A DNA stretch of 64,000 nt, taken from the NCBI GenBank assembly GCA_051294905.1, contig CM119371.1, positions 17,734,001 through 17,798,000 of the forward strand, read 5' to 3'. Below the pieces are notes generated by a model. It was not told where the DNA came from, ran no database searches, and saw nothing but the letters and a program-made list of their open reading frames with translations. Shown here one piece after another: positions 1 through 64,000 of the stretch. The stretch is from Botryllus schlosseri (Eukaryota). The first letter of the stretch is position 1. The number at the start of each line of letters is the position of its first letter. Made by a program: the position numbers and the translations under genes.

Positions 1-281
1 GTAGCGAGTAGTGCGGAGCATGGACCGGAGCCGGATTGGATATCCGGCCGGATTTTTACAATTTTGGCCGGACCGGATTGGAGCCGGATCACTACTTTTT
101 CTCTTACGGCCGGAGCCGGATCGGAGCTGGATCACTACTTTTTTGATCCGGCCAGAATTTTTATGGATAAGCATGACTTTTATATGGATAAGCATGACTT
201 TTATACCTATATAACTACCAACCAACCACACGTAAGTAACCTCCAAGCCAGTGTGAACATAAACGAGGCATATTTATCAAT

Positions 282-507
282 AGGCCTTTTGCAGGACTTC
301 GATCACGTGACTAGATACGCATAGCAACAACAAATTGGGTAGCAAGCTACTTTTTCGTGCACCTGACTCAATGCTAAATATCGTGTAGTATATTGTTGAT
401 TTCTAGTTGTAATCGTTTCAGAAATTAGTCGTGTAAGTGCGCAGGGGTTTAGATGTGTTAGATGTCAATAATCAACAAAGGATTTAGTTAGAGTGATTCC
501 GCCAAAA
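282..507 (+). repeat. Left TIR of ISL2EU element
   Basis: Reverse complement of 4387-4608; outer ~130 bp match exactly, inner ~95 bp imperfect. Confidence 0.9.
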
Positions 508-685
508 CACCGCAGAACTCCCTCGGTAACGTAGTCGTATTACAGAACATAACTATGATTGCATCATTCATATGTACCTACATTCATGCACATGAAGCAG
601 AGTAATTGGTATACATTGTATCGTAAGAGTGTTATCAAGCTTAACGAATACTATTTGGCTGCTGTAACGCCTGATTTTGGATAGA

Positions 686-2577
686 ATGACTGAAGCAGCT
701 GGAACTAGCCTTGGTGAGTATAGTGACTACGTAAACATATTCTACTGGATCTGATGATTTGCTTAATGCCAAAATCTTGAAACAATGTGGCTGATCACAT
801 CGAAAATATTGTTTGGCCAGAACCTGCTACCAAGTCTAAACGAACCAGTGCACGACACTGTTGCGTTCCGCAATGTTGCAATGATGGTCGTTCCAGTGCC
901 TCACTTACGTTTCATCGTTTTCCAAAGGATCCGCAACTTCGATCCAAGTGGATTTGGAAAATAAGACGAGATGTTGGCGCAAACTTAATGGTAAATATAC
1001 ATAACATTGTTTACCTTTATTATTCACAGTGTTTATTTTTAACGTCGATTTTTAAGATTACAGATGGGACTAGAGTTTGCTCGGCCCATTTTTCTAAAGA
1101 AGATTTTGCACCACCTGATCGAGCTGGCCGACGCTGGCTAAAAAGGCAATCTGTTCCATCTATCTTCAAATGGTCAACCCCAGTTAATCCGAGGAGAAAG
1201 ATTGTTAGAGGCAGGCCGAGGTGGGTCTAATTAGGTTGTAGGTGAGCAAGGCGAGCAATAAGCACAATAAACATATTAGCATTATCTCAAGCAAGTAGAA
1301 GCTTCAAACGTCAAAGAGTATACTATTGCTAGATTAGAATTCAGCTCTAAACATTATTAGTGACATTGACCGATTTTTTTCGTGTCTACAGCTCTTCCAA
1401 TGGGATACGAACAGAGCAGTCTAATGCAGCGATAGAACAGTCGTCTCAACTGCAGAGAGATTTTGAGGCTGTAAAGGAAGAGAACACTGCTTTACTGCAG
1501 CAACTTAAACTTGCTCAGCGGGATGTTGAGAAAAGGGAATCTGAGATTAGTGATCTTAAAGACGCAGCCACTATAACCAGTGAAAAAATACAAGAGCTCG
1601 AAACTAGTCTTAGAATTAGTCGTTTTAGTTTGGAACGTTTCTCGAAAGACAATCATTTGATCAAATTTTATACAGGCTTCCCTACATATGAGCACTTTAC
1701 ACTATTTTTCGAGCTTGTAAAACCTACAGCGGACACTATGACATATGTGTATGCTTCTGGAGTAGGCAAATCTAGACCAGTCGTGCGCAAGCTGCAGTTG
1801 ATAGATGAGCTATTTTTATTTTGTGTTCGGATAAGGCTTGGACTTTTTGAACTTGACCTGTCCCAGCGGTTTAACATCCACACGTCTACTGTTAGTAGAA
1901 AAATCGTAACTTGGGCCAACTTTCTATATTACTTGTTAGGCAATCAGCCAATTTGACCAACAAGAGATCGCATTAATGAACTTATGCCACATAGTTTCCA
2001 AGAGCTCTATCCATCAACTAGAGTCATTATTGATTGCACTGAGCTATACGTTCAGGTCCCTTCATCAATGTTACTGCAATCACAGATGTATTCATCCTAT
2101 AAGTCGAACACAACCCTGAAGGGTTTGATTGGGATTGCTCCCCACGGAGCTATAACATTCGTATCGAGCCTTTATACTGGTTCCATATCAGACAGGGAAA
2201 TTACACGATGCAGTGGAATTTTAGAGCTTCTTGAGCCTCATGACAGTGTCATGGCAGATAAGGGGTTTGACATTCAATCTATGCTTAACAAAAGGAATGT
2301 TTCACTGAATTTACCTCCTTATCTCTGCCATCAGAACCAGTTTTCACCAGATGACATCTTGAAAACAAAGGCCATTGCTAAAATTAGAATTCACGTTGAG
2401 CGAGCAATAAGAAGGATCAAGGAATTTCACATTTTTGATTCAGATATACCATTAAACACCCTTGGTTCAGTTAATCAACTTTATACAGTGGCTTGTTTGC
2501 TTACCAATTTTCAAGGCCCATTAATTAAAGAGATAGATGATGCTGTCACTGCCGACAATATTCATCAGGATGACTAG
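686..2577 (+). pseudogene. ISL2EU transposase (THAP zinc finger + coiled coil + HTH + DDE_Tnp_4/Harbinger-like), one in-frame stop
   Basis: Predicted exons 686-713, 821-990, 1057-1220, 1392-2577, all GT-AG and phase-compatible. THAP signature CCVPQC...FHRFP...W...VCSAHF...SVPSIF; catalytic IIDCTE, MADKGF, IHVERAI. TGA at 1954-1956 sits in frame where the family usually has W (I-W-P). Confidence 0.88.
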
Positions 2578-2712
2578 CTTTGTTCACAATTACTTTCATT
2601 TGCGTTGAGCTTAATATTGTACTTATATTCGTTGAATTTTTGAATAAACATGGAAAGAAATGGAATTTATTAAGTTTTGTTCTGTATTCATTGGGTAGGC
2701 CTATTATGCAGC

Positions 2713-4204
2713 TCACAAGAAATAGTCGAAGAAAAATTTGTCAACATTATCCTTGGCAATTTGAAAAAATGCAGGATCAAACATAATCCTCTCAATGAAA
2801 AAAGTTTCGTCACTCACATAGCTAAAAAATTCGCACCAGTCAAGACCACTCAATGCTAATTGGCACTGAACTTGATAATAATAGTCATGGGTCCTTTTGA
2901 GTCTGATCGGATTGGAATCTACATCTTTTAAAATGTAAGCTACATTCCTGAAGTCGGTAGCGCCTTCTTTAACAACTTTGATCTCCAAGAGACCAAATGG
3001 ACTCAGTCCTTGTAGCTCAACGGTGCCATCAAAAACCTTGCGGTCAGGTGTGCAGCCCAACCAGGGACATTTTGGATTGATAATTAAGCCGGATGGGTAA
3101 AGATTCACTTTGTCTTTTTTTGCTTTAGAAGCATATATAAATGCAGCCCGTGATTCTAAATTCAGCCCCCTCTGCATTGGTCCTGTAATAACTCTGCGTG
3201 ATGGATTAAGGTACGTGATAAGAGTCTCAAAGTTACTTTGACGCTTTGCAACTAGTCCAAATTTACTGGCAGTAATTCTCGACTTGCGAAGCTGAGTCCA
3301 ATAACTGCTATGACTTTGTGCTCTTGTCTTTGTCTCCACATCTATGGCCACTTCTCTAGATAGACTCATTGCATATAAGTCGGCGAGCTTATCCTGCTGA
3401 AGACATAATGATATTGCATTGTTGAAGCGGATACCGGCATCGGGAAGGGGCAAATTTGGGAAGACAGTGCATGAGTAGTCATTAATCAGATATTCGGCTG
3501 ACATTTTTTGTTGGTACGAAATCACGCTGCCCTTCACCGCATGACCAAATTTAGTAGGCTTCATTTCCATTGAATCATTTAATCCAGGTGCTAGTGTTGC
3601 AGCAAGAGGCTTGGGACTTAAATCGCCATATTGATTTTGACTGAAAATTGGATAATAGGTGGCTGGCGAATACAGAGTTGATTTAATATACCGATCGTAG
3701 TTGGCTCCAGGTTGAATTTTCTTAACTAGTACGTCCCCAATTTCTTGATTGCCTATCTTCCGCTCCCTTGGAATACTCCATCGCTCCTTCATTCCAGTAC
3801 ATGTGGCGGAGTCTGGTACGCTATGCAGCCCAAGTTGTTTGCAATGTGCCAGGTAATAGAGCAATCCAACTACGTGATTGCAGTAGCCTCCTAGGCCTGC
3901 AGCGCACGAGCAGTTGCCAGAAATAGATTTTGTCGGGCCAGTTCGTTGCACCATCACTTGCAGCTGATGAGGATGCTCGTTTTTCTTCATCGAGTGGTGA
4001 CACTTAGCAGTGACAATGGCGGAGTCAACATCATGTGATACTGCAATATTGATGATAATCAAAAACCAGGAAGTATTGCAATGACCACTGAGCTTGGGCT
4101 AAGCACTGAGCTTGTTAGGTGCATGAAATTATTATTTTTGAAAAATATAACTGAATAAGAAACTGGTACTTACCTCTACCGGTTGAAGCTGATGCAACCG
4201 CCAT
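2713..4204 (-). CDS. SWIM zinc finger + YqaJ/lambda-exonuclease-like PD-(D/E)XK nuclease (ISL2EU accessory ORF)
   Basis: CSCAAGLGGYCNH (SWIM), RITASKFG, LGCTPD, LLEIK, YYYQVQCQL (YqaJ motifs). Main exon 2713-4040 is open. Probable short first exon 4174-4204 (ATG...G|GTAAGT), phase-1 compatible. Confidence 0.9.
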
Positions 4205-4386
4205 AGCTCACGATCGATGTCAATCGAAATATTGCAAAAATTAACAACTACTACTACAACAACAACAACTACTATCTACAACTATCTTACTGCTGCAAAA
4301 ATATCACTCAGTCTCCTTCAATGCCGAATTTTGTGTCATCAAATCAATGTTGGGTACGTACCAAACAACGATTAAAATATCAATTA

Positions 4387-4608
4387 TTTTAACGGAATTA
4401 TTCTAAATCCTTTGCGTAGCATTGACATTCGACACATCTGAATCCCTGCGCACTTCCAAGACTAATTTCCGAAACGTTTACAACTAGAAATCAACAATAT
4501 ACTACACGATATTTAGCATTGAGTCAGGTGCACGAAAAAGTAGCTTGCTACCCAATTTGTTGTTGCTATGCGTATCTAGTCACGTGATCGAAGTCCTGCA
4601 AAAGGCCT
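4387..4608 (-). repeat. Right TIR of ISL2EU element
   Basis: Reverse complement of 282-507. Confidence 0.9.
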
Positions 4609-7311
4609 ATTCACGGAGCCTCCGTACCGAGTAGGGCCGGATTTCTGGCCGGACTTTTTCATTTTTGGCCGGACCGGATTGGAGCCGGATCAGTACTTTT
4701 TCGGATACGGCCGGAGCCGGACCAGAGAATTGAACAACCGGATCGGAGCCGGACCAGAGAATTTGTCGATCCGCCCCGCACTAGTAGCGAGGGCAATTTA
4801 TACTAGCGAACAAAGACAATTTAAAACAGCAATCAAACAATCAAATCACTAAAATCGTACAAATACAATTAGTAGAAACATGGAATACCAAAGCACAAGG
4901 GACGAACTGATTCCTCTCTCTAAAAACGTTATCAAATAAAAGATAGTAAAAACATGCGCAATCGCAAACCATGAGCTCTGACGTTCGCTGCGTCGGAGTC
5001 GAGTTTTTCATCGCATTTTAGAGGACAAAAAGAAGACAAATTCCCAAATAAGAGGACATTTAGGCGTCCTCCGAGGACGTTTTCAATTTATTGAAAATAA
5101 AGCACAAATCCTCGTCAACGTATGCTAACCCAATGCTAAAGTTCATTAGTGTATTTCGGGATTCGACACATATTTATTGCTAAAAATGTATTTTTTGCCC
5201 ATTGTGCCTCACCCTTTCCTGCATAGATTGGTCAGTGCTTGCATAATGATTAGCACCTATTCATTCGATTTAACCACGGGTGATCAGTAGGCTGAGCCTA
5301 ATGATGAGAAGTACTTAAATAGGTTTTACACTAGTGATTAAGGATGGTTATGAGATTTGGCTACTTCTACTTCACAGTTTTAAGGCAAATCTAGGCCTGT
5401 ACATTTTACTGACTCGGGAATCGCTTATATACCGGAGTGGTAGGCTAATTAATGGCCCTCTCTGCGGCCATTCTTCAATTTGTTTTGATTTTAGACTATA
5501 CTACTAAACAGAGCTTTAGGTAAAAGTAGGTATAGAATAGGCCTACCTAGCTTTTATCTACTGCGAGATCGCTATTTCTTCTCGAATACAAATCTACAAC
5601 TTCACTTCTTTATGGGTACCAAAGAGCAACTGGGACTAGTTTGGCCACCTCTAATGATATGGTCTAAAACGATTTTATACCAGCATCTTAGCATATACTA
5701 AACCCGAACATGTCAGCCATATAATAATCACCGAAACGGTACTTCGTCAGCACCCCAATACGCTGGTCTTGGGCGCCACATAAGTTCATGAACCAATATT
5801 TTGGGGTGCTTTGCCACTAGAACCCCTTCATGGCTAACAGTAAAGCACGTCTCCCTGGTATAGGGAGTCTCGGTATACGTGTGGTAACCGCGGAGGGGGA
5901 CGTAAAAAATCATATCCAGGATAGAATTTTGTCAGTAATATTGATAGTTGCATATACTGCTATTAATTTTAGATCCTCAATCAGCTCATGTGATCAGATC
6001 TACGGCTAAGCTGAGGGAGGCGGGGACTTCAGGTAGCAAGCGTAGAACTATTCCACATCGATAGACAATTGGCAATACCGGTATAAATATTGATGGTTTC
6101 GGTCATTTTCGGCCAAGGTTTTATTTATTAACGCACGTCGCGAAGTCGCATGTTGGCCGATACTTCAGAAGTATTGGTCTGTCGTGGAGCGGTAACGGAC
6201 GGTGCTGAAACGTCTATTTTTGTTTGAAAAAATCTTTGGTGCTGAGGGTACCCATACTAAAAAGCAGACATTCAATTACGTTAAATCGAGCGAAGAAAAT
6301 TTTGAAGTTTTAGGAAATTTCCCACAAAATTCTCTATAATTGTTGCTTTGCGAAATAATTTTGGTCTCCCTGCGAGCTCGCCTCCTTCAAATTGGGGGGT
6401 TTGAGGTGAGGCAGATACGGCCCTGTAGATAACCCAACTCTGACTGTCAATAAAACAACAGCAAAGTATGGCATAAACGTGACGCAATGCAGAAGAGATA
6501 ACACATGCATTCTCAATTCCAAAGTTCTATTCGAGCATAGTTCACGTAAAGGGAGTCGGTATAATGACACAGTGCAGGAATGCCCGTGATGGAAATACGC
6601 CAACAAAGAATCAGCTTGCATAGATCTGAAACTGCTTGTCAACCAAATCGAGCTAATTCTAACACAGAGCCCGTCATGAAAGAAATGCGCAAAAGAACCA
6701 ATCATAATAAACAATAATCTAAACTAGAGATATGGCACTAACAACAACAACTCGCAGTACATACAAACAATTTGCTGTCCTGCAAATAACACCAGAGGCA
6801 GCAATAGCTTACTCAACATTCGTTGGTAAATTATATCAAGTGACAGTGACCTGATCTGAGCGAGAAGGCACTGTAACATTATGACTTGCATCTCCGAAGT
6901 TTCGATTTAGCAAATGCCTTGAAGCAGAATGGGTCCACTGCACTCAGCATGACTCTTTTGTTATAAATAACTATAACAGAGTCAAGTCCAAAGTCAGTCA
7001 CAAGTAAACGTTTTCATTTCGCCATATAATCAGAGGTCGTCGCTGTTCAGTACCGAAGTATCAGTACTTTTCCGGAGTAATCAAGTTGGTTTTGCCAACT
7101 TACAATGTCCACTGCTACTTGATCAGTTTTTAGGCCAAACGACTACGGTATTTCTAATGAAGTTTGGCTTCAAGATCCATGGATGTACTATGCATGGTTT
7201 CAACTTGAAGACACGCATTACCAGCACTCGAGACATTACTGGTAGCCCCGCTCCAAGTTGTATTAAAGTCATTGATAACTGCACCAGAATTTAGCAGCTA
7301 ACACTCATTAG

Positions 7312-7984
7312 CAGGGCGATTTTTTTTGACATGTCAAAATAAGTCAATATTTCGTCAAAATTGTAGCGTTACGTGATAAAATTTCCAAAATTGTTATCAA
7401 AGTCGAATTTTTTTTGCAGACTGCATTTAGTTTGTATTGTACAATGTACATATAGGCCTATGCACTGTTGATGAACCAAAGCCTATATAAAGGCTTTGGA
7501 TGAACTTATCGTTTGACATTATACAGCTTCAGTGTTACCAGCCAACAACTGTTGCTGTTGAAAGCTCTTTCTCCATACTTCACAAGCTACTTAGTAGAGG
7601 ACAGACACTTTCTACCCGAGAATGTAGGGAAGTCTCTTTCGTTGTACTACAACAAATTTCAATTATTTCTACTACAAGGCGTGATGTAACTACTGGAATT
7701 CTTCATAGGTCCAGATTTCGTTAAACTTAAGTTTTTTCATGTAAAAATTTGTCAGTTTTCGAGTCAAAAAAGTTTTTCAGGCCAGACTACTTCGTAAGGA
7801 CAGACAGTTCCAACCAGAATTCAAGATGAATAGTGCAATTTTACCATTATGTGGGCAAACACCTATATAATTTGCATGCATTAGGTCAAAATTTGGTAAT
7901 TTGGTTTCTTAAGGTAAAAAAAATATCAAACTTTGGATTTTTTATATAAAAATCATCCATTTTTAGTTCAAAAAAATCGCCCTA
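7312..7984 (+). mobile_element. Non-autonomous hAT element with remnant of the C-terminal dimerization motif
   Basis: Termini CAGGGCGATTTTT...AAAAAATCGCCCTA; 8-bp TSD CTCATTAG (7304-7311, 7985-7992); peptide QPTTVAVESSFSIL resembles hAT P-x-S-x-x-x-ERxFS. Confidence 0.82.
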
Positions 7985-8322
7985 CTCATTAGAATATGAA
8001 GACCTATGGTAAGTTTCAAAATAGAGCATTGACAGAGAAATTATTTGAACCCACTACATGAATGATGGAACTGAAGCGTAAGTAAACAAAACGAATTTCA
8101 ACATTCATAGATAAAGAAACAAGATATACTCTATCTCAAAACAAATGAGCAACGAAAAAGCCATATAATATTCTCCAGCATCAAGGTATGGCAGGCCGAC
8201 TGTTCGCGTTAAAAGGCAGGTACGCTATTTGCAAGGGATAACGCAACCATATCAGAAAAGCTTCTTGGAGGTATAGAACTACAATATACAATTGAATGGT
8301 GCAGCACATTTATATTGAAATG

Positions 8323-8357
8323 AACCCGAATACTTTCGGCTGACACTCGTCAGGAGT
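8323..8357 (-). ncRNA. Minimal type-I hammerhead-ribozyme-like motif (copy A)
   Basis: Minus strand ACTC-CTGACGA-GTGTCAGCC-GAAA-GTA-TTC-GGGTT: both core boxes present, NUH triplet and a stem I partner. Confidence 0.6.
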
Positions 8358-8378
8358 AATCCATATCTGTTCAAAATT

Positions 8379-8413
8379 ACCCCTGACAAGTGACAGACAA
8401 AAATATTCCGCTT
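8379..8413 (+). ncRNA. Degenerate hammerhead-like motif (copy B), inverted against copy A
   Basis: ACCC-CTGACAA-GTGACAGAC-AAAAATATTC; core positions mutated; same downstream TTCATTTCAATATGAATA tail as the other copies. Confidence 0.45.
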
Positions 8414-8517
8414 CATTTCAATATGAATACACTATTGAATTGCGATCATATCATGATGATAGTATAGTATAGAATGCTGCAAAGATAGTAGTAATATAAA
8501 AACTGCATAATCTACAC

Positions 8518-9976
8518 CAGGGGTTCTCAACCCGCGGCCCGCGGGCCGCATGCGGCCCGCAGACGTTTATTTTGCGGCCCGCGACATCTTTCCTCATTAG
8601 CGCAATTACTACTGGCGCGGTATTGTTACATGTTAATTTAGCTACTTAGCTCTCTTATCGCACCGTCTCTGTTTCGTTTAATTACTCATTCTTTGATGTG
8701 GTATGGTTTCTTGATATATGCTCGAGTTTATGTTGTTATTGCTTTGAATCGGTATTCGGCTAGACCAGTGGTTCCAAACGTGGGCGATTTTGAGAAACAA
8801 GGGGTGAAAGGAGAGAGATAGGGGGCGAAAATCGTAGAACGTCCAGTGAGAGATATTTCATTGAAACGGTCAAAAATACACATGAAGACGGCTTATTCCG
8901 CATATCACGCGAAAAAAGTCAACTCGACGGAAAGTAGACGCGGAAACCGGGTTTCCAAGCAACTATCACCTCGTAAAAATGGCCTTTTTAAAAAATTATT
9001 CCCCGATAATATGTCCTATTTCTCGGATCCATAAATATGTGGGGGGGGGGTGAAAATTTGTTTCGAGATTGATAAGGGGAGATGAGTCGAAAAAGGTTTG
9101 GAACCACTGGGCTAGACTCGGGTTAAAGAGATTCCCGTTGCGTGTTAGTCTTTAAAGACGAGTGTTTTAAACGTAAGTAACGCAAGTAATGGGAAATCAG
9201 ACGGTGGAAACTGGGTTTATAATTGTAACTCTGCGTGGAACAATGAATTTGCTTTCTCGGATATAAATCGAAAACCGATGTGTCATATATGCGAAGAACA
9301 GTTGTCGTAACGAAGCGTAGTATCTTAAAATGATATCACGACAGTTACTTCTGGAGTTATACATATCAACCGATTTTAGAAAAAAACGTTGCTAGCTAGG
9401 TGTCAAGCCCAGCAATCCATATTCCGAAGCATTGGTAAATGCCGACGACGTTACAGAGGTATCGTTCAAAATTGCATGGAATATCGCTAAAATCAAGAAA
9501 TCTTCTCATATCACTGAGAGCTCAAAGTTTGTTTGATATTCATGGTGTTTCGACTATGCATTTGTCATTTACACCAACCCGATATTCTTCATTTTGATTC
9601 CGTATTTACCGACTTGTATCTCGGCCCAAAGTGCTGAAAGTTTACCGTAATTTTATACTTGCTCGCTCACGCATCGAAGCATACACAGTTCGGTTCTCTG
9701 GTGGAAGGGTTTGAAAGTCCATATACCGAATTGGCAACGAATGCTGGAAGATACATATTCTCGCAAAAAACAGCAACTGCAAACTTACGAACGCTGTCCA
9801 TTAATGATTTAGAATGCAAAAACATTTACTAAATGCCCGTATACGACTGGTAAATAGGCTACAGTAGCCTAAATTTAATTGTAGGCCACAAATCCACGGT
9901 AATAATGTTCTGCGGCCCGCGGCGTCTTTTGCTGTTAAAATGCGGCCCGTTATACAAGGGAAGTTGAGAACCCCTG
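8518..9976 (+). mobile_element. Internally deleted hAT (Charlie/Buster-like) element
   Basis: TIRs CAGGGGTTCTCAAC...GTTGAGAACCCCTG; TSD ATCTACAC (8510-8517, 9977-9984); GCGGCCC subterminal motifs; transposase remnant TEVSFKIAWNIAK near 9453-9491. Confidence 0.9.
8766..9109. mobile_element. hAT MITE nested in 8518-9976
   Basis: TIRs CAGTGGTTCCAAAC...GTTTGGAACCACTG; TSD GGCTAGAC (8758-8765, 9110-9117). Confidence 0.9.
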
Positions 9977-10483
9977 ATCTACACGCTCACGAAGTAGTAC
10001 AGACTTCTGATGAACACAGGATGGCAAACTTCTTTCATCAAGGCGTCACATAATTACAGCCGCGAGAATAAACATGGGAACTATCGAAGAGAAACATCTG
10101 ACGATTCGAATGGTAACGTATTACACTAGAAAAAAATATTCCTGTTTAAACACATCTACCACTCTAGGAATACAATACAAAAAGTAATGTGGACACAAGA
10201 AAGAAAATAAGTCTGTCAATATGAGGCCTACAAGCAGGGCTGGGTATCGAGTGTACAAATTCAAGTAAATAAGTCAGAGTTGATTTATTCAAGTAACACA
10301 TTTATGCGCCAGGCTGGACTTAAAATGCTTCTACTATAACAATATTTCAGAGTCTATTGATCAGCCACAGTGTGGCTGCGTAGCAACATGAAATAGTCAT
10401 GGTCAAGAGTTACAAAAGCAATTTTGGCGACATGTAACCTGTGAATATGCTGCTTGTGGCCACCAAATTGATATGATACGCAC

Positions 10484-11111
10484 TACGGTTGATTGAAAAT
10501 GAAAAAATACTATTCAGATTTTTGCGGCTATTAGCTAAAATAGTCACGTTGGCTAATAAAACGTTGTGCGCAAAATTCGGCCCAACTCCAACCAGTGGAA
10601 ATGAAGTTACATGAGTTTGAAAATTTTGAATTTAAGATAAAATATTGATATTTTTTCTTTCAAATTTCACTGGCTACCCCATGAAATTATCAAGCTGCCT
10701 AAAAATGGTGTATACCAATTTTGGCTGTATTCCAAACGGTAGAAGCGAAGTTATTGTAGTTGAAAGTTTTGGATCTGAATATATACAGCATTGATGGTGG
10801 GTAAATTCCAGAATCATGAACAAAAAAACTCAAATAACTTCGCTTCTACGGGTTGCAATCGAGTCAAATTAGTTTTGCATCGTTTTCGGAAACAACGCAA
10901 CCATTTCATGGGGTAGCCAGTACAATTTGAATAAATTTTTTCCAATATTAAATATTGAATTAAAAAATTTCAAACTACTGTAGGCTGTAGCTTCACCTCT
11001 ACTGGTTGGAATTGAGCCATTTTTGGTGTACAGCGTGCTTTTTCTAGTAAACGTAACAATGTTAGCTAATAGCCCAAAAAATCTGAAAGAGGTCCTTTTT
11101 GAACAACCCTA
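10484..11111. mobile_element. Old copy of the ~620-bp palindromic MITE family (see 31156-31772)
   Basis: Ends in TTTGAACAACCCTA; arms are imperfect inverted repeats sharing TTCCAACCAGTAGAAG-like motifs with the young copy. Confidence 0.75.
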
Positions 11112-11195
11112 ATACACCACTTGAAATCCAAGTACCCAAATACTACATTTCCCCAGCCCTACCTACAAGCCATGGATGAATAATGAATCTAATTT

Positions 11196-11486
11196 CTACT
11201 CATCAGGCTCACTGTCAGGGTCGCTATCCGCATTCACAAGAAGCTTGTGCTTTTTTCGCGACATCACCACAGACACCACAATGTAAACCACGAGAATAAC
11301 GCAAATCCCGATCAATACAAACGGCAAAGAATACACCAGCCCTTCCAAGACTTCAACTTGTTTGAGGTGTTTGGCGGAGCCGTCGTCGATAAGCGCGCTT
11401 TCGTTGAGCCAAAGCAGAGGCAGAGTCGTTTCCGTGAAGCCTTGCAAGCTCGCGTGCAGGTTGGTAGGCTTTACTTGCGCGTTCAG
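11196..11486 (-). CDS. SCARB2: CD36-family scavenger receptor (LIMP-2/SCARB2-like), last coding exon
   Basis: LPLLWLNESA motif, C-terminal TM helix, stop at 11196-11198; acceptor TTTTACAG directly upstream on the minus strand; phase 0. The symbol denotes closest family resemblance, not proven orthology. Confidence 0.88.
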   Translation of the reverse strand: MNAQVKPTNLHASLQGFTETTLPLLWLNESALIDDGSAKHLKQVEVLEGLVYSLPFVLIGICVILVVYIVVSVVMSRKKHKLLVNADSDPDSEPDE

Positions 11487-11823
11487 CTGTAAAACGAAAT
11501 CATTGCTGTTAGACCACCACAGATATTATTAAGTTTCCACACCTAGCCTACCACACCGAATCAATCAATCGACAATAAATGCTTCATAAATAACAGAATC
11601 ATTCGAAAATTGGTGATAGATCTGCAGGGAGACGAAACCATCATATCAACATCCACCCTACTACAGGAGACAAATAAGTCATAATTGAATTAAAATCGAA
11701 ATGGCCTATATAGTGTAAGGTACTACTCAATAATAATGTAAAAATATTGCTCATGCCGGTGACGTCATATTTTATGATAGGTATACAATGTTCTTTCCAA
11801 TTCTCTACTAGTTGCTGACGATT

Positions 11824-11858
11824 ACCCCTGACGAGGGTCATCCGAAGATATTCGGATT
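11824..11858 (+). ncRNA. Minimal hammerhead-like motif (copy C)
   Basis: ACCC-CTGACGA-GGGTCATCC-GAAG-ATA-TTC-GGATT; stem II GGG/TCC can pair; GAAA box has one change. Confidence 0.5.
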
Positions 11859-11895
11859 CATTGCAACATCAATATAGCCATAGGCCTACGCCTAC

Positions 11896-14287
11896 TAGGG
11901 TGGAGTGAAAAATGGAAAATTTTGAATTTCAAAACGGACACTTGATATGTGGTGCCAAATTCAAAAAAAATAATTTCTATAATAATTTTGGGCTCGTGCA
12001 CCCTCTAGTGGTCGTGCAATTGCACCGAATGAGCCAAAAATAGCTAATTTCGCTATATATTGATGACCGCTTATGCTAGAAAGCTGGTTTTGGGCTTAAA
12101 AGATGCGGAAGCAACAAGTTTCTATCTCACTTCCACAGAACTTAGTCTTAAAAATGAACAGAAAAAAAGTTACAAGCAAATTATTGATTTTTAGGCTGTT
12201 TTAGGTAAAATTAGGCACTGAAGCAGTGGATATGATGCCAAAAGCTTGTAGTGATTGATCTTATGACTGACAACTCCATATTGAAAGCACATAAATTGCA
12301 AATCTATATTGAAAGCACAAAAACATCAATTCTATATTGAAAAAAGATATATTTCGAAGATGGTTTCACTACCAGAGTATTAATATGCGCAAACTTTAAA
12401 ATCTTGTTTCGTATTAAAAGATTTCATCTGCTTTCGAGATTTCAGTTTTTGTCTGATCAGGCCATCTCTACGTTCAAATTGCCATACATGGGCAACGGGC
12501 ATATGCTTCGGTCACCACTTTACCGTCTCTTTCCACTGCCTGGTTGTGCCAAGGATGATTGATCCTTAATGGCGATGACCTTAGATTTTCCAGCTCGAGA
12601 TATGAAAAGTTTTTGATTGCTGGTGGATGTTCCACATCTTTTAGATGCAAGTTGACAGTTTGGTGGTATGATTTGGCTTTGATGTTTATAATTGGGATTT
12701 TGAACAATCTGATTCTAGTGTCAACGTTGTTTTTAGGTTTCGGTTCATTAACATATCCTCCTTCAAAGTCGCCAATTGGAATCTGGTATTCTGTTTGATC
12801 TGCTCATAGTTGTAGTCTTGCAAGTCTTCTGAGGCCTTCATCATCATCACTGAGCATTCCCAGATGTGCAAAACATGCCTTTCGTTGTAGCAAAGATAGT
12901 GCAAGGTTACGAATTCGTGTATCAGAAAGCTTTTGTAACCTGGGAAACTATGTTGCAGAAGTTTCTGGCACCATCAACAATGGAATCGCGCCTTTTTATT
13001 TCAAACCATGACGGAAAATAAACCTCCATGCAGAATTGAGTAAGATAGTTCAGATTGCCGGATGGATGACTCTGTCGAACATAGAACATGCCAAATTTTG
13101 AGTTTCTATGTACGACAGAGCAATCTGAATTATCTTGCTCAATTCTGCATGGAGTTTCATTTTCCGTCATGGTTTGCAATAAAAAGGCACAATTCCATTG
13201 TTGATGGTGCTAAAAACTTGTGCAAAATAGTTTCCCATACTACAAAGCTTTCTGATACACGAATTCGCAACCTTGCACTACCTTTGCTACAACGAAAAGC
13301 ATATTTTGCACATCCGGATAATGTTTTTTGGGAATGCTCAGTGATGATGATGAAGGCCTTGGAAGACTTGCAAGATTACAGCTATCAGCAGATCAAACAG
13401 AATACCAGATTCCAATTAGCGACTTTTAAGGAGGATATGTTAATGAAATAAAACCTAAAAACAACGTTGACACTAGAATCAGATTGTTTAAAATCCCAAT
13501 TATAAACATCAAAGCCAAATCATACCACTATATTGTCAACTTGAATCAAAAGATATGGAACAGCCACCAGAAATCAAAATCTCGTCATATCTCGAGGTGG
13601 AAAATCTAAGGTCATCACCTCAAACATCCTTGGCACAACCAGGCAGTGGAAAGAGACGTTAAAGTGGTGACCAAAGCATCTGCCCATGTGTCGGGATTTA
13701 AACGTAGAGATGGCTTAATCAGACGAAAAACTGAAGTCTCGAAAACAGATGAAATCCTTTAATACGAAACAAGATTTCAAAGTTTGTGCATACTAATACT
13801 CTGGTACTCTGGTAGTGAAACAATCTTCGAAATATATCTTTTTTCAATATAGAATTGATGTTTTTGTGTTTTCAATATCGATTAGCAATTTATGTGTTTC
13901 CAATATGGAGTTGTCAGTCATAAGATCGATCACTACACGCTTTTGGCCTCGTACCACTGCTACAGTGCCTAATTTTACAGAAAAATGGTCTAAAAATCAA
14001 TAATTTGCTCGTAACTTTCTTCTGTGCATTTTTAAGACAAAGTTCTGTGGAAGGGAGATAGAAACTTGTTGCTTCCGCATCTTTTGAGCCCAAAATCAGC
14101 TTTCTAGCGGAAGCGGTCATCAATATAGAGCGAAATTTGCTATTTTTGGCTCGTTCGGTGCAATTGCACGACCACTAGAGGGTGCACAAGCCCAAAATTA
14201 TTATGGAAATTATTTTTTTCAAATTTGGCACCACATATCAAGTGTCCGTTTTGAAATTCAAAATTTTCCATTTTTCACTCCACCCTA
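11896..14287. mobile_element. 2.4-kb foldback element made of two inverted hATm 3' halves
   Basis: Termini TAGGGTGGAGTG...CACTCCACCCTA; TSD ACGCCTAC (11888-11895, 14288-14295); arms inverted up to a ~17-nt loop near 13088-13104; both arms carry hATm C-terminal motifs (FPSWF, HPWHNQAVERxxKVVTxA, RDGLIR). Confidence 0.9.
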
Positions 14288-14399
14288 ACGCCTACCAATC
14301 AATCCAATATAACAAGTGAAGAGATAAGAAGAATACAAGCACTAATGCGGGGTATTTATTAATTTTAATAAGAACTGATTGGCGATGAAGATGTCACAG

Positions 14400-17300
14400 T
14401 TGAAGACACAATATCCTCGATATATATACTGAGTCAAGCAAAATGTTTGTGTGCAGAATGCAGTGCTTTGTTGATATGAAGGCACGAGCTCTGAGTAGTA
14501 CCAGTACTAAAGTAAAGTGAGAAACATCACTGGATGAAGCAGTGATAGTGAGGAGATACAATACACAGCAATTTGAGTAACGGATTAACAAATATGAAGG
14601 TTAGTGTGTTGTTGGAAAAGTCTGGAATTAATGATGGTTAGATCCACACAAATATATAAATACGTGGAAGACGTCTGCATCTGCAAATATCAGCACATCC
14701 AATGCACTGCAACAGTTTTAAGTAAGAGGTCTTAAACACTGCTGGATTGATAAGGACCATTTGCACCAGCTGTAAAGTTGTTTATCCTGAACTACAACTA
14801 GGACTGTTGCAACGGAAGTACCAAAATAAGTTAGAGTTTAGTTGTAAATGAATTTAGTTTACAAGGGATGTAGCTTCACATAACTGCCAAAACTTGATAT
14901 CCGCAGAAAATATCCTATAATAGTATCCGCTTGAAATTCCGATATCAATCGGGCTCTACTCATGAGGTATGATCAAAACTTTTCTGATAACATGTCCAAC
15001 TAATAAGGATACATGATACTACGCTTTGTAATCGCAAATTTTCGATCGTCAATGCCTCATGATAAGCATGGGAAATATTTCGTCATTTCACTTGTGACTG
15101 TCTAGGTAATTTCGCAATTGCAATCTTAGTAGTTTGTATGTCACTTAATTAGAGAGCATTTTAATCTCCGACATTACAACAACTGTTGACAACATACCGG
15201 TAATAGGCCTGTCCTTTCCACAATGTTGATTAAGGTTATGTGATAAATCACCATTAAACACGATTGCGAACCTTTCCCGATGCAATCTGTGCAAAATCTC
15301 CTTTGAAATTAACTGATCACAGAGAAAGCCAGAGCTGCCATACCATCATTTGAAGATTTTCCTCCATTTTGAAGAGTCTTATAAAAATCATTCTGTTTCA
15401 TTCTAAGATTTGTCCTAGTATTTGAATCGATTTGATTGACATCCTTGTTTACAAATCCAACAGCTAGTACACGGGATATATGAGCTCCAATAATAATAGG
15501 TCTACATGATCCACGCAGGGCATAAATTGAGACCTTTGTGTTAGTCAGCAGATTACAAAATGTGCATCGTATCACTTTGTAGGTAACAAAATCTTAGGCT
15601 GGACACTCTGGTTGTTATTTGCGTCCTACCCAATTACCAACAGTCGAGCAGAATGGTACAGCTTCCCTCGTTACTAAATCAGTGACTATGGAATATGGAT
15701 ATTACTCACATATAGGACTCACAGAAATTTCAGAAGAATTTCATTCAGAGTTTTCATTTATGCTACTGCAGACAATATCAACACTTTGTTGGATCATGAA
15801 GTTTATTTGAGAAGTGGTTATACTTAAACCCGACAGGGCCAGAATAGAAATGTAGTTCTTGGACCCGTATTTTAAAATTGGTACCAGTATCAATTTAATG
15901 CTTAATAATTTTATTGGGTGAGCTGGCATTCTTCAGACTGCCATAAGTGAGATTTAAAACTATAAACACACATTTACGACCATCAGGCGGTTTGGTTATG
16001 TGGAATAAATATTATGAAACATTGAGTAGGGACAGAGTGCAGGTGACATGACATTACCAATGCAAACAATTCTCTTTGACAAACATATAGGTCGCACCAA
16101 TCATAATAACCAGTCCACTGATCAAACTCTACAAGCAAAGCTTGCACTGTGAACCTATCTTCATTTAATACGACTAAGGCGACTGCAAATGAACTTTGCA
16201 TCAAACAAAGGATTCCGATCAGCTGACGTTGCTGCGTCCCGCATTTGAAACACTTCGAATGCTCAATGTGAACCATGCCATTACAAAAGCACCATCAGCA
16301 TCAGGTTAAAATAGACTTGCTTCATTATATCAGCAAGTCACCATGCTACTGAATCAGAGTATCAGGATCAGGGTATCCAATGTCAAGTCTAGCCGTGTAA
16401 TTTTTGCTCTACGGGAGTCATTAATTTGCAAAGTTGTTCCTGAGGTAGGCCTATTCAAAGAAGCAATAAGCCTGTGGCATTCAATGTCGAAAACTATCCG
16501 AGTATATATCAGACTTGACCCTTTTCATTTCCATCACCGGTTTTTCAGAATAATAAATCCCTACTTCCGCTTGTGCTGAAGTAAAATTTCCAAAACAGTG
16601 GTGCCATATCTACTCAAGTAGCGTGAATTAATGCTATGCCTTTGTGCTAGCCTAAGTTTACAAATTAGGTTCTTGGATGGCGGAATTGTACCATTCGACC
16701 AAAATTTTCCAAGCTTGAGTGCGAGCAATTTCTTTCATTCAATGAATTCGCAACAACCGTAGGTAATGAAAACTGCTTTCAAATGTTGCAAACTATGCCA
16801 GCATGGTCTACCAAAAAAGATTTAATCTGATTACTACTAGCTGTGACACACAACTAATGCTGCACGAAATCATGCAGTTTCGTGAAACGCACCAAGACAT
16901 TGTACAGGGAAAGAAAAAATAGTTTGTGCTAGGATCTTTTACCACAGCGATATTCGGCTACGATCTTATATCATTTACACAGGCAGTTTTTAGTAATTGT
17001 CCCAATCGTGGGACACGCAGCCTTCTAAAATGGGTCACGACAATGTTTAGCTGGTTACCAAACTTCATTTTGACCACTTTTTCGATCAAAACATATGCCG
17101 CTGATCTACAAATCATGTGGCAACATAGAAAGTGAGTCATGTTGTAAATGTAATGACAGTGTTGCAGAAAAAAATAGACATTGACCTCAACCGCAATGAA
17201 GACAAAGTATCAATAGCACTTCCAGGCAGAAACAGGAGACATGCTGGTGAAGCTATCCAACTGAGACTCCAGCAATCGCAAAACGTCAAATAAGCAGTAC
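14400..17300 (-). mobile_element. Highly degenerate LINE (CR1/L2-like) relic
   Basis: Decayed RT-like motifs on the minus strand: QGSxLxPLL-like near 14720-14760 followed by IFAD-like near 14675-14695; boundaries uncertain. Confidence 0.4.
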
Positions 17301-17891
17301 CACAGGAGTGGGCATAAGAATGATGGCATACACCGAGCTATTGATTGAATATTTTTTGTCCTTATAGTTTCAAGTACTGTGACACTTCTACTATGTAATA
17401 CTCGATTTGGGTTGGAGTAGGCTATTCAATTCATTGTGCCCAGCATTAAACATAACCAGAGCAGTGGTTCTGAACCTTTACTAATCCATGGAACACTTGC
17501 GCTAATCTACAAGCCTTCGAGGAGCCCCAAATTTTTGCTGAGTCACAAAAACATGAATTTACCACGTTACGCGATATTACATTACTTAGGAATACTCGCC
17601 TAAATTGTGCTGTGCATCAACAACATTGTGTAAAACCAAAACCATTAAAACATGATTGTCACAGAAGACGAAAAGATTTCAGTGAACATTACTGCAGATT
17701 AGTGTGACTGATACCAGTTATCAGTGAGATAAATAATAATACTGCAATCGCAACGTGTTCAGACTTTATGACGAAGCAAACGAAAGAAAGATCCGAAAAA
17801 ATGTCATGTTTTTGTTTGGTCGAAACGAAACAGAAAGGTGCTCATTGCTGGGATCGGAAACGAGCCTATGAAAATCGATGATAAAGTCGAC

Positions 17892-18425
17892 CAGGGTTGT
17901 AATGACTCGAGTCATGATTCAACTCGATTCGCGATTTTTAATGACTAGACTTGTCTTCTATCAATCTGTGTATCGACTCGACTTGTGCTCGAGTCTTTGT
18001 GCGTGACTCGCACCAAGTCATACGACTTGAGACTTGGACGGCCAAGACCGACATTTCATTTTTAATTCCGAAAAACAGTGAAGTTACCACACTATTGGTA
18101 TTTCGTCTATTGGTACTGGTACTTGAAAATGTGACCAGAAACTGTGAAAAGTGAGGAATAATATTTTATTATGCATGCTAAGGATTTGATATTACTGAGC
18201 AGAGTTGTAAAAAGTGCCTTCAACAAGAAACTGGATACTGGTAGTCAACACAATGACTTGGACTCTGACTCCACAATGATTCGAACTCAACCCTCTGCTT
18301 GCCAACTTGGAATAGGACTTGACTCGGTGACGAATTGAAAATATGACTCTGAATTGACTCGACTCAAAACTATAAAAGAGAGATTGACTTGCGACTCGGA
18401 ACCTTGCGACTTGGTAACAACCCTG
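17892..18425 (+). mobile_element. GACTCG-rich hAT MITE, copy 1
   Basis: CAGGGTTGT...ACAACCCTG termini; directly homologous to 18781-19323. Confidence 0.75.
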
Positions 18426-18780
18426 TTCTAAAAATGTTTTTTCAAACAGATAAATGACAGATTTTAGGTGTCTATTTATCAATTTCCAGTCCAGATATAC
18501 ATGGCTTTGATAAGTCATTTACAGATGATTTGACGAGTCATGCGCAATGACTCGAGTACAAGCCGAGTCATTTACCATTTTTAAGAAAATGACTCGAGTC
18601 AAGTCGAGTCAATAAAAAATGCGACTCCAGTCATTACCACCCTGATTTTGAACCAAAATCCTGTTGCGGCAACACAAATGACGTGACACCAACGCCATTC
18701 ACAATTCGGCTACTGATCGCACCTAATTGCCTGCAACCAATAACAGCATATAGTCTCAAATCATATGTTCAAGTTTTGTG

Positions 18781-19323
18781 CAGGCTTGTAATGACTCGAG
18801 TTACGATTTTCAGAAGACTCGCCATGACTCGAGTCATTTTTTCAAAATATGGAAATGACTATACTCGACTTGAGTCAATCTGTGTATTGACTCGACTTGG
18901 ACTCGAGTCACTCGAACCAAGTCATATGACTCGAGACTCAGACGGCCAAGACCGACATTTCATTGTAATTTCGAAGAATAGTAAAGCAGACGCACTATTA
19001 GGATTTCGTCTATTGGTACTGGTACTTGAAAGTTCGACCTGAAACTGTGAAAAGTGAGGAAAATTGGTATATTATAAATGCGAGCCATTTGAAATCACCA
19101 AACAGAGTTATAAAATGTGGGTTCAACAGGAAACTAAGCAGTCAACACAATGACTTGGACTCAGACTCGAGTCATAATACCATGACTCGGACTCGACCCT
19201 CTGCTCGCTGACTTGAACTCGGACTTGACTCGGTGGTGATTTGAAAATGACTCGACTCGAGTCAAAACTATAAAACTGAGATTGACTTATGACTCGAAGC
19301 CTTGTGACTTGGTTACAACCCTG
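18781..19323 (+). mobile_element. GACTCG-rich hAT MITE, copy 2
   Basis: CAGGCTTGTAA...TTACAACCCTG; TTTTGTG on both flanks. Confidence 0.78.
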
Positions 19324-19612
19324 TTTTGTGTGTCTTGACGTCTAGCGGAGCCCTTGAAACTGGCTCTTGGTACCCTCGGTGTTCTGTGGGAAACAGGTTG
19401 AGAACCACTGAAGTGGAGTAAGTCATGCAGTTACTCGACACCCACTTGTGTACTTCAAAGAAGTAGAAGTACTTCATTAGCCTAACGAACTCCTTTGTAT
19501 GCAAGCGACAATGATATCAGCGGGTTAAAGAAACACCAATGCTATGCAGTATGCAGTAGGCTATTAATAATAGGAACATTTTACTAGAATTGAAGTAAAA
19601 ACACATCCAAAC

Positions 19613-19892
19613 CTGAATCCTTTTCTGCGCGTTCAACACCACGCCGGTAGAGGGCTCGACGGCGATGTAAGTTTCGTGTTCCTCTTTCGACGGATGCATC
19701 CCGATCACACCGTTAACATATTTGTCGTCGGCCAGATAAAAGTGCGGGCTCGATAACACGACGGGAGCGCCCTGCTTGCAAACGCTGATGTTGAGCACTC
19801 CGGTGCCCATGCAGTTGCCGGCTGGCACGCAGAACGCCGCGTTGTCGGGGTTCACCGTGGTGTTAGCAAAGGCCATCTCGGTCGTGTGATAC
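19613..19892 (-). CDS. SCARB2: CD36-family scavenger receptor (SCARB2-like), middle coding exon
   Basis: NPDNAAFC...C...GVLNISVCKQGAPVVLSSPHFYLAD...VEPSTGVVLNAQKRIQ, a CD36-family signature; AG/GT borders; 280 nt, phase 2 to 0. Confidence 0.92.
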
Positions 19893-19924
19893 CTGTACCA
19901 TAATTGTACAGCTACAAGATTTTG

Positions 19925-20640
19925 AATTTTTCCAAACTAGATCAAAATTAGAATTATACATAGATGGTGTTTTTACGAAATTAGATTGGCATTGGAATTA
20001 TATCTACACTTTGTTTCCAAATGAGATTAGAATTAGAACGATAGCTACAAAGTGTTTTTTCCAAATAAGATTGGAATTAGAATTATATCTACAGTTTTTT
20101 TTTAAATCAGATTAGAATTAAAATTATATCTAGGCTGCAGTTTGTTTTGCACACCGGATTAGATCACAATTAGAATTATATCCACAGTTTGTCGTCCAAA
20201 TTAGATTCAAATTATAGCTACACAGTGTTTTTCCTAATCAGATTTTAATTAGAATTAAAGTTAGATATCTAGGCTACAGTTTTTTTTTTCGAAATTAGAT
20301 TGGGCTATAATTAGAAGAATTATAGGCCTAGCTAGTTTTTTTCCAAATTAGATTAGAAATATAGCTACGGTTTTTTTTTCAAATCAGATTAGAATTATAG
20401 CCTATCTAGGCTACAGTTTGTTTTTCAATTTAGATTATAATTAGAATTATAGCTAGTTTTTTATCCAAATTAGATTCCAATTGGGAATTATAGTTAGTTT
20501 TTTTTCTAAATCAGATTAGAATTATAGCTAGTTTCCAAATTAGATTAGAATTAGAATTACGGTACTGGTATAGCTAGTTATTTTTCCAAATTAGATTAAA
20601 ATTAGAATTACAGAGCAGCAGTTTTTTTCCAAATTAAATT
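19925..20640 (+). repeat. Degenerate AT-rich minisatellite (~35-50-bp unit TTTTCCAAATTAGATTAGAATTAGAATTATAGCTA)
   Basis: Roughly 15 tandem imperfect copies by eye. Confidence 0.85.
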
Positions 20641-21114
20641 CCGAATTCAACTCACTGAATTTTCAAGAGCTGGGAAATTGAAATGAAAATTCCGAAATTG
20701 GAAAGAAATGCAACAAAAATCTCTAGTTCAGTCATATCAAATCATCTCTGAAGATCGAGTGCGATTCATTTCGAGTATTAGCCTAAGCTTTAAGCCGAGC
20801 ATTTAAATTAATAGTCACTATGACATCATAAGACTATGAATGGTGTAGAAAGTTTTAATATCTAGTGTGGGCCTACCTTTTGCGCTATCATAAAGAAAAT
20901 TTGGTCTGTTTTCAATCATACGGTACCTATTTTGTTTCACTTTCTGACAATGGTGTAGTTGGTCACGACTTCGCTACCAGTGCCGTGTCATTTCCACTAG
21001 TGTACGTAGCTTCACGTGCTACATGATATGTTTGGTTATTTGGTATGCTGCAATTCGACCAGTCAAGGTTGCCAATACTGTCGAAACTATAGTTTTCGAT
21101 GATAAATTAACTCT

Positions 21115-23605
21115 CAGGCGCGTAGCCAGCCGAAAAATAAGGGAGGGGTTTGAAATAAAAGAGGGGGGGTTCGATTTTTTTCGAATTTAGTAACGTAGCA
21201 TCGATTCATTAGGGTTAAGTACATGCAATGCGTAAATAACGATTATACAACATCCCCGTGTTCGCGATTATAGGCGTATGATAATCTTGTCGACGAGTCC
21301 GGAAGTGCCGTTAATTAGCGACTCCCTGATCTGTCGTGAACAATGAAATACGCACGCGTCGTACATTTGAAGACGCGCGCGCTTATCAACGCGTCGAACA
21401 ATTAAATTCGCGCGCGTTCAACAGTTAAATACGCCCGCTCGTCAATGCGTCTTGCGTCTTACGTAGCATCGAGATTTGCGCAAGTAAAAATGTACGAGTC
21501 TTTATCCGCGCTACAATGACGCCGATTTCAGGTGGTTCAAACCTTACCTCTGTTATAACTCAAGCCTACAGGACTATAACCAGGCCGTGTTATTTTTGGC
21601 ATATGCCAAAACTGCCAAAAATAACTTATTTTTGGCATTTTTCGATTTTTATTTTTGGCAGTTTTGGCATCGTCCTCTAAATAGATAGTTCCAGCCTCGA
21701 ATTAGTCACAAAAACGCTTTGTTTGGGCTAGTTTGTCAAAAGACGCCACAAAATGTGCAGCATCCACGTATAATCAGAGCCAACAAACAATAATAAGAAA
21801 AAACCTAACGATTTCATAGGTTGATAATATCAAACGAAACCACAAAATGTGCGGTATCCATCGGAATCGGTGCCTATTAGCAAAAAATGAAAGAAAAGCC
21901 TAACAAACACGCTCAACAGCTGATTGCTACAGTTGTTGAATAGACTGAAATCATTTGCACTGTAACAGTGCTTCCAAACTCAGGTCAGGTAAGTTTCTTC
22001 TAAATTCATTTCTCGCCCAGCGAATCTGGGAAATATCGGCTTCAACAGTAGCCGTTGAGGGAAAGATGAATGTTGCCAGTCATCAACAAAAGGTTTTCAG
22101 AGCTTCAAAATCGTTGGAGGGCCGAACCGGCATCCATGCATCATGAAAAACGATCACTTCGCCAGTACCATCGATCTCATCGCGGAAAGAATTTTCTTCC
22201 CGATCCTTTTCCAGGAGTTTCCTGTGTAATTGTCTCTCAACACATTCTATTTAGTAGCCCGACTATCATTTCTTCTTCAGTCTACCGATATATTTTCGGA
22301 GGACTTTTGTCACTTCAGGTGGCTTTAATATTACCAACTCGCATGGAAGAGTCCTGGGAAGGTTAGCTTGTTTAAGAACATTGACGCAACAAGACTGTCT
22401 GGCAAAACGAGACTATGCAGCTCAGAAATAGCCAGACAGTTTGTTGCGTCACAATGTTCAACTCGATCACAATGCAAAAATCGTGGTTGATTTTGGGGGT
22501 TCCAGTTCCATGAGGAGAATATAGTTAATATTTTAATAATCAGTACTGCGGCAGCTTCTCATTGATACCCGTTTTATCAAACTTAGCGCTCGACAAGCCG
22601 GTCAAAAATGGTCGTAAACTTGCCTTTGGACGAATGGAAAGTATGACGTAAACCAAATGCAGTCAGACGTTCAATCTCGCTGTGCCCACACCATTTAGGT
22701 CACCATGCTTTCACCCCTAATGGGTGGGCTGGACCCAGATTAAGAAACCTGCCTTTCACAAACGCTCTTCTCGCTTGTAACGCGGTCCTGTTGACACAAC
22801 ACTATGAACGAAATACACTATTTGGCAGCCCGTGTTATTTTTGGCATATGCCAAAAATTGCTTATTTTTGGCATTTTCAAATTTTTATTTTTGGCAGTTT
22901 TGGCATCTGGCTCCTGAAATGCCAAAAATAACACGGCCTGACTATAACTGAAGACTAGTGGAAATCAATTACGCATGTGCGCACGCGTCGAACATGATTG
23001 CGGACATTCGATGTCATTCGGTTACGAGATGTCACTCTTTAATCACAATCGCTAATCAGCATATACTTAATAGCATTTTATCCAAGCCATCGAGAAATAG
23101 GAGCCAAAGCATGGTATGCCCAAGAAGCGGTAGTTAGGCTAGCGATATCTTTAGTACTAGGTCTATTGCAGATGCGATTGTGTAGGCCATGGAAGATATC
23201 GCGCACTCCAAGCCAATGCAGATGTGATTGTGAAGGCCAGTGACGATATCGTGCGCACAGGGCCTTTGCAGATGTGATTATTCAAGCCAGCGGAATTAGG
23301 CTTGTTGGAGACGCAGTAAATCAGGCTAGTAATGATTGCCGAATGCGCGACAATGAATAACCTGATTTCGCAATCATCTCAGCGGGAGATCGTGTCGCGT
23401 TACATTGTGCAGTGCTAATTAGCAACACGCCTTTCGTTAATTAGCCGCGCGCAATACTGATAATACGACTTATTGAATTGCAACCGAGTATTAGCGTCAG
23501 AGCGGTCATTTAAATAGGGCGAGGTTTCGCGTTAAAGGAGGGGGTTTCGCGTTTCTAAAGGAGTGGGTTTCGACCCCCGAAACCCCCCCTCTGGCTACGC
23601 GCCTG
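21115..23605. mobile_element. Non-autonomous hAT element (Tip100-like ends)
   Basis: TIRs CAGGCGCGTAGCCAG...CTGGCTACGCGCCTG; TSD TTAACTCT (21107-21114, 23606-23613). Confidence 0.92.
21581..22940. mobile_element. Non-autonomous hAT nested in 21115-23605
   Basis: TIRs CAGGCCGTGTTATTTTTGGCAT...ATGCCAAAAATAACACGGCCTG; TSD ACTATAAC (21573-21580, 22941-22948). Confidence 0.92.
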
Positions 23606-23928
23606 TTAACTCTTATCGGCTAGGAGCGCCTAATTTCAGTACTTGAAAGAATGATTCCTCACTGCTCGAGTCCTACCATCAGAATTATCACTACCGTACC
23701 GTACTCAATTCCGTTTTGGGTACTCGAATCATTACGTAGGATAATTATAAACATGAAAATGGAAAATGCCTGTACATCAAGCTTGGCACGTTTCGCACGG
23801 TACGGTTCTCATGCAGCAGTTTCAGGAAGACCAGAAATTAGATTTGAACAAAAATTAGAGCGTAACACATTTCACAAGTTACATTAGAAAAAGATTACAA
23901 GTATTTCGCTCTAAATTAATCTAATCAG

Positions 23929-24753
23929 TAGGGCGATTTTTTTTTACCAAAAAACGGAAGATTTTGACTTCAAAAATCCTACTTTTGACCAAATTTGACA
24001 TAACTTATGCAAATTAGGTGTTTTCCCACATAATGCTAGAATTGTAGCCTACTACTTATCTTCATTTCTGGTTGGAAATGTCTGTCCTTACAAAGTAGTT
24101 TGGCCTGAAAAAAAACTTTTTTGCCTCAAAAACTGACAAATTTGACGTGAAAAAAAATTATTTTAACAAAATCTGTCCCTATGAAGATTTCCAGTAGCTA
24201 GGCCTACATTACGCATTATGGTGGAAATGATTAAACAAATTAATAGCATTCTCGGGTAGAAAGTGTTTGTCCTTATAAACTAGTAACTTGCCAAGAATGG
24301 AGAAAGGACGTTCGACAGCAGCAGTTAATGGCTGACAACACTGAAGTTATGCGTACACCGCTGGTGATAAACTTTGTTGCTTCATTCTGGCAATGGTGTC
24401 TACATCACAATGTTTCATCGTGCGCTTCTTGATGTAAGAACAATGCAATGTCCTCGCAGGGACATTGCGGTAAGTTGAGCATAATACCATGTCCACCTAT
24501 TTGTTTCATTTGAATGTTTATGATTCACAACGAGCAAACAGCGGACCGTCTGCAAGGGTAGGCCTATTAAGTAGGCTACAAGCTGTAAAATGTCAAATGA
24601 TAAGCTCATCGACAGTGCAAAACCTACCATACAAACGAAATGAAGGTTGCAAAAAAAGTTTCAACTTTGTAATTAATTTTGCCATTATTTGACTTGACGC
24701 TACAATTTTGACCTAATATTGATTTTTTTGACATGTCCAAAAATATCGCTAAA
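23929..24753 (-). mobile_element. Second copy of the 7312-7984 hAT family
   Basis: Reverse-complement homology to 7312-7984; TSD CTAATCAG (23921-23928, 24754-24761); remnant QPLTAAVERPFSIL. Confidence 0.82.
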
Positions 24754-24802
24754 CTAATCAGGCAAATAGATTACTAGAATGATCAAGTCGTCAAAGTCTC
24801 AC

Positions 24803-25689
24803 TTGTAAGCGCGGAGACCCTTGATCTTGGACTGCTCCTCAAAACCCAGCGGTAGCGAGCGACAAATGTCCGTCGAATACGTGTATATCGTCTCGTCCGT
24901 ACTCATCTTCGGATGGAAGAACACGCCGTCCGTGCCGTTGATCATATTCCCGTATTTGGTCGACCAATAGTCGAGAGACTTGTTGTAATTCCACTTCTGT
25001 ATCGAATTCACGTCACGGATGTGCCTCTTCCCGGTATCTACAAGGTAGACGCCATCGTCTGTGTTGTTCATCCCGTAAAATAGTCCGAATTTGTCAGGTA
25101 GTGTCGGAGAAATCTTATGTGCCCACTTGAAAATAGTATCATTGTAACCGAACAATATCTCCTCTGCCGTGTGAGTGATGATAGGTGATTCTTTAGTTAT
25201 GAATTTTATAAGAGATTTAATCCACCCTTTGCTCCACCCGAGGCTTTCCAATAAATCGATAACCAACAGCAACGGAATGTTAACAGTGGTGATGCTGACT
25301 TCAGACGGGTGTTTGACGGACATGGCCGCATTGTACACATAAGTATGATTGTAACGATACGCAACTGTGTCGTTGCTGTAAAACTCTACGTCGTATCGCG
25401 GCTGATGCAGTTGGTAAGCGAACGGTCCGATTTGCGATAAATTCGCCTTTTCCCCTTTCAAGAACTCAACAGGGTTTGTCAAGTTGAACATCCAATACTC
25501 CATGTATATAGGCGGAGGCGGGTCCACCCATTGGTCATACTGCGGAGAATCAATACTTATGGTGAGTTGACCGCTTATTTCCTTGTCCAAAAGCTTCATG
25601 TGATAATTTCCGATTAGCAGCACCGCAGCGGTCACCAGGAGAACCGCAGATATACAAATGCTAGCTATTTGACACTTGTTTAAACCCAT
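24803..25689 (-). CDS. SCARB2: CD36-family scavenger receptor (SCARB2-like), first coding exon
   Basis: ATG at 25687-25689; N-terminal TM; WVDPPPPIYMEYWMFNLTNP, GPFAY, INGTDG, DICRS motifs; donor AA|GTGAG. The three exons (887+280+291 nt) give 485 aa + stop. Confidence 0.93.
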
Positions 25690-26138
25690 CTCGACTGTAG
25701 GACTAATAAAAAGAGACAAATCAGTATAAATGTGAGCGAGTAAATAAACAAATGATTATCAACACCAACCTGCATGAAAACTTTCTTCTATAACACATGA
25801 ATTTAACAAAGCGAGTCTTATGATTGTCTTTTTTATAAAAACATTATCGTCTTCAGTCGCACACTACTCGATTATGCACGAAAATCACCATAAGTACTTA
25901 GAAAAAACTTTCAATCACATGAGAAATAGTGGAAGAAACACATTTTGTCACTGTAGGCATTGTAATAAATACGGTACACTACGTGAATTCCAAGGTATGA
26001 AGGTGAGAAATTCAGGTTGGCATCCAGAAACACACAGCTTCAGATCAACACAGCCTAACAGTTGAACAAGTCTGGCGAGTAGCACAAATACTTGAAATAT
26101 TCGGGATTCCGCAGCATGCAAATATAAACCAATTATAG

Positions 26139-26483
26139 TAGGTATACCATATGTCCCCTTTCAAGAGGATTTGTCCTCTTTTGAAAGAATTCTTGGAGGA
26201 CACCTAAATGTCCTCTTTATGGAGAATTTGTCCTCTTTTTTGATAATTTTGGTTAAGATACGCGAAATCAGCGGCCAAGTAACTGTCTGACAGGTTTTTC
26301 GGGACTTGAGTCAGAAAAATTACCGTTTTTTGATTTGAGCCGGAAAGATGACCTTCATTTTCAGTCAACCGACCACGAAGTCGGGAAAAATTTACTATTT
26401 TCTCAGGATTTTACTCCAGTATTCCAAGTCTGAAAATTTTGAAAAGTGTCCTCTTTCAAGATTCCCAAAATATGGCAACCCTA
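26139..26483. mobile_element. hAT MITE (TAGGGTTGCCATA family; AGGACA/TGTCCT motifs)
   Basis: Right end TATGGCAACCCTA; related pieces at ~5020-5115 and 29426-29716. Confidence 0.6.
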
Positions 26484-26904
26484 GATTGAAGTTACTTGAC
26501 AGTCAACTAACTAGTGTTTTTTCTCTTGACTAGTCCTAGTTCTAGTTACGAATTTTGAAAACTGAGTAGTTTTATTTCTAGTTGCACAGTTGAAGAACAC
26601 GTGCTGTCGTTTGGTGTGAATCGGCTTACCATCCTGGGTCCGCTGTTGTGTAGGCTACTGCTCTTTCACACACTGCTAGCTCAGAATGAGAGTCATCACT
26701 ATAATCACAGTGGCATAGTCAGTCAGGTTTTGGGGGTCAAAACCCCTGCCATTTCAAACTGGAAACCAATTTTTTTCAAAATGCTGATTACAATTCAGTA
26801 ATAAATAGGCCTCTTAGATTTTTCGAAAGTGAATCTAGATAGTAAGTTGCAGAATTTAGTTAAGTGAGTAGTTCTAGTTGTACATGTAGATGTAGGCCTA
26901 CACT

Positions 26905-27530
26905 TAGGGCTGTTAAAAAGAACTTCTCCTTCAGATTTCACTGGCTACATGATAAAATTGTCAGGTTGGTTAAAAAAACGCTGCACACCAACTTTGGCTG
27001 AATTCCAACCAGTAGAAGCGAGATTCTTGCAGTGGAAAGTTTCGAATTTATCATTAAAATATAAAATATTTCAAAACTTTCTGTCGACCCCATAAAATTG
27101 TTAGGCTGTCAGTGGAGATGATGCACACCAAATTTGTCTCCATTTTTAGAAGCGAAGTTATTGCAGTAGAAAAATTTCTTAATTCCATTATTATATAGTG
27201 AATAATTAAGGACTTAGTCACCGTTGATAGGCCTACTATTTTATTGAAATCCAAATTTTTCTACTGCAATAACTTCGCATCTAGTGGTTGGAATTGAGCC
27301 AAATTTGGTGTGCATCTCTACTGACAGCCTAACAATTTTATTGGGTTGACAGAAAAAATTTGATATTTTTGGTTTTAATGATCAATTCAAAACTTTCTAC
27401 TGCAATAATTACGCTTACAGTGGTTGGAATTGAGATAAAGTTGGTGTGCGATTTTTTTTTTACCAACCTAACAATTTTATCATGTAGCCAGTGAAATCTG
27501 AAGAAAACATATGTTTTTTGAACAGCCCAA
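26905..27530. mobile_element. Palindromic MITE family copy
   Basis: TAGGGCTGTTAAAAA...TTTTTGAACAGCCCAA; inverted arms. Confidence 0.8.
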
Positions 27531-27640
27531 CGTAGAGATTGAAAATCCAGTATTTTGCAAAAGTATGACTACAAAACAACCTTACTGTGTTGAAAAACAC
27601 CGTATCAAGTCTGGCTGGAAAGTCAAATGATTGCCGATGT

Positions 27641-28393
27641 TCATTTAGGAAAGCATCTTTCTTCCAAACTATACAAGTCCACAATCTCATCAATCACTTT
27701 CGTTATCTCCTTAGCCGCGATCGACGCATGAAAAACCTTCCACCAAGGCGTCTTACAGGCTTGCGACATCGGCACAGTAGCCTGACACATTTTCAAAGCT
27801 AACGCAATACAGCTAACCGCTACCAGAGGAGGCCTGTGATCAAGGCATACAGTGCCGTGATATGTATCACGGAGTATAGACCAGGCCGTCTGCGCAATGG
27901 TGTATCTACCCCATTCTTTCGAATTGAATAGTTGCGATAACGAATGCAAATAATGAGCCAGATACTTGTGCGGGTGATCGCAGGTGACACGAAATCGCAG
28001 CATACGTAAGAGCAGTAGTTCACAGCATGATATTGTGTCTTTCAGATCGTAGAGTTCTCGACCGATTTCCAGACGCTTGTCAGGATTCAGTGTCCTGTGG
28101 CAGACATTTACAACGTCTCTCAGCCTTGTGTGCTGCTCTTCCACTTTGGTGGCGAGAAAAATTGCAGTTGCCGCTATCGTGTGCGGATGGTAATCTTGAA
28201 TGCTGCATTCCTGGTAGAAACGGTGGTAGAGGACGCAAGCGCTGGCGAGAGTTGTGGAATTCAGCTTCAATTTGGTGCAGCTTACGAATATGAAGCGAGC
28301 CACTTTGAAGTGAACTGTGTCCGCGGAAGCCTCCGAAACATTCGAGTCTTTGTCGCGAGAAGTCGTTGACGTGTTGCCTCCATGAAGTGACAT
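27641..28393 (-). CDS. CCNQ: Cyclin Q (cyclin M / FAM58A), intronless CDS, 250 aa from first ATG
   Basis: VHFKVARFIF...KL...ACVLYHRF...AIFLATKVEEQHTRLRDVVNV...CELLLLRMLRFRV...HPHKYL...AWSILRDTY match the cyclin Q box pattern. First ATG at 28391-28393; the ORF track starts at an upstream GTG. Confidence 0.92.
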   Translation of the reverse strand: MSLHGGNTSTTSRDKDSNVSEASADTVHFKVARFIFVSCTKLKLNSTTLASACVLYHRFYQECSIQDYHPHTIAATAIFLATKVEEQHTRLRDVVNVCHRTLNPDKRLEIGRELYDLKDTISCCELLLLRMLRFRVTCDHPHKYLAHYLHSLSQLFNSKEWGRYTIAQTAWSILRDTYHGTVCLDHRPPLVAVSCIALALKMCQATVPMSQACKTPWWKVFHASIAAKEITKVIDEIVDLYSLEERCFPK

Positions 28394-28567
28394 ACCCTTA
28401 ACCGCAATGGTTCGAATGGTACTTCTTGACACTTGACTGGACTATTGCAATTTGCGGTATATATGTATCCCTCCCTGTATCTCTGAAGCTTCTATACCGC
28501 ATCAACAATATAGTTTCTAGTTAGTCAACATCTTAGCAGCAATCAAGCGAATCAGCGTTATGGTGAA

Positions 28568-28815
28568 AGAGAGAGAGAGAGAGAGAATGAAAGAATTTAT
28601 TCGGTTCAAAATATATGAATACAATATATCAATAATCGTTGGGTTATGATTTTCATTTGAACAAGTTACACACAATGTACAATGCGATAAGACACAATGC
28701 GATGTAACGAACAGATAGGAGGATGTCGAACGACACGCACCAGTAGCGATCCTTTATTCTAACATCCATCTCGGCCTAGTGTGCCCGATGTCACAGTTCT
28801 TTTCGATGTTGATAT
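28568..28815 (-). repeat. Interspersed repeat, likely a retroposon 3' end; inverted partner at 30050-30260
   Basis: Shared blocks TGTGACATCGGGCA, TCGCATTGTGTCTTATCGCATT; simple-repeat tails. Confidence 0.65.
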
Positions 28816-29190
28816 AAAGCGAAATATGATTCAATGTACAGCCAGGCATTAGCGAAGGGATGGGGAAATCATCAAGTCAGCTACAGCCTGAAACTAGGCT
28901 TGTTTCATAGCGAAACTGAGAGCACAAAAATAACACACGCGCACTTCTCAACATAATAGGCACATCATCACAGATCAAGTTGCACCGATCGCAGACTTGG
29001 TGAATAGAAGCAAACCTTTAATATTTTTCTGTCAATCAGTCACTGAAATGACGCATAATAATATTATGTTCGGCTAAGCGAAGAAGAGGTGTATATTCAC
29101 AGAATGTAGCCCTATGTGATATTTAGGCCAACTTGTACAAGTCAATGCAACTCGATCCGAGACAGTCAACCTGCACAAAATTTACAATCT

Positions 29191-29738
29191 GGTTGTTGTT
29201 GTTTCATATTCATGGCCTTTCGACTACTTTGGCCATTTTACACAAGGCCGATACTCTTTACTTTGTTTCCGTATCTACCGACTTGTAGCACGGCCCACTT
29301 CTAGGCTTTTTTAAGACAGTCGCTTATACCCGGATCACGTGCCGGCGAGGAGGAGCCTATGAGTGGACCTCGGTCGGACTCGAACCCGCAACCCATTGGT
29401 GTCGCACTGTGGAGCGTTCCACAACTAGGGTTACCATATTTTGCAATAGGAAAAGAAGGACACTTTTTCAAAATTTTCAAACTTGCAGTGCTGGAGTAAA
29501 ATCCGGAAAATGGTAAATTTACCATGATATTGTGGTTAGTTGAATAAAAAAAGGTCAATTTCCCGCTCGACTCCCGAAATCTAGTTTTCCTTTATATTTT
29601 CCATTGTTTGACGATTACGTTCGAGCCACACACGTCCTCTTTAGTGTCATTTATGCTCATTTTCACTCGAATCTGTCCATCATCTTAGCTCTAAATCGTA
29701 TGGTAGGCTAACCCTAACCACTATGCTATCTCGCCACG
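29191..29738 (-). mobile_element. tRNA-derived SINE (family 1) split by a hAT MITE at 29426-29716
   Basis: A-box head GTGGCGAGATAGCATAGTGGT at 29717-29737; B-box GGGTTCGAGTCC near 29380-29395; body homologous to 63200-63477. Confidence 0.78.
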
Positions 29739-30049
29739 TAGACAATAACCATTCAATATGTCCATTTATCGTATGATGAAGATTATATTATTCGATTACT
29801 TGCATGTGAGTTAGAAATAAAGCGAATGTATTATTCTATATGCTTTGTGAAAATATGCTGAATACATGGCATGAGCGATATAAGCGCCTATCCCCGAGGA
29901 GGCCCGGGTTCGATTCCGCGTCCGAGGTTATTCTGGGCTCCTTTTCCCCGCGTCCTTGTTCTTACGGCGAATAAAAAGCCCAGAAAAGACACAATCAAAG
30001 AGCGCACCCACAAATAATGGAAGGAGCAAGAAAGAGACGCGGAATAGAG

Positions 30050-30260
30050 ACTAACATCGAAAAAGAAACTTCTGTGACATCGGGCATTAGGCCGAGGTGG
30101 GTGCCAGTTTTAAGAGACCGCAACTGCAACTGCAACTGCTCGTTCGGCATCCTCATATCTGTTCATTAAATCGCATTGTGTCTTATCGCATTATGCATTG
30201 TGAGTGTCTTGTTCAGATGAAAATATAATCTGACCATTATTGATTATTATTATTATTAGT
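30050..30260 (+). repeat. Interspersed repeat, inverted partner of 28568-28815
   Basis: Same shared blocks; (ATT)n tail. Confidence 0.65.
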
Positions 30261-31155
30261 GTCTGCCTCAAATGGAAAATAACACTCGCCGTCAATGTAT
30301 GAAACAGCACTGTATGTATATTGTCGAATTCCTCGTTGAACCGTGAACGAAAACAAATAGGCTATACCCATTTACAAGCGGGGCATAAAAAGGAAATGAC
30401 AAGTTGTGGTTATAAGAACAATCCCCCAGCTTGAGGGTCGAATGTTGATAAATGAGTAAACGTTGTTGATGTCTTTCTTGACCTATTTCGAGTTCATATC
30501 ACTTGACGTTTCATTATATTTTTCGTACCATTCCGTCCATTGTCTGGCCGCCACCAAACCCCGGTATTTTGGCCTCCATCCTCCATATGGGCTTTAATAA
30601 CATACCATTGCTTTGTTGTTTCGTAGGCTACACTCAAGGGTTCACGGACCCCTAGGTAGAAATCCATTATATTAATTGAGGACGGTGGTTCGGTGGTGTC
30701 TTTTCCACCCCCTTGAACTACCATGCTTTGCTTCGCACAACACTAAATTTTAAATGAAGAAGATGAGAAAATGTCGCCTGCACAGGCCTATGTTGCTGGC
30801 AGAGAGAAAGAGAGAATTCTTTTATTCGTCAACCATGAAATATAGTATAGGCAATGTCCACAGACATTCACGTCCAATAGTATACTTTTTTTAAAAATAT
30901 TTTCCTAAACTATATTTTACACTCAATAGACTGGGAGACCAGATACGACCGAAGTCTTCTAGGCCGGGAGTCACCCAAGCATATTGTCAGTATTAATAAT
31001 AATAATATGAATCAATTTCTATTCTCTCAGTCGAGTAGCACAGCAAAGAGTAACGAAATAAACAAAAGTAAATATAAGACAGTGTCAACACTAGTGAAGG
31101 ACGGTTATCATTGTTAACAGTGTGATCAGAAAATAACAATTTCACCCATGTGCAG

Positions 31156-31772
31156 TAGGGCTGTTCAAAAATAACTTTTTTCTCCCGATTCAAGCCGGTC
31201 ACCTCTTAAATCGTCAGGTTGCAGTAGAAAACCTTGCTCACCAAATTTCACTCGATTCCAACCAGTAAAGGCCTCCGCAGATCCAATTAAAATTTTTAAT
31301 TTATTATGGAAAATTTAAAAAAAAAAATTCCAAATTTTTCTGCCAACCCCATGAAATTGTTGAGCTGTCTTCAAAGACGTTGCAAAACAAATTTGAGTCA
31401 ATTCCGACCAGTAGAAGCGGAGTTATGTGAGTTTTTCGTTGATAAATCGCGGATTATCCACCAATCAGGGATAATCCGAGAAATATCATCGAAAAACTCA
31501 CATAACTCCGCTTCTACCGGTCGGAATTGACTCCAATTTGTTTTGCAACGTCTTTGAAGACAGCTCAACAATTTCATGGGGTTGGCAGAAAATTTTGGAA
31601 ATTTTTTTTTAAAATTTTCCATAATAAATTAAAAATTTTAATTGGATCTGCGGAGGCCTTTACTGGTTGGAATCGAGTGAAATTTGGTGAGCAGGGTTTT
31701 CTACTGCAACCTGACGATTTAAGAGGTGACCGGCTTGAATCGGGAGAAAAAAGTTATTTTTGAACAGCCCTA
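31156..31772. mobile_element. Young, almost perfectly palindromic 617-bp hAT-type MITE
   Basis: TAGGGCTGTTCAAAAA...TTTTTGAACAGCCCTA; TSD ATGTGCAG (31148-31155, 31773-31780); ~300-bp arms with few mismatches, centre near 31464. Confidence 0.95.
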
Positions 31773-31849
31773 ATGTGCAGTTGTACACAGTGGTAATATT
31801 ATTGTTGCATATAAAATGAAACAAAACAACATCACTGTGGTCATGAGAT

Positions 31850-32440
31850 ATGTTCTTTCTAGTACTTGGATAAGATAAATTTGCAATAGCGAGCTCTAAA
31901 CTTATGATGACGAAGAGTACGGTAAATAGATGGTACGCTGTTCCAAGATTTCACACCTATATGAGATAGGGAAATTCTTGACAGCTTGATGAATTCAATT
32001 TAACAAATAGGGACTGATTCTGTGAGAATAATGGTAAATTGATTTGGGGCATCGCTATAACTAAGAGGTTATAGAGCACAGGTCTCGTAATTTGCCGGCC
32101 TATGTTGATTTCGCATCGGCTACTGTCACCCACAAAACCATAAAAAGGTAAAGCATTGGGTATTGACGCGTTAAAATCTGTCACAGTACATATTAATTCC
32201 ACGGTAAGCCACAGCTGGCTAATGGACCTTTCCAACCATCTCCGACTTGGATCATAGACTTGGTAACACAAGACGACAACTTCGGGGCAAAAATAAAAAG
32301 AACCGTGGGATTGGAATGGGATAAAATGATTTTCAACAGCTACTATACATGAAATAACGGATGACTTGCGCTTTATAGTTAACACAAGTTGCGTTATGAT
32401 ATTTATGTTCAAAATTTATTTGGAGACAAAGGTCCTTTCG
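31850..32440 (-). mobile_element. LINE (CR1/L2-like) ORF2 3' fragment
   Basis: GVKSWNSVP...KF peptide resembling the C-terminal G-x-x-WNxLP motif of CR1/L2 ORF2. Confidence 0.55.
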
Positions 32441-32469
32441 CTCTACCTGGCGACGCTGGTGATCGTGAT

Positions 32470-32835
32470 CATAAGGATAAGGATAAAGATAAGTAAAAGA
32501 ACGTAGTTTATTTTTGTCCTTGGTGTTTTTTGCGGCATATACACCGACTCATGATATACATACACACGATATGCGCACATGCATATCATGACTGCATGAT
32601 GTGCATGTGCCACGGGACAAGGAAGGTGCAGATAGGCTATAGCCTTTTTACGGCTTTCTTAGTCTTGCACCACTCCTCCATACTATCCCAGTAATGCATG
32701 AACGCCAAGCATGGAAGTCATGGATACCATATGCAGTGTTACTAATCGGGTCTTTGGTCTGACCCGTCCGGGGATCGAACCAACGACCTACCGATCAAGA
32801 TGCTGGACGCTTCACCATTACGCTATCTCATGGTC
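32470..32835 (-). mobile_element. tRNA-derived SINE (family 2)
   Basis: A-box TAGCGTAATGG, B-box GGTTCGATCCC, then GGGTCAGACCAAAGAC; (CTTATC)-type simple tail. Confidence 0.75.
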
Positions 32836-35800
32836 ATAAACAACATACTGATCTCCGATATGCGCGATGGACGACTAAAAATTGTGTGGCGACTGGCCAT
32901 TGTTCGACCATTTTAAAAATAATAATTATTTATTTCTAATGCCACGACCTTTGTATCTCAATGCGGACTCTTCGAGCCAGGGCGGAATACAAGAAAACGC
33001 ATTGCTTTATCAAGTAGGCCTATGCCGGACCCCAATTGTGGAACAGCATCTCGCCGGCTATCAGTATCAGTTTAGCTCGTCGGCTATCCGACAGTCGTCA
33101 AGCATGGCTGCATTCTTCAAGTCGAAATACCAGCAATTTCTTCTAAATGAATACTATAGTCAGCCTATACAAGATTACCGGACCACGACCTAACATATCA
33201 ATCTCGCCGTCCGCCACATGCCACCTCATGCCTTCTGCTTTACTTTTCATCATACTTCATAAGTCGGATTATTAAGTTTGTCGTTCGACGCCGTATATTT
33301 TCTAATTGTTGCATGTCGGCACGCCGCCATATAATATCCAGACTTCCGTGGCAGCAGTTCAACTAAACCTGTTCAGACACAGATTAGTCCTAAAACTTAA
33401 TCGACAGTATCCAAATATATTATCCCAGTAGATTTTTTGAGAAATATTTCCGATAAATCTCGTATAGTAGGAGAATATTTACATTTCGAGTCGAAGAAGG
33501 CGGAGCATACGAATTACTGAGCAGCACGAAATATTAGCCAGAGCCACGCTAACGTTGGATGTTATTGGCAATATTTGATACATTCACCTATGTCTACCTT
33601 TTTCCAATGTTTTTCATGTTTTTTAGGCCTTACATTTTATAAACTCTGCTTAACTAATCAAACTCCGTAATTTTGACCCTAATAACGTTAGGGTCTGTAA
33701 ATTATTGCTGTCATACGGATTGTCATTTGGATTTTTCAAGGGTACAGCGAAATAACAACAGCCGATTATTTTTGTTTAGCTCGAACTCATTATAGATGCA
33801 AACTTCATGCATTTAAAATCCCATGAAGTTGGGATTCGTGATGGACAAGTCACGAACAATACTGGCGCCTGAGCGTTGCAGCATAAAACTCGCCAAGGGG
33901 TACCGGAAATGAGTGCAACACGACCTCAATACATTATTGGACAGATTAGGCAGTTTCGCAGCTCTGCAATTATATGAAAAGACGTAAAACAGTGCGATTT
34001 TGGAGTGCTGCTGTTGCACTGTCCACAAAATCATATTGATAACCAACGACAACGACGATTGGTTAAATTGAAGACCCAATATTTTTAAAACGCCCTTCCC
34101 GGTATTATAGTTTTTGTATCTCGATAAGCAACGATTTTCAAATTATTTTCTCGCTCACAACAGTGCGATACACAAGACACAAATCGATATAGGGTACAGA
34201 TTTGCGGGTGTCGAAATGACCAATGCGGTCTATCACCCCCCGCGCCGAATGCCCGATATGACAGTGTTCAAGTTGGGAAAATTCGTAAAGACGCTGTAAG
34301 AACGTCGACGCTGTTGCAGAAAAAGGTCAGATTAAATATATGCGCAACATTCTCCGTATTAATATGCGGTTTCCGGAAATTTGCCACAATACCGGCGACA
34401 CAATTGCTACCAGTCTAATATCTGTTCGTGTGTATTTATTCCTAAGTGACGTCTCTGAACCACTGTATTACACACGGAATAAGTGCTAATACGAATATCT
34501 CGAGATATCATATAATTAGGAATGTCAACATCATATTAAATTCGCGGGTACTATCACAGGCAGATCGCGATAATTGGAATTTAATATCACGATATGACTA
34601 TATACGAAAATCGAAAAATATCGGTGTCATCAACAACGGCTGGGAAAAATGTTTTGAATAATTTGATGGGCCTATTTACAGTGATCACGTGACGAGCAAT
34701 CTGATTGCCTACATTAATTCGATACCAATGAAATTGAGGTTTCAACTGCCTTAAGCACTTTAAATTGAGATTCCAAAATTCAAAATGATCTCAATTCGCA
34801 GAAATTGGATGGGGATTTCAATTTATAAATAACGCCACAACATGTGCACCGTCATAACATAAATATTTTGTCACGTAGTGTTGTGAACTCAGGAAGACAT
34901 ATACGGCATTCGATGAAGTGGTTTGAGCGCTATTTCAAGACAACGCAATTCTATCTTACGATTGTAGCGAAACATGATTGATGTATCGTGAATATGAGAG
35001 TCGCACCAGTACAATGAAGAACTTGCTAAATTTTTAAGTAATATCGAGCCTATCGACTCGAATATGATGTCAAAACGAGCAATTATGGATGAATCGGTCA
35101 ATGGAGTTCTAAATTGTAGGCTATCATCAGGCAAAGAAACAGGTCCTAAACAGCGAATGTGGTGTAGAATCGGTCGTCGTGTTTGGTGCCTCATATTCTA
35201 TCAACGTATAGCATACATATCACCATAATGGATAAATATGAGATTTGGCCAACCCGCAATATGTTAACGTAGGGGTAGGCTAGTGTCGAATCAGGGCACG
35301 TAGTGACTAACCATTAAATTTAACAGGGTTGCGACGAAAGGTATCTGATAACCCCTGAATTAGGTAATTGAATTTTGACATTAATGAATTATCATAAAAA
35401 TGCACACAATTCATTTACGCATCACTGTGCAGCGTGGATTTGACCTGAATTATCGGAGTCACAGGTAAATGGTGTATCCTAGATAGTCTGATGCAGTATA
35501 TATTCTAACGATTTAGGGTATTGCCATAATGGATGGCTGCTGTCATTTCCAGAAATTCTTTGAAACATGACGCAGTAGGGTTTGGTATTTGGGAATGTCT
35601 AGATACTGGTGATCGTTTAGCTGTCACAGTTATGCTCACTATGGCAGATCCGGGGCCTTGGTTATTCAAAATGAATTTGAAAACATTGAAATTGGATATC
35701 GTAGGTGCCGGTAGACCCAACCCAACAACTTTACTTTATCGAGATGAAAATCAACGGCTCCGATCTATTCTAATTACAGTTCACTGGCAATATTCAAAGT

Positions 35801-36569
35801 CGATTACACCAGAGAAATAATTGCCTCTATGCTTCGAGCAGGACTAAGATTTGGGCGACAGAACATTTTCAAAACAGAGCGTGGGCCGCCACAATAACAT
35901 CTTGAGATTACCGCTCTAAATCCCTTCTTAAATCTGATGAGTGCGATGTCATGCCAAATCCTGTGGATAATTTAAGATATAACAATCTATTTTGATTTCT
36001 GTCGTGGAAGGAAAATTAAGTGGATATCGAATGACTTTTAACCTTTTCCGAGACAATCGCGTTCGTCTGAAAGATACGGTTTTAACAACAAGTGTCAGCT
36101 AAACGTTTAATCTTGTCCAATGTGCTTATCTTTGGCTCTTTCGTGACGTTGTAAATGTCGACGTGTGCTGATTCCGGGCACTTGTTTGATTTCAAAGTTG
36201 GGTGATTTACAGCGACTTAAATAGCCACGAATTTCGTATCCCGTATTTATCTATGGCTAATAATAGCAACGAGATGGGAGACTTGTGTGTGAAACAAAAT
36301 TCTCTCAGGAATATGTCTTGCGCAGAAGCAGCGTTAAAATATTCTGCAATGAATTTCGACAATTCGCAATGTTTAAATGGGTAACAATGCGAAGTTCCAC
36401 CATGAAGAGCACATGCTCACAATCCACTGCTCATTTATCCGCGGTTAATCGACTCAACATGGTTGGCAGGAAAATATAGCTAGTTCGTTTATGTCCCAGG
36501 GCTCGTTTGTTTTATTCACAACATTGGCGCTTATCGCCGATAATTTCATTTGCTCCCAGCACGGTAATT

Positions 36570-36765
36570 TCATTACCGGACGACTTCCACGCTCGCACTC
36601 TCCCACCATCGGTTACCATCGTTTTCGTGCGTCTCTATCTCGAGCCATTGCTGCCGACTAACGTTCACTCTAAGCGTCACACATAGAAGTTGATCCGAAC
36701 CGGGATTCGAACCACTGCTATTGGTGCCATGACGCTGGCGCAACTGCGCCACTCGCTTGCCCGAC
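36570..36765 (-). mobile_element. tRNA-derived SINE-like insertion (family 3)
   Basis: TGGCGCAGTTG A-box-like and GGTTCGAATCCC B-box; no convincing full cloverleaf. Confidence 0.55.
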
Positions 36766-38246
36766 AGGGCTCGTAGTACAACACTTTCAGAACGACATAC
36801 TGACTGCGCAGGAAAAAAAACAGACATCCAATCTGCTTATGCCTGATAAAATCTGTAAACTTGTGGTTTTTCACGCAAACACAGTGCTAGTTGGTTGCTA
36901 TGTTTGGTAAGGAAAACAAAGCCCATTGCATCCCGCATGTTAATCAACTATATCACATGCTATTGGCGTTTGAGATGAGTTTTGATTCTACTTTCGATAT
37001 CAAATTCACTGACCCCTTATTTCGGTCGGACAATCGCAAAAGCTGAAACTTCAGTAAAACAATAGAAGCCTTCGTTTTCAAATCGCAACTGCAGTGAAAA
37101 TTAGGCGACGGGAAACTTCCAATTCAGTAATCACTGTGTATCATTGTCATTCTCTTCCCGACAGCTAAATTGATAATACTCCGATCTCGAGGAATGATGC
37201 TCAACCTATTGTCACTTCTCAAGATTATACTTACTGGGTGTATCCTTAATTTGGATCAGAATACCGTTGGTAAGTAGCTAACATTATTTCTGCCAGGTCA
37301 AATGGTGCATAAATCTTTCTTTGCGCAGAATCAGTATCGACAGAAATTCGTACTAAACCAGCTAACAGCGCCAAGCACGGAGAAGCTTGTCCAGATGGTT
37401 AAATGTTAGAAGTTGAAGAAGAAGATCCCGCATACTGCGTTTCCAGCTCGACTCGACTACCCAATACACTCGTGTGTAACGCCGAGGTCAACTGCAGAGA
37501 CCTCTAGGACGAATATCTCTGCGCGTTCACTTATCACGAATCACATAGAAAGAAGCCAGAAGACGAACGAAACGTGTTTACATTATTACGCGGGCTGACG
37601 AGATCACCAACCAAAATAAGATCTGAAACAGCAGAGAACGTGCGTTTGATCCTGCAATTTTCTAACAGACCAGAGGATGCATTTGATTTAATAAGAAGAG
37701 CCTGCCTGCCTAAATTAAATGACTAAGTCGCCTTAATTGACGGTGGGCAAATACTCCCTTGTGATATATGTAGAGCGAATGAGATACTATATGCTCTGCT
37801 TCAATCCCATATTTGAGGAAGGAATCGGAAAATGCATCCACCAAGTACGGAATGTGCGTTAGACCAGCGCAGATCTGCGATCACGTTCAGCAATGCCGCG
37901 ATGGAGAAGATGAGAGGTATTGCAATATATGGACGAAATGGCGAACACTACGTAAACTTGGCGCGCAGATAGTCAAAGAAAAGGCAGTACCACTGACGTG
38001 TGAATCGTTAAGAGTTGGTGTAAACGCCGTCATTGCAGTTGCAATGTTCCGAACGCGATACTACAAGACCGCAACCGGCAAACGCTCCTTTGTGCGCGAT
38101 TTCGAATCACAGAAATCCCGAGACAAACGACTACCCCTTCAATTTCACGGAGTTTCCCCGACTCTGATTTCGTCGAAGTCGGTTCAGTATTTACGCGAAA
38201 GGTCCAGCGACAATCCGCTGGTTTTACTCTGGGTATGCGACGGTAG

Positions 38247-41200
38247 TAGGGTTCCGGTAAATATCAATTTGCCTCTGATTCGGATCGATTAATTCGATTC
38301 GATAATAAAAACCATGGTTTTTTTTTGGTTTTTATTATTTTATTTTACTTATAAGTTATAACAACTGAAACAACAACAACAATGAGCCCTAGCCCATTGA
38401 AAATCATGTAAATCAAGGTACAGCCGCAAATCTCATCAACTGAATAATTCGAGGCTCTGAATCTTCATCCACGTGCTGAAAAATGTTCAGCCCAGCAGAG
38501 AAATGTTGGTGGCTAGAATCGTCCGATATCTGTTCTAATACCAAGCCGACATGTTGCGTCAAATCAGAAGCATCCGTAACATCAGCATCTTCATCATGAG
38601 CATAGCTGATGGTGTCTTGAGTGGTCTCTGCCAGCAAGGCGTTGATCTTTCTCATCGCCTTATCTGCTTTGCCAGTACCAAAGTCAATATCCATGAAGTG
38701 ATCTTTCACTCGAAGCATAACTTCAAGATTTGTTTGTGTTAGGCGGTAACGACTCTTGGTTGCAGTTGCTGCCGCTCATGACCAAAGTCTCTCACAGGAC
38801 GCAGCATGTGGAACGTACGAAAGAACAGTCCTGGCGAGTTTTGAAAGTTCTGGAGAATCATCAGCTAAATCCATCCAGAATAATGCCGGTCTTGATGTAA
38901 GATATGGCACCCAGATACTGGATTCTGCATCAGAAATTCCTAAATACAATCAGGCTAATATCAGAGACGTGCAGTGTCAGGTGTACGCAGGTAGACTCAC
39001 CCTCTTCATAATCATGGTCGAACCAGTGTTTAATGAGGTTGAAAGCAGACCCATCAGTGCAGTTTGGTTCTATCTTTGAAAATAACTTCTTGGCCAGATC
39101 ACGAACAAGCCTTTTGCCAGTCTTGTTCAGGCCACAGCCTCTAACTCGGGGATCTAAAACCCAGGCAAGTAGATGATGGTCCTCGACATAGTTTTCTGTT
39201 CCTCGCTGCATCTTTGATAGGACCAGAATCGTCTCATCAGCATTAAGAGCGGTCGTCTTTTTAACTCAAGCTTGAGCCACATCCAGCCTGATAGGATTAG
39301 CCCAGCGGAAGTATTGTCCAATTCTGATATGGCTGCAAAAATGCAAGATTTACAATTCAGTAACTCTGAGTTAAACGTTGTGGAATTAAAAGAACTACAC
39401 TCCTTGTTGTTGAGAACCAATATCTACTTCTAATTGATCATGTATTATAGTTTTGGGTGGTATCATATCATCAAGGAATGCAAATTATTGGCAATATAGT
39501 AAGAATGAAGTTATGAATGTAGTGTCGAACAGTTGCCACATTACATTTTCTTTCAATTGTCGAAATATAAATATTTTAAAGAACTAACCCGTAATGACAT
39601 AATACGGCTTGAGTAGACCATATATCGCTTTAGTATCTTCCCAAAATTGCTTGTCACTGATGATTGTTCGGACAGTACATGCACTCGCCATATTCAAGTG
39701 CGGTTTCGACGCTTCTTGAACAAACACAACCTTTCAGCAAAAAAGACGACTTCGTGCAAATGTCACAGAAATGTATGAATTACTTGAATTACTTACTTGA
39801 ATAGCTGTTTGAACATTTATGACATGCTTCAATGTTTTGGAGAAGGAATACCATCTTGTCTCGCTAGGTAACCACAATTTTTTTTTGATTTTTTTCATGA
39901 TAATGACAGAAGAATCAATGTGTCAAATTTTACAGCCATCTATTAACCTTGGTGCTCATCTGAAAATAAATTTGCTCATTTCGCAGGAAATTACCCAGCA
40001 ATGGATCGTTGAAGTGGTAGACAATACAAGCATAACTAATTCTATAAGTGGAACAAGTAAATCAAATCAACTCGAGTACCACATTTAAATAGAAGTATCT
40101 TGATACTGATGACATCTATATTTTAGGCAACGATCTTCAGCTATCACATGATACTCAGGTGTCGATGTGACTCCACCATATCACAACATGACTATAGGAT
40201 ATACATGTGTAGAATTCCACCGCATTTTGCACATACCCACCTATCATTTCATTCTGAATACCGATTTATTATCATTGATTTCAACGATAAAATTAACATA
40301 ACATTTTGCATACAATTAAATATCTGTCGGCTCTTTAGGATCGGTTTTGGTCAAGCAATCTATAGTTTGCTAGTATAATACCATAGTCACTACTTAGTCA
40401 ATCAGACACCATGACGAAATGAGGTCAAGGGAACCCAGATAAGGACTATATCGTATACTTTCTTATCCACAACATGACCATCACAAACCCGGGTTCCCCA
40501 TGCTATCATTGATTCATGGCTGCGGTATAGTAAGAGCAGTTATTAACCTCTCCTACAAGATCAATATGACCAAACCTTTTACCCTAGCTAGCCCCAACCC
40601 CAATTGCATGATGATACCCTAACTAATTATCAACGCCATAAGCTTTGATATGTTCGCGCGGGGAACACTAATTGTTCATAGTCATGTTTTGTGGATAAGA
40701 AAGTATGTCTCTTTCGGTTGACGTGCTGCATATTATTACCGGTATCATATCACACTCGGGTTTTTAGATATGCAAATATGTAATCTGCCCATACCATGTC
40801 AACGTATTACCATGCAGTATTCAACCAATTACATGAATTGGTTTCACTCATAAACATGGTATCTTACCTGCGTATGCTTTTTTCATTCTAGCTACTTGAC
40901 CCATCATATCAACACTGCAATAAATGCAAACGGCTTTTTTGCGTCTCTTTGGCATCAGAGATGCGGGAATCTCCCGATATAGACTCCAGATTGAGTTTCG
41001 TTTTCGTCCTCCCACCGTCGCCTTATAAACACTAAACAACAGCACCACGAACACAGCGAATCCGCAGCAATGAGCAAAGCACAGGAATTGGCTGATCGTG
41101 ATCAGTGATAAGATCACCTCCTACTGCGAGCGCACTTTTCCCGCCTTGACCCCGATTCGCTGAGCTATAACGGTACCGGTGGCGAAAAAATATGTCCGGT

Positions 41201-41380
41201 TTGTGTACAAGATACACTGGTTGTCCAAAAAGATACTATATTCACGCCTATTTTCAGGATAAAAATAAAAACCAAAAAATCAATTAAATCAGAACGATGA
41301 AATTAAAATCAAAAATCAAAGGAAAAAACCTGGTTTATATCACACTGGTTTAAATTAGCCTGATATTAACCAGAACCCTA
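38247..41380 (-). mobile_element. Decayed autonomous-type hAT transposon inserted in an LDLa repeat
   Basis: TIRs TAGGGTTCCGGTAAATATC / GATATTAACCAGAACCCTA; TSD GACGGTAG (38239-38246, 41381-41388); minus-strand BED-like W...AVCIYC, LAWVLDPR, FW...PELSKLARTVLSYVPHAASCERLWS. Confidence 0.93.
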
Positions 41381-44311
41381 GACGGTAGTATCGATTGTCC
41401 AGGCGGTGTTGATTAAATAGTTTGTTCGAATCGGTTCTACTGTCAATCAGGCACTCCTCTTTACGTGGATACGTCTCTTATGAGGAACGGTATCGACGAT
41501 TGTTGCGACGGAAGTGACGAATGGTTCTAGCAGAAAAAGCAGAAGTGGTCTTTTACCTCTAAGGATAGAATGGTAAAAGATTGGTATGTTGTTGCGATCA
41601 TGTGGACCGTTGGGATATTAGCAATATTAGGAAATGGACTCGTCATCTTTAAATCGCTTCGCTCACTACTAAATCTATGCAACATATATCCTGCGCGCAA
41701 ATTCCGCGTCCGTGTATTATCTTCGATATCTTCGATAAAGAGTCATTGGGCTCAGAATACAAAAAGCGATAAGAAAAAATATCTCTCGCATAAATCTCAA
41801 ATGAGAGTACCTCCAACAGGAGGGAAAAAAGGCGTTCGCGTTTGGAATAATGTGTTTATCCTCAATCTGGCGATAGCTTACTTTCTAAAGGGGATTTACC
41901 TGGTGGTTCTGGGAGGCGTGTCCACGACTAATACATCAATCTATTTGATGACAGAAGTTGGAGAACGGGTTTTTTGTGCCAATCGCTTGGTGTTATTGTG
42001 GTTTTATCGAGTCAAGCTTCAGTGCTAACCTTGGTAGGCTTGACCACACTCCGTCTTGGTACCGTTATCAAGCCGTTCGGACTGCAGATTTTGAAGAGAG
42101 TGAAGATTCTCTCAGCGATATGCATCGCCATTTGGGTCGTCTCATTCCTAATAGCAATTTTACCGATTTTACCCATCACAAAGCATTTCTACACCATGGC
42201 AGCATGGGTGCCGTTTCCCCATCTTCGTCCGTCAGTGGTTAATCAAACTGCAGCGAACAAAATTTGGTCCAGGTCGATTGCATTTTCCAAAAATGCTACT
42301 GTGCTGGTTCATTCTGGACACGAATTATCTTGGAATGAGTTGGTAACGTTACCATTGGACTTATTTCCTGTGTACTCGGAATGGAGATTTTTCGGGTTCT
42401 ATAGCGCACACAGTGTTTGCATTCCGAAACTCTTTGTTTCTTTAGGGGATACAGCATGGTAGCACACCGTGGCAGTTTTATCTCTAAATCTGACTGCTTT
42501 TATTTATATCCTTTGTGTTTACCTCGTGATATATCGACTGTCGACGAAAAGTACCGTTATTACCTGTAATTCTTCTGAACCTTGTGTTACTGACAACAGA
42601 ATACTAACTGAAATAGGTAAGATATTACCTGGCTCACATTCTCGAATGCCCGAATCGAAATGCCAAAGCTCCAATGAGGCTACTCGCAACGCATCTTCCA
42701 GAAGAAATTCGGAAACACAAAAAATGCAATTTCGTATTTTTATCTTGGTTGCCACTGACTTTGTATGTTGGGTTCCTGTATGTATCCTTGGCTTTATGCA
42801 TTTGTTCAGGTACGATGTTTCAAATACTGCGTACGTGGTGTCCGCTACTGGATTGCTACCGATCAACAGCGCTTTGAACCCAATGGTATATTCCAATTGT
42901 CAAGGCGTATTGTCAAAAATACTTTGTCGTCAAAAGCGCAACTTTTAAAATAATCTTGGCTATGTTTATGTAGTTTTGTGTAAATGGCACAGATATTGTT
43001 GTTCCCAAACGGAATTCAAGGTTAGGCCGCAGCCAACTTATTTTATTGATATTGAAAACAGGCTCTAATTTGCTCACGAATACTGACCAGGTTTCATATT
43101 TCTTTAGTTTCATTTAGTGATTCTCAACTTTTTCGTTGTCACGGACCCCTTCAGACAAATTATTAATGCTGCGGATCCATACCTAAATTTTGTCTGACAC
43201 TCAATAAATATACCATTGACCAGTGCTTTTCAACCTGTGGGATGGTATACACACTTGTGCGAATGAAAATATTTGCGTTACGGATGACGGAGGTGATGCG
43301 AACTGTGCGGATAAAAATCCGGATGAGTGCGGATGAAAATCGTAACTAATTGCTTATTTTTCTGACGGGGAATAATTTAAAAAAAACTAATAGAAAATTC
43401 AAGTGCAGTGTCTTGCTAACTTTTGTAGTTGTGACGTGATTGTAAATACTTTTTAGACTTACGAAGTACCACTAATCGTACCTTTGACCATAACTTTGTC
43501 TCTCACAGGCTGTAGTGAATTAATATTTGCGCACTATACCTATTACGCTACCAAAAGCCTGGTTCGAAAGTGGGTGTAGTGGCAGACATACAATGTATCA
43601 GCCCGTCTGACCCGGCGACAGGCTGAAGAAATGACGTCAAATTGAATTTCTGCTTTCTTTCGCTGAAAAATCAACATATTTCCGTTGTAACAGTTCGAGC
43701 AGCGCGAGTCATGAGGATAGTAGTAGGCCTATATACAATCATTACAGACTCACATTTGCAAGTTACTATAACGCAAATATTTATCCGTTTATGAGTTATT
43801 AAAGTATATGGGTGGCAAAGGATATAATTTTGGATCGACACGGTGCAAGAACGATCTTTTGATCTCTATGTAATATTTGTTGAATTTATTGTAAATTGAT
43901 ACTGCGATCATTTTTGCATATCCAATGTTACTGCTATGTTGGGCACTATAGCTAATAAGCGAGATACGCAGAAAATATGACTTGATCATGAGAATGTGCC
44001 GACCTTTGGTTTGAATTCATGATAAGATTTGTCCGACTGATATTTCTGGAAAACATGGTCGAAGACCGTTGGGATGAACTAGGGGTGTGCAACTGTGCAA
44101 CGAGCAAGTTCAAGTCCGTGAGAATCGTTCATTTCGAGGTGGGAACGTAACTGCCGCATAGTTTTTTCATTCGTTTGGCCCATATCTCATTCTGGATCAA
44201 ACAACAAAATTTGTATTGGAAGTGGGTGGTGAACCCAAAAAAGGTTGGGAAGCACTGATCTATTAAAATGGGGTCACCCCAGCTGTATTACGCAAGTCGG
44301 TTCGATTATTA

Positions 44312-46327
44312 CACTGGACAACAGAAAAATTTCATCATGGTAGGTGAGAACGATTTTCGGGAAAATCGGGGGCGCTGAGCTCGAAAATGGCATTGGTATC
44401 CGCAGATTGACTCTATTTTTCAAGATATCGCCTAATTTGGACATTTTTATTAATTTTTTTTGTTTATTCAAACTAGGTTACATTTATCCTAATAGCCTAT
44501 ATTAAATGTCTTATTATTAAATGTCTATATTAAATGTCTGTAATGAAACCACGAGAATGTGAGATGTGTAAAACACAGTTAGATCGGCGGAACGAAACTG
44601 TGCTGCATAAATCTATTCTTTTCCGCATACAGAACACAAAGATACCTTATTCATTCGTATTTTCATAGGATTCTCTTAATATATTGTAATTTATGATAAT
44701 AAGCATCCTATACCGATCAACGTGTTTGAAATCAACAACAAATAGCAGTAATTCGGTCATAACAAACCAAGTAGGCCTATACGCCTGAACCAACAAAAAG
44801 ACGACAATTTGCAAACACGGACGAAATAAACAACCTTGCAATATTTTTGTTTGCTAATTAGTATTCAAATCTTCTCGTATAAATAAATTAATATCGGGAT
44901 GTGCATTAGTGAAATATTTCGATGAAACTCCTGGTATTAACTCAAATTAGCTTACGACATCTGCAGGAAAGTCCTCTTGTACGATTTTGATTGGGACATA
45001 TTTGAAATAGGCTGCTGGCAGTAATCAGTAATAATGTAAGCAATAAGCATCCCAATTATCTAGATATTTCTCTTCCATTTATTTGATTTATGGAAAAAAA
45101 CTTTCGCCTCGCTCCTAACTCATATTTCCCGGGTTTTTGAGGAAGCGATGATACTGAACTTTTATGCTCATGCTTATCCTTGATCTAAGAACATTCATTA
45201 ACAAAACCTTCTCGTTATCCCCATAGTTTCTTTTTTTGTCGTCTCAACACAAGTCAAGACCTTCATTGTTTAGCTGATCTCGAGTAAAAGGCGTTGGTTC
45301 ACTCTGTATTCGTAATAATGTTGAGGAGTCGGTGTTAATGGATTTTCTACAGCATATAATATTGCCATCTACACCTTCCACTACATCCTATATCGTAGCA
45401 TCATTCGAAATCAGATGTGGCTGGGACGTCAAGCTGCATCTGGAATTTCAGGGGAGTGGGTAATTGGCTGTCAAACAGAGTCAATGTTGAGGTAGTGCTG
45501 TGATTTTTGTTCCAACCTACATCTCATTCATGTAAAAATATTAATCATCATGGTGGCCCTTCGGCTCACACAAAACTACTGGGATTACAAATTGCATCAT
45601 TTAGACTTTACCGTGATTCCATAAGCGCGAAGTTTCAGCCTAATGCAGGAGGCCGTCTGCGGTGCACGGCGTTTATCTTGATCCATCAACGTCACACCAA
45701 AGTAAGTGCACTTGGTGACATTTCACATATTGAATCGGTACATGTTCAACGTGTTCTCGTAACATATATAGCAAAACAGTCATTACGACGCTTTCTCTGT
45801 CTAGCTATCACTCAATTTTTAACGTACTTAATAAAACACCCATGAATTGAAATTTCTGAAAATGATAACAAGAAACAGTTTCTAATAATAAAAAACGCCG
45901 GAAAGCGTGTTAAATTTGAGCTCACTAATCATCGGTGATGATATAAACGTCATTTGACTCTTTCTGTAGCTTAAATGAGGGGGGGGGGGGGGTAATTGAC
46001 CTAATCTGTCAGAAAATAATCTTTAAATGATAATTGTCAGGATAAAACTAACTATTTCTTTCTCAGTGCACTACAACGCACATGTTAGTACTAGATGGGA
46101 GATGATAGAAACTAATCTAAACCCATATTTACCTCCTCAAGCGCGACTTGACCTATATTACTCATAAACATGCTATACTTTCCTGGCAGATGGAAGGAGA
46201 GACAATATCTTAAAAAAAAGGCCAATTCGGCAAAAGTAATGCCATTTCCAGACTCAGCGCCTCTGATATACCCCTAAATCGATATCACATATCATGATTT
46301 TAAGAGGAAAAAAATTGATGCCGTGTG
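44312..46327 (-). mobile_element. Internally deleted Chapaev3 (CMC superfamily) transposon
   Basis: CAC...GTG termini with TTA on both flanks (44309-44311, 46328-46330); subterminal inverted block GCGCTGAG...AAATGGCATT; minus-strand remnants FCYIC, YFGVTLMDQDK, IPVVLCEPKGHHDD, MSIKV...GNMS*ERGE, DYC. Confidence 0.8.
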
Positions 46328-47295
46328 TTATAGATTACTAACCTATGGATAGATGCGCATCACGTGACGCACGGTTATCTGAGTGGCGGACATACCCCAA
46401 ACTTGATGTCCGAGCGGCGTAAACTCTTGGTGAAAATGGTAAATGGGTTGAATTACACACTCTTTATTTCCAGTCATGTACGTTCCCTGATATATGCGGG
46501 TGTGAATATACACTCAGGACACGCGAAAACAGAAGCTAATTTAAAGCTATACCGCGGTATAAATCGAGTACAGCATTTTAATTCAAATGTATACAGGATT
46601 GTAGGGTTAGGGGCCTGCTTTAAGCATCGTAAATCGTTACTACTACTAAATGTGTATTTTACCCCTCCATTGCCGTGAACCAATCGGCGACGGTGCTGTC
46701 AAGCCAATACACGCGTGCGTAATTATTAGGGCTGATTAGACCCACATCCACGGAAGACAAACGGTTAGCACCATCCTGTTTTGCTGCTATTTGACTGTGT
46801 AAAGGTAACGGTGGTACTTTGGAATGAGAATGTCGACAGACAAGGTATGCGTGTTTTTCTCAGTTTTCAGTTCCAGGCATGCTCTATTATTTTCAAAAGG
46901 TCCTGTTACAAAAACTTCAAATTTCATTAGAATCATCAAAAAACCCTCATCAAATAAATTGGCATCATAGAAATGTAATACTCGATAACCATTTACAAAA
47001 TCTTATAAAGTGGTATTGCCAAAAGAAATAAGCGAAATGTATTTACTGTTCTGTTAGTCGCAGCTATGCCTATATAGTCAGAGTATTGAGATTTTGTATT
47101 GAATGCTAGTTTTTCTGATTTGGTTCTAAAGTGGTGAGACCGAGTCGAAGGCAGTGCTGAAAGTATCACTGATGATTCTCTATAAAGTTCATGATTGAAA
47201 CGCTGTTTCGCATCAGCACATAAAACCATAATGAATTTGCTTTTGTAATACAACTGACACAGATGAGGCACCAATGAAGGTAGAGATAAATTTGG

Positions 47296-47346
47296 GCTTA
47301 CAGCTTACGCTTACGCTTACGCTTACGCTTACGCTTACAGCTTACG
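47296..47346 (+). repeat. (GCTTAC)n microsatellite
   Basis: About eight tandem units. Confidence 0.9.
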
Positions 47347-48246
47347 TTGTCTTTAACTAGTTGTACAGTAATCTAATAGCAACGTATCTCTTCTTTTTGC
47401 ATATGTTCACAATGCTCAGTGATCACAAGTACAAGTTCTTGCAACTATTGCAACTTTTTTTACAGCTTCTGGCACCTTCCTAAATACTCATAATTGATGC
47501 GATATGATGTTTAAATCTGTTGTAGGAATTTTACTATCCAACTTCTGTCTATTTGCGCAAATTTAAAGGAGTTACTAAAAAAACGTACTATGAAACTATT
47601 TATAGTATGGCTCTAGTCTCTTTGATTTGCGCGAAGTGCTACGTGATGAATTAGCTGCAACTTAATGTTAACTCTTACGCAACAGTTGGCTTGAAAGCTA
47701 GAATTTCAACAACCCGACCCAAGCACGACAGTGTCCGAAGTAAAATTAAAAGTGAAAGTATGACATGACTTTTAGCCAAGCCCTCACAAACGAAAATAGA
47801 TCGTGTTTCGTCATTCGAGGCAAAGTTTTGTTGAGATAGCTTAGTTATAGTCGAACTTTGTGTTTATAAAAGTGCATCCGTTGTTTTGCAAGTAAGAAGC
47901 GATAACCTTGATGTCTGTTGAAATAACAGTGGAAGGCGGGGATGGCCGACCTGCGGCCCGCCTGAGAATTTAGTGTGGCCCCGCTAGTCATTTTCACTGC
48001 AATCAGTATTTCGAACTTTGAATCTCGACCCGTAAAATGTGCCAGTCAGGTTTCAGGTGCGCTGTTGGATTATACGACGCAACCTTCCGAGTATCTCGTA
48101 CAATTGTGCATGAATGCTACTTTCTATTTCAACTTTTGTTAAAATAAGTGCAACTTTCTCGCGATTGTCGTGCAACAAAAGCTTCCCCAATGATTACCTT
48201 AACAAACCCTCTTATATGATGTAATTGGGGCGAAAATAGTTTATAC

Positions 48247-49002
48247 CAGTGGTTCTAAACCTTGTTTCCTCCATCGCTCCTCTCAGAAATTTACATGATG
48301 GTCTGGCGTCCGCTCGTATTTTATGAATCGCACTAAAGACGACGGGATAGAGGTCGCATTCCGGTCGGTCTTTTCGGGTTAGGACTTGACTATTCGAAAC
48401 ATTTCGCGCGCAATCGCGCTCGACTAACTGCCGATCTTATAGTTGTATGTGCTACCATTGTGGTCGCTGCCCCGAAAATTCCAATGACTTCTCTACCTTC
48501 AAGTAGGGGAGATGTGGTACCGATGGATCAGAAATTGCAAAATGATCTCTGGCCCTTAATCTTCAGTCGAGAATAGCAGGTCTTTTGCTGGCTTAACACT
48601 TTGATCCAAGCTCTACCTACGGCGGATATTTACATAAATATCCGCCTCCTTCAAAATATATTTATAATCATTCAGAATTCGTTGCTCGAACATATCATGG
48701 GTCCCCACCCGGTGGGTTCAAAGTCACATGACCATGGTACCTATGAGACACACGCTCAAGAACTCAAATTTACCAACTTGTTTAGCTGTACAAAATTAAT
48801 GGCACAAAGGCTATATACTGTCCGTAAATCGCCATTTTGACTTTCAAATACCTCGTTATAGAGATAAAACGCCGCTGGTAACTATGATCTATTTATGTAG
48901 GCGTGCTTCTGTTGCGTGTTAATGGGGCCCACTCTATTTTGTAATTGAATTGATAGTAGTCCACTCGAGGCGGTATTGAGAGCCAAGGTTAAAAAACCAC
49001 TG
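48247..49002. mobile_element. Old hAT MITE ending 83 bp upstream of the DCAF1 start codon
   Basis: CAGTGGTTCTAAACCTTG...CAAGGTTAAAAAACCACTG; TSD matches only 5/8. Confidence 0.65.
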
Positions 49003-49085
49003 CTTTAATCGATACCTTTCTATTTCAAATTATTCAGCCTATCCTAATTTTTGTTAGATTCCTTTCTTCTCCGACTGGTCTCGTC

Positions 49086-52000
49086 ATGAGCTCAGAAATT
49101 GAACCTGTAACTGACTTCGTCCGTCTAATGGATAAGTGGAAGGTCGACCACCAGAATGAAGGGTATGATCTCCTATCGTTCCTGACACGATGTAGTGAGA
49201 TCTTGGAGTCTGCGTTAGTCGACTTCCATTTACGAAATCCAGACCCACTCGACCAGCGCCACCCGAAACTTGTCATCCCGGAATGTAGATTGGGCAAAGT
49301 ATTGACACTGCTCGAAAATTGCAAAGAATTCAATGATACGATGACTTCTACGTACCTAAAAACTAAGGATAGCCCGAAGAATGTCGGACGTGTAGTGATA
49401 GCTTCGGCGAAACTATCTCTCTTGACCGGGAAAGGGTATCGCATAACTGGATTGGATACTGAAGAATGCGTAAACGTCTTGATAAGCTGGATTATCGATG
49501 CAAACGAGCCTTTACGAACATATGCGACTGGTCTTATCAACGGTCATTGTGTTGTGAAAAAATTTGGTAAGGACAAAAGCATCGAACTTATTACTACCTT
49601 ACTGAGACGACTGTGGCATTATCTCGAGCCCGACACTTACAAGGAAGCGGAGCGTATTGTTTTCGATGAGAACCGGAATAAATCGAATCCAAGAAAACGA
49701 AAGCAATCTTCGAATTTTATCTCGCAAATAGACTGCAAATTTGTAGTTCGAGATGTTGATACAACGGGAAAATCTTGTGTGAATAACTTGTACAATAGCA
49801 GCTGTCTGGAGCAAATGCCGTGGATGCTAGACGTCAGCTGTTCACTGGAAAACTCCCTTAACGCCGGCCTAAGCAAGTGTTACACATTTCACTCGCTAAA
49901 ATGCTTTGGAGAGTCAGAAGAGTTTCTATCGACATTTAATGAATGTAACGCACTGTCTTTGATCTGTAGATATCTTAAAACGGAATCGGAAGATCGTGTG
50001 GTTTACATGGTTTTGGAATTTCTAAGCACGCTTATCCGCCATGCAAATGCCGCCATCAACTTCATTGACTCGGACGGCATTCAAAAATTAATTGATATTC
50101 AAAAACCATCGATGTGCTCCGCCGCAGTCGCTTTATGTTTATACAACCTGGCGGGCCACAAGGAGGCTATGGAGAAGATCTTTCACTCTCAGGCTTGTAT
50201 TTTGAGAGAACTCGTGAAGTTTGGCCTATGGCTTCTAGACTGTTCGCACGATTCTGGCAAATCCTATATCGCGCAGTTTTTTTCTGTGGCATTTTCGTGT
50301 CAGAACGTACTTTCGTTATTTGACGACATGAACGGTCTGAGATATCTTGTAAATATGATTTCCAGGACCAACTACATAATCCGCGCCGCTGATGATGAAT
50401 ACGATCCGCGGGAAGATCCGGATATGCCTCACACGACCACGCATATCATCAAGCCTGCGTGCGTAGCTCTCAGCATGTACTTCGAAGCACACGTTGTATT
50501 CAAAGTCGGACAGCTCGTGAAATTTTGCCCTTCTCTGAAGCGCAAATACCCTTCGATTGAGTTTGTCACGATATACGAGTTTGCGACGCACACGAGAGAC
50601 CTGCACTATGAATACTTTGAAATTCTTAGAGTGTTGTCCGATGAATGCGAGAATTTCAGTCTGGAAAGCTGGATGCCTATAGCTCTATTTCAAAGACTGG
50701 ACGGAGTTCCGTTGCTTCTAAAGATCATTACCGACACCGGCGAGTTAGCAGTCACCATTCCGGCGCAGGTGAAAGTCTGTCAGGCGGCGTTGGATGTTTT
50801 ATGCGCCGTCACATTGTCGCGGTCTTGTCAAATGACGCTCACGAAAACTTACCCAAATTTGGGAGTGCATGTCATTGGAATCCATCTTATTTTGAACTAT
50901 ATTGAAGGTCATATCCACTTTACTGAAGTCACTTGCACGGATGGGGTTTGTCTAAATTCGGCCATCGCCGTTATCGCGAATTGCACTGGAGGTACTTGCC
51001 CCAAAAGCTGGCATGACAATGAATCCTTCAAAGCACATGATCCGCTAAGGAATAATAAGATGAAACGTGATGTAGAAACATTGTGCAAGCTCATTCGACA
51101 GGCAGACGGAATGAAAACGCTGATATTTTTCTTATGGGTTACCAAACCGGTACAGACCGCAGATGAAACACGTTACTTCGCTTGCAAGGCTCTACTAGGG
51201 CTTGTCGAATACCACCAACCAGTGCGGCAGATCTTAGCAAAGCTTAACGCCTTAACCAGCCAATTACTTCCCGTTATCCAAGAGCCCGTTCTCAAAGACA
51301 AGAAAGAGCTAAATGTCAAGTTTTACAAGAATTTGACGCTACTCTTGGAAAGAATTGTAAAGGTGAAAGTCCTTACACTCGAGGATGACTTGAAGACTGC
51401 GCTAAGAACTGACGTTGTCCCAGAGACTCGTGCCCGGTATGATAATGAGGATGTCCTGTTGATGATTTATATCTATCTGGTTTCGTTGGGATTTGACGAC
51501 AATACTCGGCGATTGGCGCAGGGATCTGAGATTTTTTCAGATGATGACAATAACCTGTTCGCCACGTCCAACTCAGTGAGGAAATATGAAACCGGAAAAG
51601 GTTTTGTGACAGAAAATTCGAAATTTAGTGAAAGCAATTATTCCGCGCATCAAGTTACTCTCAATTCTATCACCGATGAACATCTTATCAAGAACCAACA
51701 CTCCAAACGTGGAAATACAGTTGTCGCTGTACCACCGTTTCCTCTATTCACTCACCATCATTGCCCCAAGCCCAGGAACAAAATCGAAGCATCGGTCAAC
51801 ATCCAAAAGCGACACTGTCACCAGCAGGGAGTTTATCCCAAATGGGGCGGTATTGGCGGTATGGGGCACTACCTGCGAATGATTTACAGTCGTTTCAGAA
51901 ATGCCGGGGTGATCAGGCCCACCAATGATCGTGGGTCGCATTTCACGGCTGTGGCGTTCGATCACAACGCCGACTGCGGGTTGATTCTTGGAGACAGCGC

Positions 52001-52853
52001 TGGAAATCTTCACTTTCACAAGGCCTCGAAGTTTGAAGATCGTTTCAAGATGGGGGTTTTTGAATCCACCATTACTTACATCGAACCATCATACGCGGGA
52101 GACGTGATGCTTCTCCTGTCGTCGAACTGCTGGTGGCATCACAATTGCGCTTTATTTGCCATGGATGATACGCTCGATAAGAAGTTAACTTTTGAAGGCA
52201 TCGATTTTGTCGAGTTTTCCAAGTCCGTGCAAGACAAAATTGTCGCTTCGAGGGTTGCCCAAGCAATTATCTACGATGTCAATACGGGCACAGCTATCAA
52301 CACCTATGGAAAAGATGCCGATGATTACTTCTATTCAGAAGACAAGCTGGGGTGTTACTACGAAAGGAATCGTGCCACGTTTTCGTACGACGACCGATTA
52401 GTTCTAAGCAACGGGTGCTTGTGGGATGTCCGAAAATCACAGACTTTGCCCGTCCACAGATATGATCAGTTCAGCGATACGATTAGCGGAGTGTTCCACC
52501 CGAACGGTCTTGAAGTGATCATCAACACTGAAGTTTGGGATATGAGAAACTATGAACTGATTCGGACTATACCCACACTCGATCAATTCCAATTAGTGTT
52601 CAATCGTAGCCGGAATGTTATGTACGCCATGAAGATTGACACCGAAGAGCGGCCGGGTTTGATGTCAGCAATCAGCACGTTCGACGCGTCGAATTACAAG
52701 CAGTTGGGTTCTATCTCTGCAGAGCAAGAAGTCGGCGCTCTCGCGTTGGACGACTGCGACCGCAACATTGCCACAATAGAAAAGTCGAGCGATTGGTCAA
52801 TGTCTGTGTGTAGGATGTATGAAGTCGGCATGGTACTTGAAGATGATGAATAG
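49086..52853 (+). CDS. DCAF1: DDB1- and CUL4-associated factor 1 (VprBP)-like, intronless, divergent, 1255 aa
   Basis: N-terminal DPLDQRHP and EPLRTYATGL; LisH-like LLMIYIYLVSLGF; TLNSITDEHL..QH...PPFPLFTHHHCP; YSRFR; WD40 region NRATF...LVLSNGCLWDVR...HRYDQF...SGVFHPNGLEVIINTEVWDMR...YEVG. Confidence 0.95.
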   Translation: MSSEIEPVTDFVRLMDKWKVDHQNEGYDLLSFLTRCSEILESALVDFHLRNPDPLDQRHPKLVIPECRLGKVLTLLENCKEFNDTMTSTYLKTKDSPKNVGRVVIASAKLSLLTGKGYRITGLDTEECVNVLISWIIDANEPLRTYATGLINGHCVVKKFGKDKSIELITTLLRRLWHYLEPDTYKEAERIVFDENRNKSNPRKRKQSSNFISQIDCKFVVRDVDTTGKSCVNNLYNSSCLEQMPWMLDVSCSLENSLNAGLSKCYTFHSLKCFGESEEFLSTFNECNALSLICRYLKTESEDRVVYMVLEFLSTLIRHANAAINFIDSDGIQKLIDIQKPSMCSAAVALCLYNLAGHKEAMEKIFHSQACILRELVKFGLWLLDCSHDSGKSYIAQFFSVAFSCQNVLSLFDDMNGLRYLVNMISRTNYIIRAADDEYDPREDPDMPHTTTHIIKPACVALSMYFEAHVVFKVGQLVKFCPSLKRKYPSIEFVTIYEFATHTRDLHYEYFEILRVLSDECENFSLESWMPIALFQRLDGVPLLLKIITDTGELAVTIPAQVKVCQAALDVLCAVTLSRSCQMTLTKTYPNLGVHVIGIHLILNYIEGHIHFTEVTCTDGVCLNSAIAVIANCTGGTCPKSWHDNESFKAHDPLRNNKMKRDVETLCKLIRQADGMKTLIFFLWVTKPVQTADETRYFACKALLGLVEYHQPVRQILAKLNALTSQLLPVIQEPVLKDKKELNVKFYKNLTLLLERIVKVKVLTLEDDLKTALRTDVVPETRARYDNEDVLLMIYIYLVSLGFDDNTRRLAQGSEIFSDDDNNLFATSNSVRKYETGKGFVTENSKFSESNYSAHQVTLNSITDEHLIKNQHSKRGNTVVAVPPFPLFTHHHCPKPRNKIEASVNIQKRHCHQQGVYPKWGGIGGMGHYLRMIYSRFRNAGVIRPTNDRGSHFTAVAFDHNADCGLILGDSAGNLHFHKASKFEDRFKMGVFESTITYIEPSYAGDVMLLLSSNCWWHHNCALFAMDDTLDKKLTFEGIDFVEFSKSVQDKIVASRVAQAIIYDVNTGTAINTYGKDADDYFYSEDKLGCYYERNRATFSYDDRLVLSNGCLWDVRKSQTLPVHRYDQFSDTISGVFHPNGLEVIINTEVWDMRNYELIRTIPTLDQFQLVFNRSRNVMYAMKIDTEERPGLMSAISTFDASNYKQLGSISAEQEVGALALDDCDRNIATIEKSSDWSMSVCRMYEVGMVLEDDE

Positions 52854-54119
52854 GGAGGTTAGAATAATGACTAAAACGGACCGGAGATGATAACAGCTTG
52901 CACTGTGATCATGATATCGCGTCTGCTGACTTGCCACAAGTTGTACGACACAGTCCGGGAAATGATATGAATGATGAATTCTGATTTGAGCCCGACTCGG
53001 TAATGCTGCGTGATATGTTCGAACACTTGATAAACTGATGCGTGATGATGCATGATAACTTTTTTTAACCGGTTCGTTGCAAATTGATCTTGTGGATTTG
53101 ACGCAATACAGATCTCCCTGCTACTTGATGGCGTGAGTCTTCAGTAATCAAAATAGCGTCGGTTCAGCGAGCTATTTATCACGTGGAAAGTTGTCGTCGT
53201 TGGTATTTGAGTTGAGGTAGAGGTAACGTCTAAAATTTCTACTCCATAGTATAAAAGTATAGGAACAACGGTTTCCTAGACTAGTTGAAACTACCGAGTA
53301 AGTGGTTTTTAACAATTATATTTAGTCGAGGGGTGGTATATACTTTTAGCAATTGACCACACGTGACTAAAATCATCTGCGCGACTGATGCAAAATGATG
53401 AATGGGCGCAATTTTCGAAAATGAATTCAGTTGTTTTGGCATAGCAACTGTTTTGACCAGTTGGTCAAATAATTCACTTATGAAGGCTACGCAAACTTGG
53501 TTCACAAAATCCAAAGAGCAAAAGTTCTGTGGTTTTGCCTTGAAACTGTTAAGTCGAAGTGAAACTAGTTATAAATCATAGCAAGTTATGCAAATACTCA
53601 CACCGTGTAAGGTCAGATTATAACGTGTCAGGTAACCTATGCTAATGATTTATGTCAACCAGGAGATGTTAAATGGAAGGAATGAAGATATATTCAAGTG
53701 AAGTGAGCTGAAAAGTAAAGTACACGACGGTGCTAACGACCGTATGAATGCATGGTTTTGTGATCACAATCTCGAAATGTATCCCAGATCTGTAGCCGTA
53801 GGATATAGGCTAATGATAATCTTGTCACTACAGATAAGCATAAGTCTAGCTAACCCCCAATTTTAACCTTACCGCTTTTTGAACGTGTATAGTCATCCCA
53901 TTTCCCAATCCTAATTCCTTAATGTCAGATTGGTAAGATAATCGCGTTCAATTCATTTCGCCAGTGTCGATGCCCACAGTAATGGTAGAGGCTAAGACTT
54001 TATTACTACTATCACTGTTATCAAGTGAGAACGGAATTGGCGTGATGCAATGCAGCTTTGATTAGTAGTGACTCTCATACAGTGTTGGGACTATAGGCCT
54101 ACTCGAGTCACTTTTTACA

Positions 54120-54235
54120 GGTGACAAGATACCGTAGTGGTATGGTCCACAGCTGCAACACAATAAGTTTGAGTCCGACCGAGTTCGACTCAAGAATTCC
54201 TTCTCAAGTGTTGGCGGTCTATCTAGGCTCGTCGC
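54120..54235 (+). mobile_element. SINE family 1, 5' fragment
   Basis: Aligns to the head of 63200-63477 (GAGTCCGACCGAGTTCGACTC...AAGTGTTGG...TAGGCTC). Confidence 0.7.
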
Positions 54236-55621
54236 AGAATGTCATGTTTAATTATTTATATAGGACAGCCGACTGGAATAGTCTTCCAATGTTACTAGCA
54301 CCGCTCTTATGTGTCGTCAATATGTTCTTCAGCATTGCGTCATTGTGGCCCAAGTCGTCGTGTGAATTGCTATAAGCTACCACTTCACTATAATATAGGG
54401 TTGAATTAGCAAAACGACGTCACGTGAAGTCATGAGGTTCCGGTTCGCGTTCACACAGAACCTTTCAAAAAAGTTCGCGTTCACACGAACCGGAACCTTT
54501 CAGAGGTTCACACCATCCCGAATAATTTTACAACTTGAAATATTTTTTTTAAAGACCTTTGTTTAAAATACTGTTGAAAACAGGCTATAAACAAAGTGTT
54601 ATAAAACACCGTTTTTAATTTTAATGCAACACTAGTCGTTGGCGTACGCCTACTTTCAGTAACTAAACCGCCATGGTTCGTAAGGCACAGTTTCGCCATA
54701 ATACAAGATGAGAATAACAATCTAAAATACATTTCATCCCTTGATTGAGTCGGGAAGGTGCAATATTAAAGAACTACGTGTCAGAAAATTTTCAACGCGT
54801 CAAGAAGAGACTGGTGAGGTGCAATGCTGCTTTGTGTCGCAATCTTTTGCTGCAAATCGAATACAGTGGATTTCTGATGACAGTGGCTGCCGACTAGACG
54901 TTCTTCACCCTTCAGCAATTAGGGTCACATGGGGCGCAGTGCCCTTTGATCATTAGACATCTGTGAAGTGCGCTGCCCGTTTATCTGAAGTCATTGCATA
55001 AACAGATTTCATACTTTCATACTTTTATTGTAAACGATTTCAGTCAGGCACCGATGTAATACTTCATAAACCACGTCACAGTTGGATTACAATTCTCCAC
55101 GAAATCTCCTTTTATTGCAAATAATGATAGCATGACATTGAAAATTTAAAATGCAAATATCTCGAAAACCTGATGTGGCGGAACGCAATAAGTGACTATA
55201 GCAGAAATCAGGGCCAGAAACTCCTAGAGAATCATCTAGTCGCTATTAACTTTTGGTCCTTAATGCGCAGTAATAAATCGACATTGACAGGCACACATCG
55301 TCAAATCTCATGCTCCGGATTAGAATATATCACGAAAATCGCCCAGGCATTATTTCGAAAGCAAGGATGTGGGTTGCTGCGAATATGGGCGCAAATACAA
55401 TTCAATTTGAAGAAGAAAGTGTTTTTACCCGTCTAGTCGGGAATCGGGATATGATATGGTGTTCCTCAGTTTGTGCGTGTCGATATCGATCTCCCGAACG
55501 AGGCCACGTTTTAACCTCTCGCGTCGTTTCGCCTGATTACGTGAGTACAAATTAGTTAGTGGTGTATTATTGGAGATTGAGAGAGAGAGTAGTTAGTGCT
55601 GAAGATGTAAATAAATCGCTG

Positions 55622-55923
55622 GGTTGCCCGACATATGAGCATGCGACACAATGGAAAACGACAGTTCAGCATGGAACACATCAGCATGCGTCACTTCAGC
55701 ATGTGACTGTATAACCCAAAAATTTACCCTAACCCGAAACATAGCCTAACCTAACCTAACCTAGCCTAACCTAACCTAAACCCTAACCCTAACCCAATCA
55801 TAAACCTAACCTAACCTACCCCTAATCCGTAATTTAACCCACATGCTCATGTGTCGCATGCCAAATTGTCGCATGCCGAAGCGTCGCATGCTGTAATGTC
55901 GCATGCTCATATGTCCACGGACC
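55622..55923. mobile_element. MULE-like MITE with internal (CCTAA)n tract
   Basis: 9-bp TSD AAATCGCTG (55613-55621, 55924-55932); inverted ends GACATATGAGCATGCGACA / TGTCGCATGCTCATATGTC with tandem subterminal repeats. Confidence 0.85.
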
Positions 55924-57248
55924 AAATCGCTGTTCCTGGAGTGTATCAGCAAAGCGCGCGGGTAAGGTGTAAATGAACACGGTTGTGTCGACAACATGAA
56001 ATAACTGTTACAAACAACTGGTTCGTGCATATGAAGAGATTTCTGAATCAAAGATTTTACATCGACGTTCTCGGCTAAAATTAAACGTGCTATATTTGTA
56101 CAGCGCCGTTCTCGGTACTGTAATTACAATGTCATGATATCATATTCGTCAGCCAGGAAATTCGCGGGACAAAACGGCGACAGGATATCTAGGCTACCTG
56201 TCTGAGATGTGCTCGTGCCTGCTTATGCCTATACCTGACGTTTTCAAACCGCCATATGATGCAAAGAATACGTGCTAGCAGTGGCGGCTCGTGACAATAT
56301 CGGGTGGTGGGGCAAGGGATGCAAGCGACTTTTTATCAATATGACGTCACAATGGCGTTTTCCAACGTAAACAAGTAACTTGGTGGTACGGTAACACGAA
56401 CTTCCCGACAACAGTGATTTTAACGTATGTGCCGCGAGAGGTCTGCCGGTCAGCCGTGACTTGAAGTGTGGTAACTGCGTAAACGGCGTACGGAATTAAG
56501 ATTCGACACGGTTCATGTTCGCACTATAGCTGACTACTTATCTGCAGAAATGGAAATGACTATAGCTCGAGAGATTGCGTAAGCCTAACTGGAAAGGTCA
56601 ACCAGTTCGGACACATACGCAATTGTTATCTCATAGATTGGACATGTCATATTGAATCCAAAACATCATTCTGAAGAACTGCGGATAGCAGCCTCGGAAA
56701 TTCGGTCGCGGTACAGCATAGGAGATTTTGGCCTTGAGGCTGGACACTGTCACACGACACATACGGCTTACGAGTGTTTATATGTCTGCTGCAAAATCGC
56801 CTTTGGAAAATATATTACCGAATAAATACGTGGATGAAAGCCGAAAACTTGGTACATTGCTACATGAAATCATCGAGAAGTAGCCTCATGACCTTTTTCG
56901 GTATGGTACACTGTCAAAATTAATACGAACAGACCAACACCGAATTTTGCGCAGAATTTATAGAGGAAAAGGCTGATCAAGCGATCTGCTGTTAGCCGCC
57001 ATCGAAAACAAAACAGCTATCGCGCTTGACAGGGGTTGTAATTTTAAGCAAATGGCCTGAAGGCCACAATTTCACGGTGAAATTGACATTGGAAAATATA
57101 AAATAAAAGTAAATATTTGAATGCAAACCGAGGATGTTAGTAAACTGTTTCATGATATCATCATCTCATCACCTATCTCAGTATGGAACACAGTTAGCGT
57201 TAACACAGATACACCGACTTTTGCGTGAAATCCGCAATGCGTTATAGG

Positions 57249-58510
57249 TAGGGTTGGGACTTCGGGATCAAATTTGAAATCCCGGGATCGGGATTTTCCC
57301 GGGATTCTCGCTTCTCAATCCCGGGATTTCCCGGGATTGGAAAAGTATTGAAATACACATACAAGCTACACAATAGGGCTGTTCAAAAATAACCTTTTTT
57401 CCTGAATCTTGCCGGGTACGTTATAAAATCGTTAAGTTGCCTTAAAAAACGACGCACACCAAATTTGAATTCATTCCAACCAATATTCGCGGGTTTCGTA
57501 GAGTTTGAAAATTTTGAATTCAAAAATTTTTTTTTTCAAATTTTTCTGCCAACCCCATGCCATTGTTGGGCTGTCTTCAAAAACTATGCAAAACAAATTT
57601 GACTCAATTACAAGTAGGGTTGGGACTTCGGGATCAAATTTGAAATCCCGGGATCGGGATTTCCCGGGATTTTCGCTCCTCAATCCCGGGACTCCCCGAG
57701 ATTAGAAAAGTAGTAAAATAGACATACAAGTTACACAAATAACATTTAGTCCTTGTGATATTGAATTGACGCAAAACATAAGAGCATCAAGAGTATCATC
57801 GTTTAGATCAGGGGTCCGAAACTCCAATTTTATCGCGGGCCAATTTCGTAGTTTTTGATGACGCTGCGGGCAGCAGCATCAAATAGGGGTATAATATGTA
57901 TTTCCCAGTACGCCTTTTTTGTCGGACCTTGCAGATTGGCATTCCATACACATTGTGAAAATGTAATACAATATTGTAATATTCACGGTTGCCACGAAAA
58001 AGTCATATTTTTCAATATTTTTTAAAAATATTGTTGTGCTTGGCATAATTTGGCGACATAAAGGAGTTATATAGACAGTTAGAAACCATGCGAGACGACA
58101 AATGCATCGTGTCATCGTAAAAGCTGTCGCATTATAATTTAGCAGCTAGTGGACGTTTGATGTGTGATTCAGGTTTTTGGAGTGGTTTCAGAATGAAATT
58201 TCAAGTTCTCAAACCCGAAATCTGAAATTTTCGAGTTTAATATTGTAGAATCCTAGAATGCTTGAAAAGTCAAAACGCCGACGTGGGCCGCAAAAACAGT
58301 TCTGGCGGGCCGCGTGTTTGAGGCCACTGTTCTAGACAATCAGCCGAGTTTGTGACACTGCTTTATTACCAAAATAAGAGATATGGCGCTACATAAGCCT
58401 TGGTAGATGCTGTTCACAAATCCCGGGATTTCATCGGGACCAATCCCGGCATCGGGATTGCTTCAAATCCCGGGATCCCGGGATCGGGATTTCCCGGGGT
58501 CCCAACGCTA
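57249..58510. mobile_element. CCCGGGAT-rich hAT element with duplicated left end
   Basis: TAGGGTTGGGAC...GTCCCAACGCTA; TSD GTTATAGG (57241-57248, 58511-58518); left end repeated at 57615. Confidence 0.88.
57809..58329. mobile_element. Charlie-like hAT MITE (third nesting level)
   Basis: CAGGGGTCC...GGCCACTG ends; GCGGGCC motifs; flanks GTTTAGAT / TTCTAGAC. Confidence 0.65.
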
Positions 58511-61393
58511 GTTATAGGTAGGTTAAGTGTCAGATCAGCGCACATCTCTACCATACTCGACCTTGATAACGAAATTGCTGCCCTAATCATTGAGTGCCAA
58601 CCTTGAGACTTGGCACAGCGTTCGATACTAAAATAAAGACATACCATGCAAAAGCTCATGACGGATCTAGGTAAGGAGCATCGTTAAAGTCAATGGAGAT
58701 CAATACCGGCTTTGCGTAAAATATGTTTGCGATAAATGACGAGTCAGCTCTCACTCGACTTAGGAAACGAAATTACCACTAACTTAGTTCAGTGACAAAC
58801 TTGAAACTTGGTACAGCGTTCGATACTAACATTAAGACTTATCGTACCATATGTCATGACCGATCTCGATATGGAACATCGTCAAAATCAATGGATACCA
58901 ATACCGGCTTTTGAGTAAAATCTGTTCGCGATATAGAACGGATCAGCACACACTCAACTTCGGAAACGGAATTATTACCCTAAACTTTAAGTAGAAACCC
59001 TGAAACTTGGGACAGTGTTAAATACCACCATCACGACATGTCATACCAAGTTTCAAGAATTATCATGGTGTGAAACGCCATCAAAATCGACCTATACCAG
59101 CAAAGGTCGACTAAACGCATATGACGGTAACCGAGTTCAGATATAGATACGATTGTTACATCACACCTTTAAGGGCGACCAGGCTATGTTGCCCCACCTG
59201 CTCGGTAATTTTATGAATAGGAGAGAGAGTAAATCAATGTTTCTTTATTGTGCGCGGCTTTGAGAGAATAGACAGTGAAAGCTTGTTATGAGCGCTACCG
59301 GGGCATGCCCCGGCTAGGCATTCGCAAAGCGAAAACTCGAAGAGAATTCGATTTTCGCAGAGACTTCGCTATATATGGACATTTACAAGCGAAAGGACAA
59401 GAAGAATACGGTTTTCGCTGTGAATTCGGTATATATAGATTGCTGTGCGTCTATAAATGGTAAAGAATTGTTATTGAACAGAATTTTAGGCGGGGCAATG
59501 CGCCAGTTGCCCTATAGGACGAGCCGCCACTTTGTGCTAGTACAAATATTACCAAGTATCCTGTAATTAAGGATATCTATATCGCAATATATGCGTAGAT
59601 ACTCTCGAGGGCAGAGCGCGATAATAATTGGTATTTAATCCGACGATATACGAACACCGAAAAGTATCGGTGTACTGACTGTACTAAAAGTCGGCTCAAG
59701 AAAATGTTTGGACTATTTTGACCCGCCTATTTATTGTCATCACGGGACTATGAATATGATTCCCTACATATATCGACAGCAATAACTTTGTGGTTTCGAC
59801 CGCCTCAAGCACTTCAAATTCGAATGTCTAAATTTCAAATCATCGCCATGTACAGCAATTGGATTTGGATATAAATAGCATCAGGACATATTGAAAGCTC
59901 ATATCAAAAATATTCTGTTACTGTCATTGCAGTGCGTGTTGTAAAGTTACGAGGTAATAAGTGGCGTTCGATGAAGTTGCTATTTCAAGATAGGGCAATA
60001 AACTTGTACAAACTACCCATTTAGTTAGTTAATGGTCAACTAACTATCGTTTTTTCGAGTAGTTCTAGTGCTAGTTATAGTTGCGGATATTGAAGAGTGA
60101 GTTGATTTAGTTCTAGTTCAAAATGAACAACAAAATGCCGAACAACTAAAAAGCACGTGTCATCGTTTTGCGTGAATCTAGATACTGGGGTTCCGTTGAA
60201 TGATGCTAATGCCTGTGAATGTGCAGCCATTGCTAGCTAAGAGCCCTCACTACTAACAGTGACGTATAGTCAACGTGTAGGTTTTTGGGTCCATAAATCT
60301 CTCTCATTTCAAACTCGAATCCCTGTCCCTTTGAAATGTAGATTCTATGTCTGATAATTCCGATAAAATAACAAAAATGAATTTGCTGCCCTGGAGAATG
60401 AAATTCAGTTAAGCACGGTTCCTAGCATTTAATGACTTGGGAACCCGTACGCCAGAGGTGGGCGATTATTTGTATGAGAATAAGAAGCAGGAAATAAATC
60501 GGCGTGTTGGGTCAAAAGTTTGAAACTTATTTTGCGGCGTATTAATTTCTAACCATTTCTAAATTGAAAGCACAAGCCTCTGAGTGGAAGTGTTACTATT
60601 ATGCAATCAGGAAGTTAGAGTTAATGTAGCCTACACAAAAATAATATTGGTCATTTTGCACCAGGCCGATATTCTTTATTTATGGATTCCGTGTTTACCG
60701 ACTTGTAGCACGGCCCAATTCCAGACATCCGAGTGACTGCGTGTTTATGTCATAATCCCGACTTAAATTAACCCATGTTATATGCTATATCGGCTTTATT
60801 TTGAATCTAGATTAAGCATACGATGAACGTTGGCTATGTATAACAACGGTACACGAAGAAACAGTAAAGACTGAACAGTTTCCAAAGTAAACGCATTTCC
60901 GTTCAACACAAGGTTTTAATTTGTAGACATTAGCAACTTTCGTCAGGCCAGAGCACGCCTTGTCGGGAATGTGTGGATTTATTTTCACGCCGCTTAGGAC
61001 CCCGATTTTAAGTTAGCAAAAATCTTGTTATTAAATATGCACTATTTGGTCTAATTTATCGGTACCGTTCACACTTTGATGGTCACGCGCTTCTATAATT
61101 CGCTCGATAATTATCCACTATGTTACTATATATATATATTGTAATACGGCATGTTTACAGCAACCGCCATCCGTGGATATGGCAGAAATCTTCATAAATT
61201 CTTCACAAGCTTTCGGAGCTCCGTTCCGTTCAGGTGATAATAATTTTAAAAGCTTTAAAGCAGAAATCTGAAATTCCAAGAGCTTCACTAGGAGGTACAG
61301 AACTTCAATTTACAATTGAACAGTGTGTTCAATTCATATTGGAACAAACACGAACACATTCGGCTGGTAATCGTAAGGTGTCATCTATTAGTG

Positions 61394-61963
61394 CAGTGGT
61401 TCTCAATCTTTTTGACGCGCGGACTCTTCTCAAGCTTGCCTTTATTTCCGCGGACTCAAGCTATATATTAACGAAAAAGTTTTTTTGATTTCTACTATTC
61501 CACTATAATAAATAATTAAAGAATTAGCCACCGTAAATACTATTTTATTGATAATCCAAATTTTTCGACGGCAATAACTCCACTTCCACTGGTTGGAATT
61601 GAACCAAATTTGGTGAACATCGTTTCTATAGACAACCTAACACTTTCATGGGCTGAACAGAAAATTTTCAATTTTTGAAAATTTAGTTTTATCTAATAAA
61701 TAGAAATTTCTTCTCCTGTGGCAATGTGGCTACTGGCTAGAATCGAACCAAATTTGGTGTGTAGGTGTAAATGTGTGTATACGTATCGTGTGTGTGAAAA
61801 GCTGTCATGGGGGTTCATACCTGGCATTTTCGGTATGTGAATACTCAGCGTAAAATTCCGCGCCTAATTCTCTAATCGGAATTTAAATCCCTGTGCTCGT
61901 GGACTAAACCAGGACCTTCCACGGACTCCTTTGAGTCCGCGGACTCGGGGTTGAGACACACTG
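61394..61963. mobile_element. hAT MITE with a nested palindromic-MITE fragment
   Basis: CAGTGGTTCTCAA...TTGAGACACACTG; TSD TATTAGTG / TACTAGTG. Confidence 0.78.
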
Positions 61964-61988
61964 TACTAGTGGCTGGCGGTTAGCCTAC

Positions 61989-62023
61989 ACCCCTGACGAG
62001 TGTCAGCCGAAATTATTCGGGGT
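61989..62023 (+). ncRNA. Minimal type-I hammerhead-ribozyme-like motif (copy D, best preserved)
   Basis: ACCC-CTGACGA-GTGTCAGCC-GAAA-TTA-TTC-GGGGT: stem I ACCC/GGGT, intact CUGANGA and GAAA, UUC triplet; AATAAA about 13 nt downstream. Confidence 0.65.
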
Positions 62024-63199
62024 CATTTGAATATGAATAAATAATATTCGATTGTAAGGCACATCTAATACGAATTGCTTTTGCCAAACGCCGATAAGAT
62101 GAGGTACGATGATGACATGTGTCTTTATTACGTTGTAAATAAGAGCTAACGGACGCACGGAGATGGATTAGCGCGCAGGTTGAGGACGACGTAAAGTCTT
62201 CGTACTAAAGCGGATTAGTACCGATTTAAAATATGATTAAATCCAAAGATATATCAACCTAGTGCAAGGAAGATAACGGTGGAAATATTGTGAAAAGTAG
62301 GATTCGTGATGCTGGGGTATGCCGTATATATGAAATTGAACTTTGAAAATGTAACTGGTCTCAACATTTATAAAGAAATCAACGCGAAACAGTGTTCTAA
62401 AATTTTTGTCTTCAATCTTTTGAGTGATGTGATACTATTCGAAATCGTGTTGATCTTTCATGCTAGATCAAGTGCTTCGGATTTCTGTCACGAAAAGGTA
62501 ATACCAGATATATTATTAAATGATATTTTATCCCTTTCTAATCTATCAGATAATGCATCCGGACATATGTTTAGCGAATGTGAAGTAAGGTCGTAAAACC
62601 TATCCGATCTGTTTGTCTGTCGCTCTTCCGTTAAGTTTCAGACGCAGGTCAGATTCGAAATTCGCGCCGCTAACGACACTTTGTCAGCATAATATCCGCG
62701 AGTTTTTGTACATCTGAATAACTAACAGTAAACTTTCCAAAGGGCACTGAAGACGGGTAATAAGTCCGTGGAACAAGCTTCCTTCAGGAACTTGATTTGC
62801 GCAAAAGCAGAGGGGAAATTATCTATTGTAAATATCGGCAATTCAAGATGCCAAGATTACAAGCAATATGATATATGGTATGGACGTGCGCCTTCACCAT
62901 GATGCTAATTTATCAGCGATGGCTGTGGCTCAACGTGCTTGGTACTAGCGTTGGTAAGTCCGGATAAAATTTGAAATCCCAGGATCGGGTAGTATTCCCG
63001 GGATTCTTGGGGATAAGCGAAGTAGAAACATAGACATGCAAGCAACATATTGCAGTACTGACCAAAGTATAGGCTACTACAGCTGCACATGAACGTTCAC
63101 TATAGGGTTGTCCAAAATTCACAAAATGCTGTGTTGTAGAGGCTCGATATGTAGAATATAAATAAAAATAACATTGACCGCGCAGGAAGCTCACAGAAA

Positions 63200-63477
63200 G
63201 GTGGCGAGATAGCGCAGTGGTATAATCCGCGACTGCAACACTAATGGCTGCGGGTTAGAGTCCGACCGAGCTCGACTTCAGAATTCCGATACCTAAGTGT
63301 TGGAGGTTTACCTAGGCTCCTCCTCGCCGCGTATGCGGTGTCTTACAAAAAGTTTAGAGGTGGGCCGTGCTATAAGTAGGCAGTTACGCAAAATAATGAA
63401 GAATATCGGCCTGGTGTAAATGACCAATGACCATAGTAGTCGACAAACACCATGAATACCCCAAAACAAACATACAA
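63200..63477 (+). mobile_element. Full-length tRNA-derived SINE (family 1)
   Basis: A-box TAGCGCAGTGG, B-box-like GGTTAGAGTCC, A/C-rich tail, ~13-bp TSD AAGCTCACAGA(A/G)A; 3' fragments also at ~9535-9630 and ~60650-60720 (minus strand). Confidence 0.85.
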
Positions 63478-63916
63478 AAGCTCACAGAGAAGTGGTTCAC
63501 ACTAATTACGATCAGCTAGAGCCTGTAATAAAATGCATTGTTGCTGCCAGAGTGATTTTTTAATCATTGCATGTAATTTTGTTCTGTTATTTCTGTATTG
63601 GTTTGCAGCCCGTTCTTCTGATTGGACATCGGATATGTAACGTCAACATTGTTAATGGTGTCATCGAGTGTCCATAACACAGCATAGCAAGTTCGTGAGT
63701 TATCTTTTATAGTTGCAAATGTGTATCACAGGGTCTTTATATATTGCACAGATGCTACTGACCAATTTGGATTAAAATGTAGTAACATGCAAGCAGCATG
63801 CTACCATGAATCTTTCAGTTTTCCTTCACAAAAGGTTAGGCCAGAATTACCAGAGACCGGGTTAGAATCCTGGTATGCTGTGTCAATGAACTGCGTGATG
63901 GGAGATGGGTCCCAGT

Positions 63917-64000
63917 CAGACATGGGGTAATCGTGATTAGTAATCGTAATCGATTACGACGATTACAGCATTTCCAAGTAATCGTAATCGCAATCGATTA
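63917..64000. mobile_element. Left end of a GTAATC-rich hAT-type MITE, cut by the window edge
   Basis: CAGACATGGG start followed by GTAATCG/CGATTAC subterminal repeats. Confidence 0.55.

Follow-up and report, generated by a model that had tools for sequence, protein, structure and literature searches.

A decayed fold-back hATm transposon with mirrored transposase remnants in a CD36/SCARB2-like intron of Botryllus schlosseri, probably one copy of a multi-copy family

Host Gene and Organization of the Palindromic Element

The window analyzed here is a 64-kb stretch of Botryllus schlosseri DNA in which three minus-strand reading frames matched CD36 (PF01130) at positions 2-294, 293-391, and 387-462; among named relatives, a Styela clava protein matched the host protein best (52%). 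The last intron of this gene carries a palindromic element of 2392 bp (11896-14287) that starts with TAGGGTG and finishes with CACCCTA, lies ~410 nt from the 3' splice site, and is the longest inverted repeat within the window. The features of the locus, in window positions, are as follows.

11199-11486, minus strand: coding part of the last host exon (reading frames, PF01130 match)
11487-19612, minus strand: last intron of the CD36/SCARB2-like gene, ~8.1 kb, GT..AG, lying between the matches to PF01130 293-391 and then 387-462
11888-11895: left target-site duplication, ACGCCTAC (sequence identity)
11896-13086, minus strand: left arm, 1191 nt, an hATm 3' part in reverse orientation (arm alignment)
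11896-11961: outer 66 nt, identical between the arms, starting with TAGGGTG, the hATm consensus end (arm alignment; available text of PMC6004678)
11896-12379, minus strand: non-coding end of the left arm, with the outer ~320 nt covered 6-9 times deeper than the coding part (contig depth)
12380-13086, minus strand: transposase remnant of the left arm, equivalent to residues 517-740 of the relative P0098, with frameshifts near 12935 and 12500, a 15-nt deletion, and a stop at 12806 (frameshift-aware alignment)
13087-13103, plus strand: 17-nt loop, the fold-back junction, made of additional right-arm coding bases (frameshift-aware alignment)
13089-13796, plus strand: transposase remnant of the right arm, equivalent to P0098 residues 512-740, with a 12-nt deletion, frameshifts near 13325, 13546, 13619, and 13728, and a stop at 13427 (frameshift-aware alignment)
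13104-14287, plus strand: right arm, 1184 nt, the same hATm 3' part, with CACCCTA at its end (arm alignment)
14288-14295: right target-site duplication, ACGCCTAC (sequence identity)

The first-pass annotation of this stretch had described a ~2.4-kb fold-back with a ~17-nt loop, bounded by a single perfect 8-bp target-site duplication, with arms that differ by many substitutions and indels, inside an intron of a SCARB2-like gene, and our measurements agree with it on each of these points. The two arms flank the 17-nt loop and align with 1070 matches, 89 substitutions, and 12 indel events (~92% alike), ACGCCTAC is identical on both flanks (the chance of one given 8-mer matching is ~9e-6), and the intron has GT..AG borders between PF01130-matching frames. 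The loop is not foreign DNA; it prolongs the coding frame of the right arm by 17 bases (CQILS against CRILR), so the junction is a fold-back in which one arm is 17 nt longer than the other. Sequence around the junction (13085-13106) matches the element's own subterminal sequence (11909-11930) at 18 of 22 bases, the best of 1334 positions, in an AT-rich context and spotted post hoc. Each arm also holds three 28-nt tandem units in its 3' non-coding part (12271-12358 and 13826-13913).

Divergence between the arms is even across their four inner sections (7.2-9.4%), whereas the outer 66 nt contain no differences at all, which is improbable under a uniform rate (P = 0.005). These identical ends are at odds with plain decay, and could be explained if an already aged copy transposed again or if one arm was converted by the other. 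The divergence of the remainder bears directly upon whether the palindrome is real. An artefactual fold-back would give identical arms and no duplication, whereas here the arms differ throughout their inner sections, carry private lesions each, and are bounded by an exact duplication; although no listed read piece from the sequencing runs described below (compared over 11130-13150) spans the whole unit, an assembly artefact is scarcely credible.

Just left of the insertion, at ~11775-11877, lies a fragment of an extremely abundant repeat (contig depth of 1.4-2.4 million versus ~100 for the flank), which is the only part well covered in RNA run X23. At ~11571 a second haplotype in runs X1 and X8 stops matching the window, and a 1950-nt contig in X8 continues from there for ~1.4 kb unlike the window, a possible structural polymorphism of the intron. 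Elsewhere, the window contains an element at 279-4611 with 209-nt inverted ends (93%), plus-strand THAP, HTH_Tnp_4, and DDE_Tnp_4 frames, and a minus-strand SWIM/YqaJ-like nuclease frame; a cyclin-like frame (27641-28441, minus strand, PF00134); a frameshifted or split rhodopsin-family receptor (41531-42948, plus strand, PF00001); and a single frame of 1286 residues without a Pfam match (48993-52853, plus strand), which presumably resembles DCAF1/VprBP.

Assignment to hATm

The termini of the element, TAGGGTG...CACCCTA, are the hATm consensus given in the available text of PMC6004678, and the 8-bp duplication agrees with the 8 or 9 bp reported there, so that the assignment to hATm proposed at first pass is borne out by both ends and duplication. 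The same text describes two hATm elements with terminal inverted repeats (TIRs) of 417 and 575 bp, while other members with short TIRs appear in its Figure S3. When the left-arm fragment was used as a protein query, 147 proteins were retrieved at E-values up to 0.001. Several of the metagenome relatives described below (L004, L007, L017, and L049) have TAGGGTG ends on their two sides. Pfam returned no family for the two arm fragments, nor for the transposases of the relatives. The predicted structure of the full-length relative P0098 (mean pLDDT 77) has a hAT-type fold, with Hermes as its best match (Foldseek E 2.4e-4; Z 15.4, rmsd 5.7, 353 aligned); the six top rows are all Hermes (Z 13.9-15.4), and the next row has a Z of 11.8. 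Protein searches found no intact parent, the best relatives being 43-63% identical, and word-seeded searches among longer proteins yielded no relative, which is weak evidence. Additionally, the exact 24-nt end of the element was absent from the metagenome collection, and no hATm-type loci were found in viral contigs.

Transposase Remnants and Decay of the Arms

Each arm contains the final ~230 codons of a transposase of hATm type, directed outward, and translation and alignment thereby confirm the earlier observation that the same C-terminal fragment is present twice. The transposase gene is not intact: the counterpart of P0098 residues 1-511 is absent, and stops and frameshifts occur in both arms. 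Frameshift-aware alignment of the arms was run against three relatives, including P0098 (742 residues, ~45% identical to the element over the transposase fragment), and identified 4 lesions private to the left arm and 6 private to the right arm, with no frameshift or stop common to both. The claim that the arms share frame disruptions is consequently retained, by inference, at one site only, the 10 lesions above being private to one arm or the other. At that site, a conserved V-N-K-I-x-x-I-R helix, which follows RRLA, is missing from the main frame of both arms (score -7.0); in the right arm, a shifted frame matches the last six positions of the helix with a score of 4.2, compared with -0.5 for the left arm and 6.9-11.4 for eight relatives. 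The missing helix suggests one lesion common to both arms, and with one such lesion seemingly in common the donor element may have been damaged already before it was doubled.

Coding changes between the arms number 44 over 187 comparable codons, of which 14.2 are synonymous against a neutral expectation of 11.6 +/- 2.9 (P = 0.15). Because the synonymous share lies near the neutral expectation, the arms look like one sequence that was doubled and then decayed neutrally.

Copies of the Element in Sequencing Runs

Four of the 24 listed runs were compared at 80% likeness with positions 11130-13150, which extend from the left flank through the left arm and the loop into the first 47 nt of the right arm. 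Run X5 seemingly represents another individual, with many flank differences from the window, and X1 may be the window's own source. Median contig depth over the coding part was 144 times that of the unique flank in X1 and 222 times in X5, and over the outer 320 nt it was 1233 and 1363 times the flank, respectively; these values are contig sums inflated by overlapping contigs and are not copy numbers. The extra depth of the outer ~320 nt presumably stems from shorter relatives, a natural TIR, or both. Four of the 24 listed pieces (records 2, 3, 9, and 18) end at 11896-11898 and then continue into other DNA.

Near the center of the palindrome, an opposite-strand joint, 12990>13062, recurred in each of the three contig runs (depth 1552, 1407, and 16), its shorter side measuring only 19-35 letters, and the opposite-strand joints 12993>13062 and 13037>13087 occurred in two runs and one run, respectively, among the 15 of 87 joints that were listed. 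No inverted repeat over 14 nt within the arm itself was found that would account for these joints. Base 13112, just right of the loop, was covered by 7 contigs, and in X1 and X5 its depth was about 19-23 times that of the flank. The left arm departs from the family at 19 listed sites; the right arm carries the family base at 14 of these, and at 1 both arms have the same departure. Internal deletions are also present among the listed joints and pieces of the family. Taken together, the deep coverage, the other flanking DNA, the joints at the center, and the internal deletions point to a fold-back family that is multi-copy and includes shorter derivatives, the element probably being one copy of it. 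What speaks against a multi-copy family of whole palindromes is that no second complete 2.4-kb copy with its own duplication was seen, the right flank lying outside the compared stretch.

These data also bear upon an origin in place, which the first-pass annotation had allowed, whereby a single event at this site would have turned a resident element into the palindrome, which kept the old duplication and never moved. A gap-repair model permits such an event, no second full-length copy was seen whole, and ordinary 5'-deleted copies could give the depth of the family; however, a depth of ~20 times the flank right of the loop, together with joints within ~100 nt of the center in up to three runs, suggests one fold-back founder. 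Since the family looks multi-copy, we regard formation in place as quite unlikely. We instead consider it likely that the element is a decayed, non-autonomous fold-back hATm transposon and one copy of a multi-copy family.

Fold-Backs Among Metagenome Relatives

A metagenome scan confirmed 136 stretches, from which the best 80 loci were kept (52 clusters at 90%). In ten of these 80 loci the transposase is bracketed by inverted repeats (118-328 aligned nt) outside coding DNA, several being cut by contig ends, and a further pattern, an inverted repeat over coding DNA directed outward as in the window element, was found at 6 of the 80, in six different 90% clusters. The ten speak to the proposal that the inverted ends of the autonomous family naturally include coding sequence, in which case the element would be a plain internal deletion. 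While hATm ends can span hundreds of bases (available text of PMC6004678), none of these 10 inverted-ended relatives (at least 100 nt, among the best 80) has a repeat that reaches into coding DNA, and the loop derives from a single arm; natural coding ends are thus highly improbable. The long non-coding inverted ends of hATm relatives also temper the earlier statement that the unit has two 3' ends and no 5' end: the two 3' parts stand, but the lack of a 5' end is less striking.

The six outward fold-backs belong to a group of 13 loci in which the match begins no earlier than residue 380 and 80 nt or more of upstream sequence is present, and their right arms start between residues 405 and 551. 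Long diverged arms are found in L072 (1084 matches, 52 substitutions, loop of 148 nt), L043 (860 matches, 39 substitutions, loop of 363 nt), and L079; the others are L049 with a short arm, and L019 and L050, whose near-perfect arms may reflect amplification or assembly artefacts. Both element ends were present within one locus at none of the six, and amplification or assembly chimeras are possible for any of them. The loop measures 17 nt in the window element and 148, 363, and 459 nt among the relatives. Because the scan was seeded with a motif at residues 585-592, 5'-5' fold-backs were mostly missed and no 3' bias is claimed. The 3' end of L049 (1324-1348, TAGGGTGGAGTGAAAA...) matches the end of the window element over 16 nt, and this locus has its short fold-back at the 5' break.

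Palindromic MITEs in the Window

A family of fully palindromic MITEs of ~620 nt with TAGGGCTG/TAGGGTTG ends is represented in the window at 31156-31772, 26905-27530, about 10500-11111, and 57374-57614, the last being a half copy between two direct repeats. The copy at 31156-31772 (617 nt, TAGGG-ended, 95% palindromic) is flanked by a perfect 8-bp duplication, ATGTGCAG, and its symmetric TAGGG ends and exact duplication indicate that symmetric ends of such a type move here. Descent of these MITEs from the fold-back element was considered and rejected, as they share only 15-29-nt matches with its outer 530 nt and contain no coding remnant; they form a separate family.

Origin of the Fold-Back

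The most likely origin of the element is a template switch during gap repair. Yang et al. (2013, PMC3814204) propose, in the available text, that the Goblin MITE of Aedes aegypti, both sides of which derive from the right end of the Tc1/mariner element Ozma, arose when gap repair jumped from the left TIR to the right one, and they suggest the same origin for hairpin MITEs. Applied to the window element, a parent hATm transposon, probably with one helix already damaged, would have excised, and the gap would have been repaired by copying the sister. The strand begun at the left end would have switched to the right end by way of the long inverted repeats and copied 3' sequence, and both new strands would have halted inside the transposase gene, 17 nt apart, before being joined. 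The product, having two good symmetric ends, could then have been mobilized by transposase made elsewhere, with insertion and duplication of 8 bp; central and internal deletions would have given shorter fold-backs toward MITE size, and the window copy would since have decayed and is most likely functionless. A switch of the Goblin type would account for the outward arms, the loop derived from one arm, and the probable common lesion, and the long symmetric ends of hATm elements would favor it. The view that fold-back units are a route to palindromic MITEs, advanced at first pass, gains support from the fold-back joints of the family, the internal deletions, and the 6-9 times deeper outer 320 nt, and such a route has already been published for Goblin (PMC3814204, available text).

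A different course of events would have one hATm element inserted in inverted orientation in or beside another, or the ends of sisters joined by alternative transposition, with the unit moving on its outer 3' ends and the middle deleted; equally, a break in the gene could have been sealed as a hairpin and replicated. Inverted duplications of Ac, a hAT element, arise by alternative transposition (bioRxiv 10.1101/2020.01.07.897926, available text), the loops of different length listed above are equally compatible with deletion, and the 18/22 match at the junction might be a cryptic binding site, albeit one in AT-rich sequence and spotted post hoc. The arms nevertheless bear no trace of two separately selected lineages and probably have a lesion in common, and neither an internal end nor a second duplication is left in the element, which makes these routes unlikely.

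Extending the template-switch account beyond this genome, we tentatively propose that hATm elements across their hosts regularly turn into outward 3'-3' fold-backs, that their long symmetric ends remove the need for Hermes-like asymmetry, that such units retain their mobility and, losing central sequence, are reduced to fully palindromic MITEs with the whole size series in the genome, and that intronic copies supply double-stranded RNA matching the transposase; this general scheme is possible, although we would sooner expect it to fail than to hold.

Hairpin Formation and the Proposed Silencing Role

According to the first-pass annotation, read-through transcription of the host intron would yield a long hairpin that is processed into small RNAs silencing hATm elements, in the manner of maize Mu killer, and that is likely edited by ADAR. 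If the element were transcribed, all 1098 predicted pairs would lie on the diagonal, arm on arm; between the arms there are 11 Watson-Crick runs at least 21 nt long, and the location is intronic with canonical splice sites. No RNA dataset was among the runs listed as containing the stretch. RNA run X23, of which about 6 in 100 were read, had a depth of 0 over 11130-11741, including the host exon, so that transcription and editing of the locus were not readable from it; depth on the element was 0-6, and 1613 of the 1614 placed reads were only partial fits. Several observations weigh against a silencing role: no active target is known, the many palindromic relatives in the genome give the window copy no special standing, and the arms, with their 12 indel events and even decay, show no visible selection for pairing. 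The window element resembles Mu killer as well as the Ac killers of maize in that part of a DNA transposon is duplicated in inverted orientation where a host promoter can reach it, but in the maize loci 5' parts are duplicated, siRNAs are made, and active elements are silenced, whereas the window element doubles a 3' part (bioRxiv 10.1101/2020.01.07.897926, available text). A function as a silencing trigger is consequently very unlikely, and this decayed insertion is probably inert.

Comparison with Known Systems

The origin of both ends of an element from one side is of a known kind, as in the Goblin MITE, mariner, and Galileo, and the comparisons that follow refer to the available text of the reports cited. 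As in Goblin, the right (3') subterminal part supplied the sequence on either side of the junction, in unequal lengths, and the window element, like Goblin, is seemingly multi-copy, though a second whole copy was not seen. Unlike Goblin, which is 213 bp long with 15 copies and a known parent, the window element is 2.4 kb long, belongs to the hAT superfamily, and mirrors ~230 transposase codons (PMC3814204). Rearranged mariner MITEs of Drosophila likewise have one end swapped for the inverted other end, have long TIRs, and were amplified, with seven sublineages described (Wallau et al., 2014, PMC4161770); in these, however, it is invariably the 5' part that takes the place of the 3' part, whereas the window element doubles the 3' part. 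Furthermore, the element resembles the "two extended TIR" copies of Galileo, which are non-autonomous and have recruited internal sequence into TIRs of up to ~1.25 kb (Marzo et al., 2013, PMC3573991), but Galileo belongs to the P superfamily, recruits the spacers F1/F2, and has no transposase sequence in its longest-TIR copies. MITEs are usually under 600 bp and mostly non-coding (PMC3573991), and at 2392 bp with two ~700-nt coding remnants the element is not itself a MITE.

We found no report of a coding fold-back hATm element in the open literature, Repbase and subscription journals lying outside its scope, and the available text of the hATm survey (PMC6004678), its table of 28 members aside, mentions no coding fold-back derivative. 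Within the literature searched, what is new is that such a unit belongs to the hAT superfamily, how large it is, that it mirrors coding sequence, and that the arrangement apparently recurs in other families of hATm, although Repbase, subscription journals, and the supplements of PMC6004678 may already list such elements.

For Hermes, two right ends are inactive in cells and two left ends have little activity (bioRxiv 10.1101/2022.09.16.508221, available text). Unlike Hermes, the hATm-type elements of the window apparently move with symmetric ends, as their exact 8-bp duplications indicate, which suggests that hATm transposases accept identical ends. The template-switch model for the origin of wholly palindromic MITEs rests on few cases, all with short arms. 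A multi-copy intermediate that retains coding sequence, as the window element probably represents, fixes both the polarity and the break point of the event, and with its shorter relatives the progressive shortening could be tested within one genome.
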